Source: Candidatus Latescibacterota bacterium (GTDB lineage Bacteria > Latescibacterota > UBA2968 > GCA-2709665). Taken from it: 64,000 nucleotides of DNA. The stretch covers positions 480,001 through 544,000 of the forward strand of contig OZ244937.1 of NCBI GenBank assembly GCA_965222075.1, given 5' to 3'. Shown piece after piece: positions 1-64,000 of the stretch (positions are counted from its first letter, which is position 1; every line of letters begins with the position of its first letter). The notes beneath the pieces were generated by a model. The model ran no database searches. It saw nothing but the letters and a program-made list of their open reading frames with translations, and was not told where the DNA came from. The translations under genes were made by a program, and so were the position numbers.

Positions 1-1
1 G

Positions 2-2680
2 GATACCCTTTTTCTGGGCAGGCTGTCTCCCTTTGGACAGGCGGACAGCCTGGCGGTGCTCCGGAGGCTGCGGGCGGGGCACCATCGGCTGGAGGTTGTG
101 CTGGATCCGGCAGACCGGATTGAGGAGTTAGATGAAACGAACAACCGCCTGGCGGTGGAGCTGGACGTTTTTGGGGCGCTTGCGGCAGTGCCGACCATGC
201 CGGCCGAGAGCCAGGTGGTTTCCGCCCCGGAGGTGCGGCTGGCGGTGCGCGCCGGGGCGGGTGTGGATGGGGAGGTGCTGGGCGAATTTGAGGTGGGCCG
301 GACGCTGGCGTTTGAGGGGGCAGAGGTGATCCGTTCGGGAGGGGTGGGTGGAGAGGCCGAGCTGGTGTCCTGGCAGGTGCCCGCCCTCAGCCCGGGCACC
401 TATTACTGGCGGGCGCGGCTGTCGGATGGGCAGGCTCAGGGGGGCTGGACGCAGCCCCGGGCGTTTGTGGTCGCACCGTCTGCCCCAAAGCGGGAGGTGC
501 TCTGGCAGCAGGGAGGGGCCGAAGCCTACGGGCTGGGCATATCGAAGGATGTGACGCTGTTTGAAGACGGGTCGGTGGGCCGGGTGCTGACGCCTCCGCC
601 GATGCGTTTCAACCAGGAGGGGCGGGAGGCGGAGTTCGTCGCCGAGGGGGTTAAGGCCACGGCAGTGCTGTGTAGCGACGGGACCTACGTGTATGTGAAG
701 AGGTATTATACCCCCAAAGGGCTCTATTCGGGCCGCGACGTGTTCGAGCGGATCGGGACGGGGTTTGGGGGGACGACCGCCGGGCAGAACTACGGGGTGT
801 TGACGGAGGCGCCGATCCGGGGGACCTCGGCGACCTATCACAGCGACGGATTTATCTATGCCGACGATCGGAGCCGGGAAGAACTGGTGCGGATCTCGCC
901 GGTGACGGGAGCGGCCGACCGGGTGCGGGTGCCCGACGGGCTGCTGGACATAGAGACCGGCCTGGTGTTCAGCGGGCACTCCCTGATTACCTCCGACGGC
1001 ACCTATATCTACAATGTGTCCTGGGGGGTGAATGGGATCAGACGCGCCGGGTGGACGGTGCGGGTGTTCGACCCGGCCGACGGGTGGCGGGTGGTCCGGG
1101 AATTTGTGGTGGGCCCGACGTCCACGGGTTTTGGTTACCTGTTTACCGACGGTGTAATCGCGGACGGCCATTACCTCTACCTGGTGGAGTTCGGAACGGG
1201 GCTGACGCACCGGGTGCGGGTGGTGGACGCGCAGGACGGGCGTTTTGTGGAGGAGTTTGAGAGCGATCAGGCGGAGACCGACATCCTGAGCGGGCAGTAC
1301 GACTGGGTGAACAACAAGGTCTGGTTCGGGCAGTTGAACGGGCCGGCCGTCTACCGGTATACCGGGCGCAGGCTGCCGGATTCCGGCAGCCTCACGTCGG
1401 GGCCGGTCGGGCCGGGGGGAGCATGGGGGGGGCTGCAGGTGGGGATTCGGCCGGGCGGTTCGGCCGGTGCCCGGGCAGAGGTGGACCTCCTGGGCGAGGA
1501 CCCCTCCGGCGCGTTCCTGCCCCTGCCGGAATGGACGGGGCTTACGCCCGGCGGCGAGATCGATTTGAGCGGCCTGGATGCCCGCCGTATTCGGATTCGG
1601 GTGCGGCTGTTCGGAGAGGGGTTCAGTCCCTCCCCGGTGCTGACGGAGTGGGCCGTTCGGTACCAGCCCGTTTCCGACTTAGCGCTTTCGGGGCTTCGGG
1701 CGGAGCCGAGGGCGGTGGAGGAGGTGCAGCCGGTGACGCTGACGGTGGATGTGCTGAATCGGGGGCCCCTGGACCTGGTGCTGGGCACGGCGATTGCCTT
1801 TTACAGCGGTCCCCCCGAAAACGGACGGTTGATCGGCCGGACAGCGGTGCCCGAACAGACGCGGTTTGGCCGGAAGACGGAGGTGTCGATGGTCTGGAAT
1901 ACGGCGCGGTTCCCGGGGGAGCATACCGTCTGGGCCCGGGTGGAAGACCTGCTGGGGCGCCCGAGCGTTTACGAGCAGCAGGCCGCTGCGGAGGACCCGG
2001 TTGAGGTGACCTCCAGCGGAGACCGGGACGCGCCGGAGGTGGTGCTTGAGGCGCTGGATGCGGCCGGGGAGGTCCGTCCGGAGGATTTCCTGCCGCCCGA
2101 GCCGAGGTTCCGGGTCGTTTTCAGGGATTCAAGCGGGATCGATCCCGAATCGGTGCGGATGCTGCTGATCGGTACGGCAGGGGAGATTTCAGAGGGGATC
2201 GTTTCGCCCGCTGTGCAGGACCGGACGGAGGATGCAATGTCGCTGGGGTTTGTCTATGCCCCCACGCTGGCGGACGACCGGTACGTGTTGGAGGTCTCTG
2301 CCCGCGACTGGTTGGAGAACGGACCGGCGCGCAAGTCGCTGGCGTTCCGCGTCTCGTCGGAACTCCGGATCGAGAAGGTGCTCAACGTGCCCAATCCGAT
2401 GGCGGACGGGACAGCATTTACCTACATTTTGTCCCATCCCGCCGAAGTGACGGTGCGGATCTATACGGTTGCGGGGCGCCTGGTGCAGGTTCTGGAGGGC
2501 CTGCCCGGACGGACGGGTTTCAACCAGGCCTTCTGGAACGGCCGGGATGGAGACGGCCACCTGCTGGCCAACGGGGTTTACCTGTATACGGTGACGGCCG
2601 AGGACGGCTCGGAGGTGGTGCGGGTGAAGGAGCGGCTGATTGTGTATAGAGCCTGGAGGGGGGGTGTTGTACCGGAATAA
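2..2680 (+). CDS. Large secreted multidomain protein, 5'-truncated by the window (CARDB/Ig-like domains, propeller-like region, C-terminal FlgD-Ig domain)
   Basis: Frame is open from position 2. CARDB-like 'LDPADRIEELDETNN' and C-terminal 'NVPNPM...IYTVAGRLV...WNGRDGDG..LANGVYLY' FlgD-Ig motif. Confidence 0.75.
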   Translation, partial: DTLFLGRLSPFGQADSLAVLRRLRAGHHRLEVVLDPADRIEELDETNNRLAVELDVFGALAAVPTMPAESQVVSAPEVRLAVRAGAGVDGEVLGEFEVGRTLAFEGAEVIRSGGVGGEAELVSWQVPALSPGTYYWRARLSDGQAQGGWTQPRAFVVAPSAPKREVLWQQGGAEAYGLGISKDVTLFEDGSVGRVLTPPPMRFNQEGREAEFVAEGVKATAVLCSDGTYVYVKRYYTPKGLYSGRDVFERIGTGFGGTTAGQNYGVLTEAPIRGTSATYHSDGFIYADDRSREELVRISPVTGAADRVRVPDGLLDIETGLVFSGHSLITSDGTYIYNVSWGVNGIRRAGWTVRVFDPADGWRVVREFVVGPTSTGFGYLFTDGVIADGHYLYLVEFGTGLTHRVRVVDAQDGRFVEEFESDQAETDILSGQYDWVNNKVWFGQLNGPAVYRYTGRRLPDSGSLTSGPVGPGGAWGGLQVGIRPGGSAGARAEVDLLGEDPSGAFLPLPEWTGLTPGGEIDLSGLDARRIRIRVRLFGEGFSPSPVLTEWAVRYQPVSDLALSGLRAEPRAVEEVQPVTLTVDVLNRGPLDLVLGTAIAFYSGPPENGRLIGRTAVPEQTRFGRKTEVSMVWNTARFPGEHTVWARVEDLLGRPSVYEQQAAAEDPVEVTSSGDRDAPEVVLEALDAAGEVRPEDFLPPEPRFRVVFRDSSGIDPESVRMLLIGTAGEISEGIVSPAVQDRTEDAMSLGFVYAPTLADDRYVLEVSARDWLENGPARKSLAFRVSSELRIEKVLNVPNPMADGTAFTYILSHPAEVTVRIYTVAGRLVQVLEGLPGRTGFNQAFWNGRDGDGHLLANGVYLYTVTAEDGSEVVRVKERLIVYRAWRGGVVPE

Positions 2681-2802
2681 GTGACAATTTTGTTGTCACT
2701 TCTGACATTTTTTTGTCGGTTGTTGTAAAGGACTACGGTTTAATGGGTTTAATGTATGTCTTCGGGTTGAACACAACGACAGGTGACATTTTTTTTGTCG
2801 GT
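2681..2802. promoter_or_regulatory. Three related palindromic sites, candidate enhancers (UAS) for a sigma54 activator
   Basis: GTGACAA-N5-TTGTCAC at 2681-2699, and TGACA-T-tract-GTCGG near 2703 and 2784, 110-230 bp upstream of a sigma54 promoter. Confidence 0.5.
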
Positions 2803-2859
2803 TAGACGGGAAGCGCCGCGTGCGGAAACCAGGAGGTTAAAGATTCGTTCGTTAATCAT

Positions 2860-2872
2860 TATCAATGGGTTA
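2860..2872 (+). promoter_or_regulatory. IHF-type site
   Basis: TATCAATGGGTTA matches WATCAANNNNTTR and lies between the candidate UAS and the sigma54 promoter. Confidence 0.55.
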
Positions 2873-2912
2873 CGCGTTTTCCGTTCCGTCTTTCTTTTTT
2901 TGTTTTGTCTTC

Positions 2913-2928
2913 TGGCACGCCGATTGCA
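2913..2928 (+). promoter_or_regulatory. sigma54 (-24/-12) promoter
   Basis: TGGCAC-GCCGA-TTGCA, an exact TGGCAC-N5-TTGCW match. Confidence 0.75.
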
Positions 2929-3042
2929 TTATCCTGTTTTCCCGCGTATTTGAGGCGGGAAATCGGGAAGGGTCGGCTCTCCCGGCTGGCCGGCCCTTCC
3001 CTCAACTCTCAACTTCAACACCTTTTGCAAAGGCGTTAGACT

Positions 3043-6000
3043 ATGGCCATGTGGCGTTGTCTTTTGAGCGCAGCAGCGTTTGTCATGATCGCTGGTGGGG
3101 GGATCTCTGCGCAGGAGTATTTCGGCAAGAATAAGGTGACCTACGACGACTATGACTGGCACTATATCGAGACGGAGCATTTTACGATCTACTTCGATAG
3201 GGAGTCGCTGCCGGTGGCGGAGTTTGCGGCCAAGGAGGCGGAGCGTGCGCTGGCGCAGATCGAGAAGGATCTGAAGTATACGCTTAAGGGGCGCTATCCG
3301 TTTGTGGTTTACAATTCGCACAATGGTTTTTCGGTGACGAATATTTCTCCTGAGGAGATTCCCGATGGTGTTGGTGGTTTTACGGAGTTTGCGCAGGGTC
3401 GGATTGTGATACCCTATACGGGTTCGTATGCGGATTTTCGGCATGTGATCCACCACGAGTTGGCGCACGAGGTCACGGTGGAGATGTGGACGGGAGGGGG
3501 TCTTTTGGGTGGTGTGGTGGCACAGACGGCGTCGATTCCGCCCCTGTGGGTGGTGGAGGGTGTGGCGGAGTATCTTTCGCGTGGTGGGTGGGACATAGGT
3601 GCGGACAATTTTATGCGTGATGCGACGATAACGGGATATGCGCCACCGATTGAGTTGTTGGGTGGTCTGTTCGCGTATAAGGGTGGTCAGTCTGTGATGT
3701 ATATGATCGAGCAGACGTATGGTAAGGAGAAGGTGGCGGAGTTTATTTCCAATTTTCGTTCAGCGCGTTCTGTGGACAAGGCCCTCAAGTCGTCGGTTGG
3801 CATAGGTCTGGAGGAGTTGGACGAGAAGTGGCAGTTGTGGTTGAAGCGTCAGTTTTGGAATGACATCAATCTGTATCAGCACCCCGAGGAGGTGGGCAAG
3901 AACCTGACCAAGCCGGCAGAGCAGCGGACGTATTTTGGTTATAATCTGGCTCCGAGTTTTTCTCCTCAGCGGGACAAGATCGCCTACCAGACGCTCAGCA
4001 GTCAGGGGACGTTTAACCTGCGCTTGATGTCAGCGATTGACGGCAAGGACTTAGGCAGGCTTGTGGAGGGAGAGCGGTCCTCGGATTTCGAGTCGATGTT
4101 TTTGCTTCGTCCGGGTGTTACGTGGTCTCCCGATGGGAAGCAGATTGCCTTTGCTGCGAAGTCGAACAACAAGAATACGCTTTACATTCTGGAGGTTCGC
4201 AGGAAGAAGGTGAGGAAGCGTTTCAAGTTCGACCTTGACGGTTTGTTCGAGCCGGCGTGGTCTCCGGATGGGAAGCGTATTGCTGTTGTGGGTTTGAAGC
4301 ATGGGTGGTCGGATATTTACATTGTGAACCTGGATGACGAGTCGTTGGAGCGTATCACGAACGATCCGTATGATGAGAAGCAGCTGGACTGGTCTCCGGA
4401 TGGGGCGTGGATAGCGATGAGTTCGGATCGTCCCGATACGGCATTGGCGTTTGACGGTCAGAAGGATTTTCCGTTTGGTCAGTATGATATATTTGTGGTT
4501 CGTCCGGATGGTTCTGAGATTCGTCGTGTGGTTGCCCACGAGGCGGGTGAGGTGCATCCCTCGTGGGGTGGTGACAGCGAGACGCTGGCTTTTGTGTCGG
4601 ACCGTACGGGTGTGGGTAATATCTACATTGCGCATTTGGACAGTGGTGTGGTGTATCCGGTGACGAATCTTCTTGCGGGTGGTCAGGGTGTGGACTGGCA
4701 TTATATGGACTGGTCAGCGGATGGTAAGAAGATGGCGTTTACGTCTTTGCACAAGGCTGGTTACGATATTTTTGTGATGAGTGATCCGCTTTCGAAGCGG
4801 AAGCGGGCTGAGGATTTGCCACTGACGCGTTTTGCCAAGCGGGAGCAGGGTATAGAGGATAAGACGTTTGTAGAGCGTCAGCAGGAGCGTCAGGAGCAGG
4901 CGCAGGCGGCGCAGGGGGAAGGTGAGGGAGAGTCGATTGAGTTGGCTGTGGCGCCTGAGGACACCGGCGTGGTGGATCGGAAGGTCGAGAAGTGGGTGTC
5001 CGATCAGATGTCGCTGGCCACAGAAGAGGCAAAGTCGACGTCGGGCGAAGCTGTGGAGGCGCCCTCCGACAGCAGCGCCGTGGAGGTACCCCCCGACAGC
5101 AGCGCTGGGGATGGAGAGGGTCTGGGCGCGGCGCTCAGGGAGTGGAACAAGGAGTTCAAGATCAACAAGTATAAGATCAAGCTGAAGCCTGAGTTTTTCG
5201 GTGCGAATGCGGGTTTTGATACGTTTTACGGTGTGAGCAGCCTGGTGCAGTTGTCGATGAGCGATGTGCTGGGCGACCACCGTCTGGTGCTGTTGACGAG
5301 TGTGAATTTTTCATTGAAGGACAGCGATTTTTTCCTGACGTATGCGAATTTGAAGCGTCAGACGAACTTCGCGGTTCAGGCGTTTCATACGCGTTTGTTC
5401 TTTTTCAGCGGGGGTGTGTTGAACGCCGACCGGTATTATGGCGGGGCAGTGGGGCTTGAGCGTCCGTTTAACCGGTTCACGCGTTTTGAGCTGGGCACGC
5501 GTTTTATTACCATTTCCCGAGACCGGTTGAACGCGTTCGCCAATCCCTTTGTTCGTGGGGGTTTCACGGGGGGGACCGTGCGTGGGCAGCCAGGTGAACA
5601 CGTGGACACGCGTCGTGCGGTGATTTCCGAGGCTGCGCTGGTGGATGACAATACGATGAACAGCCTGTTTGGTCCTGTGCACGGGCGTCGGTTGCGGCTC
5701 TCGTTTGAGGGGAGCTTTTCAGGGATGAAATACAGGACAGTACAGTTGGATTATCGCAAATATGTGCGTGTGCTGGACGACTATACCTTTGGGTTGCGGC
5801 TTGCGGGGGGCACCAGCTTTGGGCAAAACAGACACGTCTTCTTCGTGGGGGGTGTCAACAACCCGATCAACCCGAGGTTCTCCACCATCGCCTCTGTTGA
5901 CGACAGCCGCATTTTCTTCTCCCGTTTCATCTGGCCCCTGCGTGGGGTTGAGCTGTTTGAGATGGCGGGAGACTCTTTTGCGCTGGCCAATGTGGCGTTC

Positions 6001-6297
6001 CGTTTCCCTCTGCTTCGACAGTTGACCCTGGGCTGGCCGCTGCCCCTGTTTTTCCAGAATGTGCAGGGCGAACTGTTCCTGGATGTGGGCGGAGCGTTTG
6101 ACCGGGACAATTTCGACCCCTGGGAGGCACAAAGCGGGGGGTTTGAACTGCGGGATCTGAAGGCGGGCTACGGGCTGGGTGTTCGGGTCAATATGGGTAT
6201 TTTCCTCTTCCGCTACGACCTGGCCTGGCCTACCGACTTTGCCCAGACCTACCATCCCCGGCAGTACTTCTCAATCGATTTTACCGGGCTGTTTTGA
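3043..6297 (+). CDS. Omp85/BamA-TamA-family barrel protein with N-terminal peptidase MA-like domain and PD40/TolB repeats
   Basis: Signal peptide, HELAH (HEXXH) motif, repeated WSPDGK motifs, C-terminal 'PLRG...GYGLGVRVN...RYDLAWP...F' barrel signature. Confidence 0.85.
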   Translation: MAMWRCLLSAAAFVMIAGGGISAQEYFGKNKVTYDDYDWHYIETEHFTIYFDRESLPVAEFAAKEAERALAQIEKDLKYTLKGRYPFVVYNSHNGFSVTNISPEEIPDGVGGFTEFAQGRIVIPYTGSYADFRHVIHHELAHEVTVEMWTGGGLLGGVVAQTASIPPLWVVEGVAEYLSRGGWDIGADNFMRDATITGYAPPIELLGGLFAYKGGQSVMYMIEQTYGKEKVAEFISNFRSARSVDKALKSSVGIGLEELDEKWQLWLKRQFWNDINLYQHPEEVGKNLTKPAEQRTYFGYNLAPSFSPQRDKIAYQTLSSQGTFNLRLMSAIDGKDLGRLVEGERSSDFESMFLLRPGVTWSPDGKQIAFAAKSNNKNTLYILEVRRKKVRKRFKFDLDGLFEPAWSPDGKRIAVVGLKHGWSDIYIVNLDDESLERITNDPYDEKQLDWSPDGAWIAMSSDRPDTALAFDGQKDFPFGQYDIFVVRPDGSEIRRVVAHEAGEVHPSWGGDSETLAFVSDRTGVGNIYIAHLDSGVVYPVTNLLAGGQGVDWHYMDWSADGKKMAFTSLHKAGYDIFVMSDPLSKRKRAEDLPLTRFAKREQGIEDKTFVERQQERQEQAQAAQGEGEGESIELAVAPEDTGVVDRKVEKWVSDQMSLATEEAKSTSGEAVEAPSDSSAVEVPPDSSAGDGEGLGAALREWNKEFKINKYKIKLKPEFFGANAGFDTFYGVSSLVQLSMSDVLGDHRLVLLTSVNFSLKDSDFFLTYANLKRQTNFAVQAFHTRLFFFSGGVLNADRYYGGAVGLERPFNRFTRFELGTRFITISRDRLNAFANPFVRGGFTGGTVRGQPGEHVDTRRAVISEAALVDDNTMNSLFGPVHGRRLRLSFEGSFSGMKYRTVQLDYRKYVRVLDDYTFGLRLAGGTSFGQNRHVFFVGGVNNPINPRFSTIASVDDSRIFFSRFIWPLRGVELFEMAGDSFALANVAFRFPLLRQLTLGWPLPLFFQNVQGELFLDVGGAFDRDNFDPWEAQSGGFELRDLKAGYGLGVRVNMGIFLFRYDLAWPTDFAQTYHPRQYFSIDFTGLF

Positions 6298-6314
6298 CTT
6301 CAGGGAGCAGGGGG

Positions 6315-6931
6315 GCCTGCCTGCGCCAGAGCGGCTCTCATTACTCCCCCCTTGAGGGGGAGTCGCAGAAGCCGAGCCGGTCCCCTGAGCCTTGTCCTGA
6401 GCCTGTCGAAGGGTAGTCGAAGGGCAGGCGACGGCTGATGCGGTGGGGGGACCAAGCGTGGCTACTGCCCTCAAACCCTGCAAAACCCCCAACCCTCCGC
6501 AATCCCCCCCTCCCTCCCTCCCTTCCCTCCCATGCCTTCGGCGAGGCCTTTTTCTTGCACGCCCAAGAAAAAGGCCGAAAAAGAAGGGCGCCGCTCAGGC
6601 GCCGCGGGGGCTGCTTTTCCGCGAATTGTCCCTGGGGCGGAAACGGAAGCTTCTGCCCTGCGGACCTTTGAGGTGTTCCTGGGGGTGGCGCCGGACGGAA
6701 CCGCGCGGAAAAGCCCCTTCCCTTCACCAAATACCCTTTCTCCCAACGATTCTTCCAGAGCTGTCTCCGCTTCCCTCGAAAAACCCTGGAACACGGGCGT
6801 CTCGCCGGAACGAGGGCATCTTGCCCTCGACAGCAAGCGGGCAAAGGGCAACCACGAGGGTTGCCCCTACGACAATCCAAATTCCGTCCACATCCACCCT
6901 CCCGCAGGGGCGGTTCGCGAACCGCCCCTGC
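6315..6931. repeat. Cluster of several REP-like palindrome families, partly nested
   Basis: ACTCCCCCCTTGAGGGGGAGT (6343), nested TGAGC..GTCGAAGG units (6379-6423), GCTGCTTTTCCGCG..CGCGGAAAAGC element shared with 57511-57636, GGGCAACCACGAGGGTTGCCCCTAC (6846-6870), GCAGGGGCGGTTCGCGAACCGCCCCTGC (6904-6931). Confidence 0.8.
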
Positions 6932-7177
6932 ATCGGTTGGGTGTAAGATCCTGGCGATCTCAGGCGCTTTGTTTTATATTATGCACTGTTGCTGCATATT
7001 CCGGCCCTTCTTTCAAGATGTCCGGTCATCGGGGGGACTGGAATACGTCTCCCGCCGTGAGGCCATCCCGGGGTTTTTTCCGGCGCGTGCTGATGGGGGC
7101 AATGTGATGCAAAACCACTTACGACCCGATTGTGCCGGATTTCCTGCCGCAAGACCGCGGTCTCTGAGGTGAGGGCT

Positions 7178-8191
7178 ATGTCGCCATTCGCCCGGTTCTC
7201 TATTGCGTTTTTGCTGCTGGCGACCCTGGTGGGAGGCGGCACGCTGGGCTATGCCTGGATCGAGGGGTGGCCGCTGTGGGACAGCCTGTACATGACAGTG
7301 ATTACGATTACCACCGTGGGCTACGGCGAGGTGCGTCCCCTGTCCGGAGGGGGGCAGCGGTTTACGGTTCTGCTTCTGATCTTCAGTCTGGGGGCAGTGG
7401 GATATTCAGCGACCACGCTGATCGGGTTTGTTTTCGAGGGCCAGATTGTCCAACTTATGCGGGGGCATCGGATGGAACGTACAATTTCAAAACTGAAAGA
7501 TCACTACATCATCTGCGGGTGCGGCGTGGTGGGCAAAGAGGTGGCGCTGGAGTTCAAGCAGGCCGGGGTGCCGTTTGTGATGGTGGATCGGGACCCCCGG
7601 CATTCGGAGCTGGGGCGGGACGAGTCGGTGCTTTTTGTGGAGGGGAATGCCGACGACGATGAGACGCTGATCGAGGCGGGCATCGAACGGTCAAAGGGGC
7701 TGATTGTGGTGATGCCGGACGATACGATCAACGTTTTCGTGGTGCTCTCGGCGCGGCAGTTGAAGTCGGATTTGACGATTGTGGCCCGTGCCGCAGAGGA
7801 GCAGACGATTGGCAAGCTGTTGAAGGCGGGGGCCGACAGGGTTATGTCGCCCTACCAGCTTGTGGGCCGCCGGATCGCGTCGGTGATCCTGCAGCCGTCG
7901 GTCGTGAATTTCCTGGATGTGGTGGTGGACAGGGGAGATATGGCGATGCGGCTGGAGGAGGTGAGGGTGAACGAAGCGTCGTTTCTGGTTGGCAAGCACC
8001 TGCAGGAGGCGAATATCAGCCAGCAGACCGGGGCGATTGTTGTGGGGATTCACGGGCTGGACGGACGGCTCCGCGTGGATATGTCGACAGAGGAGATGCT
8101 CTCGACGGCGACCCTGCAGGAGGGGGATGTGTTGATCGCTCTGGGCAGTGAAGATCAGCTGAGGCGCCTGAAGGAGATGGCTTCTGCCTGA
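7178..8191 (+). CDS. Potassium channel with TrkA-N/TrkA-C (RCK) domains
   Basis: TTVGYG selectivity filter, two TM segments, GCGVVG Rossmann motif. Start chosen at ATG 7178. Confidence 0.9.
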   Translation: MSPFARFSIAFLLLATLVGGGTLGYAWIEGWPLWDSLYMTVITITTVGYGEVRPLSGGGQRFTVLLLIFSLGAVGYSATTLIGFVFEGQIVQLMRGHRMERTISKLKDHYIICGCGVVGKEVALEFKQAGVPFVMVDRDPRHSELGRDESVLFVEGNADDDETLIEAGIERSKGLIVVMPDDTINVFVVLSARQLKSDLTIVARAAEEQTIGKLLKAGADRVMSPYQLVGRRIASVILQPSVVNFLDVVVDRGDMAMRLEEVRVNEASFLVGKHLQEANISQQTGAIVVGIHGLDGRLRVDMSTEEMLSTATLQEGDVLIALGSEDQLRRLKEMASA

Positions 8192-8220
8192 TTAAACCCG
8201 CTGCCGAATGCGTCGCCTGT

Positions 8221-8252
8221 ACCCCGGAAGTCGTTTTTTCGGGGGGTTTTTT
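8221..8252 (+). terminator. Probable intrinsic terminator
   Basis: CCCCGGAAG..TTTTCGGGG hairpin followed by a T-tract, just after the K+ channel gene. Confidence 0.45.
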
Positions 8253-8494
8253 ATGGTGTTGTAAACTGTTGCAAACTGCAACACGCGCTGAAAATTGCAA
8301 CTTTTTTCGTTCCCGCCTTACAGCTTTCCCTATAACTACATTTATAAACAGGCAGTTATAAAATTCCTTCCGCATGGATTTGTTCTCCGGAGGGGTTTTT
8401 GTGTTGCATTTTGCGACAATTTCCCAAAATCCCGCTGCTCCCATATTCTGCCTAACTCGTTCAATGGAAATGAGTTAGGCAGATTTTTTATATT

Positions 8495-8510
8495 TGGCAC
8501 ACATTTTGCA
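8495..8510 (+). promoter_or_regulatory. sigma54 promoter upstream of LRR gene 1
   Basis: TGGCAC-ACATT-TTGCA. Upstream palindromes TGTTGCA-AAC-TGCAACA (8267) and TGTTGCATTTTGCGACA (8402). Confidence 0.7.
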
Positions 8511-8665
8511 TGTACATGTCGAAAAGATCGTGCCATCCATATCCATAGCAAAGCGACAAAATATGATCCGACTCAAAATAGGTCCAGTGCTCCCCGGTGT
8601 CATTCAGACTACCGATTTATGCAAATATAGACCATATAAGTGTAATAAAAACAGAAACTTACTTA

Positions 8666-8688
8666 CCCCCCCCCCCCCCCCCCCCCCC
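8666..8688. repeat. C23 homopolymer
   Basis: Directly visible run of 23 C. Confidence 0.9.
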
Positions 8689-8714
8689 AATTTTGAGGGA
8701 GAGTGTTAGGGAAC

Positions 8715-9054
8715 TAACAAAAGAGTTAACAGTCTGTCCGGTGAAGCTGTCAGCATCTCCGGACTCGCTGTGCATGATCGGAAAATGCCCACTCGCATTG
8801 CGGGTGGGTTTTATTTTGTCCATCGGAAATCCCTTTGGAAGTGGTGATGCGTAGAAGCCCATTTCTCTAAGTTTTGTCGTCGTATTCTGGTATGCGTTCG
8901 CACCTGCCTGTGCCGGGCACGGCAGACAGGTCGCTTTTTCAGCCTGAGGTTGCCAGTATTCAATTTTGTGAGCCCGTTTGGTCAACCGTCGGATAGACTC
9001 GTGGGTGGATAAGGCTGGGTCAAGCTGCGCCTCGACGACCCGCTTGACCTGGTG
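8715..9054 (-). mobile_element. Transposase C-terminal remnant (IS701-like)
   Basis: 'QVKRVVEAQLDP...KIEYWQ.QAEKA..(H)..LREMG' resembles IS701-family C-termini (recalled similarity, not searched). Carries a palindromic micro-insert. Confidence 0.45.
8903..8930. repeat. CCTG..CAGG micro-insert, 28 bp, at A^T
   Basis: CCTGCCTGTGCCGGGCACGGCAGACAGG. Confidence 0.8.
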
Positions 9055-9081
9055 CCTGTCTGCGTGCAACGTGCATGCAGG
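9055..9081. repeat. Degenerate CCTG..CAGG micro-insert, 27 bp, at the junction of the IS remnant and the LRR gene leader
   Basis: CCTGTCTGCGTGCAACGTGCATGCAGG, similar to the reverse complement of 16795-16821. Confidence 0.65.
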
Positions 9082-9111
9082 CCCCTCCACATAATAGAAA
9101 GGAAGGAAACC

Positions 9112-12100
9112 ATGCGTAAGCTGCTGCTTCATCTGACCTGTTGGTTCGGCTCGGCACGTGTCTCAATCTTCGCAATTCTGTCCATCGCCCTTTTGATTCA
9201 CCCGCTGTCTCTTTCTTCACAGAACAGTTTTTCACTGTCTTTGGATGTGGATGGTACAGCAGGCGACCAGGGGGGCACGTCTCTGAATGTATCCCCTGAA
9301 AAAGTGGTTTCCATTCAGATTTTCGGCAGTGATCTTCAGGGGGCAACAGGTATTTCCGCTCGCTTTGAATACGGTGCGAGTCAGGTTGTTTACGAGGGGT
9401 TTGAGGGAGGCGACGTTTTGCCCAGTGCCCTGGTGCTTACGGGGCACGGCACGAATCCGACCTTTGTCACGATAAGCATGGTGTCTTCGGGTGGTCCCGC
9501 CACGGTCAATACGGGTCTGGTGGGCACGATTCGTTTTCGCACGTCGGCCACACTTTCGGGCACGACGATACGGCTGGTGGGTGCTGAGCTTGGCCGGGGC
9601 GGGCGCGTTGAAAGCGTGACGCTGAATGTCAGCGTTGCGTTGCAATCAGGTCCTTCTCCGGACTTTGACGGCGATGGTATGGTTGGTTTTACAGACTTTT
9701 TGCAATTTGCAGATAAATTCGGGTCAAGTCAGGGCGATGGGAAGTATGAAGCGCGGTTTGATCTGGATGGCGATGGGTCTATCGGGTTTTCAGATTTTCT
9801 CGAATTTGCGGCCCAGTTTGGGAAAAAAGTGCCGTCGCGCCTAAAGGCGGACCGCGAGGCGCTGGTGGCGCTGTACAATGCGACGGATGGGGACAATTGG
9901 ACGGACAAGACCAATTGGTTGACGGATAGCGACCTTTCGACCTGGTTTGGCGTCACGGTTTTGAACGGCCGGGTCACAGAACTGGACCTGGGGGAGAATA
10001 ATCTGACGGGCGAGGTCCCACCCCAATTGGGCAACCTGACCAGCCTTGACAGCCTGCGTCTTGACAGGAATCAATTGAGTGGCGCGATCCCATCCGAATT
10101 GGGCAACCTGTACAATTTGAAGGTGCTGAATCTTAGCTGGAATCGATTGGGTGGTGATATTCCCGTCGAGCTGGCCAACCTGTACAATTTGAAGGTGCTG
10201 AATCTTGACCGCCTTGAATCAGGTGGGAGCATTCCGTCTTTCTTAGGCAATATGACCAACCTTGAGACGCTGAGTCTTAGGAGCAATGCGTTGAGTGGTC
10301 CCATCCCGTCCTTCTTAGGCAACCTGGAAAACCTTGAGAGGCTGACTCTTACTCGCAATGCGTTGAGTGGTCCCATCCCGTCCTTCTTAGGCAACATGAC
10401 CAACCTGACGTTTCTATGGCTCGGTGGGAATGAGTTGAGTGGTCCCATTCCTGTGGAATTGGGCAACCTGGAAAACCTGGAGTCGCTGAGTCTTGGTGGC
10501 AATGCGTTGAGTGGTCCCATTCCGTCCTTCTTAGGCAACATGACCAACCTTAGGCAGCTGTATCTTAGTAGCAATCAGTTGAGTGGTGGGATTCCCGTGG
10601 AATTGGGCAACCTGGGAAACCTTGAGTGGCTGAATCTTAGGAACAATCAGTTGAGTGGTTCGATTCCATCCGAATTGGGCAACCTGGAAAACCTTGAGAG
10701 GCTGAGTCTTGGTGACACTCAGTTGAGCGGTTCGATTCCATCCGAATTGGGCAACCTGGAAAACCTGGAGTCGCTGGGCCTTGAGAACAATCAGTTGAGT
10801 GGTTCGATTCCATCCGAATTGGGCAACCTGGAAAACCTTGAGTGGCTAATTTTTCAGAACAATCAGTTGAGTGGTTCGATTCCATCCGAATTGGGCAACC
10901 TGGAAAACCTTGAGTCGCTGGGCCTTGACTGGAATAGATTGAGTGGTGAGATTCCCGTAGAATTGGGCAACCTGGAAAACCTGGAGTCGCTGGGTCTTGG
11001 TAACAATCAGTTGAGCGGTGGGATTCCTGTGGAATTGGGCAACCTGGAAAACCTTGAGTCGCTGGGTCTTTTTAAGAATCAGTTGAGTGGTGCGATTCCT
11101 GTGGAATTGGGCAACCTGTCCAATCTCACTTCCCTGATTCTTTGGGAGAATCAGTTGAGTGGTATGATTCCTGTGGAATTGGGCAACCTGGAAAACCTTG
11201 AGTGGCTGAATCTTGCCGACAATCAGTTGAGTGGTATGATTCCTCAGAGTCTGACAAGGCTGACAAAGCTGGGGGGATTTCACTTTGGGGGCGAGGGGGG
11301 GCTGTGTGCGCCGCTTGATGCGGCCTTTCAGACGTGGCTTCGGGGCATTGCAGATGCCAATGGCCCAAATTGCTTGAATCCGGCGACGCGTGAGGCGTTG
11401 GTGGCTTTGTACAATGCGACAGATGGAGACAATTGGACGAACAAGACCAATTGGCTCACTGACAATGACATTTCGACCTGGCATGGCGTTGGCGTTTCTA
11501 ACGGTTGGGTTACACACCTGGACATGAGAGATAATAATCTGACGGGTGAACTTCCCGTGGAATTGGGCAACCTGACCAACCTTGAGACTCTGCATCTTCC
11601 CGAAAATGCGTTGAGTGGTGAGATACCCGTGGAATTGGGTAACCTGGCCAACCTCACGCACCTGTGGCTTTACAATAATGCGTTGAGCGGTTCGATACCC
11701 GTGGAATTGGGCGGTCTGGACAGCCTCAAGGTACTGGAGCTTGGCGCGAATCAATTGAGTGGTGAGATACCAGAGGAATTGGGCAAACTGTCCAACCTTG
11801 AGGCGCTGCGTTTTGGTAGCAATGCGTTGAGTGGTGAAATTCCAGAGGAATTGGGCAATCTGACCAACCTTACTAATCTGGGTCTTGACAACAATGAGTT
11901 GAGTGGTGAGATACCCGTGGAATTGGCCAACCTGTCCAACCTTACGGTGCTATTGCTTTGGAACAATCAGTTGAGTGGTGCGATTCCTGTGGAGTTGAGC
12001 AACCTGACCAACCTGAAGGATCTGAATCTTGGCGGCAATCAGTTGAGTGGTGCGATTCCTGTGGAGTTGAGCAACCTGACCAATCTCACTCACTTGAGTT

Positions 12101-12558
12101 TTTGGAACAATCAGTTGAGTGGTACGATTCCCGTGGCATTGGGCAACCTGACCAATCTCACTGAACTGCATCTTAACGAAAATCAGTTGAGTGGTGCGCT
12201 TCCTGTCAAATTGGCCAACCTGTCCAACCTGAAGATGCTGTCTCTTGGCGGCAATCAGTTGAGTGGTACGATTCCCGTGGAATTAGGCAACCTGGCCAAT
12301 CTCACGCATCTGTGGCTTCACAGCAATGCGTTGAGCGGTGCGCTTCCCGTGGAATTGGGCAACTTGACCAATCTCACTGAACTGCATCTTAACGACAATC
12401 AGTTGAGTGGTGCGCTACCTCAGAGCCTCACAAGGCTCACAAAGCTGGAGAAATTTCACTTTGGGGGCGAGGGGGGGCTATGTGCGCCGCTTGATTCGGC
12501 CTTTCAGACGTGGCTTCGGGGCATTGAAGAGACCGGCGGTCCGAATTGCTCAAGTTAG
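9112..12558 (+). CDS. Secreted LRR protein 1: cohesin-like domain, dockerin/EF-hand pair, two capped plant-type LRR blocks
   Basis: RBS AGGAAGGA and ATG 9112. DFDGDGMVGFTDF/DLDGDGSIGFSDF motifs. 24-aa LxxLxLxxNxLSGxIPxxLGNL repeats (about 18 and about 13), each block with N-cap REALVALYNATDGDNW and C-cap LCAPLD..GPNC. Confidence 0.9.
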   Translation: MRKLLLHLTCWFGSARVSIFAILSIALLIHPLSLSSQNSFSLSLDVDGTAGDQGGTSLNVSPEKVVSIQIFGSDLQGATGISARFEYGASQVVYEGFEGGDVLPSALVLTGHGTNPTFVTISMVSSGGPATVNTGLVGTIRFRTSATLSGTTIRLVGAELGRGGRVESVTLNVSVALQSGPSPDFDGDGMVGFTDFLQFADKFGSSQGDGKYEARFDLDGDGSIGFSDFLEFAAQFGKKVPSRLKADREALVALYNATDGDNWTDKTNWLTDSDLSTWFGVTVLNGRVTELDLGENNLTGEVPPQLGNLTSLDSLRLDRNQLSGAIPSELGNLYNLKVLNLSWNRLGGDIPVELANLYNLKVLNLDRLESGGSIPSFLGNMTNLETLSLRSNALSGPIPSFLGNLENLERLTLTRNALSGPIPSFLGNMTNLTFLWLGGNELSGPIPVELGNLENLESLSLGGNALSGPIPSFLGNMTNLRQLYLSSNQLSGGIPVELGNLGNLEWLNLRNNQLSGSIPSELGNLENLERLSLGDTQLSGSIPSELGNLENLESLGLENNQLSGSIPSELGNLENLEWLIFQNNQLSGSIPSELGNLENLESLGLDWNRLSGEIPVELGNLENLESLGLGNNQLSGGIPVELGNLENLESLGLFKNQLSGAIPVELGNLSNLTSLILWENQLSGMIPVELGNLENLEWLNLADNQLSGMIPQSLTRLTKLGGFHFGGEGGLCAPLDAAFQTWLRGIADANGPNCLNPATREALVALYNATDGDNWTNKTNWLTDNDISTWHGVGVSNGWVTHLDMRDNNLTGELPVELGNLTNLETLHLPENALSGEIPVELGNLANLTHLWLYNNALSGSIPVELGGLDSLKVLELGANQLSGEIPEELGKLSNLEALRFGSNALSGEIPEELGNLTNLTNLGLDNNELSGEIPVELANLSNLTVLLLWNNQLSGAIPVELSNLTNLKDLNLGGNQLSGAIPVELSNLTNLTHLSFWNNQLSGTIPVALGNLTNLTELHLNENQLSGALPVKLANLSNLKMLSLGGNQLSGTIPVELGNLANLTHLWLHSNALSGALPVELGNLTNLTELHLNDNQLSGALPQSLTRLTKLEKFHFGGEGGLCAPLDSAFQTWLRGIEETGGPNCSS

Positions 12559-12668
12559 GCGTCGCTCGGGCGGATTACAAACCGTTCGCCTGACTCCGCG
12601 TGTTAAGTTCGTGTAAAAAAAATTGGGGTTCTTTGGCATACACCCGTGTAGAACAGGAGGAAAGCGTT

Positions 12669-13478
12669 ATGAAACGTGTGGTGGTATTCGCTCTGTGTCT
12701 GGGCCTCGCCGCGGCAGGGTCGGTCACTGCCGGTGAGATGACCAGCGGGCTGGAGATGAACGGCGGTCCGAATGCGTTTGCAGGTTTGAAGCTGGAACGG
12801 GTGCAGGATGGGACGCAGAAAGAGGGCGTGTTAAAGCTTCAGGTGACGATGGACCAGATCAAGGACCTGAAGGGCTACGGATTTGTGCTCCAGTTCGATC
12901 CGGCCAGGTACGAGTTTGTAGGGGTCAAAGAGGCTGTCGATAACCTTCTGAGTACGGGCAGCGGGCAGCCGACTCTGTTTCTCTCCGCCAGCCAATCGCC
13001 CGGCCAGGTGGCGGTGGGGGCGATGAAGGTGGACGGTCAGGCCGTAACCGGTGAAGGCAGGCTGCTGGAGGTGACGTTTAAGACCGTAGACGTGCCCCAG
13101 CCCACCGATTTTCAGATTGCCGAGGGGGTGCTGATCGATGTGGAGGGGAACATCGATCCGATCCACCACCTTGAGGTTGGCAACCTGAAGCCGCTGCCGG
13201 ACAGCTTTGGTCTGGATCAGAATATGCCCAATCCGTTCAACCCTTCCACGACCATCGGATATCAGTTGCCAGAGTCGGGGCAGGTCCATCTGGGGGTTTA
13301 CAACCTGCTGGGGCAGGAGGTTCGGACCATGGTCAGTGGAACCCTGGATGCGGGGTATTACACGCTGGATTGGGACGGGAGGGACAATTTCGGGCGTCAG
13401 CTGGCCAGTGGGATCTACCTGTACCGGATGCGGGTCAACGATTTTAGTGAGACGCGCCGGATGATGCTTTTAAAGTAA
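12669..13478 (+). CDS. Secreted cohesin-like plus FlgD-Ig (C-terminal sorting-like) domain protein
   Basis: RBS AGGAGG, signal peptide, 'LKGYGFVLQFDP' cohesin-like motif, 'QNMPNPFNPSTTIGY..WDGRD..LASGIYLYR'. Confidence 0.8.
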   Translation: MKRVVVFALCLGLAAAGSVTAGEMTSGLEMNGGPNAFAGLKLERVQDGTQKEGVLKLQVTMDQIKDLKGYGFVLQFDPARYEFVGVKEAVDNLLSTGSGQPTLFLSASQSPGQVAVGAMKVDGQAVTGEGRLLEVTFKTVDVPQPTDFQIAEGVLIDVEGNIDPIHHLEVGNLKPLPDSFGLDQNMPNPFNPSTTIGYQLPESGQVHLGVYNLLGQEVRTMVSGTLDAGYYTLDWDGRDNFGRQLASGIYLYRMRVNDFSETRRMMLLK

Positions 13479-13522
13479 AGGATCGGGGCACAGTACACGA
13501 CAAAACCTAATCCTTAAACAAG

Positions 13523-13827
13523 TGTCAACAACGATTTGGTTTTCGACAGATCCACCGGTTTAGAATTGTCATCGTGGTAGGGGCGCCCCTTGTGGGCGCC
13601 CGCCCCCCCTTGCTGGCTATCTTGAAGGAGTTGGAGAAGGGAGACTCGTAACGATGTCCAGGTCCGACAAACAGCCCTGCCTGCCGAGTCAGGGGCATCG
13701 ATGCCGGGTAATGCCGACGCCTGCCTGCGCCGAGTCCTGCTCGGCAGGCAGGGAGGAAAGGGGCCTGACTTCGGACACGCTTGGGAAGGGGACAAAGGTC
13801 TGGAGAGTGGCGCAAGCCTATAACCTC
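13523..13827 (+). repeat. Composite dispersed repeat, copy 1 (GTAG-REP plus micro-insert at 13720-13752)
   Basis: 13523-13593 matches 18339-18409; 13563-13685 resembles 18813-18940; 13649-13827 resembles 27524-27706. Confidence 0.85.
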
Positions 13828-13884
13828 CAAAGAAAGACGAGGCGATCCCGGAACAAGCTTGGCCTTCAGGTGAAGCCGAAGTGG

Positions 13885-14103
13885 CGTGTGCCTGTAGGCG
13901 ACGGCCGTCGGAACGCCGGATGCGGGAAATCCGCACGTCCGGTTCGTGGCCGGTGAGCGTGTCGAACCGACGAGCGGGACGTGGAAACGGGGCATGGAGA
14001 GGCTATTGAGGCACCGTTAGACGAAAGGGTGTGACGGTGAGCGTGTCGAACCGCGGAAACAGATAGGCCGCTCCTAAACCACCGCGCCACATCTCGACTC
14101 TAC
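13885..14103 (+). mobile_element. Group II intron 3' remnant (domains V-VI), interrupted by two 23-bp inserts
   Basis: CGCCGGATGCGGGAAATCCGCACGTCCGGTTC (DV) ... CCGCGCCACATCTCGACTCTAC (DVI end). No RT ORF present. Confidence 0.85.
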
Positions 14104-14200
14104 CGGCTTTACCTCGTGGGGTCCACGGGGCGGCGCTCCCTGGACGTTTCTATTTGGAAAGGCCCGTTTTGTGCCAACATTCGGAAAAGGAGAGAAGCTG

Positions 14201-14311
14201 CTAGTGGTCAGTTTCAGAAGTCCACATGAAGGAAAAATGTCGCAGAATCACACGGAATTACTCAGAAGGAATCCACAGAAACTCATACGAACTTGAGAAA
14301 TCGACCACTAG
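14201..14311. mobile_element. MITE (111 bp) with CTAG ends
   Basis: Inverted repeats CTAGTGGTCAGTTTCAGAAGT / ACTTGAGAAATCGACCACTAG. Confidence 0.75.
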
Positions 14312-14351
14312 GGATAACGGAATCCTAAGTCACTTACGATGGAGGTTTGCG

Positions 14352-16376
14352 ATGAATTTTAACGACAATCCAATTGAAGAGAGCCAGCAAGATAGTATCG
14401 ACAGAACTGCTCTCGCTGAAAAATTCGCTCAGCAAGTACTGGATCTTGATGCCTCCAATGGGATCGTAGTGGGCGTCCTTGGTCCTTGGGGTTCCGGAAA
14501 AACATCCTTCGTCAATCTAGCACGGAGAGAGTTCAATGAGAGGGAAATTCCGATACTCGAATTTAACCCTTGGATGTTTAGCAATACGGGGCAACTCGTT
14601 AAATCGTTCTTTGCCGAGTTCGTGGCGCAACTAGAGCTAAGAAATGATGACGACCTTGCCAAAATAGGTGCAGCTATATTGAATTACGCTCCGTTATTCC
14701 TTAGCCTGTTGCCCGGGGGCCAAATTGTCGGCACCTTTGCGAGATTAGCAGGTGATACTATTGGCCGTCGGAACAGAAGTGTTGAGCATGAGCGGAGCGA
14801 GATCGAAGAAGCGCTTTCTGGACTCGACAAACCGATTATTGTGTTACTTGATGACGTTGACCGATTGACCACATCGGAGATCCGAGATGTATTTAAGCTG
14901 GTTCGCTTGATTGCCAACTTCCCGAACGTCATTTACATCGTAGTTTTTGACCGAGACCGCGTCGAGCGTGCACTGGATGAGCGTGGTATAAAGGGTCGGG
15001 ACTACATCGAGAAAATCCTTCAATTTTCTGCAGATTTGCCGGTAGTGTCCCGTCACGTACTCTGCCAGCAGATTCGCTCAGCAATTGTTAGTGCTCTCAA
15101 CGAAGTTGATGATCCCGGCCCGTTTGATGAGCAGGTCTGGTCTGGTGTCTTGCAGCGGGTCGTCGCTCCACTAATCCAAAACATGCGAGACGTTAACCGA
15201 TATTCAGTTTCTATTCACACTGCTATAAGATCTCTTGAAGGGCGAATTCAGCTAGCCGACCTTTTCGCACTCGAAGCCGTTCGCATGTTTCTTCCGGATG
15301 TTTTCAAGCTCCTACACGGCTCTATCGATGACCTAACGAGCCCTAGAGATCCCAACAATGGACACGGTGCTTCCACGCCGCCGGCACACCCTACGGTAAT
15401 CGTCAAGGCCTTAATTAAAGCCGCCGGCGATCAGAAACAACATGTCGTTGAAAGTATGATTGAACTACTCTTTCCGGCTGCAGCACACAATGTCGGTGGC
15501 AGTGCCTTCCAAGGGGAAGGGACTAAAGAGTGGCTTAAGGAGCGTCGCATCGCGTATCCGGACATCTTGAAGCTCTATCTGGAGCGTCGCGTTAGCGAAC
15601 ACTTGCAAGCGTTCATTGACTCAGAACGGGCATGGGAAAGAATGCATGAACTCAATGACTTCGAGGAGAATTTGAACACTCTCAATCCGGCAAATATACA
15701 TAACGTGATTGCATTGCTAGAGTTGTTCGAAGACCAATTCACCTCAAATCATGTTATACCAGGTATTACCGTTCTACTCAATCTTTTTTCGGCTCCCGAA
15801 TGCCGCCGGGAAAAATACGACTTGTCTCTCAGCGATACGGTAAATCGCATCACAGGTCGGTTGTTAAGATCTCTGGATGACCATCAGAAACTCAACGAAG
15901 CAATACACGACACGTTAGGCAATTTAAGGTCATTGTCGTCCAAATGGAAACTCATCACCATCGTCGGACACCGAGAGAAGACGGGGCAAAAGCTGGTATC
16001 GGAGGATAAAGCGTTGGAACACGAGAAAGATTGGCGTGTTGAAGTCCGAAGAGCCCGAGTCGACAATCTTTTGAAGGAGTATGACCTCTTCCGAATTCTC
16101 CTTGATACGAAGCACGACGCTGCTCCTTCAGAAGACCCGCTAGCAATCGACGACTCACCGGAGATGACGTTTGCCCTACTTTATACTGCTCAGAGAGAGA
16201 CCAAAAATCAAGCAATTCAGAGTTCCGCCTGGAAAAATCTAATCTTTCTGTACAACAATGAGGACAAGTTGATAACGCAGGTTCAAAATCTGCGCAGTGC
16301 AGATCCAGAGAGATTCTGTAACTATATCAGACTTGCGAACGAATACCTCTCACCAGGGGGTCGAGGTGTTCCATAG
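14352..16376 (+). CDS. KAP-family P-loop NTPase
   Basis: RBS GGAGG. GPWGSGKTS Walker A, EFNPWMF, LLDDVDRL Walker B, YIEKILQ. Lower GC than the flanks. Confidence 0.9.
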   Translation: MNFNDNPIEESQQDSIDRTALAEKFAQQVLDLDASNGIVVGVLGPWGSGKTSFVNLARREFNEREIPILEFNPWMFSNTGQLVKSFFAEFVAQLELRNDDDLAKIGAAILNYAPLFLSLLPGGQIVGTFARLAGDTIGRRNRSVEHERSEIEEALSGLDKPIIVLLDDVDRLTTSEIRDVFKLVRLIANFPNVIYIVVFDRDRVERALDERGIKGRDYIEKILQFSADLPVVSRHVLCQQIRSAIVSALNEVDDPGPFDEQVWSGVLQRVVAPLIQNMRDVNRYSVSIHTAIRSLEGRIQLADLFALEAVRMFLPDVFKLLHGSIDDLTSPRDPNNGHGASTPPAHPTVIVKALIKAAGDQKQHVVESMIELLFPAAAHNVGGSAFQGEGTKEWLKERRIAYPDILKLYLERRVSEHLQAFIDSERAWERMHELNDFEENLNTLNPANIHNVIALLELFEDQFTSNHVIPGITVLLNLFSAPECRREKYDLSLSDTVNRITGRLLRSLDDHQKLNEAIHDTLGNLRSLSSKWKLITIVGHREKTGQKLVSEDKALEHEKDWRVEVRRARVDNLLKEYDLFRILLDTKHDAAPSEDPLAIDDSPEMTFALLYTAQRETKNQAIQSSAWKNLIFLYNNEDKLITQVQNLRSADPERFCNYIRLANEYLSPGGRGVP

Positions 16377-16794
16377 ACGAATCGTTCGGCGTGCCTGCGA
16401 TAGACGTGGTTGAGCACCTGTTGTCTGGCGGTTTGAGTCCGCCGTGTCACGCCGTCGTGCGCGGTGTCGTGCGTCCTGAGAACCGGAGAAGTGCCCCGGG
16501 TATGATGTCTTCAGCTGTGGCATAATCGCCAAGAGTTTGCTGTACCTGCTTTCGATGCCGCGCCAGAAATCGTAATGTATCTACTTAGTGGCTACTAAAC
16601 ATTCGGTGTGTTGTTTTTATTGGAGTTGGGATGTTTAAGTCGAAACAAATGGCGGAACGTTCGCGCCTGTTTGGAGAGACGGTCGTGTTTGATACGCACT
16701 AAAGTGGTCGCATTGGCAGCCACAATAACCATGCCAATTTGAATGGATGCGCCTTGATGTCCACGATATTTAATCCGTGTTGCACCTCGACAGA

Positions 16795-16821
16795 CCTGCC
16801 TGTGCGTTGCACGCAGACAGG
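16795..16821. repeat. Micro-insert, 27 bp, at A^T, in frame
   Basis: Removal gives TTLICRG. Confidence 0.85.
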
Positions 16822-17147
16822 TAAGGGTTGTGATCAGGTTTTCAACGAAGGGACGACTATAGGCACAGGCGTGAGCAATTTTGATCTGAGTGGCGTTTTG
16901 TTTTTCTTCCAAGCCGGGTATGTGAAGCGCCTCCTTGATCATTTCAGGCGTGGGCACTTTCGGGATCGGTGCGATTGAACTGGGAATGCCCAGGGTTGCG
17001 ATCCCTCGAAAGTGGAGTTGATTTCTCAGATTGGGATCATCCAATCCCAAGTCGCCAGCCAAAGATCGAATGAGCGGTTTTCGTCTTTGATATGCAAAGT
17101 CGAGCAAGTCGATGGCCCCATCAACAGTCTGCACAAGAGGCAAGGCA

Positions 17148-17174
17148 CCTGCTTGCGCGCTGCGCGCAGGCAAG
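17148..17174. repeat. Micro-insert, 27 bp, at A^T, in frame (decayed ends)
   Basis: Removal gives DASYALPLV. Confidence 0.8.
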
Positions 17175-17319
17175 TAAGAGGCATCATGCTGGATTGCCCA
17201 CAGGCAGATGATAGCCAAAGATGAAGCCGGTTCCCATCTCAGCGATGATACCTGGTTTTTTCCCGAATTGGCAGGGACAGTTGCTCTTGCCTTTCTTGAT
17301 CGGGGCGATCGTCGGGTCA

Positions 17320-17349
17320 CCTGTCTGCGTGCGGTGACGCACAGGCAGG
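17320..17349. repeat. Micro-insert, 30 bp, at A^T, in frame
   Basis: Removal gives VNAYDPTIAP. Confidence 0.9.
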
Positions 17350-17753
17350 TAGGCATTGACGATTTTACAGTGATCCAATTTTTCCCGTTGACCAACTGTC
17401 GTGATTGTTTTTCAATGTGTCGATGGGCCTGGAGAGCCTCGTCGAGTTTGTGCATCAACCGCTCTTGCTGCACCTGGTCTATGGCGATGTCTTTTTGCAG
17501 GTGCATTTGGGCGCAAAGGGCAAGCGGCGTAACCTGACATCCAATAGAAAGCAGCCGTTTTTCAGTCTCTCGAACCCATTTGAGATAGACTTTGCCCTTG
17601 CCCCGGCATTGTCTGCCAAAGGTGCGCATCTGCGCCTTGAGATCCGTTTGCAGGGTCTCTGCTTCGGCTTGGATGCGGCTGCCCCCTGCGGTGAAAGGGG
17701 CTATTTGTTGGATGATTTGGAGGATTTTTTTCGCTTTATAAAGCGTCGTGGCA

Positions 17754-17786
17754 CCTGTCTGCCGTGCCGGGCACGGCACAGGCAGG
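17754..17786. repeat. Micro-insert, 33 bp, at A^T, in frame
   Basis: Removal gives RVTDATTLYK. Confidence 0.9.
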
Positions 17787-17885
17787 TCCGTAACCCGTTG
17801 GGAGCCTTGCTCAGCGGGAAACGTATCGACCACCAGGTGCTGGGGAGAAACCAGCCCTTCCTCCATGGCCTCTGCTGCCTGGATT

Positions 17886-18267
17886 GGAGTTACCCCGGTT
17901 TAGTGGACGGTTTTAGGCTTGGGTATCAAGCCCATGATTGATGGTTGTTTTCGTAGGTTGTGGGTGAGTGGTACCCCAACGCTGAATGCCTGCGATGTGG
18001 ATTGTACCACCCCTCGATGTATTCGAAGAGGGCCTGTTGCGCGTCCTGGAATGTGCGGAAGCAGTGGCGGTCGAGGAGTTCGCATTCTACTGTGGCGAAG
18101 AAACGCTCGCACATCGCGTTGTCAAAGCAGTCTCCGACGGATCCTGTGGAGGGACGGACACCGGCCTTCTTGCAGCGCAGACCAAAGGCGAGTAAGGTAA
18201 ACTGCGATTCCTGGTCGGAGTGATGGATCACGTCCTTGGGACGACGCTGCCACAAGGCCATGTCCAC
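17886..18267 (-). mobile_element. IS3-family remnant (orfB C-terminus plus terminal IR)
   Basis: 'IHHSDQ.SQF..G.CFDNAMCE.FF..YIEGWYNPHRRHSALGY.SP' and IR-like GGAGTTACCCCGGTTTAGTGGAC. Confidence 0.85.
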
Positions 18268-18338
18268 TCTCGGACTCGCTCTGCTGGCCTGGAAGGGCGA
18301 TTCAGGGAGGGTACCGACACGTTCCTCGCGCCCGTGAC

Positions 18339-18959
18339 TGTCAACAACGATTTGGTTTTCGACAGATCCACCGATTTAGAATTGTCATCGTGGTAGGGGC
18401 GCCCCTTGTAGGCACCCGACCCTCGGAGGCGCGATGGTCACCGTTACAGAAATCAGGGCAACCACAAGGGTTGCCTGCCTGCGTAGCGGTCTGCCTGCCT
18501 GCAGCGCGGTGCGCCGCGCAGGCAGGCGCTGCAGGCAGGCCCCTACGTTGGGTGACGCGGTCGGCGCGTGCAACGGACCGGGTTTGGGGACAATTCGATG
18601 CGATGGAATACCGATACCACATACCCAATCCCATCCGCATCCACCACCCGCAGGGGCGGTTCGCGAACCGCCCCTACAAAGACCGCCATGACATCGATAT
18701 GGAATTTCTGACCGATTCCCAACCATCGAAATGGACGGATTCGTTGTCATGTCCAACCGATTCCCATCCGTGGTTATGAACACATTCGTTGCAATGCCCA
18801 ACCCCATCCACGGAATTGTCATCGTGGTAGGGGCGCCCCTTGTGGGTGCCCGCCCCCCCTTGCTGGCTATCTTGAAGGGGTTGGAGAAGGGAGGCCGATA
18901 ACGATGCTCAGGTCCGACAAACATCCCCGCCTGCCTGCGCTGGCGCGCCAGCAGGCAGG
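18339..18959. repeat. REP and composite-repeat cluster, with a doubly nested micro-insert (18474-18539) and a 30-bp insert (18930-18959)
   Basis: GTAGGGGCGCCCCTTGT at 18394 and 18828; GCAGGGGCGGTTCGCGAACCGCCCCTAC at 18650; REP 18456-18546 split by nested inserts. Confidence 0.85.
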
Positions 18960-20409
18960 GATGTCCATTCTGGTGATTGATGACGATCCGGAAATCCGGT
19001 CTTCCGTGGGGATGTTTCTGCAGGCGCGGGGGCATATGGTCTACGAGGCCGCGGACGGGTTTGTGGGTATGAAGGTGCTTCGGAGGGAGGCTGTTGACAT
19101 CGTGATCACGGATGTGAAGATGCCGGGGATGGATGGGTTCGAGGTTTTAAGGGAGGTCAAGCGTCTGTCTCCTGATACGGAGGTGATTGTGGTTACGGCC
19201 TTCAGTGAGGTCGAGCATGCGTTTCGGGCGATGCGGGATGGGGCATTTGATTTTTTCACGAAGCCGTTCAGGGTGGAGGAGCTGAACGCCTCTTTGCAGC
19301 GGACCATGCGTTACCGGGCGCTTCATCAGGAGAAGAACAGGATGCAGGCGCGTCTGGATCGCATCAAGGCGGAGTCCAGGCAGCGCTTTGGTCTGGCGGC
19401 GATTGTGGGGGAGAGTGGGGCCATTTGCGCGGTGCGGGAGCAGGTCCGGCAGGTGTGCCAGTCCGGGGATACGACGGTGCTCATCTGCGGCGAGACGGGT
19501 ACGGGCAAGGAGCTGGTGGCGCGGGCCATTCACACCGAAAGCGCCCGTGCGGGCGGACCGTTTGTGCCTGTGAATTGCTCGGCCATCCCTGAGGCGCTGT
19601 TTGAAAGCGAGTTTTACGGCCACGAGCGGGGTGCGTTCACGGATGCCCGGCAGGCACGAAAGGGCCACTTTGAGCAGGCGGACGGGGGCACGCTGTTTTT
19701 GGACGAGATCGGCGATATGGACCCGGGGATGCAGAGCAAGCTGCTGCGCACTTTAGAGGAGAAGCGGTTCCGTCCGGTGGGCGGGTCCAAAGAGGTTGCG
19801 GTGGATGTGCGGGTGGTCTCGGCCACGAACCGGGACCTGTCCGGGATGGTCCGTGAGGGTGTTTTTCGGGAGGATCTGTTCTACCGGCTGAATGTGTTCG
19901 CCATCCGGGTTCCACTGCTGCGAGAGCGTTTGGAGGATATTCTCCCACTGGCGCAGTATTTTTTAAGTCGGTATGCGGAGGAGATGCGCAAACCGATCCG
20001 GGGGTTTGCCCCGGAGGCCGTGGCGCTGCTAAAGGCCTACCCTTTTCCTGGCAATGTTCGAGAGTTGAACAATACGATTGAACGGGCTGCGATTCTGTGC
20101 GGGAACGGTCAGGTGAGGGCAGATCACCTGCAGGATCTGACTGTTGGGGCCTGCCTGCGCCGAGATCTGCCCGGCAGGCAGGCGGGTGGACCGCCTGCCT
20201 CCTGTGAGGCGGAGGGCTTGCCTGCTGCGCTGGATGTGGCCGGGGTGGAGAGCCTGAATCTGGACGCGCTTGAACGACAGGCGGTGGGGGAGGCCATCCG
20301 CAGGTGCGATGGAAATCAGGTTCAGGCTGCCGGGCTGCTTGGTATTTCGCGCAATACCCTCCGTCGCCGGATCAGGGCATACGATCTGGTGGAGGGATCA
20401 GCATTCTGA
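18904..20409 (+). CDS. sigma54-dependent response regulator (NtrC/AtoC family)
   Basis: REC domain (VIDDD, TDVKMP, TKPF), AAA+ GETGTGKE, GAFTDA, FLDEIGDM, Fis-type HTH. Start is 18904 (RBS GGAGG) or 18961. Confidence 0.93.
   Translation: MLRSDKHPRLPALARQQAGMSILVIDDDPEIRSSVGMFLQARGHMVYEAADGFVGMKVLRREAVDIVITDVKMPGMDGFEVLREVKRLSPDTEVIVVTAFSEVEHAFRAMRDGAFDFFTKPFRVEELNASLQRTMRYRALHQEKNRMQARLDRIKAESRQRFGLAAIVGESGAICAVREQVRQVCQSGDTTVLICGETGTGKELVARAIHTESARAGGPFVPVNCSAIPEALFESEFYGHERGAFTDARQARKGHFEQADGGTLFLDEIGDMDPGMQSKLLRTLEEKRFRPVGGSKEVAVDVRVVSATNRDLSGMVREGVFREDLFYRLNVFAIRVPLLRERLEDILPLAQYFLSRYAEEMRKPIRGFAPEAVALLKAYPFPGNVRELNNTIERAAILCGNGQVRADHLQDLTVGACLRRDLPGRQAGGPPASCEAEGLPAALDVAGVESLNLDALERQAVGEAIRRCDGNQVQAAGLLGISRNTLRRRIRAYDLVEGSAF
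20150..20182. repeat. Micro-insert, 33 bp, at G^C, in frame in the AAA-HTH linker
   Basis: CCTGCCTGCGCCGAGATCTGCCCGGCAGGCAGG adds 11 aa. Confidence 0.85.
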
Positions 20410-20423
20410 ACCCGGGGTTGCTG

Positions 20424-20442
20424 CCTGCCTGTTGCAGGCAGG
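20424..20442. repeat. Minimal micro-insert, 19 bp, intergenic
   Basis: CCTGCCTGTTGCAGGCAGG. Confidence 0.75.
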
Positions 20443-20480
20443 TATGAAAGATCGGGTCCGGATCAAGGAGTTGGGAGGAT

Positions 20481-23400
20481 ATGGCAATGAAATTCACGAG
20501 AAGGTCTGTTGGTGGATTGTTGGTGGGGATGGGGATTGCTTTCGCAGGGCTTGCTTTTGTGTATGCCCAGACCGCAGCGGATGCGGATTTTGACGGGGAT
20601 GGCAAGGTTGGGTTCAGCGATTTTGTGTCGTTTGCAGGCAAATTCGGGACCAGTCGAGGCGATGGGAGGTACGAGGCGAAGTACGATCTGGACGGCGACG
20701 GGCAGGTGGGTTTCACGGATTTTGTGGCGTTCGCCGGGTTTTTTGGTCAGAGCGCCGTTCCCAACGAGGCGCCGATATTGGAGCGGATCGGCGACCAGGG
20801 CGTACCAAAAGGCGTTACACTGATCATCGAACTGGCCGCTTCCGATCCGGACGGGGATGATCTGGACTACCGGGTGAGCGGTCAACCGGAGGGCTCGTCG
20901 CTGTCCGGGTCCACCTTCCGCTGGACGCCCACGAGCGGTGAGGACGACACCCACCGCATCACCTTCACGGTAAGAGACAGCCGGGGCGGGAGGGCTTCGG
21001 AGACGATCACCGTGAGGGTGGTGGAATTTCGGTTCAGGCTGGTCGAGCACCGGATTACGACCGAGGAGCCCAGCTTTGTCAATATTCTCTTCCAGGTAAT
21101 CGACTCCGACAACTGGGGGGTGACGTCGCTGACCACCGAACACTTTGAAGTGCGCGAGGACGATCAGGTGGTATCCCCTACCGAGTCGGCCATGCGCGTC
21201 CAAAAGCGGGAGGCCATTCCGCATCGTTTCAAGTTGAAGACCGTTCTGATGCTCGACACCAGCACGAGCGTAAAGGACCACCTGGAGCAGATTAAACAGG
21301 CGGCGGTCATTTTGGTGGAAAACATGACCGAGAACCAGGAGATCGCCCTGTACGAATTCTCTGAAAAGCCGGAGCGCTTGCAGGATTTCACCAACGATGC
21401 AGCAGCCCTGACCAAAGCGATTCGGGAAATTCGTTTGGGCTTTCCCACCACCAACCTGTACGGAAGCATTATCACCGGAACCCGGCGGTGGGCGGATATC
21501 TTCACCACAACCGAAGTCCAGCAGGGGTTTCTGGTTATCCTGACCGACGGAAGCGACACGCAGGGGTCTTATACGCTATCGGAGGCGCTTGCGGCGCGGG
21601 GAAACAAGAATGTCTACACCATCGGGCTGGGGAACGAGATTGACCCGGACGTCCTGCAGGAGCTGGGCAACGCCGGGTTTTTCCAGATTACGGACGTGAG
21701 CAAACTGGCTGACCAGCTGGCCGAGAGGTTTATCGAGATTCAAAAAAGGATCGTCTCGTTCGCCGACAGTTTCTACTGGCTGAGATACCTCAGCCCCAAG
21801 CGTGGGGACAGAGAGCATTCGCTGGCGGTGATTGTGAAGGGGAATGAGGTCAATTACTCGATCGAAGGGAGTTTCAATAGTAGGGATTTCTATTCGGTGC
21901 GTCAGGGCGTTTTCGTCAACACCTCGCCTTCCAATGCGGAGGGAATTGAAGAACTAAGGATGGCCAAGGGCGATTCGATTCGCCTCCAGGCGGTGACATT
22001 TCCGGAGCTCAAGTCCCCACAGTATATCTGGGAGACGAGCGACCGCGATATCGTCGCGATCAAGCCGGATACGCTTGATGCATCGGTGGCGTGGACGATT
22101 GCGGTTGGGGACAGCGGTCAGACGGCGACTTTGACGGTGTTTGACCGGGCGAATGAGTTGGACGGGCAGGTGCAGGTGCATGTAGGAGTAATCGGAACAG
22201 GCTTCTTCGCCCTGCCGGGAGGCGCATTGATGGAGATGGTGCGGATACCGCCGGGGACGTTTCGGATGGGATCGCCTCCATCAGAGGAGGGTCGTTCTTC
22301 GGCTGAGGAGCCGGTGCATGAAGTGACGATCAGGCAGGGATTTTACCTGGGGAAATATGAGGTCACACAGGCGCAGTGGGAGGCGGTGATGGAGAGCTAC
22401 CCGTCAAAGTCCAAGGTATGCGGAGACTGTCCCGCGGAAAACTTATTTCGGCACGAAGCGCAGGCGTTTATTCGGAAGCTCAACGAGATAGAGGGAGAGA
22501 ACCGGTATCGTTTGCCGAGCGAGGCGGAGTGGGAGTATGCGGCGCGTGCGGGCACGACGACGAGGTATAGCTGGGGGGATGAGATCGGCACCAACCGGGC
22601 CAATTGCCGTCGTTGCGGCAGTCAGTGGGACGAAAGGGGGATAGCGCCAGTGGGATCGTTCCCTGCCAATGCCTGGGGCCTGTACGACATGCACGGAAAC
22701 GTGCGGGAGTACGTGCAGGACTGCTGGGTAAACGACTACCGGAGGGCGCCTGCTGACGGCTCGGCGGTGGAGGGCGACTGCTCTAGACGCGTGGCGCGTG
22801 GCGGTTCGTGGGACGACTTCCCCGACGCCCTCCGCTCGGCGAGCCGATCTGGGAAGGACGACAGTTACTATTCCACATATCGGATCTTCTACAATGGCTA
22901 CGGTTTTCGAGTTGCCCGGACGGTCCCGGAGGCGGACCGCGAGGCGCTGGTGGCGCTTTACAATGCGACCGATGGGGACAACTGGACGGATAAGACCAAT
23001 TGGTTGACGGACAACGACCTTTCAACCTGGTTTGGCGTCACGGTATCCAATGGTCGGGTCACGTCCCTGGACCTGAGAGAAAACAACCTGACTGGCGAGA
23101 TCCCACCCCAATTGGGCAGCCTGACCAGCCTTGACAGCCTGCGCCTCGACCACAATGCACTTTCCGGCCCGATTCCCCCAGAATTGGGGAACTTGACCAA
23201 AATGAAGAGGCTGATTCTTTTCAGCAACCAGTTGAGTGGCACGGTTCCACCCGAATTAGCCAAACTATCCAACCTTGAGCGGCTGATTCTTTTCAGCAAC
23301 CAGTTGAGTGGCACGGTTCCACCCGAATTAGCCAAACTATCCAACCTGAAGTGGCTGTATCTTTCCACCAATCAGTTGAGTGGTTCGATTCCTGTGGAAT

Positions 23401-24755
23401 TGGGCAACCTGTCCAACCTTGAGCGGCTGATTCTTTCCGCCAATCAGTTGAGTGGTGAGATACCCGTGGAATTGGGCAACCTGTCCAACCTGAAGTGGCT
23501 GTATCTTTCCACCAATCAGTTGAGTGGTTCGATTCCTGTGGAATTGGGCAACCTGGAAAACCTTGAGCGGCTGCATCTTTCCAGCAACCAGTTGAGTGGC
23601 ACGGTTCCACCCGAATTAGCCAACCTATCCAACCTGAAGTGGCTAATTCTTTCCGCCAATCAGTTGAGTGGTGAGATACCCGTGGAATTGGGCAATCTAT
23701 CCAACCTGACGCATCTGTATCTTTACGGCAATGGGTTGAGTGGTTCGATTCCTGTGGAATTGGGCAACCTGGAAAACCTTGAGCGGCTGCATCTTTCCAG
23801 CAACCAGTTGAGTGGCACGGTTCCACTCGAATTAGCCAACCTATCCAACCTGAAGTGGCTGATTCTTTCCGCCAATCAGTTGAGTGGTTCGATTCCTGTG
23901 GAATTGGGCAACCTGTCCAACCTTGAGCGGCTGATTCTTTCCGCCAATCAGTTGAGTGGTGAGATACCCGTGGAATTGGGCAATCTATCCAACCTGACGC
24001 ATCTGTATCTTTACGGCAATGGGTTGAGTGGTTCGATTCCTGTGGAATTGGGCAACCTGCCCAACCTGACGCATCTGTATCTTTACGGCAATGGGTTGAG
24101 TGGTTCGATTCCTGTGGAATTGGGCAACCTGGAAAACCTTGAGCGGCTGCATCTTTCCAGCAACCAGTTGAGTGGCACGGTTCCACCCGAATTAGCCAAC
24201 CTATCCAACCTGAAGTGGCTGATTCTTTACGGCAATGGGTTGAGTGGTTCGATTCCTGTGGAATTGGGCAACCTGCCCAACCTGACGCATCTGTATCTTT
24301 CCAGCAACCAGTTGAGTGGCACGGTTCCACCCGAATTAGCCAACCTATCCAACCTTCAGTGGCTGTGGCTTAACAACAATGGGTTGAGCGGTGGGATTCC
24401 TGTGGAATTGGGCAACCTGGAAAACCTTGAGCGGCTGCATCTTTCCAGCAACCAGTTGAGTGGCACGGTTCCACCCGAATTAGCCAACCTATCCAACCTT
24501 CAGTGGCTGTGGCTTAACAACAATGGGTTGAGCGGTGGGATTCCTGTGGAATTGGGTAACCTGGAAAACCTTGAGCGGCTGTATCTCCACGATAACGCAT
24601 CCTTGACGGGTGCACTTCCTCAGAGCCTGACAAAGCTGACGAAGCTGGTGGAGTTTTTCTTTCATGCCACGGGGCTATGTGCGCCGCTTGATTCGGCCTT
24701 TCAGACGTGGCTTTGGGGCATTGAAGAGACCCGCGGTCCGAATTGCTCGAGTTAG
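20481..24755 (+). CDS. Secreted LRR protein 2: dockerin/EF-hand, Ig-like, VWA, FGE-sulfatase-like and about 22 LRRs
   Basis: DFDGDGKVGFSDF; ASDPDGD; MLDTSTS/LTDG (VWA); RLPSEAEWEYAARAG..GLYDMHGNV..RGGSW (FGE-like); 72-bp LRR units. Confidence 0.9.
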   Translation: MAMKFTRRSVGGLLVGMGIAFAGLAFVYAQTAADADFDGDGKVGFSDFVSFAGKFGTSRGDGRYEAKYDLDGDGQVGFTDFVAFAGFFGQSAVPNEAPILERIGDQGVPKGVTLIIELAASDPDGDDLDYRVSGQPEGSSLSGSTFRWTPTSGEDDTHRITFTVRDSRGGRASETITVRVVEFRFRLVEHRITTEEPSFVNILFQVIDSDNWGVTSLTTEHFEVREDDQVVSPTESAMRVQKREAIPHRFKLKTVLMLDTSTSVKDHLEQIKQAAVILVENMTENQEIALYEFSEKPERLQDFTNDAAALTKAIREIRLGFPTTNLYGSIITGTRRWADIFTTTEVQQGFLVILTDGSDTQGSYTLSEALAARGNKNVYTIGLGNEIDPDVLQELGNAGFFQITDVSKLADQLAERFIEIQKRIVSFADSFYWLRYLSPKRGDREHSLAVIVKGNEVNYSIEGSFNSRDFYSVRQGVFVNTSPSNAEGIEELRMAKGDSIRLQAVTFPELKSPQYIWETSDRDIVAIKPDTLDASVAWTIAVGDSGQTATLTVFDRANELDGQVQVHVGVIGTGFFALPGGALMEMVRIPPGTFRMGSPPSEEGRSSAEEPVHEVTIRQGFYLGKYEVTQAQWEAVMESYPSKSKVCGDCPAENLFRHEAQAFIRKLNEIEGENRYRLPSEAEWEYAARAGTTTRYSWGDEIGTNRANCRRCGSQWDERGIAPVGSFPANAWGLYDMHGNVREYVQDCWVNDYRRAPADGSAVEGDCSRRVARGGSWDDFPDALRSASRSGKDDSYYSTYRIFYNGYGFRVARTVPEADREALVALYNATDGDNWTDKTNWLTDNDLSTWFGVTVSNGRVTSLDLRENNLTGEIPPQLGSLTSLDSLRLDHNALSGPIPPELGNLTKMKRLILFSNQLSGTVPPELAKLSNLERLILFSNQLSGTVPPELAKLSNLKWLYLSTNQLSGSIPVELGNLSNLERLILSANQLSGEIPVELGNLSNLKWLYLSTNQLSGSIPVELGNLENLERLHLSSNQLSGTVPPELANLSNLKWLILSANQLSGEIPVELGNLSNLTHLYLYGNGLSGSIPVELGNLENLERLHLSSNQLSGTVPLELANLSNLKWLILSANQLSGSIPVELGNLSNLERLILSANQLSGEIPVELGNLSNLTHLYLYGNGLSGSIPVELGNLPNLTHLYLYGNGLSGSIPVELGNLENLERLHLSSNQLSGTVPPELANLSNLKWLILYGNGLSGSIPVELGNLPNLTHLYLSSNQLSGTVPPELANLSNLQWLWLNNNGLSGGIPVELGNLENLERLHLSSNQLSGTVPPELANLSNLQWLWLNNNGLSGGIPVELGNLENLERLYLHDNASLTGALPQSLTKLTKLVEFFFHATGLCAPLDSAFQTWLWGIEETRGPNCSS

Positions 24756-24796
24756 GCGTCGCTCGGGCGGATTACAAACCGTTAGCCTGACTCCGC

Positions 24797-24970
24797 GTGT
24801 CAAACGGTCGGGTTCAATTTCTATCTTTCTCAGCAGGGAACTGCATCAACCTCTCCAACACGACCTTTTACGTCTATACCGCTTACACCTCAAAATGGCA
24901 GCGAAAAGACGGTGCTTCATGGGTGGATATTCCAGGCACGGAACGCGCGGGTTTGTGTTCCTACCTGGCG
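24797..24970 (+). pseudogene. Orphan gene fragment downstream of LRR gene 2
   Basis: Protein-like 'GRVQFLSFSAGNCINLSNTT..SKWQRKDGASWVDIPGTER.GLCSY' with no RBS or clear start. Confidence 0.35.
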
Positions 24971-26703
24971 CAACCATCGAAACGATTGCCAAACACCGCA
25001 CGACAACGCTAACCAGACGAACTTGGAAGCAAAGAGTCAAAGATGAGAAACTTGCCATTTATGGGCCAACACACGCAATCGCCAATTCGTCAGCACGGCC
25101 TACCGCTTATGGGGCGAAGCCCCTGGGTCGTTTTCGCGGCCGTGCCGTTTCGCGATGGCGATGGGAGGTGACCGATGAATACTAATCCCGAAAAGGACTC
25201 CAAATGGGAACAAATCGTCACCTACCTGAAGCATCTCGCCCTTTGTCTCGCTGCCCGGGGCCTGCTATTGCTCGCGATATCGGTGACTGTTCTGATACCT
25301 CCCCTAATCCCAACCAGCATCGTCTTGGCCTTGGCATGGGCATTGGACTGGGCTTGGGCTTGGGCCTTAGCTTGGGCTTGGGCCTTGACATTGGCAGGGG
25401 CCTTGGCCTTAGCTTGGGCTTGGGCCTTGACATTGGCAGGGGCCTTGGCATGGGTCTGTGACTGGACATGGGCATGGACATGGATTCCAGAACTATTAGA
25501 ATCCCTCTGCGTATTCATCAGAGATAAACGGATAATCGAGAATGCAAACATCATTACGATTATCACCATAGGCCTGATTTCGCTTCTGCTTCTAAGAAAA
25601 GACACCAGGCAATCTCTATTGAACATCATCAAGAAGACCTTCGAAGTCTTTCGGGGTAGATGGCTGCCAAGAATGGATAGCGGAGAAAGCCTGTTGAAGA
25701 CTTGGCGGTGCTACTTCGCAAAGGTCTGGCCGTCCATGAAAGAGACGTTCACTGAGTCCCTAAAGCTGGCCGCCTACCCGGTGCATTTCGCCCTTCGTCT
25801 CGCCGCCCGGTTCCTGCTGCTGCTCGCGATACTGGTGACCGTTCTAATGACGCCCCTCCTTTACCCTGTGTATCTTGTCCTTTACCCTGTGTATCTTGTC
25901 ATTCGTCTCGATTTCCTTCGTCTCGCTCCCTTTGTCGCTTGGTTCCTGCTGTTGCTCACGATACTGGCGGCTATTCTAATATCATCCCTAATCCTAATTA
26001 GCATCGTCTCGGACTTGGGATGGAATATAGGGCTATTAGAATCTCTCCGGGCGTTCATCAGAGAAGACCTGAAAAGTGAGAATGTAAACATAATTACGAT
26101 TATCGCCTTGCTCGCTAGCATAGGCCTGTTTTCGTTTCTGCTTCAAAAATCTGTAGAAGACATCAGGAAATCTCTATCGAACATCAGAGCGAAAATCGTC
26201 GAAGTCTTTCGGGACAAATGGTGGCCAAAGATAGATATTAGGGAAAGCCTGAGGGTAACTTGGCGGTGCTACGTCGCAAGGGTCGGGTCGTACATGAAAT
26301 ATACGTTCACCCAGTCCCGAAGGCTGGCCTTCGCCGCGTTGATCTTGTGCATTATCTTGGTTTGCGGTTACATTTCGGTAAAAGAATTCAACAAATGGCA
26401 AGGGGAGGTGATGTCCAAGCTGAAGGCTATCGAGGGTAAGGTGAATGGGAGCGTCATCGTCTTGAGCGATTTTTCGCCATCTTATCCATTGGAAAAGGGC
26501 ACCCAGTTTTCGTTGTTCTATCTGTTCCAAGGCGATTTGGACAGCAAGCAAGGCATCTGTCCGGCAGACAGCAATTTGGTGGAATGGTTGACGTCGTTCA
26601 AAATGGCGATTTCAAAATGCTCCAATGAGGGCGGACGTGTGAGGCTGAAGGTACGGGCGTTTGCGAGCACCGCGCCGGTGACTAAGAAAGGTATTCTCGA
26701 CAC

Positions 26704-26873
26704 TAAGTAGTCAAGCAGAAGTAATTGTGAACTCTCTCACTGGATTACAGGAGTAGAATTCCCTACGAAAAAATCGCCTTAACTCTTTGTAAATATTGTG
26801 CTATAGATGTAATAATCTTCAGCATAGGGCCAGTAATATTCGTTTTTTACAAAAACTATTGCATCACTACTTA
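26704..26873. mobile_element. MITE A in a TA target
   Basis: IRs TAAGTAGTCAAGCAGAAGT / ACTATTGCATCACTACTTA; AT-rich. Confidence 0.7.
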
Positions 26874-27000
26874 TCAGTAGTCTGTTGGCTCAAGAAAATC
26901 CTGCTCACAACACCCTACCAAAGCTTCGCAAATAGGGCTAAATTGGTGGTTGAAGGCATAGAAAATCACACCAAAAGCCGAAATCAACAAACCACAGTTA
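26872..27000. mobile_element. MITE B in a TA target
   Basis: IRs TATCAGTAGTCTGTTGG / TCAACAAACCACAGTTA. Confidence 0.55.
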
Positions 27001-27523
27001 TGAAGTCGGATACGTTCAACTATAAGATCGCCAATGAGCGCGCCGAGGCAATCATCTACTTCCTGACGTTGGCCGACACCATACAATACAACCCGAAGAG
27101 ATGCAAGGCCGCCCTTAACGATAGCCTTATATGGCGGGGATATCCGGAGCCCGACAGCACATGGGAAGGGCAGGGCTTCACCGTGACCTACAATCCATGG
27201 GAAAGCTATGCGAAGATGACGGAGGCCAAACTGGTGAAAGACGGTTCACTGGATAACCGACGACGCGACCTTGAGTTCCTCAACCGCACGGTGGAGATCA
27301 TCATTGAGGACGGCGGCTGCCTGACTAAGCCAGTGGACAACGCCGGGAATTCAGATTAAACCACACAGGGCGAAGGAGTATGACAGTAGTGCGGGAGGGA
27401 GCGCGGAACAGGGCAAAAGTCGAGTGCCAACGAAGAGGTGGCACATCGTGCCTTGTGCGCGTGTGGGGTTGCACGCGGCGATAAAAGGGTTTAGCGAAGG
27501 ATTATCACCCCGGGGGAGACGCA

Positions 27524-27706
27524 TAACGATGCTTAGGTCCGACAGACAGCCCCGCCTACCTGCCGAGTCAGGCGCATCGATGCCGGGTAATGCCGACGCC
27601 TGCCTGCGCCGAGTCCTGCGCGGCAGGCAGGGAGGAAAGGGGCCTGACTTCGGACACGCTTGGGAAGGGGACAAAGGTCTGGAGAGTGGCGCAAGCCTAT
27701 CACCTC
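27524..27706 (+). repeat. Composite dispersed repeat, copy 3 (33-bp micro-insert at 27599-27631)
   Basis: Near-identical to 13649-13827. Confidence 0.85.
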
Positions 27707-27724
27707 AAAGTGTTCACAGTATTG

Positions 27725-29713
27725 TTATGGCGCAGCGGCCAGGGCTTCGAGGATGGCGTTGACGTCGTAGACGCAGCCGCCCCAGGTTCCCCCGCCGACG
27801 TTCTGGAGGGCGGCCCAGAGGCGGGTGTCGTCGGGCAGGTCGGGGTCGGGCGCCAGGTCGGGGTGGCGGGGGCGGCGGGCGAGGATGCGGGCACCGGCAC
27901 CGGCGCCGAAGCGTTCCGTTTTGTGGCCCACCAGGTTGACGCTGCCTTCGAGGGTGTTCCGGTCGATGACGATTTCGACCATGTCGCCATCGGTGAGTTT
28001 GCCGACCGGGCCGCCGGCGAGGGCCTCCGGACCGATGTGGCCGATGCAGGCACCGGTGGAGAAGCCGGAGAAGCGGGCGTCGGTGAGGACGGCGACCCGT
28101 TTCCCAAAGTCGAGGTATTTGAGCGAGGTGGTGATCTGGGCGATTTCCTCCATGCCTGCGCCCATGGGCCCCCGGCCGATGAGGACCATGACGTCGCCCG
28201 GTTTGACGCCTCCGGGGCCGGGGTCTTTCAGGGCGGCGATGGCGGCACGTTCGGTTGTGAAGGTTTTGGCAGGGCCGGTTGTGCGGTAGACGCCGTCTGC
28301 GTCGACGACGGTGGGGTCGATGGCCGTGCTTTTGATGACGGAGCCTTCGGGGGCGATGTTGCCGGTGGGGAAGCAGACGGTGCTGGTCAGCCCCCTCTCC
28401 CGCGCCCGGTCGGGGCGCATGATGACGTCTTCCGGGGCAACGCCGTCCAGGTCCCGGAGGCGCTTCCGGAAGCGGGTGCGGCGTTCTGAGGATTCCCACC
28501 AGTCGAGGTTTTCGCCAACCGAACGTCCCGAGACGGTGAGGGCGGCCTCCCTGAGGAGGCCCAGGCGGCGGAGTTGGCGCATCACTTCGGGGACGCCGCC
28601 GGCGAGGAAGGCCCGGATGGTGGGGTGATAGTGGGGGCCGTTGGGCAGGACATCGACGAGGCGGGGAACCTGGCGGTTGACCCTGTTCCAGTCGTCCACG
28701 GTAGGGCGGGAAAGGCCGGCTGCGTAGGCGACCGCCGGGATGTGCAGGAGGAGGTTGGTGGAGCCGCCGAAGGCGGCGTGTGTGACCATGGCGTTGTGGA
28801 GTGCGTCATCGGTGAGGAGGTCGCGGGTGGTGAGGCCGACGGCCTGGAGGCCCAGGAGCGCCCGAGCGGATCGGCGGGCCATGTCGAACCAGACCGGCTC
28901 TCCGGATGGGGCGAGGGCGGAGTGGGGCAGGGCGAGGCCGAGGGCCTCGGCCACGACCTGGGATGTGGCCGCTGTGCCGAGGAACTGGCAGCCGCCTCCG
29001 GGGCTGGCGCAGGCCCGGCAGCCCAGGTCCTGGACGTCTTCGATGGTTATTTCGCCGTGGGCGAGACGGGCGCCCACAGACTGGATCTTGCCGGCGTCTT
29101 CGCCCTGTTCGGGGGGGAGGGTAACGCCGCCGGGCACGATGACGGCGGGCAAGGTGTGCATGGCGGCAAGGGCTATCATCATGGCGGGGAGGCCTTTGTC
29201 GCAGGTGCCGACGCCGATGAGGCCTTTTCGGGTGGGCAGGGAGCGGACGAGGCGGCGCAGGACGGTTGCCGCGTCGTTGCGGTAGGGGAGGCTGTCGAGC
29301 ATGCCGGTTGTGCCCTGGGTGCGCCCGTCGCAGGGGTCGGAGCAGTAGCCGGCAAAGGGGATGCCACCGAGGCGAGAGATCTCCCGGGCGGCTTCCTGCA
29401 TGAGCAGGCCGACTTCCCAGTGGCCGGTGTGATAGCCCAGGGCGATGGGAGTACCGTCGGGCGCCCGGATGCCGCCCTGCGTGCTGAGGATGAGGAATTC
29501 CGGGCGGCCAAGCTCGGCCGGGTTCCACCCCATACCCGCGTTCTGGGTGTAGCCGAAGATGTCGCCGCTGGGGGCGTTGATAACCTGTTCTTCGGTGAGG
29601 GTGATCAGACGGCCTTCCGGACCGGGCGCGCGGGACCGGACGGTGTAGATCGAATCGTCGTCGGACTGGACGATGGCTTTGAAGGGGATGGAGGGGATGG
29701 TGTTGGTGGTCAT
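27725..29713 (-). CDS. YjhG/YagF-family D-xylonate dehydratase (IlvD/Edd family)
   Basis: [52 protein letters not shown]. Confidence 0.9.
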
Positions 29714-29747
29714 GGAAAAACTCAGCGATTAGGGGTCAGGGGATTGT

Positions 29748-30518
29748 CTATTTCAGGCCCATCGCCTGGAGGTTTCTGAGGCTGATGCCCAGGCTTTCAA
29801 AGGGGTCTCTCTGGCTCCTGTCCTGCTCGACGATGTACCAGCGGGTGCCGGCCTCTTTGCAGGCGTCGAGGATGGCGGGCCAGTTGAGGTTGCCTTCGCC
29901 GACTTCGGCGAAGTGCTGTTCGCGGCCTTTCATGGCCATGTCTTTGACGTGGACCAGGTCGGCGCGGCCCTTCGCTTTGCGGATCCAGGCGGCGGGATCG
30001 CCGCCTCCGTGCTGGATCCAGTAGGTGTCGATTTCCAGCTGGAAGAGGTCGGGGTCGCTCTCTTCAAAGAGGATGTCCAGGCCGGTGCGATCGCCGAATT
30101 TTTCGAGTTCGAAGCTGTGGTTGTGGTAGCCGAAGGTGAGGCCGGCCCCGGCAAGTTTGCGGGCGACTTCGGAGGCCTCCTGCGCGAATTTCTTGAACCC
30201 GTCTCCACCCGCTTCGCGGTAGGACTGCGGCAGGCCGCCAATGGCGGGATATTTGCAGTCATAGATGAGGTGCTCATCGATGACTGCCTGGGGATCATCG
30301 CGCATGCGCTCGTAGCCGGTGTGGGTGGCGCAGATGGTGAGGCCTTCGCCGTCGGCCATGGTTTTGAGTTCTGTGGGGTCGATTTCTCCCAGGGCCGAGA
30401 TCTGCATGGCGTCGTAGCCGAGGGCTTTTACCTTTTTGAGGGCGGTAGCGATGTCGGCAGGCGTTCTGGTGAAGTCTCGAACGGTATACATCTGCGCTGC
30501 CAGGACGGTGCTGGACAT
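29748..30518 (-). CDS. Sugar phosphate isomerase/epimerase (TIM barrel)
   Basis: AQMYTVRD, GYHNHSFE, EIDTYW, VHVKD, IVEQD. Confidence 0.88.
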   Translation of the reverse strand: MSSTVLAAQMYTVRDFTRTPADIATALKKVKALGYDAMQISALGEIDPTELKTMADGEGLTICATHTGYERMRDDPQAVIDEHLIYDCKYPAIGGLPQSYREAGGDGFKKFAQEASEVARKLAGAGLTFGYHNHSFELEKFGDRTGLDILFEESDPDLFQLEIDTYWIQHGGGDPAAWIRKAKGRADLVHVKDMAMKGREQHFAEVGEGNLNWPAILDACKEAGTRWYIVEQDRSQRDPFESLGISLRNLQAMGLK

Positions 30519-30556
30519 TTTTTGCTCCTTTTGTATCCGGTTGTCTCTCACAGGGA

Positions 30557-31555
30557 TCAGAACCGCGTGTTCGGGTAATGTGCAAAAGGCGTTTCCACGC
30601 CCAGTATGTCGGCCTCTTTTTGAAGTACCTGCCGATGTTCGTCGCTGATGGGAATCCCTTTTTGTTCGTTCTCTTTTGCCCACATCCATTCGTTGCCGCC
30701 CGCCAGTTCCGCCCGCTCCATGCCGGGCAGAGGCTTCGTTTGACGGGCATCGCCGATAAAGCGGTCCATCTCCCGCTTCAGTTCGTCCAGGGGCATGAAA
30801 TGGTCCACATTGACCACGGCGATGAAGGCACCGTGGTCCGAATCCCACGGCGAGGCCTGGCATTCCGGTCTGTAAGCACCCGCGAATACACCGCCCAGGG
30901 CCCTCAGGACCGAACACAGCGCCATGGCCTTGAAGAAGGTTGTGGGCAGCCGCTGGAACAGTTCCTCCTCGAAATTGATGAGTGTTCCCCCCATATCCAT
31001 CACCAGCGGCGGCTGCTCCCCGGCCGGAATCGCCACGCTGATCGGCGAGGTGTTGACAACGTCGAAAATCATACTTCCCGGTTCGATATACGTCCCGTAC
31101 GACGAAACGGACAGCCCGATGCAGTCGTGGGCCACGGCCAGCCTGGCGTAATTGCTGGCCGCGCCGACGTGCTGGTGATTGCGCGTGGTAAGCGCCGCCA
31201 CGCCGCCCGCTCTGGCTTTTTCGATGATCTTTTGCGTCCCCTCATAGCACGGAAAGTATCCCAGACCTCCATCTCCGTCCATCACCAGGGCCGCGGGTGC
31301 CTCGGTTACCACTGAGATTTTTGGACGGGGATTGACGGCTCCGTCTTTGATCTTTTGCAGATAATAAGGCACCTGCCTGGTGCCGTGGCTGAAGAGGCAG
31401 CGCAGGTCGTTTCCGGTCAGGATATCTCCCAGCAGCTCCGCATCTTCCCGTGGCATTCCGACTTTCTTAAAGAGACTGACAATCAGCCTTAGCATTTCTT
31501 CCGCCGGCAGACGGATGCCGTGCTCGGGCGGGTAGTTTCGCTTATTCAGATTCAT
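30557..31555 (-). CDS. Ldh_2 (malate/L-lactate dehydrogenase-like) oxidoreductase
   Basis: NDLRCLFSHG, DGDGGLG, RNHQHVGA. Confidence 0.8.
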   Translation of the reverse strand: MNLNKRNYPPEHGIRLPAEEMLRLIVSLFKKVGMPREDAELLGDILTGNDLRCLFSHGTRQVPYYLQKIKDGAVNPRPKISVVTEAPAALVMDGDGGLGYFPCYEGTQKIIEKARAGGVAALTTRNHQHVGAASNYARLAVAHDCIGLSVSSYGTYIEPGSMIFDVVNTSPISVAIPAGEQPPLVMDMGGTLINFEEELFQRLPTTFFKAMALCSVLRALGGVFAGAYRPECQASPWDSDHGAFIAVVNVDHFMPLDELKREMDRFIGDARQTKPLPGMERAELAGGNEWMWAKENEQKGIPISDEHRQVLQKEADILGVETPFAHYPNTRF

Positions 31556-31597
31556 TTCTTGAAAACCTCCCAGGGAAAGTATATGGACGGGTGTCAC

Positions 31598-32833
31598 TTA
31601 ATTGAGGGATTCCATTGGCCCCAGGGCCACCAGTGAGAAGTCGCCGTCTAAGGGATAGGCCTCCAGGTATTCGGCGATGCGCTTTGGGGTGACGGCGTCG
31701 ATTTCGGCGATCTCTTCTTCAAGGGTTTTGAGTGGGGTGTTCGTACTCAGGCTGCCGACGATTTGGGAGAAGCGAGAAAGGCCGTGTTCACCGCCGCAGA
31801 CGAGGGCGGTGGCATGTTTGGTGCGGGCCCTGGCGAGGGCCTCGGCATCGACTCCCTTTTTCAGGTCGGCCATTTCCTGACGGACGATGTCGAGCACCCG
31901 GGACACATTCTTGGGATCGACCGAGGCGTAGAGGTAGAAGAGGCCGGTGTCGCTGAAGCCGTAGTAGTCGGCCGAAGCTTCGTCGGCCAGGCCTTTTTGA
32001 ACGATGGACCAGAAGAGCCGGCTGTTGCTGGCGGCCCCCAGGTAGGCGGCGAGCAGGTCGGCCGTGGTTGCCCAGGTATCGGCTTCGGGCGGGGCGGAGA
32101 GGGCCAGGGCGAGGTGTTCCCGGGATACATTGTCCCGTTTTACCGTGCGGGTGGAGGTGTGGAAGGTGGGGGCGGGCTGTGTGCGGCCCGCCTCCTGAGG
32201 CTCCCAGCCCCCGCAGTGGGTTTCCACCGCGCGGATGATTTCGTCCCGGTCGAATTTTCCCGTGATGATGAAGGTCAGGTTGTTGGGGGCGTAGCGGCGC
32301 TGGAAATAGTCGGCCATCCGGTCCCGGGTGATGCCGCCCACGGTCTCTTCGGTTCCCAGGATGCTCCGACCGAGGGGGTGGCCGGCAAAGGTGTCCTGGA
32401 TGAGTTCGTCGACGATGAGGGCGTCGGGGCGGTCCCTGTACATAGCGATCTCTTCGAGGATGACCTTTTTTTCCATATCGAACTCACCGGGGGGGAGGGT
32501 GGATCGCATCATGTCGCTCAGGATCTCGATCGAGTCGCCCGCCCGCTCGCTCTGCACCCAGTGGAAGTAGGCGGTGCCTTCCCACCAGGTATAGGCGTTC
32601 CACATGGCGCCCAGGTCGTCCACGTCTAAGGTGAGCTGGCGCCAGTCTCTTTTTGTTGTGCCTTTAAAGCACATGTGCTCTAAAAAGTGGGAGACGCCGG
32701 CCAACCCGGCGGGTTCGTCCCGGGAGCCGGTATTGGCAAAAAAGCCGAGTGCCGCAGAGTTGATTCGAGGGATGGTCTCGAAGACGAGGGTAAGGCCGTT
32801 GTCCAGGGTGTGTTTGGAGAAGGGTGAAGACAT
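31598..32833 (-). CDS. M16 zinc peptidase, catalytic subunit
   Basis: HFLEH (HXXEH) motif, EKKVILEE. Confidence 0.9.
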   Translation of the reverse strand: MSSPFSKHTLDNGLTLVFETIPRINSAALGFFANTGSRDEPAGLAGVSHFLEHMCFKGTTKRDWRQLTLDVDDLGAMWNAYTWWEGTAYFHWVQSERAGDSIEILSDMMRSTLPPGEFDMEKKVILEEIAMYRDRPDALIVDELIQDTFAGHPLGRSILGTEETVGGITRDRMADYFQRRYAPNNLTFIITGKFDRDEIIRAVETHCGGWEPQEAGRTQPAPTFHTSTRTVKRDNVSREHLALALSAPPEADTWATTADLLAAYLGAASNSRLFWSIVQKGLADEASADYYGFSDTGLFYLYASVDPKNVSRVLDIVRQEMADLKKGVDAEALARARTKHATALVCGGEHGLSRFSQIVGSLSTNTPLKTLEEEIAEIDAVTPKRIAEYLEAYPLDGDFSLVALGPMESLN

Positions 32834-32902
32834 GGAGTGCTCCCGGGGTGAATGTTGTTCTCATCAGTTTTGTGGGAATTGTGAATTGTCCATCCCCCTA
32901 TC

Positions 32903-34141
32903 TTAAGGTTCAAGGGAGCGGGGGCCCAGCGTGACCAGGGTGGCAGGAGCCGGCGGAAAGGCCTTCAGGTAGGCCGGGATCTGATCGAGGGTGACGCTGT
33001 CGATGCCCCGGGCGATGTCGTCAACGGAGCGCACCCTGCCTTCCAGGAAGAGGTCTTCGATGAGGCTGCCCGCCCGCCCGTCGGGGAGGTCGCCGGTGGT
33101 GAAGAGGCGGCCTTTGAGGACGGTTTTGGACCGGTCGAGTTCGTCCTGGGTAACGTCTTCGGCGAGGCGCTCGATTTCCCGGCGGCAGACGGCGAGGGTT
33201 TCATCGGCGCGATCGGCAGTGGTGCCGGCGTAGAGGACAATCAGGCCGCCGCCCCGGCGGGCACGGTAGAAGGCGGCCACGCTGTAGGCCAGCCCCCGCT
33301 TTTCTCGGACTTCGGTGAAGAGCCGGCTGGAGCCGCTGCCGGAAAGGACGGCTACGGCGAGCTGCCCGGCGTAGTAGAAGTCGTGCCCCCGGGGGACGGC
33401 CTGGAAAAGTATGCCGATGTGTTCCTGTTCGGACGGCTTGTCGTGGTGGACCGTGCGGGCGGCTACGGAGAGGGTGTACGGTGCGCCGGGCGTTTCGCCT
33501 TCGACGGACCATTCGCCAAAGGTTTCCTCGATGGCCTGAAAGATGTCGGAAGCTTCCAGGCCTCCGGCAACCGAGATCAGGAGGTCTTTGGGGTTGCAGA
33601 AGGTGGTCCAGTAGTTGCGCACGCCCGAGGCGGTGATGGTCGCAACCGTTTCCGGTTCGCCTAAGGGGATGCGGCCCATCGGGTCTCCCAGGCCGGCCTG
33701 GGAGGTGAGGTAGAGAACCTGCTGAACCGGGTTGTCCTCCAGCCGCTTCAGCTCTTCCAGGGCGAGGGTTTTGGCGATCTGCACCTGATCGTCGGGGAAG
33801 GAGGCGCTGCGGAAGATCTCCGCATAGAGGGCCAGGGTATCCCGGAAGTGCCGGGGCAAAAGCTGCGCGCGGAATTCGGTGTATTCCACAGCGGTGGACG
33901 ACCCTCGCCGGATGCCGAGGGTGTCGAAGGCGTCGAAGATATCGCGCGCATCCCGGGAGGGGGTGCCTTTAAACAGGGTATCTTCGGCGATGCGCGCCAT
34001 GCCCAGGCGGTCGGAAGGGTCATCTTTTGCGCCGAAGGTGAACCGGAAGACGACCACCGCCGATTGGGCGCCGGCCATCGGCTCGGCAACGGCCTGGATG
34101 CCGTTTTTGAGGGTGTGGCATTCCGGGGCGGGTGAACTCAT
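32903..34141 (-). CDS. M16 peptidase partner subunit (no HXXEH)
   Basis: SRLFTEVREKRGLAY; tandem with the catalytic subunit. Confidence 0.88.
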   Translation of the reverse strand: MSSPAPECHTLKNGIQAVAEPMAGAQSAVVVFRFTFGAKDDPSDRLGMARIAEDTLFKGTPSRDARDIFDAFDTLGIRRGSSTAVEYTEFRAQLLPRHFRDTLALYAEIFRSASFPDDQVQIAKTLALEELKRLEDNPVQQVLYLTSQAGLGDPMGRIPLGEPETVATITASGVRNYWTTFCNPKDLLISVAGGLEASDIFQAIEETFGEWSVEGETPGAPYTLSVAARTVHHDKPSEQEHIGILFQAVPRGHDFYYAGQLAVAVLSGSGSSRLFTEVREKRGLAYSVAAFYRARRGGGLIVLYAGTTADRADETLAVCRREIERLAEDVTQDELDRSKTVLKGRLFTTGDLPDGRAGSLIEDLFLEGRVRSVDDIARGIDSVTLDQIPAYLKAFPPAPATLVTLGPRSLEP

Positions 34142-34194
34142 GGCGTCCCTTTCGTAGAGGTCGGATGAAACGGCGATGGGAAAAGGCAGACTAC

Positions 34195-34320
34195 AAAATA
34201 ACGCGAAGAAGAGGCCCTGTCAACACCGTCCTGCCAGGCCACAGAGAGGTTGGCCACCGGAGCGTATGAAGTGGGGAGAACGCTTTTGGCCTTGACCGGG
34301 AGGGGGGCTGTGTGTATTAT
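34195..34320. promoter_or_regulatory. Divergent sigma70 promoters
   Basis: Minus strand TTGACA-17-TATTTT (34223-34195); plus strand TTGACC-17-TATTAT (34292-34320). Confidence 0.55.
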
Positions 34321-34361
34321 GCTGGGGAACGAGGGATTGAGGATTGGGGAAAGAGGGTTCT

Positions 34362-35335
34362 ATGAAAATAGCCGTAGAAGCGCTGCGGGAGGTTTGCCTG
34401 GGGATTCTGACCGGGCGGGAGGTGGGGGAAGAGGACGCCCGCATTGTGACCGATATCCTGCTGGAGGCGGAGCTGCGGGGGAAGCCGACCCACGGGTTGA
34501 TCCGGCTGCCCGGGATTGTCGAATGGAGCGCGTTGGGGCGGCGGCCGATGCGGCTGGCAAGGGAGGGGGGGGCGCACGCGCTGATTGACGGGCAGGAGAA
34601 CCTGGGCTACCTCGTGGCGCACCGCTGCGCCCGTATGGCGACGGGAAAGGCGAATGAAACGGGGATCGGGGTGGTGGGGGCGTTCAATACCGGGCACTGC
34701 GGGATGCTGGGGTATTATGCGTCAATGATGGCCGATGCGGGCGTGGTGGGGCTGGTGATGTGCGATACGAGTCCCCGGGTGGTGCCCTGGGGAGGCACCG
34801 AGCCGGTGCTGGGCACCAATCCGATCTCGGCGGGGTTTCCGGCGGGGGGGGGCAGGTGGTGGTGGACCTTTCCGTAGCGGCGATTACGAACGGGCAGATC
34901 CTGATGGCCATGGCCGATGGGAAACCGATTCCGGAGGGGTGCGCGCTGGGGCCGGACGGCCGTCCGGCAACGGACCCGGAGACGGCCAGAAAGGGGGCGG
35001 TGCTCCCCTTTGGCGGGCATAAGGGGTATGCTTTGGCGGTGATGATCCAGATTTTTTCGGGTGTTTTGGTTCGCGGGGCGCCGGTGCCCGAGCCGGGGGT
35101 GAATTACGGGATTTTTATGCTGGCGATTTCGCCGTCGGTCTTTCTGAAACGGGAGTTGTTCGAGGCCGGGGTGGGTGAACTGATCGATCGCATCAAGTCG
35201 GCCCGGCGGGCCGAAGGGGTCGGCGAGATCCTGCTGCCGGGTGAGCGGGCGTTCCAGGAGCGGGCGTTCCGGCTGCGGGAGGGGATCGACATGGATGAGG
35301 CACTCTGGCGGAAACTGGAGAGGCTGTTATCGTGA
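34362..35335 (+). CDS. Ldh_2-family oxidoreductase, frameshifted at G9 34844-34852 (likely assembly indel)
   Basis: THGLIRL, GTNPIS, then PFGGHKGYAL, LPGE in the next frame; one extra G restores the frame. Confidence 0.75.
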
Positions 35336-36015
35336 AAAAACTGGTTCTATTTGACATTGACGGGACGATTCTGAGTACCGGCGGCGCGGGTACCCGTTCG
35401 GTGCTGTGGGCGATGAAGACGGTGTTCGGGCGGGAGGTGGGCGTCGAGGATGGCTACTCGATGGGCGGGAAGACCGATGCGCAGATCGTGATAGAACTGC
35501 TGGAAGGCGCAGGGATCGGCCGGGAGGAGACCATCAGGAAGCTGGAACGGATCTGGACGCTTTATACCGCAGAGCTGGAACGGGAGATAAAGACATACGA
35601 TCCGACGGTGCATCCCGGGGTGCCCGAACTGCTGGAGCGGCTGCAGCCCGATGTGCTTCTGGGGCTGCTGACGGGCAATGTGGAGCGGGCGGCGTGGACG
35701 AAAGTGGGGCGGGTGGGGCTGGATCGATACTTCCGGATGGGGGCGTTTGGAGATAAGGCGCCCGAACGAAGGCTGCTGCCGGAGGTTGCGGTGCGAGAAG
35801 CGGAGGCCCTGGTGGGCCGGCGGTTTGAAGGGAAGGATATTGTGATTATCGGGGATACGCCCAATGATATTCTCTGCGGCAGGCACCTGCTTGTAAAGGC
35901 GGTGGCCGTGGCTACAGGGTCGTACTCTGCAGAAGAACTGGCCGAATATGAACCGGATTATCTCTTTGAAAACCTCTGCGATACAAAACGTGCGGCGGAG
36001 GCGGTTTTAAGTTGA
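35332..36015 (+). CDS. HAD-family hydrolase
   Basis: LFDIDGT, LLTGN, IGDTPND. Confidence 0.9.
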   Translation: MKKLVLFDIDGTILSTGGAGTRSVLWAMKTVFGREVGVEDGYSMGGKTDAQIVIELLEGAGIGREETIRKLERIWTLYTAELEREIKTYDPTVHPGVPELLERLQPDVLLGLLTGNVERAAWTKVGRVGLDRYFRMGAFGDKAPERRLLPEVAVREAEALVGRRFEGKDIVIIGDTPNDILCGRHLLVKAVAVATGSYSAEELAEYEPDYLFENLCDTKRAAEAVLS

Positions 36016-36035
36016 TTTTCGGCCTTTCTTTTCTC

Positions 36036-36064
36036 TTGACAGGCGTACCCGGTTTGGGTACCTT
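36036..36064 (+). promoter_or_regulatory. sigma70 promoter of the lysine operon
   Basis: TTGACA-17-TACCTT immediately before the riboswitch. Confidence 0.6.
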
Positions 36065-36075
36065 TCGGACCACAG

Positions 36076-36255
36076 CAAGGGGAGAGGCGCAGCTCACCAC
36101 CAGTAGCCGGCGGGAGGGGGTGGATTCGTACCTGCCGTGTGAAAGGGGAGGCCTGCCGAAGTCCAATGCCCGCTCCACCACGGGCAGGGGCTGGTTCAGT
36201 GGATAAGATCTGCTGGACTGTCACAGGACAACAGACCCTGTGGAGCGCTCTCTTG
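36076..36255 (+). ncRNA. Lysine riboswitch
   Basis: AGAGGCGC..AGTA..GAAAGGG..GCCGAA..CTGTCA..GTGGAGCGCT, P1 pairing, located upstream of dapA. Confidence 0.88.
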
Positions 36256-36273
36256 ACCACGCTGCGGCTGCCC

Positions 36274-36316
36274 GCAGCCGGTGATGCCTCTGCCCCTGGA
36301 TGCCGGCTGCTTTTTT
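36274..36316 (+). terminator. Riboswitch expression-platform terminator
   Basis: GCAGCCGG..CCGGCTGC followed by TTTTTT. Confidence 0.7.
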
Positions 36317-36382
36317 ATTGCTTCACGCTGTCACAGGTTTTCGCACCAGGTGGGGCGCATCTTTTATTTCAGGAGGTCTGTT

Positions 36383-37417
36383 ATGTTCAGTGGATGCTAT
36401 ACCGCTTTGATTACGCCGTTTACCTCCGATAAAGGTGTGGATGAGGCGGGGCTGGAGAAGCTGATTGAATTTCAGGTCTCCGAAGGGGTAAGCGGTGTGC
36501 TTGCCGTAGGGACAACGGGGGAAAGCCCGACGCTGAACCGGGAGGAGCACAGCCGGGTGACCGAACGGGTGTGCGCGCTGGTGAAGGGGCACGGCCGGGC
36601 GATTGCGGGGACGGGGAGCAATTCGACGGAGGAGACGATGCGGGCAACCGAACACGCCGCGCATGCCGGCGCCGATACGGCCCTGCTGGTGGATCCCTAT
36701 TACAACGGTCCGAGTTCCTTAGAGATCCGGCGGGAGTACGTGGGGCCGGTGGCCGGGGCGTTCCCCGAGCTGGAGATGATCTGTTACGTGATTCCGGGAC
36801 GCACGGGCACCAGGCTGCTGCCGGAAGACCTGGCCATCCTCCACCGGGATTATCAGAATGTCAATACGGTGAAGGAGGCCACCGGCGATCTGGAAAACAT
36901 GGCCAGGACGCGGGAATGTTGCGGAGAGGATTTTAACATCCTTTCCGGAGATGACGACAAGACCTACGCCATGATGACGGACTCCGGGATCGTGGCCTCG
37001 GGGGTGATTTCGGTGATGTCCAACGTGGCCCCGGGGGCGATCCAGCGGTTTACCCGGGCCATCAATGAGGGAAACATGGAGGAGGCGGACGGCCTGGCCG
37101 AGGCGATGAAGCCGCTGTTCGGGATGGTCGGGGTGGCTTCGGAGGAGGAGACGCCCTTTGGAAAGACGGAGGTGAAGGCGCGTAATCCCCTGCCGGTCAA
37201 GACGATGATGAGCATCCTCGGGATGCCTGCCGGACCCTGCCGGCAGCCGCTGGGAAGGATGAACCAGAGCGGCCTGGAGAAGGTGCTGGACAACGCCCGC
37301 ACGGTGCAGCATAAGAATCCCGAGATCTTTGCTCCGATCGAGGCGTTCTTCAAAGTCGATATTGCGAAGCGCTTAGAGGGCTGGTCGGTTCCGGAGGGGC
37401 TGGCCTACACAGACTAA
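36383..37417 (+). CDS. dapA: 4-hydroxy-tetrahydrodipicolinate synthase
   Basis: [33 protein letters not shown]; RBS AGGAGG. Confidence 0.92.
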
Positions 37418-37434
37418 AGGATGATATTCAAAAG

Positions 37435-39246
37435 ATGATTAAGGAGGGCTGGGTGGCTGATGCAAGAAGGAGCAATCGGAAGCTGCTGGATTGGGTTGAG
37501 GAGGTAGCCAGGCTCTGTAAGCCCCAGAGCGTGCACTGGTGTGAGGGTTCGCAGGAGGAGTACGACCGGCTTGCACGATTGATGTGTGAGACCGGCACGT
37601 TCGTCCGGCTGAACCCCGCGTTGCGTCCCAACAGTTTTCTCTGCCGTTCGGATGCGGGGGATGTGGCCCGGGTGGAAGACCGCACCTTTATTTGCACCAC
37701 AAAGCGGGAAGACGCCGGACCGACGAACAACTGGAGCGATCCCGCTGAGATGAAGACCATCCTGCTGGGCCTGTTTGAGGGGGCGATGCGGGGGCGGACG
37801 ATGTATGTGATTCCGTATTCGATGGGGCCTGTGGGCGCATCCAGCTCCAAGATTGGGGTGGAGATTACGGATTCTCCTTACGTGGTGTGCAGCATGCGGA
37901 TTATGACCCGCATCGGAAACCGGGTGCTGGAGGCGCTGGGCGACGGTGCGTTTCTGCCCTGTTTACACTCGGTGGGCGCGCCCCTGGCGCCGGGACAGAA
38001 GGATGTGTCCTGGCCCTGCGATGCGGAGCGCAAGTATATTGTTCATTTTCCCGAGGACCCTTCCATCTGGTCCTACGGCTCGGGCTACGGCGGGAATGCC
38101 CTGCTGGGCAAGAAGTGCTTTGCGTTGCGCATTGCTTCGAAGATGGCGCGCGACGAAGGGTGGATGGCCGAGCACATGCTGATTCTGGGCCTCACTTCGC
38201 CCGAAGGTCGGAAGACTTATATCGGCGGAGCGTTCCCCTCGGCCTGCGGCAAGACGAACCTGGCCATGATCCAGCCCACGGTTCCGGGCTGGAAGGCGCA
38301 ATGCGTGGGCGACGATATCGCCTGGATGCGGCAGGGGGCGGACGGACGGCTCTGTGCGATCAATCCGGAGTCCGGGTTTTTCGGGGTGGCGCCCGGGACC
38401 AGTGAGGATTCAAACGCGAATGCGATGGCCGCGCTGACCAGGAACTCTATTTTTACCAATACGGCATTGACGTCCGAAGGGGATGTATGGTGGGAGGATA
38501 TGACCGGGAAACCGCCGCCCGGGCTGGAGGACTGGCTGGGCCGGCCCTGGGAGCCGGGCCCGGATGGGACGGCCTCCAATCCGAATGCCCGGTACACCGC
38601 CCCGGCGGCGCAGTGCCCGGTTATTGATCCGGACTGGGAGCGTCCCGACGGGGTGCCGATGGCGGCCTTTATTTTTGGCGGCCGGCGTTCCAGCATGGTG
38701 CCGCTGGTCTACGAGGCGTTCAACTGGACGCACGGCGTTTTTATGGGGTCGACCATGGGGTCGGAGACCACAGCCGCGGCTGCGGGCGCGGTGGGGAAAC
38801 TTCGCCGGGACCCGTTTGCCATGCTGCCCTTCTGCGGATATCACATGGGCGACTATTTCCAGCACTGGCTGGATATGGGAGAAAAGCTGAGGGAGAACGC
38901 GCCCAGGATTTTTTGCGTGAACTGGTTCCGAAAGGACGCGGACGGCGGCTGGCTCTGGCCCGGGTTCAGGGAGAACAGCCGGGTGCTGAGGTGGATTTGC
39001 GAGCGGATCGAGGGGGTGGCCGACGCGGTGGAGACGCCGATCGGCCTGGTGCCCACGCGGGAATCGCTGGATATGGATGGGCTGGATCTGCCGGAGGCCC
39101 ACATCGAGGAGCTGCTTTCGGTGCAGGCCGAGGACTGGCTGCTTGAGGTGCCCCGGATTCGCGAGTTCTACGCCCGGTTCGGAGACCGCCTGCCGGGCGC
39201 GCTGGCGGCAGAACTGGATGCGCTTGAGAAGCGGCTGAATCGGTGA
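37435..39246 (+). CDS. pckG: GTP-dependent phosphoenolpyruvate carboxykinase
   Basis: [45 protein letters not shown]. Confidence 0.96.
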
Positions 39247-39259
39247 ATTGGAGGACGCG

Positions 39260-40066
39260 ATGGTCAGGGTTGTGATCTGTGGTATTGCCGGCCGGATGTG
39301 CGGGCGGATTGCCCACCTGGTGATGGAGGCGGACGATCTGGAGCTTACAGGAGGCGTGGAGGCGCCCGGAAATCCGGCGGTGGGGCGGGATGTGGGCGAT
39401 GTGCTCGGCGGGGGCCGTCTGGGGGTTCACGTGGTGGACGACCTGGAGGCGGTGGTGGAACGCGCCGATGTGGTGGTGGCGTTTACGGTGCCCCCGGATG
39501 GGACGGTGGAGGCCGCAAAGGTCGCCGGAGAGGCCGGGAAGGCGATGGTGGTGGGCACCACCGGAATGTCGGCCGAGCAGCTTGAGACCTTCAAACGCGC
39601 CGTTTCGGAGGTGCCATGCGTGTTTGCGCCCAGCTTCAGCGTGGGGGTGACCGTGCTGGTGAAGCTGGTGGAAGAGGCGGCAAAGATGATGGGCGATGAC
39701 TACGATGTGGAGATCGTGGAGGCGCACCACCATTTTAAAAAGGATGCGCCCAGTGGAACAGCGCTGGCGCTGGGCCGGGCGGCGGCGGCCGGCCTGGGGC
39801 GGGACTTAAACAGGGTGGGTCTGTACGGCCGGTATGGGGATGTGGGCGCACGGACCGTGCAGGAGATCGGCATCCATGCGGTTCGCGCAGGAGATCTGGC
39901 CGGGGAGCATACCGTCATGTTCGGAGGGACCGGAGAGGTGATCCAGTTTGTGCACCGGGCGCAAAGCCGGGACTCCTATGCAACGGGCGCCCTTCGGGCG
40001 GTGCGGTTTGTCGCCGGGGCCTCTGCGGGGCTTTACAGTATGCGGGATGTGCTGGGGATTGCGTAG
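39260..40066 (+). CDS. dapB: 4-hydroxy-tetrahydrodipicolinate reductase
   Basis: VGTTG, EAHHHFKKDAPSGTA, HAVRAG. Confidence 0.95.
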   Translation: MVRVVICGIAGRMCGRIAHLVMEADDLELTGGVEAPGNPAVGRDVGDVLGGGRLGVHVVDDLEAVVERADVVVAFTVPPDGTVEAAKVAGEAGKAMVVGTTGMSAEQLETFKRAVSEVPCVFAPSFSVGVTVLVKLVEEAAKMMGDDYDVEIVEAHHHFKKDAPSGTALALGRAAAAGLGRDLNRVGLYGRYGDVGARTVQEIGIHAVRAGDLAGEHTVMFGGTGEVIQFVHRAQSRDSYATGALRAVRFVAGASAGLYSMRDVLGIA

Positions 40067-40148
40067 GGGCCAGGAGCGGTCTGTGCGGACATGAGATGGC
40101 TCTATTCGAGGCGTGTTTTCGATCTGCGTTGTGAAGGGAGACATTCAG

Positions 40149-42107
40149 ATGGCTACGGAAGTTCGCAATGTGGCGCAGGCGATTGAGGGGGGGCATACCC
40201 TGGCGGTTGCAGACCAGGTGCTGATCGATCCGGAGCCGGGAACGCTGGTTTCGCGGGTAGAGGATCTGCTGGCTGCGGTTGGGGAGAACCAGGTCCCGGC
40301 GGATCAGGTCTGCCGGACGCTGATCCGGCTGGGGATGAATTTTGTCGGGCGGGATGCGGAGATTGTGGGGTACGGCGCAGATGAGGCCGAGGCGGCGCTG
40401 GACCGGGTGCTGCTGGCGATCGACGACCTGGAGGGGTCGGCCGCGTCCGCTATGGGAGAGGTGGTGGGCGCGTTCATAGCCGATATGAATTCGGTGAATT
40501 TGGGCGACAGCCTGTCCGGGCTGCTGGCCGAGAGGATCGAGCCGGATCTGGACGGCAGCAATCCGGGGCGGTCCTTCCTGGTGCTGTTGAAACAGCAGAT
40601 GCGCAGCGGCGTGTACTGGCAGATGATCGGGGAGCGGTACTGCAAGTTCGGCAACGATTTCGCCCGTGGGCTGGAGTACCTCCGGCATTACGGGTTCTGC
40701 CAGGTATCGACCAATCCGGTGCTGGCGGCCAAGGCGTTTGACGAGGACGATTCGCTGACCGGGGAACTCAAGGCCGAGATCGACAAACACGACGACTGGA
40801 AGCAGCACCCGGAGGCGCACGCAGACGAGATCGCGATGGCTGCCACGCTGATCGCCCTGTGGCCCAATCTGTCGATTTTCCGCCCCTTAGCGCTGCATAC
40901 CGGCCTGAAGGACTACATGGTGAGCTTTCAGCTCAATCCGAATATCGCCGACGATGCCGATGCGAGCATTGAGGATGCAAGCAGCGCCCACCGCCTGGCG
41001 GCCGACTTTTTGGAGGCGTACGACCGCCTGCTGGGGCTGGGCGACCGGTCGGGCAAGGTTGATCCCAATATCGTGTTTAAGGTGGCGGCCAGCCACAAGG
41101 CGGCGCGGCGGATTACCGAGGTGCTGAACGGCAGGGGGATCGGCTCGAACAATACGGTGGTTTATACGGTAGCCCAGGAGGTGCAGCTGATCCTGGATGC
41201 GTTTGAAGGAAAGGCCGAGGCGGTCCGGAGCGGTCGGCCGGTGGTGCGGACCTATGAGACGAATATGGGCGGGCGGTTTGTGAGCCACCTGCGGGAGGTA
41301 GAGGCCCAGAAGATTTTCACGGCCGCCGCTGCCAGGGCGGGCGATGAGGCGGCCGCGGAGATCTTAGACGCGCTGGCCAGCGCGCTGGGGGTGGACGAAG
41401 CTGAGAAGGTGGGCCTGGCATCCGTGGCCGAGAAGGCGGCGGCGATCTGCGCGTACACGTTCCTCAAGTCGCTGGACCATCCGGAGGTGCTGAAGGCGGC
41501 CGAGGCGGCCGGGCAGTCTGCGGAGGCCGTACAGGTGCTGGAGGAGGACCTGAAGAAGGCGGGCACGCTGGTGGCCCGGCGGGTCTACTGGGTGTTCTAC
41601 AGCCCGGAGAACCGGCCCAGGTGGATGAGCTACCTGCAGAAGGCCTACGGGTTGACCGGGGATCAGGCGCGGGAGGTCTTGACGTCGATGGATGTACTTC
41701 CGGCGTCGAAGCGGATTCCGGAGGATACCTACCACACGCTGGGCGCGTCGAATATGTGCAATACGGAGTTTCCGAACCACGCGCGTGCGGTCCAGATGAA
41801 ATCGGAGGAGGAGGGGTTCAACCTGGCGGATCACAGGGATGCGGTGCTGGACAGCTACGAGCCGGGGGTGGCGCAGCGGCTGCGGGAGCTGCCCGATTTC
41901 TGTCGGGGCTACGATCTGACGCCGGCGTTGAAGTCGTTCCTGGCCGACGATGTGGGCATTGATGTGGGGAGCTGGCCGACGCAGGGGATGGAACCCGAAG
42001 ACTGGCCGGGGTTCGGGTCGGTGCGGAAGACGAGTGCGGAGTTCCAGGCAGCCTACGATACGTTTGCGGCCAGGTGCGTGGAGATCGCCAGGGAGGTCGC
42101 GGGGTAG
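40149..42107 (+). CDS. Long transaldolase-family protein
   Basis: STNPVL, NIVFKV (Schiff-base Lys), NNTVVYTVAQ, MGGR. Confidence 0.7.
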   Translation: MATEVRNVAQAIEGGHTLAVADQVLIDPEPGTLVSRVEDLLAAVGENQVPADQVCRTLIRLGMNFVGRDAEIVGYGADEAEAALDRVLLAIDDLEGSAASAMGEVVGAFIADMNSVNLGDSLSGLLAERIEPDLDGSNPGRSFLVLLKQQMRSGVYWQMIGERYCKFGNDFARGLEYLRHYGFCQVSTNPVLAAKAFDEDDSLTGELKAEIDKHDDWKQHPEAHADEIAMAATLIALWPNLSIFRPLALHTGLKDYMVSFQLNPNIADDADASIEDASSAHRLAADFLEAYDRLLGLGDRSGKVDPNIVFKVAASHKAARRITEVLNGRGIGSNNTVVYTVAQEVQLILDAFEGKAEAVRSGRPVVRTYETNMGGRFVSHLREVEAQKIFTAAAARAGDEAAAEILDALASALGVDEAEKVGLASVAEKAAAICAYTFLKSLDHPEVLKAAEAAGQSAEAVQVLEEDLKKAGTLVARRVYWVFYSPENRPRWMSYLQKAYGLTGDQAREVLTSMDVLPASKRIPEDTYHTLGASNMCNTEFPNHARAVQMKSEEEGFNLADHRDAVLDSYEPGVAQRLRELPDFCRGYDLTPALKSFLADDVGIDVGSWPTQGMEPEDWPGFGSVRKTSAEFQAAYDTFAARCVEIAREVAG

Positions 42108-42123
42108 TACAGGGAGCGGAAGA

Positions 42124-42157
42124 GAAAGGCGCATCTGAAAGGGTGCGCCTTTTTTAT
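42124..42157. terminator. Bidirectional terminator
   Basis: AAAGGCGCATC..GGTGCGCCTTTTTT between convergent genes. Confidence 0.65.
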
Positions 42158-43605
42158 TTGCTGCCTGAGGAAAGAACCGGCACAGGGGGGCGGCGGTCCG
42201 CCCAGGGGCGGGCGGCTTCGAGCTGGGCGGCGAGGCGGAAGAGGGTGGCTTCATCGCCGAAGCCTGCGACGAAGTGGACGCCTACGGGAAGGCCGGCATC
42301 GTTCCAGAAGAGGGGGACGGACATGGCGGGCTGTCCGGTGATGTTGCAGGTGGGGGTGAAGGGGACGAAGGCGATGGCGCGGTCGAGCGGCTGAAGGGGG
42401 TTGTCCGGCGGGGCGTCGAAGGCGCCTATGGGCAGGGGCGGTTCGGCCAGGGTGGGGGTGAGCCAGAGGTCGTGGTCGAGAAAGAAGCGGGCGATCTGCC
42501 GGGACAGGTTCTGGAGGTTCTGCACGGCGAGCAGGTAGTCCGCTGCGCTGTGGCGGCGGCCCATTTCGTAAAGCGCCCAGGTGAAGGGTTCCAGCTGGTC
42601 CAGGGTGGGGGGTTGCCCGGCTGTGCGCGTGGCGCCGTCGATTTTCCAGACGACTCCGGACGACCAGAGGGTGAGGAAGCTCGGGATCAGCGCGTCGGCA
42701 TCCGCCGGGGAGGAGGCTTCGGCCACATGGTGGCCCAGGTCGGCGCACAGGGCGGCGGCGTCCTGTACGGCGCCGATGCAGTCGGGGTGCAGCGGTACGC
42801 CGTTGGATGTGGCTGTGGTGAAGGCGATGCGGAGCCGGCCGGGGTGGGCGTTGACCTCGTGGAGGAAGGGACGTTCGGGCGGGGGGGCCCAGTAGGGGTC
42901 GCCCGGGTCGGGGCCGGAGATGACATCTAAGAGGGCCGCGCTGTCCCGCACCGAACGGGTGAGCGTGTGGCTGGTGGTCAGACCACTCATCGCGTCGCCC
43001 AGGTGGGGGCCTGAGGGGGTGCGCGCCCGGGTGGGTTTGAGGCCGAAGAGGCCGCAGCAGGAGGCGGGGATGCGGATGGAGCCTCCGCCGTCGTTGGCGT
43101 GCGCGACAGGGACCAGGCCAGCGGCTACGGCAGCGGCCGAGCCCCCGCTGGAGCCGCCCGGGGTGAGGTCCGTGTTCCAGGGGTTGCGGGTAGGACCGAA
43201 GAGGCGGGGCTCGGTGGTGGGGAGGAGGCCGAATTCCGGGGTATTGGTTTTGCCCAGGACGATAAGGCCGGCGCGTTTGAACCGGGCGACGAGTTCGCTG
43301 TCCTCCCCGGGCACGGCATGGCGCAGAAAGGCCGAGCCGCTTGTCATCGGCACGCCGGCGTAAGCGGCGCCCAGGTCTTTGAGCAGGAAGGGCACCCCGG
43401 CGAACGGGCCGTCGGGGCGTCCACCGGCGGCCTCGGTACGCGCCTGGTCGTACATCGGCGTGACCACGGCGTTGAGGGCGGGATTGAGGCGTTCGATGTG
43501 CTCGATTGCCGCGTCCACAAGCTCGACGGCTTTGACCTTTTTCTGCCGTACGAGTTCGGCCTGGGCCGTGGCGTCGAGGCAGGTGAAATCGTCCGGGGTC
43601 GCCAT
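42154..43605 (-). CDS. Amidase (AS signature family)
   Basis: [26 protein letters not shown]. Confidence 0.93.
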
Positions 43606-43609
43606 GGGG

Positions 43610-45298
43610 CTACACCTGACGTTCCTGCTGCGGGATGACCGGAAGCAGGATGTGCGACGGATACTCGCGGGAGTGATACACCGTCTGATGCGCGGTGCGC
43701 ATCTGGGCGTCTGTGCCGAACGCGTGTCCCGTGTTGAGGTTGCGGTCGAAGCGGGGGAAGTTGGAGGAGGAGACTTCCAGGCGGATGCGATGGCCCTTTC
43801 GGAAAACGTTGCCGGTGACGCCCAGGTCGATTTCGTATTCGTAGACGCTGTCCGGTTCGAGCAAGGTCGGGTCGGTGAGGCTTTCGCGGTAGCGGGCGCG
43901 GATCATGCCGTCGCAGAGGTTCATGGCGTAGCCGGTGGGAGAGATGTCCACGAGCTTGGCGGTCCAGTCGGTGTCGGGGCCGTCGGTGGCGGCGTAGAGG
44001 ACGGCTTTGATCGGTCCGGTGACTTCCAGGTCCGCGTCTAAGGGAGCGCTGGTGTAGCAGAGGACGTCGCCGCGCATTTCGACGGGACGCTGGTCGTAGG
44101 GGCCCCAGGGGACGATGTGGGGCGAACAGCAGTTGTTGCCGCCCATGGTCTGGACGGGGTACTCGGGGTCGTAGACGAAGTGGTCCGGGGGTTCGTCCGA
44201 GGCCGGCTCGGGCGACAGGGCGCCGTCGCCGAGGAGGCTGTTCGCGCTGCTGCGGGAGTGGAGGTGCCACTTCTGCCAGGCCGTGCGGGCAAGGGGCCAT
44301 TCGTGCTCGTCGCGCCACTGGTTGACGCCCATGATGAAGAGCTTGATGGGGGGTTCGTCGGTGACGCCGTTGTCGATGCCTTTGAGCCAGTGGTCGAACC
44401 AGCGGAGCTCCAGGGCTTCCAGGTCGAACATGGAATCGGCGCCGAAATCGATGTCGCCGGTGCGGGGAGAGCCGCTGAGGCGATGCGGCCAGGGGCCGAC
44501 GATGAGTTTGCTCTGCTGGGCTTCAGGCGTGCGTCCATGCTGGCGCAGGCCGTTAAAGTTGATGAAGGCGTGCTGGGCGTAGAGGTCGTACCAGCCGCCC
44601 ATGTTGAGGGCGGGCGCGGCGATTTCACCCCAGCGTTCCTCGTCGTTTATGGCGGCCCAGTATTCGTCGTAGGCGGCGTGTTGAACCCAGTCTTTCCAGA
44701 AGGGGAGGCTGCGGCCGGCCAGTTCGTCCATTTCGATGAGGGGCAAGGCCCGGAAGGCCTCGGTCCAGTTGTGGTATTCGATGCTTTGGGCGGTGCGGCC
44801 GTTGGTGCGCATGCCCCAGGTCATCAGGACGTTGAGCTGGAAGGCGCCGCCGGGGTAGACAAGGCCGCTGAAGTAGTCGCAGCAGATGACGCGGGGAGCG
44901 ATGCAGGTGAGGAATTCGCTACGGTGCGGCGCGCTCTGCCACTGGACCAGGCCGACGTAGGAGCCGCCGGACATGCCGATTTTGCCGCTGCTCCATTCCT
45001 GCCGGCCGATCCATTCCTGGGTGTCGTAGCCGTCTTCCCCTTCGCGGAAGGGATAGTAGTCGCCGTCCGAGTCCCAGCGCCCCCGGCAGTCCTGGATGAC
45101 GCAGGCATAGCCCTGGTTCGCCAGCCGCCGTCCCTTTTCGATCATGCCCTCGCTGTTGTTGTCGTACGGGGTGCGCATCAACACCGTTGGAAATTTCCCG
45201 TTTCCTCTGGGGAGGTAGAGGTCCGCAGACAGGTTGATCCTGTCGCGCATGGGGACCTTTACGTTCAGGCGCATTTCCACATCGTAAGCAGGCTGCAT
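43610..45298 (-). CDS. CocE/NonD-family hydrolase
   Basis: [35 protein letters not shown]. Confidence 0.92.
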
Positions 45299-45434
45299 GG
45301 GAACTCCTTTCCAGCTGTTGTGAGGATAGGACTTGACATCGGCTTGTGGGAATTGCAAATTGGCCCTTCCCCTGGTCCCTCACCCAACCGGAGAGGGGAG
45401 AGCGGGGGGTCAGGTTAAATAAGGAGACAAGATC

Positions 45435-46187
45435 ATGGCAGAGAAACAGGCTCCGGTGGGTTATGATGACACGCCGATGCTGCCCGGTTCGAAGTGGCGG
45501 GTGCACGACGCGGAGCGGCCCCAGCCGCAGGTTGTTACTCCCGGTACATTCGGTTCGCAGGATATGCCGGGCCGGCCGCCGTCGGACGCAATTGTGCTCT
45601 TCGATGGCAGCGACGTGTCCGGGTGGGTCGGGCGCGACGGCGGACAGGTCCGGTGGAAGGTCGAGAACGGCTATATGGAAGTCACACGAACCGGCAATAT
45701 CCAGACCCGAGCGCATTTTGGAGACTGCCAGCTTCATATCGAGTGGGCCGCGCCTGCAAAGGTGAAGGGAGACAGCCAGGGGCGGGGCAACAGCGGGGTA
45801 TTTCTCATAGGCAAGTACGAGATCCAGGTGCTGGACGGGTATGAGAATCCGACGTATGCGGATGGCATCACCGCGGCGATTTACGGAACGTACCCGCCGC
45901 TGGTCAACGCCTGCCGCAGGCCCGGCGAGTGGCAGACCTACGATATTGTTTTCGTGGCCCCGCGCTTTGAGGAAGACCGGCTCGCCAGCCCCGCCTTGAT
46001 CACGGTTATCCACAACGGGGTGCTGGTCCATCACTGCCGGGAAGCCCTGGGGCCTACAGGGCACAAGCGCCTGCCGTCGTACGATGAGCCGCACGGCCCC
46101 AAAGGACCGCTTATGCTCCAGGATCACGGGGATGCTGTTCGCTATCGCAATATCTGGATCCGCCCGATCAGAGACTACGATGGATGA
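45435..46187 (+). CDS. DUF1080 / 3-keto-disaccharide hydrolase
   Basis: GNSGVF, YEIQVLD, WQTYDI, LQDHG..VRYRNIWIR. Confidence 0.9.
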   Translation: MAEKQAPVGYDDTPMLPGSKWRVHDAERPQPQVVTPGTFGSQDMPGRPPSDAIVLFDGSDVSGWVGRDGGQVRWKVENGYMEVTRTGNIQTRAHFGDCQLHIEWAAPAKVKGDSQGRGNSGVFLIGKYEIQVLDGYENPTYADGITAAIYGTYPPLVNACRRPGEWQTYDIVFVAPRFEEDRLASPALITVIHNGVLVHHCREALGPTGHKRLPSYDEPHGPKGPLMLQDHGDAVRYRNIWIRPIRDYDG

Positions 46188-46243
46188 GCAAGCCCTTTCA
46201 AGCGGCCGTGCGCATCGGCCCCGTCGGCCTGAACGGTCCAGAT

Positions 46244-46702
46244 TCAGCTCCCGGCGAGTTTCTTTTTGTAGGCGGCAAGGCGCTCCCGAATGCCCTCGTC
46301 TGTGAGGGCGAGGATCTGGGCGGCGAGGACGGCGGCGTTGCGCGCATTGTCGATGCCGACGCAGGCGACGGGCACACCGGGGGGCATCTGGACGATGGCG
46401 TAGAGGGCGTCTAAGCCGTTGAGGGCGCCGGAGGCGATGGGGACGCCGAGGATGGGGAGGGTGGTGTGGGCGGCAAGCACGCCGGGGAGGGCGGCAGCCA
46501 GACCCGCGCCGGCGATGATGGTTTTGAGGCCGCGGTCGGCGGCCGTGCGGGCGTATTCGGCCGTGCGGTGGGGATTCCGGTGGGCCGAGGAGACGGTCAT
46601 TTCGTAGGGGATGCCGAGTTCGTCTAAGATAGCAGCGGCCTTCTGCATGGTAGGCTCGTCCGATTTGCTGCCCATCACGATTCCAACGATGGGGTTGGCC
46701 AC
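46244..46702 (-). CDS. purE: N5-CAIR mutase
   Basis: [33 protein letters not shown]. Confidence 0.95.
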
Positions 46703-46756
46703 GGTGTTCCTCCATATCAAAAAATGGACGATTTGGACGGTTTCGGAATTCTCGCA

Positions 46757-48831
46757 TTAGCTCTTACGCATAAACATGTCGCACGCTTTCCGAATCGCGG
46801 CGGCCGGACCAATGAAGTAGACCTGATCCTCCTCCTCGATGATCGTGTCGCCCCGCGGTACCACGAACTGGTTGTCTCGGATTATCGCTGCGATCACACA
46901 CTCCTTTGGTACTTCGAGGTCACGGATGGGGCGTCCACTTACGTGGGACTGCTCGGGTACCATTACATCCAGAACACTGGCGGCTCCGATACCAAACTCG
47001 AAAAGCTGTGCCAGACCGGGCCTGTCGAGGAGACTCTCGACCATGGCCGCCGTGGCCCAGGGTGCGCTGATTGCCACTACGCCGTTTTGCTCGAGCAGCT
47101 GCGTATACTCGGGGTCCTGGACGACGGCGATCACCTGGTCCAGCCCCAGTTGTCTCGCCTGGAGGGCGGCGATCACGTTCCGGCCATCATCCTCGGATGC
47201 GGCAATCACGACATCGATGTTCTCGATGCCTACCTGCTCGAGCAGCTCCTTCTTCGTTCCGTCTCCCTGGAAGATGGGCGTATTGAAGCGTCGCTCAAGC
47301 TCATCGCACAGCGCCTCGTCTTCCTCGATGAAGGTGATCTGATGCTCGGCCGAACGGAACATCACCCGGACCTCATCTTTTGCCAACAGCCGGTTTGCGA
47401 TGTTCTGTCCCTGTCTCTTCCCGCTTATGATCAACACGCGCATATGCGTCCTCCTCAATCTCGCGATCAGTAGCCTGGTTCTCTCTGCGAGCGCCGCCGG
47501 GATTTCCATAACTTCAGCGCGGTTCTCGGCTTTCGTCAGGTATATGGCGATCCCAACCAGTGTGAGTATCCCCCCAAGAACAAAGCTCCTCGCTTCCAGG
47601 GCAGGCACGAATGCCCACGTTGTTATGACTCCCAGGATGGGCACCAGGGGATAGAACCACGTCCGGAACGGACGTCTCAGATTGGGCATCCTCTGGTGCA
47701 GTGGGATCACGGCGTAGTTGATGATCCCCAGTCCCATCAGGTAGCCGAAATCACTCACCGATGCCACGAATTTCACAATCCCGGATGAGCTGAAGATGAT
47801 CACGATCGCCGCACAGGCAACAAGGGCGATGTCCGGCGTCTGATACCTGGGGTGCAATCGGGCGAAGAATTGAGGGAAATGTCGATCCCGACCCAGCGCG
47901 AACAGGATTCGAGCGCTGGCGCCCAGGGTCACGCTTAATGCGGAAAGGCTTGCCATGATGGTCGCGGTGATCGCGGCCCAGCGTCCCCAGCCGCCGAAAA
48001 GTCGGTCCGCAAAGAAGATGAATGGCACATCGCTTTGGGCCAGGTCTTTGTAGTTGATGACGCTCATCATCACCCCGACGACCAGGATGTAGATCGCCGT
48101 GCTGACCCCAAGGGTGATCAGTATCGATCGCGGAATGTTCTTGTGCGGCTCGATGATCTCTTCAGAGGCATTCGAGATGAGCTCGAATCCGACGTAGGAG
48201 ATGTAGATCAGCGCCATGGCCGGAACGAAGGGCCCCCATCCCATAGGCGCGAGGGGCTCCAGGTTCATCGGCTCGATATCGGTCATACCCAGCACCGGAA
48301 CGGCGATGAGCACCGCCAGTTCCACCAGGTTCATGACGGTAATGACGATGAGCGCTTCCCTCATGCCCAGGTAGTTGACGGCGGTGAACACCACCGTGGT
48401 GATGAGGGTAATAAGGGCGATGTTCGCGTCGGCCAGGAAGTACGTGCGGATCGTCAGGGCGAAGATGAGCGCGTACATCGCACAGGCGAGCGTGTTGCCG
48501 ATCCAGAAGAACCAGCCGGCAAAAAAAGCCACGGGCCGGCTCATCGTTCTGCTGGTAAAGGAATAGCCGCCGCCGGCCAGCGGAATAGCCGCGCCGAGTT
48601 CGCTGTAGTTCAGGGCGGTGAATACGGTCATGATGCCCATCACCAGATAGACGAGGATACCGAGCGGACCGACCATATGGGCCAGCTCGCCTGGCAGGGC
48701 AAAAACCCCCGGTCCCATTGTGGCGCCGATGCCGATCATCACCGCCATGAACAGGCCGATATTTCGCCTGAAGCTCACTTGCTCTGGCAAGATTGCATGC
48801 TCGCGGATTGTGGGAACTGGGTGGTGGCCAT
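46757..48831 (-). CDS. APC amino-acid permease fused to TrkA-N/TrkA-C
   Basis: GATMGPGVF, GGGYSF, YVGFE, then an RCK domain (GDGT, PRGDT). Start uncertain; a 1-bp indel just after ATG 48831 is likely. Confidence 0.85.
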
Positions 48832-48961
48832 CCCGCCGATGCCTACAAAGTAGAGGCAAGCCTGGTTTGCTCGAAATCGCTGTGAGGGCATTTTCCCCGT
48901 GCTGAAAGGTCGCTTCCCAGGTCGAGCGAGATTGGGTGCGGCGGCCAACTTTGGAGAAGAT

Positions 48962-50056
48962 TCATTGCTGCAGGCGGCGGATGCGCGCAGGCAGGTCGTC
49001 GTGCCGGGTCTCAACAGAGATGATCCTCAAGCTGCGGTCCTCCACCGGCAGGTCCACCCTGGTCCCGCCTTTTCGATGCGATTCCCGTAGTGCGATGGCG
49101 ACTTCCAGGGCGGCCAGGCCGTCTTCGCCCGCACACCGGGGCTTTCGGCCGGTCTCAATGGCGGCGGTGATATCCTCCAGGATGGTCAGGCCCGTGCCCT
49201 GCATTCTGGCGGGCAGGGGGAAGGGGTATCTGGCAGGCAGGCCACGACGGCCGCCGGGTTCTAAGCGAAACCACTCGAAGTCCAGGGCATTGGACAGGGA
49301 GCGGATGCGGCCCTTTTCGCCGATGACGTCGAATTCCCAGGAAGCGATGCCGCAGCCCATGGCCCGCAGGTAGCCGATGACGCCGTTGTCGAACGACAGG
49401 TAGCCGTTTCCGGCCAGGTCGTCTTCGCCGCTGGCGGCCTCGTCCGATTCCATCTCGCCGAAGACCCATTCGACCTCGCCCCCGGCCAGGTAGCGCAGGG
49501 TGTCGATGGCGTGGCTGCCGTTGTGGGAGAGGCTGCAGGGGGCGTAGGCCGTGACCTGGAGCAGATCGCCGAGTTCACCTGCTTCGATCAGCCGCCTCGC
49601 CCCGTCGAAGAAGGGGTTCCAGCGCCGTGCGCAGTTGACGGCCAGGACCACCCCTTGCTCACGGCAGACGCGGACCATGGCGTCGGCCTCTTTCAGGCTG
49701 AAGGCGATCGGCTTTTCCGCCCAGATCGCTTTGACACCGGCGCGGGCGGCGTCCTGTACGAGCTGCGCGCGCAGCCTGGCGGTGGTGCAGACGCTGACGA
49801 TGTCTAAGCGCTCCTTTTCCAGCATTTCCCGGTAGTCACCATAGAGGTGGTCCCCGTCCAGGTTCCAGCGGTCGCCGAAGATGGCGCGCTGTTCATCGTG
49901 GATGTCGGCGCCGGATACAAGTTCGATATTCGGGGCGGCGTGATAACTGGGCGCGTGGCAGTAGGGCAGGAAGACAGACCCTCCCTGCGCGATCTCGTCG
50001 TCGAAGGTGCTGCCCATACGGCCCAGGCCGATAACGCCGGCGCGGTAATGGGGCAT
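48962..50056 (-). CDS. Gfo/Idh/MocA oxidoreductase
   Basis: GLGRMG, AEKP, SHAIDT. Confidence 0.88.
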   Translation of the reverse strand: MPHYRAGVIGLGRMGSTFDDEIAQGGSVFLPYCHAPSYHAAPNIELVSGADIHDEQRAIFGDRWNLDGDHLYGDYREMLEKERLDIVSVCTTARLRAQLVQDAARAGVKAIWAEKPIAFSLKEADAMVRVCREQGVVLAVNCARRWNPFFDGARRLIEAGELGDLLQVTAYAPCSLSHNGSHAIDTLRYLAGGEVEWVFGEMESDEAASGEDDLAGNGYLSFDNGVIGYLRAMGCGIASWEFDVIGEKGRIRSLSNALDFEWFRLEPGGRRGLPARYPFPLPARMQGTGLTILEDITAAIETGRKPRCAGEDGLAALEVAIALRESHRKGGTRVDLPVEDRSLRIISVETRHDDLPARIRRLQQ

Positions 50057-50107
50057 GGTGTTTCTCCTTACGATGGAAGGGCGAGTGGGCACACGCATGC
50101 GTCGTCC

Positions 50108-51424
50108 CTACGCCCCTGCGTTCAGGCCTGCCTGCCGCGTCTGCGGCGCAGGCAGGCGCGCAAGTGCCCGGTGGCCGATGTCCTTCCGGCAGTACATGTC
50201 TTTGAATTCGATCTTTTCCACGGCCTGATAGGCCCGCTGGATGGATGCCGGGATGTTGTTACCAAGGGCGGTGACGCCGAGTATCCGGCCGCCGTTGGTG
50301 ACGAAGCGGCCGTCGCTTCCGGCCGTGCCTGCGTGGAAGAGGACCACGTCGTCGGGGGCTTCGGCCCGGTTGATGCCGGAGATGGGATAGCCCTTTTTGT
50401 AGTCGCCGGGATAGCCCCCCGAAGCGATGACAACGCAGGTGGCGGCGCGGTTGTCGATTTCGACGGAGACGTCCTTGAGATTGCCTTCACAGACGCCTGT
50501 GAGGAGGTCAACGAGGTCGGTTTTGAGCAGGGGGAGGACAACCTGGGCCTCGGGGTCTCCCAGGCGGCAGTTGAATTCGATGACTTTGGGGCCGTCGGGA
50601 GTCAGGATGATCCCGCCGTAGAGGATGCCTCTGTAGGGACGCCCCTCGGCGGCGAGGGCCTGCACCGTGGGCTGCATGATGCGGTCGTAGATTTCCTGCT
50701 GGAGCTCGGGGGTGACCACAGGGGCGGGCGCATAGGCGCCCATGCCGCCGGTGTTGGGGCCGGTGTCTCCCTCTCCGATGGTCTTGTGGTCCTGGGAGGG
50801 GACGAGGTAGACGATGTGCTCCCCGTCGGTGAAGCCAAAGATGGAAGCTTCCTCGCCTTCGAGCCATTCCATCAGGACCACCTTGTCTCCGGCCGCGCCG
50901 AAGACCCGATCGACCATGACCTTTTCGATGGCCCGGAACGCTGCGTCGGCTGTGGGACAGGGGATGGCGCCTTTGCCCATGGCCAGGCCGCTGGCTTTGA
51001 AGTAGAGGGGGCGGTCCCACTCCCGGACGCAGGCGCGGGCGGCTTCCGGGTCGGTAAATGATCGGTAGTCGCCGGTGGGGATGCCGTATTTGTGCATCAG
51101 TTCGAGGGCAAACTCTTTGTCGGCCTCGATCTGCGCGGCGGCCTGCGTGGGGCCGAAGATGGTGAGGCCGCTTTCCTGAAACCGGTCTACGATGCCGTCG
51201 GCCAGGGGGTTCTCCGGGCCGATGAGGGTGAGGTCGATGCCTTCCAGTTGGGCAAAAGCGAGGAGGCCGTCGATGTCTTCGGAGGCGATGTCCACACATT
51301 GGGCCTGCTGCGCCATCGCGGCATTTCCAGGAGCGGCGTAGAGCCTGGTTACTCTGGGGCTCTGGGCGATCTTCCAGACGAAGGTATGTTCGCGGCCTCC
51401 GGCGCCGACGATGAGGATCTTCAT
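50108..51424 (-). CDS. purD: Phosphoribosylamine-glycine ligase
   Basis: GAGGREH, GPNTGGMGAY, EFNCRLGDPE. 10 extra C-terminal aa come from a micro-insert. Confidence 0.97.
   Translation of the reverse strand: MKILIVGAGGREHTFVWKIAQSPRVTRLYAAPGNAAMAQQAQCVDIASEDIDGLLAFAQLEGIDLTLIGPENPLADGIVDRFQESGLTIFGPTQAAAQIEADKEFALELMHKYGIPTGDYRSFTDPEAARACVREWDRPLYFKASGLAMGKGAIPCPTADAAFRAIEKVMVDRVFGAAGDKVVLMEWLEGEEASIFGFTDGEHIVYLVPSQDHKTIGEGDTGPNTGGMGAYAPAPVVTPELQQEIYDRIMQPTVQALAAEGRPYRGILYGGIILTPDGPKVIEFNCRLGDPEAQVVLPLLKTDLVDLLTGVCEGNLKDVSVEIDNRAATCVVIASGGYPGDYKKGYPISGINRAEAPDDVVLFHAGTAGSDGRFVTNGGRILGVTALGNNIPASIQRAYQAVEKIEFKDMYCRKDIGHRALARLPAPQTRQAGLNAGA
50127..50156. repeat. Micro-insert, 30 bp, at G^C, in frame in purD
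   Basis: CCTGCCTGCCGCGTCTGCGGCGCAGGCAGG; removal gives RALARLNAGA*. Confidence 0.85.
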
Positions 51425-51482
51425 GCGATGGGCCTCCGGTTGTTCGAGGTTGGAGCGGCGACCGCGCCTCTACAGGTGTCCC

Positions 51483-52220
51483 TTATTTCTCTATTTCGTC
51501 TTCGGAGACCTGGGCGATGAGGGTGCCCACGTCTTCGCCTTGCAGGATGCGGCGCATGGAGCCCTGCCGGTCGAAGTCGAAGACGTGCATGGGGAGGTTG
51601 TTGTCGCGGGCGAGGAGGACGGCGGACTGGTCCAGCGCGCCCAGGTTGTCCCGGATGACGGTGGTGTAGTTGATCTTGAGATAGAGACGGGCATCGGGGT
51701 TGAGGTTCGGGTCGTCGGTGTAGATCCCGTTGGTTTTGTGTTTGGCATAGAAGATGGCGTCGGCGCGCATCTCCAGCGCCCGCTGGACGCCGGGGTAGTC
51801 CGTGGTGACGTAGGGGTTGCCGATGCCGCCCGCGAAGATGGTGAGGTAGCCTTTCTCCAGGTGGTGGATGGCCCTCAGCCGGATGTAAGGCTCGGCCACG
51901 GTATTGATCGGAATGGCGGTCATAACGCGCACTTCGACGTTGCCTCTGGCGGTAAGCACGCCACGCAGCATCAGGCTGTTGATGATGGTGCCCAGCATGC
52001 CGATGTTGTGGGCTTCGGCCTCTTCGATGCCCCACTGGGTGCCCAGGCTGCCTTTGAAGATGTTGCCGCCGCCGATGACCACACCCACCTGGACGCCGAG
52101 TGCGTGGATGCCGAGGATTTCGTCGGCGATGTAGTTGAGGGCGTTGGGATCGAAGCCGAATTCCTGTTTTCCGGAAACAGCGCCGCCGCTGAGTTTGAGT
52201 ATGACGCATTTGTATCTCAT
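51483..52220 (-). CDS. pyrH: UMP kinase (divergent type)
   Basis: LKLSG, GGGNIF, GMLGT.IN, GNPYVTTD. Confidence 0.8.
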   Translation of the reverse strand: MRYKCVILKLSGGAVSGKQEFGFDPNALNYIADEILGIHALGVQVGVVIGGGNIFKGSLGTQWGIEEAEAHNIGMLGTIINSLMLRGVLTARGNVEVRVMTAIPINTVAEPYIRLRAIHHLEKGYLTIFAGGIGNPYVTTDYPGVQRALEMRADAIFYAKHKTNGIYTDDPNLNPDARLYLKINYTTVIRDNLGALDQSAVLLARDNNLPMHVFDFDRQGSMRRILQGEDVGTLIAQVSEDEIEK

Positions 52221-52461
52221 TGCGCAGGACGTCTCCCACGGTTTGGTTGGTAAGTTTCACTCACAGGCTTAAATATAGACACACAACGGCCGGTGTCAAC
52301 GAAATTCAGGGGCGAGAGGCCTGGGACGTGAAGCTTGTTGACCCACCGGTCCCGGGTCCCGGGTCTCTGCCTTTTGAATTGGGTTGACTTTTTACGGGTT
52401 TTTTCCAATTATGGGGATATCGGTGCGGACAGATACGGTTGATGCGCGAAAGGAGGGCCCT

Positions 52462-53268
52462 ATGGCTCCAACAAAGGTTCTGGTGACGGGCGTTTACGGT
52501 CTGATTGCCGGGGCGATTTACAATCGGTTCAAAGAACAGCCCGAGAAGTACGATGTGTGCGCTCTGGCCCGGAGGCGGCAGCCGTCGGACCGGGCGCCGG
52601 ACGGGCGGGCGCTTGAGGTTCCGGATGAACGGTTTTTCTTAGCCGATTTGTCAGACAAAGAGGCGGTGCGGCGGGCGGTTGAGGGGATGGAGGTGGTGGT
52701 GCAGATGGCGGCCGACCCCAGGCCGGAGGCGGGCTGGGAGCAGATCCTGACAAGCAATGTTATTGGCGCATACCACGTGTTTGAGGCAAGCCGGCTGGCC
52801 GGGGTGAGGCGCGTGGTCTACGCCAGTTCGGTGATGGCGTCCTGGGGCTACCAGTTCGATGAGCCTTACAGGGCGATCAAGGAATGCCGGTTTGAGGACG
52901 TGCCGGACGAGATTCCGATGGTGCGGCACACCGATCCCCCCCGGCCCACGGAGCCCTATTCGGCGAGCAAGGTGTGGGGTGAGGCCTTAGCGAGGACGTA
53001 CTCGGACGTGCACGGGCTGTCCTGCATCTGTCTGAGGATCGGGTGGGTGAATGCGGAAGACCGGCCCTGGAAGCCGGACCTGGCGGCGGTCTGGTGCAGC
53101 CAGCGGGATATCGTGCAGCTTGTGGAGCGGTGCGTGGATGCGCCGGAGGAGATCCGGTTCGATGTTTTCTACGGGGTTTCCGACAACCGGTACCGCTGGG
53201 TGGATACCGACCGTGCCCGTGGGGCCGTGGGGTTTGCGCCTCAGGACCGGGCGGAGGACTCCATGTAA
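52462..53268 (+). CDS. NAD-dependent epimerase/dehydratase (uronate dehydrogenase-like)
   Basis: TGVYGLIA, YASS, YSASK, LRIG. Confidence 0.85.
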   Translation: MAPTKVLVTGVYGLIAGAIYNRFKEQPEKYDVCALARRRQPSDRAPDGRALEVPDERFFLADLSDKEAVRRAVEGMEVVVQMAADPRPEAGWEQILTSNVIGAYHVFEASRLAGVRRVVYASSVMASWGYQFDEPYRAIKECRFEDVPDEIPMVRHTDPPRPTEPYSASKVWGEALARTYSDVHGLSCICLRIGWVNAEDRPWKPDLAAVWCSQRDIVQLVERCVDAPEEIRFDVFYGVSDNRYRWVDTDRARGAVGFAPQDRAEDSM

Positions 53269-53345
53269 AAGGGGTGAGTGGCAGGCACGCTTATCTCGTA
53301 CCTCACGATGCTCTCTGGAGAAGAAACAAGAGGAAAGGAGAAAGG

Positions 53346-54545
53346 ATGTCAACCCTACGTCTTGCCGTAGTCGGCGTGGGCGCCTACGCGTCTTCGCGGG
53401 CGCGGGGGTACCTGACGACCATTGTGAAGCTGACCGATCTGTACACGCTGTGCGCGATTTGCGATCATAGTGAGGCGTCGCTGCAGGCCGCGGGCGATCT
53501 CTTGGGAGTGAAGGCGCGATATACCGATTTTGAGGTGATGCTTTGGGAGGAGAAGCCGGACGTGGTTTTTGTCCTGGTGCCCACCGACGGGCAGACCGTT
53601 CTGGCGCTTACGGCAGTGAGCCACGGGTGTCATATTATTACCGAAATCCCGTATGCGCTCACGCTCTCCCTGGGGGATGCGATCACAGAGGCGTGCCGGG
53701 AGAAGGGCGTGGTGTGGGAGGTGGCCGAGAATGTGTGGCAGTGGCCTCAGGAAGGGTTGAAGCAGAAGATCGTCCGGGAAGGGCTGCTGGGGAAGATCAC
53801 CCATGCGCGGCTGTGGTACGCGGCCGGGAGTTATCACGGGATCAACGGCATCCGGATGATATTGGGCAGGGAAGCGCGGCGCGCAATGGGGTATGCCCAG
53901 GCCGTTGATGTGCCGCCCTACGAGAATTACGGCGACCAGCCCGAGACGACCCGGTGGTGGGAGAGCGGCACGATTGAGTTTGAAGGGGATGTGACGTGTC
54001 TCTACGAGATGCCGCCAAGCCCGGGCGCGCGGAGCAGCCACTGGGAGGTCGAGGGTATGGAGGGGTATCTCTCGGACAGCGAGCTGGTGCTTTACCAGGA
54101 TGGGAAAAGGGCGTCGTATCCGTTCCGGGACATTTACGAGGAGATCGACGGCGAGCGGGTGCTTGCGGCGGTGCAGGTGGATACGGACCCGCCCGTGGTA
54201 TGGGAGAATCCGTTCAAGCAGCAGAAGGTTTCCGAAAAGGACGATGTGGCGAAGGCAGCCATTTTGAACAGTTTGCACCGGGCGGTCACAGCGGGCGTCG
54301 AGCCCGAGTACGGCGCAGCAAACGCGCGGCGAGATATGGAGCTGTGGATTGCGATGCGTGAGAGTGGAGAGCGCGGCAGCGTGTGGCTGGATCTGCCGCT
54401 TGGTGAGACGACGGCGTTGGAACGCCGCATTCGCGCCGAATACGTGCATCGGTACGGGGGCGACCCGGTAGCGGACCGGGCAGCGTTGCTGGACGCGCCG
54501 TTCAACCGGTTGAGTGTGATGTGGACGATCGCCGGGTGGTTGTAA
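53346..54545 (+). CDS. Gfo/Idh/MocA oxidoreductase
   Basis: VVGVG, EIP, AENV, SYHG. Confidence 0.8.
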   Translation: MSTLRLAVVGVGAYASSRARGYLTTIVKLTDLYTLCAICDHSEASLQAAGDLLGVKARYTDFEVMLWEEKPDVVFVLVPTDGQTVLALTAVSHGCHIITEIPYALTLSLGDAITEACREKGVVWEVAENVWQWPQEGLKQKIVREGLLGKITHARLWYAAGSYHGINGIRMILGREARRAMGYAQAVDVPPYENYGDQPETTRWWESGTIEFEGDVTCLYEMPPSPGARSSHWEVEGMEGYLSDSELVLYQDGKRASYPFRDIYEEIDGERVLAAVQVDTDPPVVWENPFKQQKVSEKDDVAKAAILNSLHRAVTAGVEPEYGAANARRDMELWIAMRESGERGSVWLDLPLGETTALERRIRAEYVHRYGGDPVADRAALLDAPFNRLSVMWTIAGWL

Positions 54546-54577
54546 AGACGATCCGAACAGGAGGAAGAAAACCGGCC

Positions 54578-54667
54578 ATGGAGGGAAATCTGTTTTCCGG
54601 CAAGGTGGCGCTGGTGACGGGGGCCAGCAGCGGGTGCGGAGACGTGAAAAGAAAACCGGGAAAATAG
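54578..54667 (+). pseudogene. SDR oxidoreductase N-terminal stub
   Basis: MEGNLFSGKVALVTGASSGCG, then an immediate stop. Confidence 0.6.
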
Positions 54668-54672
54668 AACAC

Positions 54673-54701
54673 TTGACACAGATGGAAACGTGATATATTT
54701 T
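54673..54701 (+). promoter_or_regulatory. sigma70 promoter of the tRNA pair
   Basis: TTGACA-17-TATTTT. Confidence 0.55.
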
Positions 54702-54730
54702 TAATCATGTCTAAGCACAGAGAACAGGAA

Positions 54731-54805
54731 GGCGGCGTAGCCAAGTGGTAAGGCAGGGGCCTGCAAAGCCCTCATTCGGCGGTTCGAGTCCGCCCGCCGC
54801 CTCCA
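54731..54805 (+). tRNA. tRNA-Cys(GCA)
   Basis: Cloverleaf, anticodon loop CTGCAAA, GGTTCGAGTCC, CCA end. Confidence 0.95.
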
Positions 54806-54825
54806 TTTTTTTACGGATTTTTAAT

Positions 54826-54912
54826 GCCGGGGTGATGGAATAGGTAGACATCGAGGACTTAAAATCCTCTGGGTTTCGGCCCGTACCGGTTCGAGTCCGG
54901 TCCCCGGCACCA
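54826..54912 (+). tRNA. tRNA-Leu(TAA)
   Basis: Anticodon loop CTTAAAA, long variable arm, GGTTCGAGTCC, CCA end. Confidence 0.95.
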
Positions 54913-54999
54913 GGCTTTCGGAGAATCTGACGTATATACTGCTGCCCCTCCGGCGCTCCGGGTCGGAGGGGCAGCGAGATTATCTTTTAAGAAAGGGAG

Positions 55000-56277
55000 A
55001 TGAACAAGATGTCAACCAACGAAAGAGTCGGCGCCAATGTGACCAAGAGCACTTACATAAAAAGCGATGGACTTCATGCGTTTTACGCAGGGGGGCAAAC
55101 CTACGCGGGTGTGACAGGCGAAAGGATCTTTGAAACCGTTACTTCCGAAGTCCTTCACTGGGTCACCCATGAAAATGGGAACACAACCCTTGATGCCTGT
55201 TACGACGGAACGTGGTTGAGGGTTTCCGAAGACAACGGATCACACTGGACTGATTGCGGGGACAGGGTTCGTTTTGACACCGAAAGCACCGAAGAACAGA
55301 TGATGCCGTCCGGTTTCAGTCTGGATGAGAAAAACGATATCCTGTTGCGTTTTTTCCGGGGGCAGAAGGCCGACAGGAATTGCTACGGTTACATCAATCA
55401 GGGAACGTACCGGGGGTTCTACAGCATATCGAGGGACCAGGGCGAGACATGGAGCGACCCGGTGCAGATTGTAGATAGGGGTAAGGGTTATGATGCTGTT
55501 TCCTGGGGTCCGGGTTTTGAATATGGAGCGCGTGGCGGCATCCTTAACGGCGACCATTGTGTCTGGATGGAAGACGGGTCTGTGGTGGCGCCTTTTACAG
55601 AGTATGAAAGATTGGATGGGTCCAAACCCTGGTTCTTCCGGGTCATTTGCGCCAGGGGATATTGGAAGGAGGATATGAGCGGCCTGGACTGGGTGTTTGG
55701 AAGTGTAATTGAGGTTGGCCTGGACAAAGCCACTTCAGGGTGCTGTGAGCCCACGATCACCGTACTGGGTGGCAACAGGTTGTTCCTCACCACACGGTGT
55801 CAGGGCGGTGAGAAGGAGGGTCTTTATTCCACCCGGTATTCCGCTGTTTCGGAGGATGGGGGGATGACCTGGACCGCGCCCGAGCCGATGCTGTATGACG
55901 ATGGGACCACCGTCTGGACCCCGGCCTCCGTTTCAGCATTTTATGAATCGTCAAAAACAGGCAAAACGTATTGGATCGCCAATATTCTGGATGGACCTGT
56001 TTTCGGGCAGACGCCTCGATATCCATTGAAGATAGCTGAATTTGACCCGGGCAACATCTGTATTGTGAAAAACTCGGTTCGGCTGATCCAGGATAGGCCG
56101 GACGATGCGCATGAATTGGTGAGATATACCAACTTCGGAAGTTACGAGGACAGAAGCACAGGCAACCTCATGATCACGCTCCCCGAACAGTACCGGCGCA
56201 TGGGCTGGGATGACATGGAGCAACCGGAAGACTTTGCGGCAGATTGTGTTAAATACACAGTAGAGATTGAGGGGTAG
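55000..56277 (+). CDS. BNR/Asp-box (sialidase-like) propeller protein
   Basis: SEDNGSHW, SRDQGETW, SEDGGMTW; lower GC. Confidence 0.75.
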   Translation: MNKMSTNERVGANVTKSTYIKSDGLHAFYAGGQTYAGVTGERIFETVTSEVLHWVTHENGNTTLDACYDGTWLRVSEDNGSHWTDCGDRVRFDTESTEEQMMPSGFSLDEKNDILLRFFRGQKADRNCYGYINQGTYRGFYSISRDQGETWSDPVQIVDRGKGYDAVSWGPGFEYGARGGILNGDHCVWMEDGSVVAPFTEYERLDGSKPWFFRVICARGYWKEDMSGLDWVFGSVIEVGLDKATSGCCEPTITVLGGNRLFLTTRCQGGEKEGLYSTRYSAVSEDGGMTWTAPEPMLYDDGTTVWTPASVSAFYESSKTGKTYWIANILDGPVFGQTPRYPLKIAEFDPGNICIVKNSVRLIQDRPDDAHELVRYTNFGSYEDRSTGNLMITLPEQYRRMGWDDMEQPEDFAADCVKYTVEIEG

Positions 56278-56318
56278 GGTGAATCTCTCTGCCTTTTTCC
56301 CGCGAGGGAGGGACTTGG

Positions 56319-57392
56319 GTGAAGTATGCTGAGCTGGACACGCCGGCATTGCTGCTGGATCAGGATGTGCTTGAGGCAAATATCGCAGCGATGGCCGACT
56401 TTTTTCGTGGTCGGGCGACGAACCTCCGGGCACACGTGAAGACCCACAAGTGTCCGGCGATCGCCTTAGCTCAGATTGATGCGGGCGCGGTTGGTGTGTG
56501 CTGCCAGAAGCTGGGCGAAGCGGAAGTGATGTGCGCGGCCGGTATTGGGGACATTCTCGTTACGAACCAGGTCGTTGGCACGCGCAAGATCGAGCGCCTG
56601 CTCAGGTTGCCCCGGGAGGCTGATGTAAAGGTGGCCGTCGACTCGGCCGAGAACGTCGAGAGCCTCGGATCAGCGGGAGAGCAGGCCGGACGTGAGATCC
56701 CGGTCGTCATCGAGCTTGACCTGGGAATGGGGCGATCGGGGGTAAGGCCGGGACAGCCGGCGGTGGAACTGGCGCGGGTCGTCGAGGGCACTGACGGAGT
56801 GACGCTGGCCGGCTTGATGGGGTTTGAAGGACACTGTGTGGACGTCCCGGACCCGACGCAGCGCCGGATGGAGACGGAGCGCGCCAACGCTTTGCTGGTG
56901 GATACGGCCGATCTGGTGCGCCAGGCAGGGGTCGGTGTGCGGATCGTAAGCGCCGGAGGCACCGGTACCTACAACATGACCGGCTCCCGCTCCGGAATCA
57001 CCGAGGTCGAGGCAGGCTCATATGTTTTTATGGATACCTCCTACCGGGACGTGCTCCAGGACTTTGATGTCGCCCTGACCGTCCTGGGGACCGTAACCAG
57101 CAGACCGGCTGCCAACCGGGTCACGCTTGACTGTGGTTCGAAAACCCTTGCCGGCGACTTCGGTACGCCTGCGATCATGGATCTTCCCGGACGCATGGAT
57201 TGCCAGCTATCCGAGGAGCACGCGTCTTTCACCTATCTGGAGCCGTTGAGCGGGGTCCGGGTCGGAGACAAGCTGCGCGTGATTCCGGCGCACTGTTGCA
57301 GTACGGTCAACCTCCACGACGAGTACAATGTACTGAGCGGTGAGGACGTCGTGGGGGCGTGGCGCATCAGCGCGGCGCGAAAGACCCAATAG
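56319..57392 (+). CDS. DSD1/D-threonine aldolase-like PLP enzyme
   Basis: TPALL, RAHVKTHK, AGGTG, EAGSY, SEEH, PAHCC.TVNLHD. Confidence 0.9.
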   Translation: MKYAELDTPALLLDQDVLEANIAAMADFFRGRATNLRAHVKTHKCPAIALAQIDAGAVGVCCQKLGEAEVMCAAGIGDILVTNQVVGTRKIERLLRLPREADVKVAVDSAENVESLGSAGEQAGREIPVVIELDLGMGRSGVRPGQPAVELARVVEGTDGVTLAGLMGFEGHCVDVPDPTQRRMETERANALLVDTADLVRQAGVGVRIVSAGGTGTYNMTGSRSGITEVEAGSYVFMDTSYRDVLQDFDVALTVLGTVTSRPAANRVTLDCGSKTLAGDFGTPAIMDLPGRMDCQLSEEHASFTYLEPLSGVRVGDKLRVIPAHCCSTVNLHDEYNVLSGEDVVGAWRISAARKTQ

Positions 57393-57404
57393 GCCACCGG
57401 GAGG

Positions 57405-57775
57405 CCTGCCTGCTGCAGGCTTTTATGGGGGATCACAAAGTTGTAGAGGCTGACGATCAACCAGATTCGTCCCCGATGGCGAGAGGCAGACCAGGACAGA
57501 CAGCGACTACGGCGCCGCGGGGGCTGCTTTTCCGCGAACTGCCCCTGTGGTGGTATCAGGCGGTTGTGCCCAGCGGACGTTTTGGGCGTTTTTGGGCGGA
57601 GGTGCTGGGGGGATCTGCGCGGAAAAGCCCCTTCCCCCCGCACCATTTGCGTGGGCACCCCTCGTGGTTGTCCACGCCGTTGCATTTGTAGGGGCAACCC
57701 TCGTGGTTGCCCACCAGGCGAGGGCTGATGCGGTGGGGGGGCGTCAGCCCGCAGGCGCGCCGGTGGGGGGATCGC
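57405..57775. repeat. REP cluster
   Basis: Truncated CCTGCCTGCTGCAGGC (57405), element shared with 6598-6722, GTAGGGGCAACCCTCGTGGTTGCCC (57688-57712). Confidence 0.75.
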
Positions 57776-57837
57776 AGAGACGAGACGCGTGAGCGGGCGT
57801 GTACGGTTACAGCACAAGTCTGTCAGCGCAGCTATTT

Positions 57838-58113
57838 TCATCTAATGGGTGCCCCGAAGGGCGCATGACAACTTCTTGAGAAATCGTCTCGGACCGCCAA
57901 AGACCACGCGGGTGGTGACCACCTGCGCATAAAACAGGTGGTCAAGTCCACCTGAATGCGGAGTTGCTTTGCTTTGGCGTCTAACCTTGCTGCTGTCCTG
58001 CTTGGGACCACGTAGAACTCGAGAAATGCGACGGAGGAAATGAGAACCAGCAGGCTCAAGATGGTCAGCTTGGGCAGCCATCGGTGCAACGTGGCTTTCA
58101 GGCGTTCATTCAT
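57838..58113 (-). CDS. Small single-TM hypothetical protein or gene fragment
   Basis: MNERLK..LTILSLLVLISSVAFLEFYVV hydrophobic segment. Confidence 0.35.
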   Translation of the reverse strand: MNERLKATLHRWLPKLTILSLLVLISSVAFLEFYVVPSRTAARLDAKAKQLRIQVDLTTCFMRRWSPPAWSLAVRDDFSRSCHAPFGAPIR

Positions 58114-58128
58114 GGAGTCGCTCCCTTC

Positions 58129-58177
58129 TTTCGTGGTCGGGCGGCGAACCTCCGGGCACACGTGAAGACCCACAAGT
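58129..58177 (+). repeat. 49-bp copy of 56403-56451 (DSD1 gene)
   Basis: One mismatch in 49 bp. Confidence 0.85.
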
Positions 58178-58178
58178 A

Positions 58179-60455
58179 CTACCCCGTCGCGTCCTGCGCC
58201 TGCAGCAACTCCGCCACTTCCGCATGCCCCATCTTCTCCGCCCAGGCCAATGGAGTCGCCCATGGCTTGTCGTCCGGGAGGCTGGTCGCCGCCCCGCGCT
58301 CCAGCAAAAACGCCACCACCTTCCCGTGCCCGTACCGCGCGTGCAGGCCCAGGGGCGTCGCCTTCATCTCATCGTCTCTGGCATTGATATCTGCCCCGTT
58401 GTTCAGAAGCACGCTGGTGAGCGCGATCATCGCCTCCTCGCTGTTGTTCCACCGGCCGTTCCGCCACCCGCATCCCTGGGTCCGGTGCAGAAGCGTCTCA
58501 TTCTCCTTATCCCTCAGGTTTGGATTCACCCCGTGGTCGAGCACCATCTGCAGAATCTGGAGTTTGCCCTCCCGGTTTTCGTCACCGAACCGGAGCGCCT
58601 CCCACATCACTTCGAACCACTCCCGGTCCTCCATCTCCGGCTTCTTCTCCAAACACATCTGCACAAGGCTCGTATCGCCAAAATACATTCCCCAGCGCAG
58701 CACCTGCTTCAATATGTCTCCGTGCCCCTCTTTCAGCTTCTCGGCTGGCGAAGGGGCCGCGGCCTGGTGGTCCAGGAGTTCGCCGATCACCAGGTAATTC
58801 CGATGCTTCACATAGGTGAAAATCAGCGGTCGTCCGCCGTTGATAAAGATGCGGTTCGCCAACGCCTCATCTCCGCATTCGTACGCCGCGTCCGCCACCG
58901 CTGGACAGGCGTAAACCGGCGGCGTATCCGCCCGCGCGCCCCGGTCCAGCAGCAGGTGGGCAATATCAAAATGTCTCTTGTGAATCGCAAAAAGCAGCGG
59001 TACGCCGGCCTCTCTATATCCATCAGGTTTATCACCCGTCATATTCTCCGCATCCGGATCGGCACCATAATCCAGCAGCAGTCGAACGACCTCCAGATGG
59101 CCCTGGTGCGCAGCAAGCGAAAGAGGAAACACCTTCCCGCCCGGATTGACCGACTTGACCCCATTGTGGAAATTGGCCAGGCCGGCATCCCCCTCCAGCA
59201 TCTCCCGTACTCCATCTTCATCGCCCAGCGCGCTTGCAACCCAGATATCGTAGTCCGCGCCCATCCCCAGGAGCAAACCGGCCATTGCGTGATCGGACTC
59301 CTTCAGAAAGGGTGGAGCCCCACCCATGCCTTTGAAAAGGGCCAGGTGGATCGGCCGTTCTCCGTCCACATTCCGCCGGTCCACCTCCGCGCCGTTCTCC
59401 AAGAGCAAGTTCGCCATCTGCAAACGGCGCCCTATCACAGCGTGGTGCAGAGCGGTGTTTCCCTGTTCGTCAGTCTCGTGAATAGTCGAAGGGTCGTCCT
59501 CTAAAATCTCCCGGACCCTGTCCGTATCTCCCCTGTTCGCCGCCCCGCACAACTCCTCGCCGCGGGAAGTTGTCCCCCGGTTCTTGCTCAGCCATTCCTC
59601 GATAGCCTCCACAACCCTCGAATGCTCCCGGTCCCGCGCAAGCGTCAGCGGGCTGGTCGCCTCCCGGTTTGGATACACCCCCTGGAGGGGGTTCGCACCT
59701 GCCTCCAGGAGAATGCGTACCACCTCTGCGTGCCCTTCGCGAGCCGCATAATGGATCGGCTTCCGCTTGTGATCCGGATGGGCCGCAGAAGCCAGTTCCG
59801 GCTCCAACTCCAGAATCTGCACCACACGCCCCAGGTCTCCGGCCTGCGCCGCATTGCACATTCCCACCGCCGTCACAAATCCATTGACCCGCGATGGCGC
59901 TGCATCGTGAAGCCTCTTCTTCGCCATATCCAGCATCCTTATTTTGAGCCGCTTTCGAGCCGCCCGCAGCCGGTTGTTCACCGTTGTCGTCGGCAGGTTC
60001 AGGAACGCGGCAATCTCTTTGTGTGAGTATCCGCCGATGTAGAACAGCGTGGTCACCACCCGCTCCTCTCCCGGTAGCGCATCCAGCGCCCGGAGCACCC
60101 GGTCCTTCACCTCCCTGTCCTCCATCGCCTCTATCGGGTCCTGCGCTTCCACAGCCACCTCCCCCACCGCATCCATCGGAACCGTCTCAACACCGCGGCC
60201 ACGGGTAAACCGCGTGCACCGCATAAACACGATCCGACGGAACCAGCAGGGGAAGGCTTCGGGATTTCGTAGTTTCGGCAGGTCCAGGTACGCGCCTAAA
60301 AACGCCTCCTGCGCCGCGTCCTCCGCTAAGTGAAAATCTCCCACCAGGGAATAGGCGTAACCTACCGCCATATCCTGGAACCGCCGAACAATCGAATTGT
60401 AAGCGTTCAGGTCCCCGGCTTGCGCCCGGGTAACCAGTCCATTCAATGCATCCAT
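58179..60455 (-). CDS. ECF sigma factor with a long ankyrin-repeat C-terminal extension
   Basis: AEDAAQEAF..FPCWF (region 2), GYSHKEIA..TVNNRLRAARKRL (region 4), many TALH/PLH..G..EVV..LL..GA repeats. Confidence 0.9.
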   Translation of the reverse strand: MDALNGLVTRAQAGDLNAYNSIVRRFQDMAVGYAYSLVGDFHLAEDAAQEAFLGAYLDLPKLRNPEAFPCWFRRIVFMRCTRFTRGRGVETVPMDAVGEVAVEAQDPIEAMEDREVKDRVLRALDALPGEERVVTTLFYIGGYSHKEIAAFLNLPTTTVNNRLRAARKRLKIRMLDMAKKRLHDAAPSRVNGFVTAVGMCNAAQAGDLGRVVQILELEPELASAAHPDHKRKPIHYAAREGHAEVVRILLEAGANPLQGVYPNREATSPLTLARDREHSRVVEAIEEWLSKNRGTTSRGEELCGAANRGDTDRVREILEDDPSTIHETDEQGNTALHHAVIGRRLQMANLLLENGAEVDRRNVDGERPIHLALFKGMGGAPPFLKESDHAMAGLLLGMGADYDIWVASALGDEDGVREMLEGDAGLANFHNGVKSVNPGGKVFPLSLAAHQGHLEVVRLLLDYGADPDAENMTGDKPDGYREAGVPLLFAIHKRHFDIAHLLLDRGARADTPPVYACPAVADAAYECGDEALANRIFINGGRPLIFTYVKHRNYLVIGELLDHQAAAPSPAEKLKEGHGDILKQVLRWGMYFGDTSLVQMCLEKKPEMEDREWFEVMWEALRFGDENREGKLQILQMVLDHGVNPNLRDKENETLLHRTQGCGWRNGRWNNSEEAMIALTSVLLNNGADINARDDEMKATPLGLHARYGHGKVVAFLLERGAATSLPDDKPWATPLAWAEKMGHAEVAELLQAQDATG

Positions 60456-60566
60456 CCCACGCTCTCATTCCTGTTCGTCCACAGAAGGCCTTCTATAAAT
60501 AAAGCACCGCCTCAGGGAGAAATTGGTAAAAAATTCACCGTACTACCGAATTTTGAGTCTGTAGAT

Positions 60567-60955
60567 CAGCAATTTCCGGTTAGGATTTTGCTGGAGTCGA
60601 AAAGCTGTTAAAATCTCCGTAAGATATTTCTAAACAAAATGTTAAGCATAAAAACTTGCTTCGATACGACCGATATCTACCTTGGATAACCCTGCCAAAC
60701 GGCGCTCTCGGAACCCATCGCCTTCGGGATGGTGTCCAGATTGCTCGACTCGACTGCTCTTTGATCAAAAAGACTGCGCCGAAAGGCCCAAATCGTCCAA
60801 AAGACCGTTGGAAAGGCCTCGTTTGTATCCGATTTTTCGCTCGGAATCCTCAAGTTAGGGTGGTATGGCAAGAAAGGCTTCTGAGTTAAATATTTGTTTC
60901 TAATTGCCTTATTAAACGTTCCTCTGGCAAGCAATTTTCTAACCGGAAATTACTG
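60567..60955. mobile_element. 389-bp MITE or internally deleted IS with 8-bp TSD
   Basis: IRs CAGCAATTTCCGGTTAG / CTAACCGGAAATTACTG; CTGTAGAT duplicated at 60559-60566 and 60956-60963. Confidence 0.88.
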
Positions 60956-61065
60956 CTGTAGATAGACTATAAGGTACTTTTGGCGCCATTCCGAAGGACT
61001 GTTTCGGGTATTCGTGGTGGAGGTCGGCTGAACGCCGGATTGAGGACGTGACGCACTCCGGTTAA

Positions 61066-61359
61066 ATGGATACCCCTAATAACGATACTATCGCCCTGCT
61101 CGGCCTCGACGCCGAGGGAAGGCTCGTCGGCGGCTGTTCGACCAGTGGCTGGGGCTATAAGCTGCCGGGCCGCGTGGGCGACTCGCCGATCATCGGCAGT
61201 GGGCTTTTCGTCGATGGGGGCGTGGGCGCGGCCAGCACCAACGAGGGATTCGAATACGCCGTCACCTATCCCGTCTACAGCGGAGTGCTCACGGGCGTCG
61301 GGCTAAGCGCGGGTGGTTACACGCAACCGGGAAATTCTTGTCCTCTCATCAGAGGATAG
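61066..61359 (+). pseudogene. Glycosylasparaginase/isoaspartyl peptidase remnant (Ntn hydrolase)
   Basis: DTIALL..STSG.GYKLPGRVGDSPIIGSG; N-terminal half and middle are missing. Confidence 0.7.
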
Positions 61360-62074
61360 TCGGGCTTTTCTTCCGGGGAGCCTGTCCAGCGGGACCTGGC
61401 GCTCATGTAATGAGACGCGAGCCCACGCCGTCGGTTGGGTGAGTTGTTGGGGCCGGACCGATGCAGGATCAGGCTGTGGTGAAAAGAGACGCTGCCGGCC
61501 TGCATCGTAATGGGGACTTCCCTGTTGCGGTCGAAAGCGGAGTCGGGTACGCACATGTCCTTTCGATCGCCGACCATCCAGACCTGGCTGTGCTCGAGCG
61601 GTCCACCCTGTGGCTTCCCGGAATGACCCACATACAGCCGTTCTCCAGGGTAACATCGTCAATCGCGGCCCATGAGCTGACCAGAGCCATCGGTTCTATC
61701 AAAAAATACGGGGAATCCTGGTGGTACGTCTTTTCAATGCCTCCGGGAGGTTTCAAGAAAAACTGGTCTCCCATGAGTTTGATATCAGGCCCAAGCAGGC
61801 TCTCAACAACATCCAGGATACCGGGGTTGCGGGCATGGTCCAGGAAGACCTGATCGTATTGGGCGCAGTTGTTTAACTTGCGAACGTTGTCCATCTGCCG
61901 GGTTTGAGCTGCATTGGGTTCGAATTCCAGGTGTTCCTCGGGGAAATCGGTCCGTCCTTCCACAATATCGACAATCCGGCGGCGGATGGTTTCCAATTCA
62001 GGCTGTGATAGAAGGTCCTCCACGATCAGAAAACCATCCAGTTCGTATTGAGCCACCTGCTCTTCACCAGGCAT
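61317..62074 (-). CDS. PhyH-family dioxygenase with a frameshift near 61607 (likely indel)
   Basis: HQDSPYF, ENGCMWVIPGSH, then FHHSLILHRSGPN in the next frame; one extra G restores the frame. Confidence 0.8.
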
Positions 62075-62145
62075 TGCGTCTCCTCCTTTCCCATCGTAGA
62101 AACATCCGGGTAAACCCACGGTCGTTCGGCGTCTGTGGAGCCGCC

Positions 62146-63270
62146 TCAGTGGGCTTCGTCCAGAAGACGACAGCGCAGGTCGTGGGGAATCGAGGCGGCG
62201 TGGATCTCCGGCCGGCCGGTGCGACAGGAGTTGAAGACCACCCATCGGGCGTCGGGCGAGAGATAGGCATGAGCGTGGGCGCTCTGGCCATATTGGGCCA
62301 TGATCTCCCGGGTCTGCGGTCCGCACGGGCAGATGACGGCGCGGCGGCCGGTTGCGATAGCGCCGACAACGATCTCACCGGCCCGAATCCGGTCCGCACA
62401 GAACAGCTGACCGCATACCGATGCATGCACGTGAGCGAAGCCGTCGTCCTCACAGACCGGTCGCGCCGGTGCGCCAGCGCATACCGTCAGCAGATTCCCG
62501 GGCCGATACGGATCGCTGTTCACCGTTAGCAGCACCTCGTGCGTGTCCGCGATCCACTGTTGATGTCCGGTGCAGCTGGGGGTGTGCGGCGGGCCTACCT
62601 GCAAAGGCGCAATCGCCCCGTTGTGCGCGTCCACGGTGAACAGGGTACAGCCCTGCTCACCTAACCACGTTACCACGGTTCCGTCGGACTTGAACCGGCA
62701 GCCGCGATTCTGCTGCACCAGCACGCGGTGTGCGTCGCCCGGATCGATCTGCGTGTGGGGATTCGAGATGAAGGGGTCCTCGCAGATGATCCGCCGCTCG
62801 CCCGTCTCGAGGTCGACGAACTCGACGCCGAACATCTGCGGCTCGAAGCTCAGCGCGACGCCGTATGCCAGGTAGCGCTCGTCTGCGGATATGGTCATGC
62901 CGGTGTAGGGACGCACACCGCCGTTGACGGGGATCGCGCGGGACTGGCCGGTTGCCATGTCCACGCGCACGAGTTCGCGTTCTACGTCCGTGCCCGGGCG
63001 AGCAAAGTAGAGGCCGCCCCGAGGGCTGATTTCCGGGTAGGAGTGACCGATGCCCAGCACGCGCGTCTGCCAGGTGCCGAACTCGCACGCGATGTACTCA
63101 GCGGTGAAGTGCCACCCGGTCGGTCCCCTGGTCGAGACCTGTCGTTGAAACACGAACCAGCGCGCGTCGGGCGTGCAATAGCTGCGCTCACAGTAGATGT
63201 TGTCCTTCAGTTGTTCGTCGTCGGTCACCTGGTGCACGCTGCCGCCGTTGTCGAGACGCTCAATGTTCAC
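62146..63270 (-). CDS. Oligogalacturonate-lyase-like propeller protein
   Basis: NIYCE, NPHTQ, GHQQW, HAHAYLSPDARWVVFNS..TGRP. Confidence 0.7.
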   Translation of the reverse strand: MNIERLDNGGSVHQVTDDEQLKDNIYCERSYCTPDARWFVFQRQVSTRGPTGWHFTAEYIACEFGTWQTRVLGIGHSYPEISPRGGLYFARPGTDVERELVRVDMATGQSRAIPVNGGVRPYTGMTISADERYLAYGVALSFEPQMFGVEFVDLETGERRIICEDPFISNPHTQIDPGDAHRVLVQQNRGCRFKSDGTVVTWLGEQGCTLFTVDAHNGAIAPLQVGPPHTPSCTGHQQWIADTHEVLLTVNSDPYRPGNLLTVCAGAPARPVCEDDGFAHVHASVCGQLFCADRIRAGEIVVGAIATGRRAVICPCGPQTREIMAQYGQSAHAHAYLSPDARWVVFNSCRTGRPEIHAASIPHDLRCRLLDEAH

Positions 63271-63294
63271 ATTGTCCTCCGTCTGTTCGGCCCC

Positions 63295-63942
63295 CTACGC
63301 CTTGTAATATTCCACCGTGTTGCCCGCCAGGTCCCAGACCCGGTTCACCAGGGCCTGCCGCCGGGTCTTGTCCATCGTTTTGAACGAACGGGCCAGTTCG
63401 ATCTTTTCCGCCATCTGCTTCCGGTTATCCGGTCCTGTAATCAGCACGCTCACCGGCAGCGACCAGACAAAGTGGATCGCTTCGGCCACACTCACCCGGT
63501 TCGGAATCAGAGCCGGTTTCACCTCCTGCTCGTCCTTTTGGTCTGTGCCGAAGAACCTGCCGTTCGACAGGGTTTTCATTGCCAGTACGCCGATGTTGCG
63601 TTCGGTCAGGGTCGGCAGGACCCGTTCGATGAAGCTTTCATAGGAGGGGTCCAGCAGGTTGACGGGCATCTGGCAGGTCTCGAAAATATCCGTTTTTTCC
63701 AGCACGCGCTCGATGACGGCCTGTGCTTCGGTTTCGCTCATCTTCCCACCGATATGCCATCCGCCAATGCCCAACATGGTGACCTTTTCACCCGTGCGTC
63801 CCAGCATCCGCCGGGGCAGCAGCTCTCCCAGGCGGTCGCTCGGGCTGCATCCTGATAAAGCAAAAGGCGCTGCGGGCACCATCAAGCTTGCCGTTACCCC
63901 TGCCAGCGACTTCAAGAATTCACGACGTTCCATCCGTTCCAT
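63295..63942 (-). pseudogene. Tat-signal aldo/keto reductase with a large internal in-frame deletion
   Basis: RREFLK Tat motif; LGIGGWHIG..EAQAVIE joins directly to RVLE..CQMPVN..AMKTL. The DTA..Y..K catalytic region is missing. Confidence 0.65.
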
Positions 63943-64000
63943 GTCCGGTGTTCCTTTTTTGTTTACGATCGGCCCTATTTGAACGCCGCATCCACGGCCA

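Follow-up and report, generated by a model that had tools for sequence, protein, structure and literature searches.

Very Small, REP-Like Hairpin Elements Inserted Without Target Duplication in a Latescibacterota Genome

Four short palindromic inserts in a single transposase gene of a Candidatus Latescibacterota bacterium belong, with very little doubt, to one dispersed family of non-coding mobile elements of very small size. The gene lies within the window analyzed here, a stretch of 64,000 nucleotides from contig OZ244937.1 (positions 480,001 to 544,000), and at least 244 non-nested units with the termini CCTGYYTG...CARRCAGG occur across the 5.36-Mb genome. Our verdict is that the family is a REP-like, enzyme-orphan, blunt-inserting micro-element, and we hold this account as a whole, with moderate confidence, to be the best explanation.

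Four Inserts in One Transposase Gene

The host gene and its inserts are listed in Table 1 together with the other family members of the window. A ~94% identical copy of the gene is found in a second genome, G057 (locus L004), and exactly the four inserted stretches are missing from it. The alignment of the two genes spans 1305 columns, of which 1115 are identical and 120 contain gaps; 117 gap columns are the four units (33 + 30 + 27 + 27), and the other three are single-base indels. In the G057 copy, the A and the T that flank each unit stand next to each other, so that no target base was duplicated or lost at any of the four sites. The initial annotation had described four hairpin units of 27, 27, 30, and 33 bp, each between A and T without target duplication, and had proposed a search for empty sites in homologous transposases; all four units are present with exact coordinates, and the G057 homologue, whose open reading frame (ORF) matches NF033593 (E = 2e-15, far under the curated cut-off), supplies the empty sites. 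The protein junctions left after excision are likewise as clean as claimed, with the added detail that the unit at 16795 splits an Ile codon, converting ...TLICRG into ...TL-TCLRATHRQV-CRG.

Two further expectations held only in part. Termini of the form CCTG(C/T)CTG...CAG(G/A)CAGG are found in three of the units, whereas the 17148 unit reads CCTGCTTG...CAGGCAAG on the + strand and is therefore missed by the regular expression first proposed. The inserts had also been called frame-preserving. Relative to the G057 copy, however, the host gene carries −1 and +1 single-base indels ~190 bp apart that garble its catalytic middle, so that it is either a pseudogene or affected by assembly errors; preservation of frame thus says little in this gene and holds genome-wide instead.

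Table 1. Host gene and family members, by position in the window.
Feature	Position	Strand	Remarks
Family member, 28 bp	8903..8930		pattern census (genome 488903-488930)
Family member, 33 bp	13720..13752		pattern census (genome 493720-493752)
Host gene, ISNCY/IS5-like DDE transposase	16595..17866	-	single-copy; disrupted by four inserts plus -1 and +1 indels
27-bp hairpin element CCTGCCTGTGCGTTGCACGCAGACAGG	16795..16821		between A and T; Ile codon of host gene split
27-bp hairpin element, subtype CCTGCTTG...CAGGCAAG	17148..17174		between A and T; without counterpart in G057
30-bp hairpin element CCTGTCTGCGTGCGGTGACGCACAGGCAGG	17320..17349		between A and T; without counterpart in G057
33-bp hairpin element CCTGTCTGCCGTGCCGGGCACGGCACAGGCAGG	17754..17786		between A and T; without counterpart in G057
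Family member, 33 bp	18494..18526		in repeat-rich spacer
Family member, 30 bp	18930..18959		at or just upstream of NtrC-type regulator gene start
Family member, 33 bp	20150..20182		in-frame, in linker preceding HTH domain of sigma-54 activator gene (18904-20409); adds ...CLRRDLPGRQAG...
Minimal family member, 19 bp	20424..20442		pair of 8-bp boxes plus 3-nt loop
Family member, 33 bp	27599..27631		pattern census (genome 507599-507631)
Family member, 30 bp	50127..50156		in-frame, near C-terminus of 439-aa ORF

Copies of each of the four units, identical or nearly so, lie at other sites of the genome. The 16795 unit is repeated identically, and records from many phyla contain this 27-mer as well. 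About ten exact copies of 27–31 bp are known for the 17148 unit, in which nested guests are frequent; the 17320 unit has identical copies at genome positions 2498224 and 1667562, and the 17754 unit has eight exact 33-bp copies in both orientations. The insert of the sigma-54 activator gene is shared by a paralogue at genome position 2829405. An Rfam search of window positions 16000–21000 gave chance-level matches only.

Assembled contigs were found that skip 33–34 bp at 17758>17793, 18492>18526, and 20147>20181. The short sides of these joints are mostly 20–30 letters long, with 65 and 92 letters at the 17758>17793 joint. At the 18494 and 20150 sites, contigs from three runs skip 33 bp, which is weak evidence, as it comes from contigs only. 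Such contigs may originate in repeats or in other organisms and are therefore not counted as polymorphism. Peaks of depth at the elements reflect the recruitment of foreign contigs.

Anatomy and Abundance

Across the 5.36-Mb genome, the regular expression of the initial annotation finds 234 matches and its reversed control none, which excludes chance as the source of the units; the patterns used miss the 17148 unit and a degenerate 21-mer in purL. Unit lengths range from 19 to 46 bp and peak at 33 and 27 bp, and a given sequence may be present in up to 13 identical copies. The basic architecture is that of a GC-rich imperfect palindrome bounded by an invariant pair of 8-bp boxes, CCTGYCTG...CAGRCAGG, between which lie a one-sided bulge of 2–3 nt, an inner stem that varies (4–9 bp), and a loop of 3–6 nt. 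Either strand can fold into this series of outer stem, bulge, inner stem, and loop, and in the fold of one of the two strands the 5′ tetranucleotide CCTG stands unpaired beside the stem foot.

Units are inserted into genes, spacers, other repeats, and one another. Nested guests are most often found at the inner edge of the host unit's 8-bp box (10 of 38 and 7 of 28, duplicate copies counted). The notion that only the boxes matter comes from such composite units at several sites, which could equally have arisen by repeated hits on one hot spot. An origin as sequencing adapters or assembly artefacts was dropped on account of the in-frame bias, the purine|pyrimidine (R|Y) rule, and the orthologous empty sites described below.

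Units in Coding DNA

Although 82% of the genome was called as coding, 158 of the 244 units lie outside genes and 86 within them; the calls were made with a crude, home-made gene caller, and 22 of the 86 fall in the first tenth of an ORF, some perhaps upstream of the true start. Three-quarters (75%) of all units have a length that is a multiple of three. This bias, already recognized in the initial annotation, is stronger in coding DNA (78 of 86) than outside it (105 of 158; Fisher p = 2e-5), with units of other lengths depleted from genes. Moreover, 222 of the 244 units are free of stop codons in all six frames. Being mostly stop-free and of suitable length, coding copies add 9–12 residues and leave the gene unbroken. 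Since 82% of the landing space is coding, the multiple-of-three length of the successful lineages is attributed to selection.

Interrupted genes encode PurL, an AcrB-type pump, a hydantoinase, a Mo-hydroxylase, a UvrD-like helicase, HsdR, and an ABC transporter, among which PurL illustrates how a tiny selfish element can add loops of 9–12 residues to an essential protein without killing it. The inserts are thereby a source of protein length variation, and also of annotation and alignment artefacts in metagenome-assembled genomes (MAGs). All three frames and both orientations are used (45, 24, and 17 of 86). A conserved peptide motif was considered and dropped in view of these three frames and two orientations, together with the mostly intergenic location of the family.

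Empty and Filled Sites

Evidence for insertion extends beyond the transposase gene. In purL, two units are missing from the same-genus genome G001, a 33-mer flanked by G and C and a degenerate 21-mer flanked by A and C, and their removal restores colinear codons. Within one repeat family of the genome itself, a 33-mer is present or absent at GGGCG|CCGC, and a 27-mer is nested after CCTGCCTG|CGCGG. A filled and an empty site also face each other 3′ of a RAYT-like gene in G021 and G009. All of the documented insertions are single hairpins rather than inverted doublets. The claim of a mobile family that inserts without target duplication is thus borne out by comparison of filled and empty sites.

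Constant ends around a variable center are also what deletion derivatives look like, and units do cluster in and around dead insertion sequences, as would be expected if they were what a larger transposon with CCTG...CAGG ends had left behind on excision or after internal deletion. This origin is very improbable. A search of the genome for a parent element, by inverted ends 0.3–8 kb apart with matching arms, found none; the sole perfect long-range end pair consists of two copies of a composite hairpin. In addition, identical short units occupy many unrelated sites, housekeeping genes included, and the empty sites are intact.

The Target Site

A purine precedes and a pyrimidine follows 194 of the 244 units (80%), the most frequent flanks being G|C (85), A|T (63), G|T (24), and A|C (22). 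The A|T target initially proposed therefore does not stand as such, with 63 of 244 units, and survives as one case of a purine|pyrimidine rule. Among the matches listed from other phyla, 108 of 138 units have R|Y flanks. Adjoining positions contribute by exclusion: A is found at −2 in 5 of 200 units and T at +2 in 3 of 200, giving a weak consensus of not-A, R|Y, not-T. On the left flank, C stands at −4 in 100 of 200 units here and in 47 of 137 (34%) in other phyla. When flanks are oriented and de-duplicated, the profile is symmetric, CCSR|YSGG, and 157 of 200 units combine R at −1 with Y at +1. Both flanks thus conform at once, a pattern that a symmetric double-strand cut would explain equally. 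Crossover on a 2-bp core was also considered and was dropped, as copies flanked by A...T do not fit it. With origin and terminus set by cumulative GC skew, an orientation bias between replichores was sought and found absent (47:42 vs 68:57, Fisher p = 0.89). A single-strand route of the IS608 type predicts such a bias, contrary to these counts.

Symmetric flanks, flush insertion, and the lack of either strand or replichore bias all speak for a double-strand route, in which a dimeric enzyme, whether a transposase of an unrecognized kind, a recombinase, or a pair of nuclease and ligase, would grip both 8-bp boxes, cut the duplex flush at its two ends, and join it into a flush cut at a symmetric R|Y site. 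The two flanking bases are, moreover, complementary more often than expected in this genome (105 observed vs 71 expected). This excess is missing in other phyla (55 observed vs 62 expected), however, and at flank positions 2 and 3 complementarity falls below expectation. No bacterial transposase is known to insert duplex DNA flush, and a duplex of 19–33 bp is too short for synapsis by bending, so that one complex would have to hold both ends. IS110 and IS607 enzymes are missing in element-rich genomes, as detailed below. On balance, the double-strand route is unlikely.

Distribution Among Genomes and Phyla

The 27-mer, with its 2-nt loop left free, was found in at least 118 stretches of named records from many phyla and in 17 viral stretches. 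Copy numbers can be high and variable: 47 copies are present in an Opitutales MAG and 34 in one from the Bacillota, while close relatives within one genus range from 0 to 279. In the sample of the phylum, 14 of 151 genomes hold at least ten copies. Nearly all genomes of genus g2 have low but real copy numbers, and MAGs of the Gallionellaceae and Mariprofundaceae have one real copy each, which is not amplified. Literature on REP, REPIN, RPE, and MITE sequences was located, and a CCTG-ended family was not found in it; nor, among the matches listed, were the element's 12–13-mers.

The Search for a Mobilizing Enzyme

No enzyme was found, and none of the families tested as candidates co-occurs with the element. 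In agreement with the initial annotation, no mobilizing gene is visible in the window. That annotation had attributed the inserts to HUH/Y1 transposition, and much about them recommends classical REPs or REPINs, or mini-elements of the IS200/IS605 type, moved by a genome-encoded Y1 HUH enzyme (RAYT or TnpA-IS200). The units are imperfect palindromes of 20–40 bp in hundreds of copies, concentrated in the 18% of the genome that is non-coding (158 of 244); they lack target duplications; and the unpaired 5′ CCTG at the stem foot resembles the GTAG tag of REPs. The genome also encodes one intact IS200-like TnpA, one broken copy, and one RAYT-like gene. In genus g2, copies of the element tend to be more numerous in genomes with weak RAYT-like matches, at 105, 279, 22, 2, 4, 66, 87, and 240, vs 0, 2, 6, 16, 3, 22, and 136 in those without.

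Against this, PF01797 (Y1) matches do not follow copy number: G019 has 136 elements and no match, and G012 and G017 have no match either, whereas G004, G038, and G058 have 32, 61, and 19 matches with 2, 1, and 0 elements, respectively. The RAYT-like gene (3242106-3242850) is bracketed by 140-bp direct repeats with GTAG-tagged palindromes of its own and has no CCTG unit nearby, which is also the case in G009 and G021; the proposed check for RAYT or Y1 genes flanked by the units thus turned up a gene flanked by other REPs. In the Opitutales and Bacillota MAGs, no unit lies within ~1.5 kb of the RAYT-like genes, and the end hairpins of the intact IS200-like copy are unrelated to the element. Together with the absent replichore bias and the insertion of single hairpins in place of doublets, these results do not uphold the HUH/Y1 attribution and leave a genome-encoded Y1 enzyme improbable.

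Other candidate families fared no better. PF04986 (Y2/IS91) is absent from three of four element-rich genomes, and the sole match, in G000, has an internal stop. PF01548 (IS110) has no match in G000, G002, G018, G020, or G024, and NF033518 (IS607) has none in any genome with at least ten copies among the 36 searched. PF07282 and PF04754 showed no co-occurrence with the element.

Genes in the neighborhood of the units were compared as well. An all-against-all comparison of ORFs at 118 loci from other phyla revealed no recurring neighbor, with ABC transporters, NtrC-type regulators, and kinases only. Between closely spaced units of this genome lie genes for a sigma factor, GluRS, a methylase, and a glycosyltransferase, along with IS remnants, and nothing recurs. 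The 17 viral loci contain phage structural genes. When neighboring ORFs were searched against this genome by tblastn, identity was high to relatives only, with the exception of one gene, a type I restriction-modification methylase that is also found in a Nitrospira record.

Since every dedicated candidate tested has failed, there may be no dedicated enzyme at all. Extruded hairpins would then be moved by a housekeeping enzyme of single-stranded DNA, such as a type IA topoisomerase, and copy numbers would follow horizontal seeding and loss. The presence of the 27-mer in distant phyla and viral contigs is easier to understand if nothing must travel with it, and the low but real copy numbers of genus g2 point the same way. 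Type IA topoisomerases prefer C at −4 of the cleavage site, as is found in the 3′ CAGG of the element and on half of the left flanks here (100 of 200). However, PF01131 (type IA topoisomerase) has one match in each genome searched at any copy number, which makes it uninformative on copy number. The Gallionellaceae and Mariprofundaceae MAGs keep their one copy unamplified, and no match to the 33-mer was found among 72,556 plasmids. A housekeeping mover is accordingly given little credence.

A Tentative Mechanism

On the preferred account, a REP-like micro-element would be moved by an enzyme acting in trans. Its terminal boxes alone would suffice in cis, and the mover would lie outside the known duplication-free transposases. 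The element invariably ends in CAGG at its 3′ side, which places C at −4. The left junction (R|C), the right junction (G|Y), and the empty site (R|Y) would, together with this 3′ end, fit one rule, C-N-S-R|Y. The folded, single-stranded hairpin may be excised and re-inserted by a cut-and-rejoin enzyme of the phosphotyrosine type, in a manner of "peel and paste". Because all of the junctions fit the one rule, this is the most likely of the routes, and we propose it tentatively, as plausible but short of probable. Against it stand the even orientation between replichores and the left-flank C at −4, which is limited to half of the units here and to 34% in other phyla.

In its broadest form, the account would describe a self-contained mobile DNA of 19–36 bp, with two 8-bp boxes enclosing a small hairpin, that inserts flush at R|Y, has crossed between phyla, includes phage contigs among its carriers, and is moved from outside all known transposase classes, by a new enzyme family or by a hijacked housekeeping enzyme of single-stranded DNA. 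We consider this combination possible yet doubtful. If it were true, the stop-free design in multiples of three would be an adaptation of a DNA parasite to life within the protein genes of free-living bacteria.

Comparison With Known Elements

The family is of a REP-like kind already known, with different ends and insertion as single units. According to Di Nocera et al. 2013 (PMC3733652), REPs are 20–40 bp long, number from tens to thousands of copies per genome, and are mostly intergenic, being known inside genes too, where they add a few residues. Two super-families, tagged GTAG and CGTC, are described there, along with G-T pairing in the stems and, in one fold, an unpaired tetranucleotide at the stem foot. 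The units resemble them in belonging to the 20–40-bp class of imperfect palindromes, in exceeding 100 copies (244 units), in their mostly extragenic location, and in G-T stem pairing and the unpaired tetranucleotide in one fold. As with CGTC families, no dedicated transposase is visible. The ends differ, since CCTG and CAGG replace GTAG and CGTC, and "cctg" does not appear in the main text of PMC3733652. In view of REPs, the idea of micro-elements of unprecedented size does not stand; what stands is that, at 19–46 bp, they are below MITE size.

REPIN–RAYT systems are described as inherited mainly vertically. In contrast to them, the present element has the same sequence in several phyla and inserts as a single hairpin, with clean empty sites and no doublet, and the REPs beside the local RAYT-like gene are of another family. 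Rickettsia palindromic elements (RPEs) share its in-frame habit (78 of 86 here), as they lie in-frame in unrelated functional genes and add a peptide, and they differ in size and in their single reading frame: PMC10969869 gives ~150 bp, a conserved peptide, and Rickettsia only, as opposed to 19–46 bp, three frames, and many phyla.

IS200/IS605 elements and their miniature derivatives move by single-strand "peel and paste" (PMC6006769), with recognition of hairpins. Likeness to them consists in the absence of target duplication and in junctions that can all be expressed as one cleavage rule. Unlike them, the family has one hairpin in place of distinct left and right ends, no co-occurring Y1 enzyme, and no replichore bias. 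Whereas such elements insert 3′ of a fixed tetra- or pentanucleotide, the flanks here show a weak preference, with C at −4 in half of 200 units, A avoided at −2, and R favored at −1, and this preference is weaker in other phyla. MITEs are 50–500 bp long, with terminal inverted repeats, target duplications, and a parent IS, whereas the units are 19–46 bp long and have neither a duplication nor a parent with the same ends. Helitrons insert at A|T. The family differs from IS91 and Helitrons in that A|T accounts for 63 of 244 sites and the Y2 enzyme is lacking from most element-rich genomes examined.

The spread of REP-like palindromes has been argued over for decades, and clean evidence of single-hairpin insertion is scarce. 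The family offers filled and empty sites in dozens of unambiguous pairs, a simple end rule, nested insertions, occurrence in several phyla, and sister species with 0 and >200 copies. With such site pairs, end rule, and contrasting sister species, a gene-presence screen or an assay of excision and insertion could identify the machinery.

Two further groups of small palindromes lack an assigned enzyme. The SDR repeats of cyanobacteria (Elhai et al.) are reportedly hairpin-forming repeats of 21–27 nt whose mobility was recognized when related loci were compared, and no enzyme is reported for them; they differ from the family in sequence and hosts. The GC clusters of yeast mitochondria and the double-hairpin elements of fungal mitochondria are GC-rich palindromes of 30–60 bp that spread through a genome, sometimes in-frame within protein genes, with no known enzyme. 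They reside in AT-rich organellar genomes, make short target duplications, and are unrelated to the family in sequence.

Exact insertion of the hairpin units

Four GC-rich imperfect palindromes interrupt one gene of the window. The initial annotation placed each between A and T without target duplication, and a copy of the host gene in G057, a genome from another family of the same class, confirms it. The DNA alignment contains 1115 identities in 1305 columns (~94% identity with gaps excluded), and the four units coincide exactly with 117 of its 120 gap columns, the other three being single-base indels. The A and T bordering each unit here directly adjoin in G057, so zero bases were duplicated or lost. 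The termini CCTG(C/T)CTG...CAG(G/A)CAGG, given there as common to all four inserts, hold for three; in the second they are replaced by a CCTGCTTG...CAGGCAAG variant.

Coordinates of the features discussed
Feature	Position	Strand	Description
Hairpin unit, GC-rich imperfect palindrome	window 16795-16821		27 bp; A before, T after
Hairpin unit, GC-rich imperfect palindrome	window 17148-17174		27 bp; A before, T after; variant ends
Hairpin unit, GC-rich imperfect palindrome	window 17320-17349		30 bp; A before, T after
Hairpin unit, GC-rich imperfect palindrome	window 17754-17786		33 bp; A before, T after
Host gene of the four inserts	window 16595-17866	minus	423-codon open frame
IS3-type integrase C-terminal fragment (rve domains)	window 17926-18267	minus	adjoins transposase pseudogene
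KAP-family P-loop NTPase gene	window 14226-16376	plus	directly upstream of IS remnants
Type I restriction-modification methylase (HsdM)	genome 1837828-1839360		outside window
RAYT-like gene, ~248 codons, HUH motif NHVH	genome G000:C1:3241492-3242970, bracketing repeats included		outside window; missed by PF01797 search

A Pfam search with the 423-codon host frame returned no family, and its middle portion, read in another frame, gave weak ISNCY/IS5 transposase matches. The G057 frame has 388 codons with the catalytic part open throughout. Because its match to the ISNCY model (E=2e-15) is far below the curated cut-off, the host is termed only "ISNCY/IS5-like" and family membership is not claimed. 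One -1 and one +1 indel put the middle of the gene here out of frame; it is present once in the genome and is probably dead. Thus the in-frame state of the four inserts, stressed originally, tells little alone.

Exact insertion is also seen in three further comparisons. The purL gene, in which FGAR amidotransferase Pfam domains are found, exceeds its counterpart in a genome of the same genus (90% protein identity) by 18 codons. Its DNA carries two inserts, a 33-mer flanked by G and C and a degenerate 21-mer flanked by A and C, and the codons are colinear with the relative once both are removed. Likewise, a 33-mer carried by G021 is missing from the same spot in G009 (two other genomes compared). 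Finally, among 35 aligned copies of a 200–290-bp repeat family of this genome, some carry a 33-mer at GGGCG|CCGC and others lack it; in one copy a 27-mer sits inside that 33-mer, immediately past the CCTGCCTG box, and the remaining copies include some with 33-mers at different positions.

This repeat family, which often hosts hairpin-unit landings, is dispersed (genome 4835707-4835997 and at least 35 more copies, including window ~6481-6747 and ~37513-37645). Its GC-rich core reads ...GGCCTTTTTCTTG...CCCAAGAAAAAGGCC..., and its ends vary. It may be a MITE-like element, or a conserved module of the terminator or small-RNA kind.

Nesting of units within one another is frequent. Guests sit most often at the inner edge of the 8-bp box of their host (left 10/38, right 7/28, copies not de-duplicated). 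A 54-bp composite, one 27-mer inside another, is found at several sites whose flanks are unrelated; either such composites move as a single unit or the nesting position is a strong hot spot, and because the hosts differ in their loops, both readings would fit. Unit density is very high in dead insertion sequences and a few spots, with four units in 1.3 kb in the window and eight each at genome 4022-4024 kb and 2829-2833 kb, where the genes are DDE transposases of several families. The clustering may reflect the neutrality of dead IS DNA or local hopping.

Census, structure, and target site

The genome carrying the family is a single contig of 5.36 Mb with 59% G+C. The pattern proposed in the initial annotation matches 234 places genome-wide, versus none for the same pattern read backwards across the whole genome. 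A somewhat looser pattern yields 244 non-nested units with 123 distinct sequences (strands merged), an undercount that misses the unit at 17148 and the degenerate 21-mer in purL. The most frequent single sequences occur up to 13 times. On either strand, the fold has the same architecture: a 7–8-bp outer stem from the terminal boxes, a one-sided bulge of 2–3 nt, an inner stem of 4–9 bp with variable sequence, and a loop of 3–6 nt. When orientation was assigned by the side of the bulge, it showed no relation to replichore (47:42 vs. 68:57) or to host-gene strand.

The A|T site of the four window inserts is one case of a wider rule, as A|T accounts for just 63 of the 244 units genome-wide, while purine|pyrimidine (R|Y) flanks are found in 194 (G|C 85, G|T 24, A|C 22). 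Across 200 oriented units with duplicated flanks removed, the profile is symmetric: on the left, -4 is C in 100 units and -3 is C in 81, -2 is A in only 5, and -1 is R in 174; on the right, +1 is Y in 183, +2 is T in only 3, and G occupies +3 in 80 and +4 in 104.

Units in coding DNA

Gene calls from a simple codon-usage scorer (3573 genes) cover 82% of the genome, against which only 86 of the 244 units lie within called genes (binomial p ~1e-59). The proposed length bias toward multiples of three is substantiated, with 78/86 such units inside genes versus 105/158 outside (Fisher p=2e-5), both fractions far exceeding one third. Moreover, 222 of 244 units are stop-free in all six frames. Those in genes use all three reading frames (45, 24, and 17), and encode peptides that include LPA...QAG, PAC...AGR, and CL...RQ. 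Selection would purge frameshifting copies from genes, and lineages that are stop-free and a multiple of three would have far more room to persist, which could explain their dominance between genes as well.

Hosts with confident domains include PurL, an AcrB-type pump, a hydantoinase, a molybdenum hydroxylase, a UvrD-like helicase, HsdR, and an ABC transporter. Of the 86 in-gene units, 22 lie within the opening tenth of their ORF, some perhaps upstream of the true start, and 12 within the final tenth.

Distribution among relatives and phyla

Across 60 relatives, one genus alone spans counts of 0 to 279, a different genus has 160 versus 3, and a genus of a second family 117 versus 0–10; the control (backwards) pattern gives 0–2. 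In an even phylum sample of 151 genomes, 14 have at least 10 copies, all in two families (12/22 in f1 and 2/31 in f2), and genuine units occur in low numbers outside them too. As a separate observation, one sampled genome (G122) has 55 matches to the control pattern GGACRGAC...GTCYGTCC, and two others (G067 and G073) have nine each; these may represent a distinct palindromic family with mirror-image ends.

A 27-mer query with its two-letter loop free and 25 bases fixed was found in at least 118 stretches of named records, and in 17 stretches of viral contigs. By record title, the matches listed include Thermodesulfobacteriota, Nitrospirota, Verrucomicrobiota, Kiritimatiellia, Planctomycetota, Chloroflexota, Acidobacteriota, Bacillota, several Pseudomonadota, Latescibacterota, and others, plus a Methanosarcinales archaeon bin, a weak case on one 3.8-kb contig. 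Since several listed matches lie on contigs of 0.1–2.3 Mb, mis-binning cannot account for all. The listed loci span 31–72% G+C, with R|Y flanks in 108 of 138 units; ORFs on those titled Latescibacterota share 75–92% identity with the source genome, which is thus probably a member of this phylum. Unit counts are 47 in an Opitutales MAG, 34 in a Bacillota MAG, and one each in Gallionellaceae and Mariprofundaceae MAGs.

Comparison with REPs

By their size, shape, copy number, and placement in the genome, the units form a REP-like family, and intragenic REPs are already known (PMC3733652). In contrast to REPs, they have different ends, lack a RAYT link, show documented single-hairpin insertion, are strongly biased to stop-free multiples of three, and have near-identical copies in different phyla and on viral contigs, whereas inheritance of REPIN-RAYT systems is described as mostly vertical. 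A search of main texts with incomplete coverage found no description of the family.

Candidate routes of mobilization

It is established that insertion at R|Y is flush and exact, that the 8-bp boxes are constant and the interior varies, and that units nest; the units presumably depend on an enzyme acting in trans. The HUH/Y1 mobilizer first proposed is not supported. The genome's intact IS200-like TnpA has end hairpins unrelated to the units, and a second copy is broken. A RAYT-like gene does exist, but it lies between two 140-bp direct repeats, each with three GTAG/CTAC-tagged palindromes; these are its own REPs, and the module is a classical REP-RAYT. The RAYT-like genes in G009 and G021 are also surrounded by GTAG-type REPs, no unit lies near those of the Opitutales and Bacillota MAGs, and PF01797 matches show no correspondence with unit copy number across relatives. 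Mobilization by a classical RAYT/IS200 system is therefore rather improbable.

The remaining transposase classes known to insert without target duplication fared no better. IS110 is absent from the source genome and from four others (G002, G018, G020, and G024), IS91/Y2 from three of four unit-rich genomes, and IS607 from every genome with at least 10 copies among 36 searched; TnpB and Rpn nucleases are likewise absent, with no co-occurrence with units. No recurrent gene family neighbors the units at loci of other phyla, at this genome's close unit pairs, or at viral loci. That the units are scars of excision is very improbable, as a parent element with such ends is absent from this genome.

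Every scissile step would be R|Y, with R|C at the left junction, G|Y at the right, R|Y in the restored target, and G|C where the ends of a circle would meet. The CAGG preceding the element's 3′ cut would also resemble the C-C-S-R consensus preceding the target cut, so that a single cut-and-rejoin rule could suffice. Enzymes that carry DNA on a tyrosine perform such cut-and-rejoin on single-stranded hairpins. For this reason, single-strand peel-and-paste by an enzyme outside the classes tested is tentatively favored. A double-strand route with a dimeric enzyme, which the symmetric target and absence of replichore bias would suit, seems unlikely. Movement by a hijacked housekeeping enzyme would account for spread across phyla with no gene travelling along, and is considered distinctly unlikely; a type IA topoisomerase is present once in every genome searched, which makes its occurrence uninformative on this route. 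The topA match spans 1338–1341 bases in seven genomes (G009, G011, G012, G017, G019, G020, and G021) versus 1278–1293 elsewhere, and looks like a 15-codon in-frame insertion common to one sub-clade.

Neighboring and incidental features

The end region of the IS3-type integrase recurs in five to six other places, including genome 2831119-2831234, 1755464-1755575, and 3421924-3422040. This whole region together with the NtrC-type gene has a partial duplicate at genome 2829-2833 kb, in which the regulator carries the same hairpin insert. A spacer at window 18385-18900 is full of short repeats, with translations ...GAPTRGAPTTMTI... and ...VGAPLVGARP... on both strands; its very high contig depth in all four runs indicates a repeat common to many organisms. 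HsdM shares 87% identity over 216 residues with an ORF of a Nitrospira record (L114), and in the HsdM of another record (L123) a unit of the hairpin family contributes the N-terminal insert LPVRGTQTG. The KAP-family NTPase gene, skipped by the codon-usage gene caller, has codon usage unlike the rest and is probably foreign DNA.

Follow-up and report, generated by a model that had tools for sequence, protein, structure and literature searches.

Positions 18456-18546 of the window (the whole 64-kb stretch of Candidatus Latescibacterota DNA that was analysed) hold a three-layer nest of small palindromic repeats, in which a GTAG-type REP is interrupted by a hairpin element (the outer unit) that is itself interrupted by another member of its family (the inner unit). 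Our reading as a whole joins the history of this locus and of the family with a mechanism by which its members may move, and we give it a probability of roughly two in three. We are highly confident of the first part, i.e., the nest, its composite history and the insertion behaviour of the family. The mechanism, in which the elements would be non-autonomous and a folded single strand would be moved by a trans-acting enzyme, is tentative, and we hold it at clearly less than even odds.

The nesting had been proposed in a sequence-only reading of this DNA, and slicing bore it out: the inner unit comprises 33 bases, and so does the outer unit once its two parts (20 and 13 bases) are rejoined, as that reading had counted (Table 1). 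Removing first the inner and then the outer unit leaves a 25-base palindromic REP ending in CCCCTAC, which differs by one base from the REP at 6846-6870 and by one base from the reverse complement of 57688-57712. This peeled product is the commonest variant of its REP, being identical in 8 of the 20 genomic copies (with up to 4 mismatches allowed), and the outer unit entered it at a G^C step of the 3' stem arm. Its two parts together carry the GTAG tag, are multi-copy and belong to a cluster of four REPs within 18393-18851, so that the host layer of the nest is a true GTAG REP. As for the inserted units, the inner one matches the most abundant variant of the family (24 copies in the genome) at every base, and the outer one differs by one base from a copy at genome positions 2822639-2822671. 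Three states of the REP coexist in one genome: uninterrupted, with a single insert, and with an insert that has itself received another.

Table 1. The nest, its surroundings and further family members (window positions unless marked as genome positions)
Feature	Position	Strand	Remark
Interrupted GTAG-type REP, 5' part, 18 bases (first stem arm, loop, most of second arm)	18456..18473	+	
Outer 33-base hairpin element, left 20 bases	18474..18493	+	second peeling round recovers 18474-18539 as a member of 33 bases
Inner 33-base hairpin element, placed where the loop of the outer element meets its 3' stem (..CTG^CGC..)	18494..18526	+	
Outer element, right 13 bases	18527..18539	+	
REP 3' end, CCCCTAC, reverse complement of the GTAG tag	18540..18546	+	
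Neighbouring GTAG REP, related variant, in the REP cluster of a gene-free stretch	18393..18417	-	similar stretch at genome 2821358-2821393
Second-type GTAG REP, near-perfect palindrome ending in CCCCTAC	18650..18677	+	same pairing with the first REP type at 6846-6930
Additional GTAG REP of the cluster	18827..18851	-	reverse complement among the 20 REP copies
Segment duplicated in the genome, 96-98% identical	18431..18648	+	second copy at genome 2822530-2822714, minus strand
30-base member, closely upstream of where a sigma-54 response regulator gene probably starts	18930..18959	+	
33-base member, encoding 11 in-frame residues of the linker of the same response regulator	20150..20182	+	
30-base member inside a gene; no counterpart at the orthologous G001 site	50127..50156	+	
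33-base member between genes	13720..13752	+	nearly identical copy at 27599-27631, flanks shared
Four members in and around a degraded transposase gene	16795-16821, 17148-17174, 17320-17349, 17754-17786	.	27, 27, 30 and 33 bases

The two insertions differ in their history. Both copies of a duplicated segment of ~185 bp carry the REP and the outer unit, and only the copy at 18431-18648 carries the inner unit. Since the paralogous segment is without it, the inner unit is a recent insertion at this locus, by which exactly 33 bases were added. The outer unit marks no separate event at this site: REP and outer unit were duplicated as a block, showing that the REP-plus-element composite predates this locus and arrived inside the duplicated segment. 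The internal empty-site control that the sequence-only reading saw in the nest is thus provided for the inner unit by the paralogue and falls away for the outer unit, whose "empty site" is, as the composite moved as a block, a mere comparison with other REP copies. The REP and the outer element were thus combined first, and a second family member, of the variant now most abundant, entered the outer element later, where its loop and stem meet.

Other genomes carry related architectures. The REP-plus-outer composite, present at two loci in this genome, occurs at at least five loci with different flanks in a genome of another genus (G021): composites L137 and L138 have no inner unit, and composites L011-L013 have different inner units (27, 30 and 33 bases), all at the CTG^CGC site. 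A different family member occupies the REP position of the outer unit in G018 and G020, and in a genome of the same genus (G001), 93-96% identical to this one wherever the two can be aligned, the orthologous nest site is missing together with the whole stretch from ~8256 to 27719. These observations bear on the quite unlikely alternative that all 91 bases form a single inherited composite that spreads as a block and never received an insertion here. The co-duplication of REP and outer unit and their dispersal in G021 agree with such a history, as do the two-layer composites that recur at several loci of this genome; the sole other copy of the segment, however, is without the inner unit, the inner unit is identical to a free-standing variant, and in G021 the same host site has three different inner units or none. 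Spread as a block applies to the REP and the outer unit and not to the inner unit.

A nest produced by mis-joined repeats in the assembly is, in our judgement, extremely unlikely. The inner unit is high-copy, and public short contigs end at its borders: in Logan contigs of four runs both flanks and both outer junctions are covered, and all contigs break at the inner unit, none bridging it. Against an artefact, contigs of three studies enter and leave the inner unit from unique flanks through the outer unit, running on one side from the left flank through the REP and the outer unit to the first base of the inner unit, and on the other from its last base through the outer unit and the REP end to the right flank. 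The same three-layer architecture is present in three other genomes, and the exact lengths and the perfect REP left by peeling likewise speak against mis-joining. A joint that skips the 33 bases appears in assembled contigs of three of the four public runs (one contig each); it fits the paralogue, with two letters ambiguous.

Exact ends and the absence of a target site duplication had also been claimed for the nest. At this locus the insertion points can be shifted, by -1 to +2 bases for the outer unit and by -1 to +1 for the inner one, because the terminal letters of the units recur in the flanks (the G^C flanks repeat the terminal C and G). The nest taken alone therefore leaves the ends ambiguous by 1-2 bases and is compatible with a duplication of 1-2 bases, and this part of the claim did not stand. 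The part concerning duplication did, owing to a 27-base insert that is present only in the paralogue, between C and T at ~18013, where zero shift is possible and zero bases are duplicated. In paralogous regions (88-94% identical) we found four more presence/absence differences of family members. The site of the member at 18930-18959 is empty in the paralogue, which has the same 30-mer at another site; the member at 50127-50156 faces an exact 30-base gap in G001 (93% identical alignment); and the 11-residue stretch encoded at 20150-20182 is missing from five orthologues at 58-61% identity. Filled sites are longer than their empty counterparts in paralogues and orthologues by exactly 33 or 30 bases. 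When examined as miniature inverted-repeat elements (MITEs), the elements showed inverted termini and, at the unambiguous site, no target site duplication. These comparisons show that paralogues, and likewise species of one genus, differ through the gain and loss of family members, without target duplication.

The family itself was delimited by sequence and by fold. The exact-arm pattern occurs six times in the window vs none in 100 shuffles, and a structural search, which misses the member at 20150-20182 (inner-stem mismatch), recovered 268 copies of 27-42 bases in the genome vs 14 in a reversed-genome control. Both comparisons rule out chance. Units begin with CCTG and finish with CAGG on each strand, and fold into a hairpin in which an outer stem of 7 bases (CCTGYCT / AGGCAGG) is followed by a bulge of 2-3 bases, an inner stem that varies and a loop, the lengths of 27, 30, 33, 36 and 39 bases stemming from differing stem and loop sizes. 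Compensatory double-sided changes numbered 51 vs 25 in shuffles, with 0 of 500 shuffles reaching the observed value, and G-T (G-U) wobble pairs are frequent in stems on one strand, in some subfamilies only.

A length divisible by three was found in 244 of the 268 copies. The split by location, approximate as the gene calls were home-made, gave 112 of 119 copies in genes and 127 of 144 between genes, and among the distinct sequences found only between genes 37 of 52 have such a length. Enrichment thus persists among intergenic copies alone, the check that the sequence-only reading had put forward, and its "intrinsic" multiple of three is apt as a description. As a mechanical property it finds no backing: we saw no sign of a mechanical cause, and the different stem and loop sizes fit lineage selection. 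Stop codons are absent from all six frames of the elements, and in-frame use extends to all three frames (28, 15 and 8 of 51). Since roughly 45% of copies lie within genes, where only stop-free inserts with a length divisible by three survive, these two properties are best read as the outcome of selection acting on lineages of elements for which genes are among the insertion sites.

With regard to target choice, 37 of the 268 copies contain another copy, against a share of only 0.153% of the genome for the whole family (none were nested in the control), and landing in other hairpins exceeded the expectation from the space occupied by ~90 times. The earlier suggestion that hairpin DNA is a preferred target is supported by these counts. 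Several two-layer composites recur at multiple loci of this genome, and same-point nests could in part be copies of composite units and not independent hits. At 173 clean sites the flanks were A^T in 48, G^C in 47, G^T in 17, A^C in 14 and other in 47, and complementary flanking pairs were observed 96 times vs 65.5 expected; a purine on the left and a pyrimidine on the right, as G^C or A^T, is the usual setting. The target signal is weak, consisting of a C at -4 of the left flank (93 sites) and a purine at -1, with a G at +4 on the right-hand side (86 sites). After peeling, the sequences flanking the sites gave folds of -8.2 kcal/mol, more stable than the -6.6 kcal/mol of matched purine^pyrimidine control sites (p = 1e-7). 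Of the 13 distinct sites of one 27-base subfamily, 9 follow CCTGYCTG within another member, and flanks are alike among copies of one variant, e.g., ..GG^CGC.. at many family-A sites. Orientation with respect to replication was near random (55:36 and 19:27 in the two largest subfamilies, then 15:7 and 14:10).

Much of this behaviour is also in keeping with template switching without a dedicated enzyme, in which a fork would stall at a hairpin and the strand would copy another element and return via 1-2-base microhomology, placed at the purine/pyrimidine flanks. Insertions in or adjoining hairpins, zero target duplication, the near-random orientation, the similar flanking bases within one variant and the lack of an element-linked transposase all suit such a process. 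We nonetheless consider it unlikely: the ends were exact in every comparison, with no variable junctions, and the invariant 9-base termini and bulge across phyla argue for recognition by a protein, as otherwise any hairpin should spread.

Movement through an RNA intermediate and reverse transcription has reportedly been proposed for very small dispersed repeats of Nostoc. An RNA copy that is reverse transcribed would match the common wobble on one stem strand and the location of elements in transcribed regions, genes included. We regard this route as very unlikely for the present family, given that sense and antisense placement in host genes is unbiased (13/25, 13/6 and 6/7), that a hairpin of 27-33 bases offers no obvious priming site, and that the wobble-vs-mismatch asymmetry is limited to some subfamilies.

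In the mechanism that we tentatively prefer, the folded single strand would be excised, probably by a strand-cutting and rejoining enzyme acting in trans, and the excised hairpin would be pasted into transiently single-stranded DNA. Such an enzyme would read the conserved outer stem and bulge, and its favoured targets would then be hairpin loops, bulges and breathing stems. One candidate enzyme is a REP-associated tyrosine transposase (RAYT)-like protein. This genome has a RAYT-like gene at genome positions 3242104-3242868, which scores 55.6 bits against the NCBIfam model REP_Tyr_transpos, below the cut-off of 80, and no family element lies within 3 kb of it. RAYT-like relatives were found in 12 of 13 related genomes with at least six copies of the element vs 5 of 28 with two or fewer, a correlation that rests on related, non-independent genomes and in which the natural RAYT partner, the GTAG REP, has the same distribution. 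Y1-type matches were present in all five distant element-bearing genomes, against a base rate of 6 in 14 control genomes. In G021 an element lies 7 bases downstream of the RAYT-like gene, a gene flanked by GTAG REPs of another type, and overall a family element occurs within ~800 bases at only 2 of 20 RAYT-like loci (1 of 18 beyond this genome and G021); G024 has eight element copies and no match to the RAYT-like protein.

Other candidates were considered and rejected. The one intact IS200-type transposase copy in this genome has unrelated end hairpins, and over 41 genomes gene and element numbers showed no correlation (no genes and 31 copies in G019; 32 and 75 genes and no copies in G004 and G038). 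Known IS200/IS605-type single-strand transposition has a strong replication-strand bias, and the near-random orientation of the elements counts against it here. A REPtron-like gene between two elements, the one such case in the genome, is an ordinary surface protein gene, and DUF559 nuclease cassettes, present in 3-4 copies, are flanked by a different, C-rich hairpin. No mover was identified among the RAYT-like, IS200-type, element-flanked and DUF559 candidates examined.

It is also conceivable, if improbable, that the folded hairpin is excised, and pasted into exposed single strands, by a universal host enzyme that cuts and rejoins single-stranded DNA, needing no transposase encoded by or linked to the element, with type IA topoisomerase as a candidate. 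Type IA topoisomerase prefers a C four bases before the cut. This idea derives from the C at -4 and the G at +4 of the target flanks, from the fact that no linked transposase was found, and from the CAGG ends of both element strands, which place a C at -4 of the cut. Were it true, one tiny sequence would parasitise many phyla and remodel protein loops in steps of 9-13 residues.

The family extends far beyond this genome. Its arms were found at at least 118 loci in records named for many phyla, copies were present in 18 of 41 related genomes, and five distant genomes had 3-19 copies each (backward control, 0). Many phyla share the 9-base termini and the bulge without a single changed letter, while the centre varies with compensating changes; the invariant termini occur on some phage contigs as well. 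Rfam at gathering score returned only a lysine riboswitch and two tRNAs for the whole window and no element family, and nothing relevant for 18350-18700 at E values up to 10. A full-text literature search with both arm sequences retrieved only primers and unrelated papers, and among the literature on in-frame palindromic or miniature elements and on Latescibacteria repeats we found no description of this family.

The closest known kinds of element are cyanobacterial small dispersed repeats (SDRs), intragenic REPs and Rickettsia palindromic elements (RPEs). The SDRs of Nostoc punctiforme and relatives, in the account of Elhai et al. from 2008, are reported to measure 21-27 bases, to share a hairpin with compensatory changes, and to be often inserted in their own copies and recently mobile, without a known mover. 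By that description, the present family resembles them in its very small size, shared fold with compensatory changes, self-nesting and recent mobility, and differs in its length of 27-39 bases, GC-richness, invariant 9-base termini, lengths nearly always divisible by three, ~45% genic location and occurrence in many phyla vs one cyanobacterial group. For RPEs, we know of no nesting in other hairpins and of no pan-phylum spread. RPEs are described as selfish palindromes inserted in frame and translated as extra loops (PMC10969869, PMC3733652); they thus resemble our family as in-frame translated palindromic inserts in unrelated genes, but are about 100-150 bases long and confined to Rickettsia and relatives, vs 27-42 bases and many phyla here. 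Papers citing the 2008 SDR work, judged by title and abstract, included none on other phyla.

REPs are likewise described as in some cases intragenic and in some cases located within palindromes (Di Nocera et al. 2013, PMC3733652; Bertels and Rainey 2011, PMC3116915), and with REPs, BIMEs and REPINs as so described our family shares imperfect palindromes of 20-40 bases, high copy number, and some copies translated and some inside palindromes. Unlike REP/REPIN-RAYT systems, the inserted units have no GTAG or CGTC tag, have purine^pyrimidine flanks, are not arranged in inverted doublets, do not sit beside RAYT-like genes and are often genic. Hairpin recognition, exact ends and the lack of target duplication recall IS200/IS605 elements and their hairpin-only derivatives (PMC3333891, PMC6006769), and insertion into single-stranded DNA would account for the taste for hairpins. 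Our elements differ from these in having no fixed 4-5-base target word and no replication-strand bias, in consisting of one whole hairpin vs two subterminal ones, and in not tracking IS200-type genes. From MITEs of DDE transposons they differ in that their inverted termini are accompanied by no target site duplication of fixed length.

The nest amounts to a clean natural experiment, which shows that 33 bases of hairpin make up a complete mobile unit whose ends are exact and whose insertion leaves no footprint. Few mobile-looking DNAs are smaller than the members of this family, which have lengths divisible by three, contain no stop codons and are translated as short loops of proteins. In metagenome-assembled genomes, inserts of this kind can swell or break up the calls of genes and repeats, and they are ready markers of strain-level history. 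Their mover, once found, would add a transposition route that current annotation has missed.

The sequence-only reading had described 18456-18546 as a micro-element within a micro-element within a GTAG-type REP, and slicing the sequence of 18300-18700 by coordinates verified the positions, both 33-base units and the REP remainder; the nest is real. The inner unit (18494-18526) is a 33-base near-palindrome and matches exactly the most abundant variant (24 copies) of the hairpin family to which both units belong. When it is taken out, 18474-18493 and 18527-18539 form a second 33-base near-palindrome, the outer unit, with 9-base arms as in the inner one, and when this is removed in turn, 18456-18473 and 18540-18546 leave a 25-base hairpin with a terminal CCCCTAC. 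This peeled 25-mer lies, as had been claimed, one base apart from 6846-6870 and from the reverse complement of 57688-57712. It is the commonest variant of its REP (8 of 20 copies in the genome, at up to 4 mismatches, are identical), and a genome-wide count of this REP type gave 2 interrupted copies, both split at the identical G^C, and 20 uninterrupted ones. The exact-arm pattern of the family was matched 6 times in the window, versus 0 in 100 shuffles.

Segment 18431-18648 has one further copy (genome 2822530-2822714, in whole-contig coordinates; opposite strand, 96-98% identical), where the REP is split at the identical point by the same outer unit (1 base different), itself uninterrupted. 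Because the outer unit of this paralogous segment is uninterrupted, the inner unit is a more recent insertion that added exactly 33 bases where the loop of the outer unit meets its 3' stem arm, splitting the G from the C in ..GGTCTG^CGCTGC.. Because the paralogous segment carries the REP and the outer unit as well, the latter was not inserted at the nest locus; the two arrived together within the duplicated segment. The internal empty-site control that had been read into the nest thus holds for the inner unit, which the paralogue lacks; for the outer one it amounts to a comparison with other REP copies.

In a genome of another genus of the same family (G021), the composite of REP and outer unit sits at 5 loci whose flanks are unrelated; two of these have no inner unit (L137, L138), and three hold differing inner units at the homologous CTG^CGC site (L011, 30 bases; L012, 33; L013, 27). 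The composite predates the duplicated segment. Two incomplete pattern searches found at least 4 intact REPs of the nest's type in G021, an undercount, since both patterns require extra bases. Two further relatives, G018 and G020, carry another family member, itself interrupted, at the same REP position (L015, L139). From these loci and the interrupted REP copies here, we conclude that the REP position and the loop/stem junction of the outer unit are recurrent targets, and that composites also travel as units.

The nest lies in a stretch of ~19.5 kb (~8256-27719) with no counterpart in a same-genus genome (G001), where contig C283 joins both sides directly. This stretch holds degraded transposase genes, a KAP-type NTPase gene and 17885-22727, which is 88-94% identical to genome 2826761-2831234 (aligned as 2831234-2826761), and it looks like a strain-specific island, partly built by duplication. 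Elsewhere, ~42181-43594 is 1.4 kb extra relative to an otherwise 93-95% identical G001 contig and is probably an insertion sequence. The window's only Rfam matches at curated thresholds were a lysine riboswitch and two tRNA genes (36074-36258; 54731-54909).

We also looked at public reads. Logan contigs assembled from 4 sequencing runs (3 studies) covered the unique flanks of the nest. Those on the left extend from the flank across the REP and outer unit as far as 18494; those on the right start at 18526 and cross the outer unit and REP end into the flank. No contig bridged the inner unit, as expected for a 33-base high-copy repeat in 31-mer graphs. In 3 of the 4 runs, 1 contig each joined 18492 to 18526, omitting 33 bases; this joint fits the paralogue. 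The two other REP types of the cluster (18632-18679 and 18824-18871) and the inner unit reached summed contig depths in the thousands in all four runs; they are abundant in the sampled communities, possibly in several organisms.

Exact ends and the lack of a target-site duplication had also been claimed from the nest. There, as read from the sequence, the outer unit can slide by -1 to +2 bases and the inner unit by -1 to +1, and in the 33-base joint of the public contigs 2 letters fit either side. Since the units start with C, finish with G and sit between G and C, the ends at this locus are not fixed to the base, and it is compatible with a 1-2-base duplication. The claim does stand at a site within the larger paralogy, where a 27-base member present only in the paralogue sits between C and T (window ~18013), with zero shift possible and zero duplication. 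Presence or absence differs for four further members between 17885-22727 and its paralogue, and a 30-base member within a gene (50127-50156) corresponds to an exact 30-base gap in G001 (alignment 93% identical). At 173 clean non-redundant sites of elements whose length is a multiple of three (3n), the flank pairs were A^T (48), G^C (47), G^T (17), A^C (14) and others (47), with complementary flanking bases at 96 sites versus 65.5 expected under independence, C at -4 in 93 and G at +4 in 86. A separate non-coding repeat of ~115-130 bases (genome 391104-391270 and about 10 further loci) includes the commonest 33-base variant at a constant position, and other copies of its right half seem to lack the unit or to hold another one; this repeat may supply more filled/empty site pairs.

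Family members share a 7-base outer stem (CCTGYCT paired with AGGCAGG), a one-sided bulge of 2-3 bases (GC in most), an inner stem of 4-7 pairs with variable sequence and a loop of 3-6 bases. In 98 distinct 33-mers from other genomes, inner-stem pairing was kept by two-sided changes in 51 cells versus 25.1 in shuffles (reached by 0 of 500), a test somewhat favourable to structure in that the strand of each sequence was picked by pairing. For a structural census of the genome (a single 5.36-Mb contig, G+C 59.3%), innermost copies were peeled first and the sequence rescanned, yielding 268 copies in successive rounds of 231, 32, 4 and 1; the reversed-genome control gave 14, evenly spread in length and without nesting.

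Among these 268 copies, 37 are split by another copy, the deepest nest having four layers (319697-319807). As the family makes up 0.153% of the genome, this is a roughly 90-fold excess, part of which may come from composites copied as units. Of the 13 distinct sites of one 27-base subfamily, 9 are in the bulge of another member, following CCTGYCTG. Moreover, the 60 bases around 201 fully peeled insertion points fold at -8.2 kcal/mol versus -6.6 in matched purine^pyrimidine controls (p = 1e-7), and at -8.2 versus -6.0 between genes. The earlier proposal that hairpin DNA is a preferred target is borne out by both the splitting and the folding.

As to what moves these elements, the likeliest candidate is an enzyme acting in trans that would recognise the outer stem and bulge and cleave and rejoin single strands; the rival explanations are template switching and movement through RNA. 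A gene resembling REP-associated tyrosine transposases (RAYTs), at genome 3242104-3242868, scored 55.6 bits against NCBIfam REP_Tyr_transpos (cut-off 80) and 18.1 against Pfam Y1_Tnp (cut-off 23). Among related genomes, 12 of the 13 with at least 6 element copies have relatives of this gene, as do 5 of the 28 with at most 2; these genomes are kin, and GTAG REPs show the same distribution. Only 2 of 20 RAYT-like gene loci have an element nearby. The elements are oriented almost at random relative to the direction of replication and to that of transcription.

An IS200-type transposase was rejected as the mover: the sole intact copy (genome 2071937-2072296, L135), which apparently splits a larger transposase-like frame in two, has its own, unrelated end hairpins, and the distribution of such genes does not follow that of the elements. 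Also rejected as carriers were the DUF559 (Vsr-like nuclease) cassettes, whose hairpin differs from the family's. These three to four small genes form near-identical cassettes, two in tandem (genome 3759079-3760290, 3774096-3774410), each bounded by the same C-rich hairpin pair and placed at the ends of membrane protein genes that resemble one another, and look like a separate mobile cassette. G021 further holds a 1235-residue DUF1156/N6-adenine methyltransferase-like frame (L156:14978-18685) in which residues 332-408 resemble a Y1 transposase; its surroundings, with an SNF2 helicase and an AAA ATPase, look like a defence island. Similar frames occur in G002, G003 and G020.

Copies occur in 18 of 41 relatives, with per-strand counts of 109 in this genome, 102, 100, 85 and 63 in four others and 6 in G001, and 17 of 19 genomes of the sister family have none. 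An exact-arm scan of one genome per species found at least 118 loci; among the matches listed are Latescibacterota, Verrucomicrobiota, Planctomycetota, Methylomirabilota, Nitrospira, Thermodesulfobacteriota, Lentisphaerae, Kiritimatiellae, Bacteroidota, Chloroflexi, Acidobacteria, Omnitrophota, Elusimicrobia, Saccharibacteria, Parcubacteria and further groups, and about two thirds, judged by eye, have the family's inner hairpin. Five distant genomes hold 3-19 exact-arm copies each versus 0 in the backward control, and 16 viral contigs have a match, which in about 11 is a typical member. A description of the family was not found in the literature searched. Elhai and colleagues reportedly described, in 2008, very small nested mobile hairpins in Nostoc, the small dispersed repeats; the family resembles these in being very small, nested and mobile.

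Length and location of family copies in the genome. Gene calls were home-made (stop-to-stop frames, codon-usage score; 87% of the genome covered); ~14 false hits of any length are expected from the reversed-genome control.
Set	Number	3n
Copies between genes	144	127
Copies in genes	119	112
Copies at gene edges	5	5
Distinct sequences found only between genes	52	37
Distinct sequences found only in genes	44	37
Distinct sequences found in both	26	26

Element arms, as read, hold no stop codon in any frame, and confident in-gene copies use all three frames, reading ..LPA...QAG in 28 of 51, PAC...AGR in 15 and CLR...RQA in 8, a preference that fits selection against cysteine-rich readings. One member (20150-20182) adds 11 residues to the linker before the DNA-binding domain of a sigma-54 response regulator, residues absent from five orthologues (58-61% identity); the census, a lower bound, missed it through a mismatch in the inner stem. 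Published accounts cover REPs translated within genes and REPs inside palindromes (PMC3733652), and Rickettsia palindromic elements inserted in frame (PMC10969869).

Overall, 244 of the 268 copies are 3n (27 bases, 94 copies; 30, 27; 33, 107; 36, 15; 42, 1) and 24 are not; in the five distant genomes, 3n lengths (30, 33, 36 or 39 bases) account for 55 of 57 exact-arm copies. The suggestion that 3n length is partly intrinsic survives as a description, seeing that copies between genes follow it independently of genes. A length-measuring mechanism is nonetheless unlikely, because the lengths arise from differing combinations of stem and loop (4+3, 5+4, 6+5, 7+6, 7+3). The simpler reading is that 3n reflects selection on lineages that also colonise genes.
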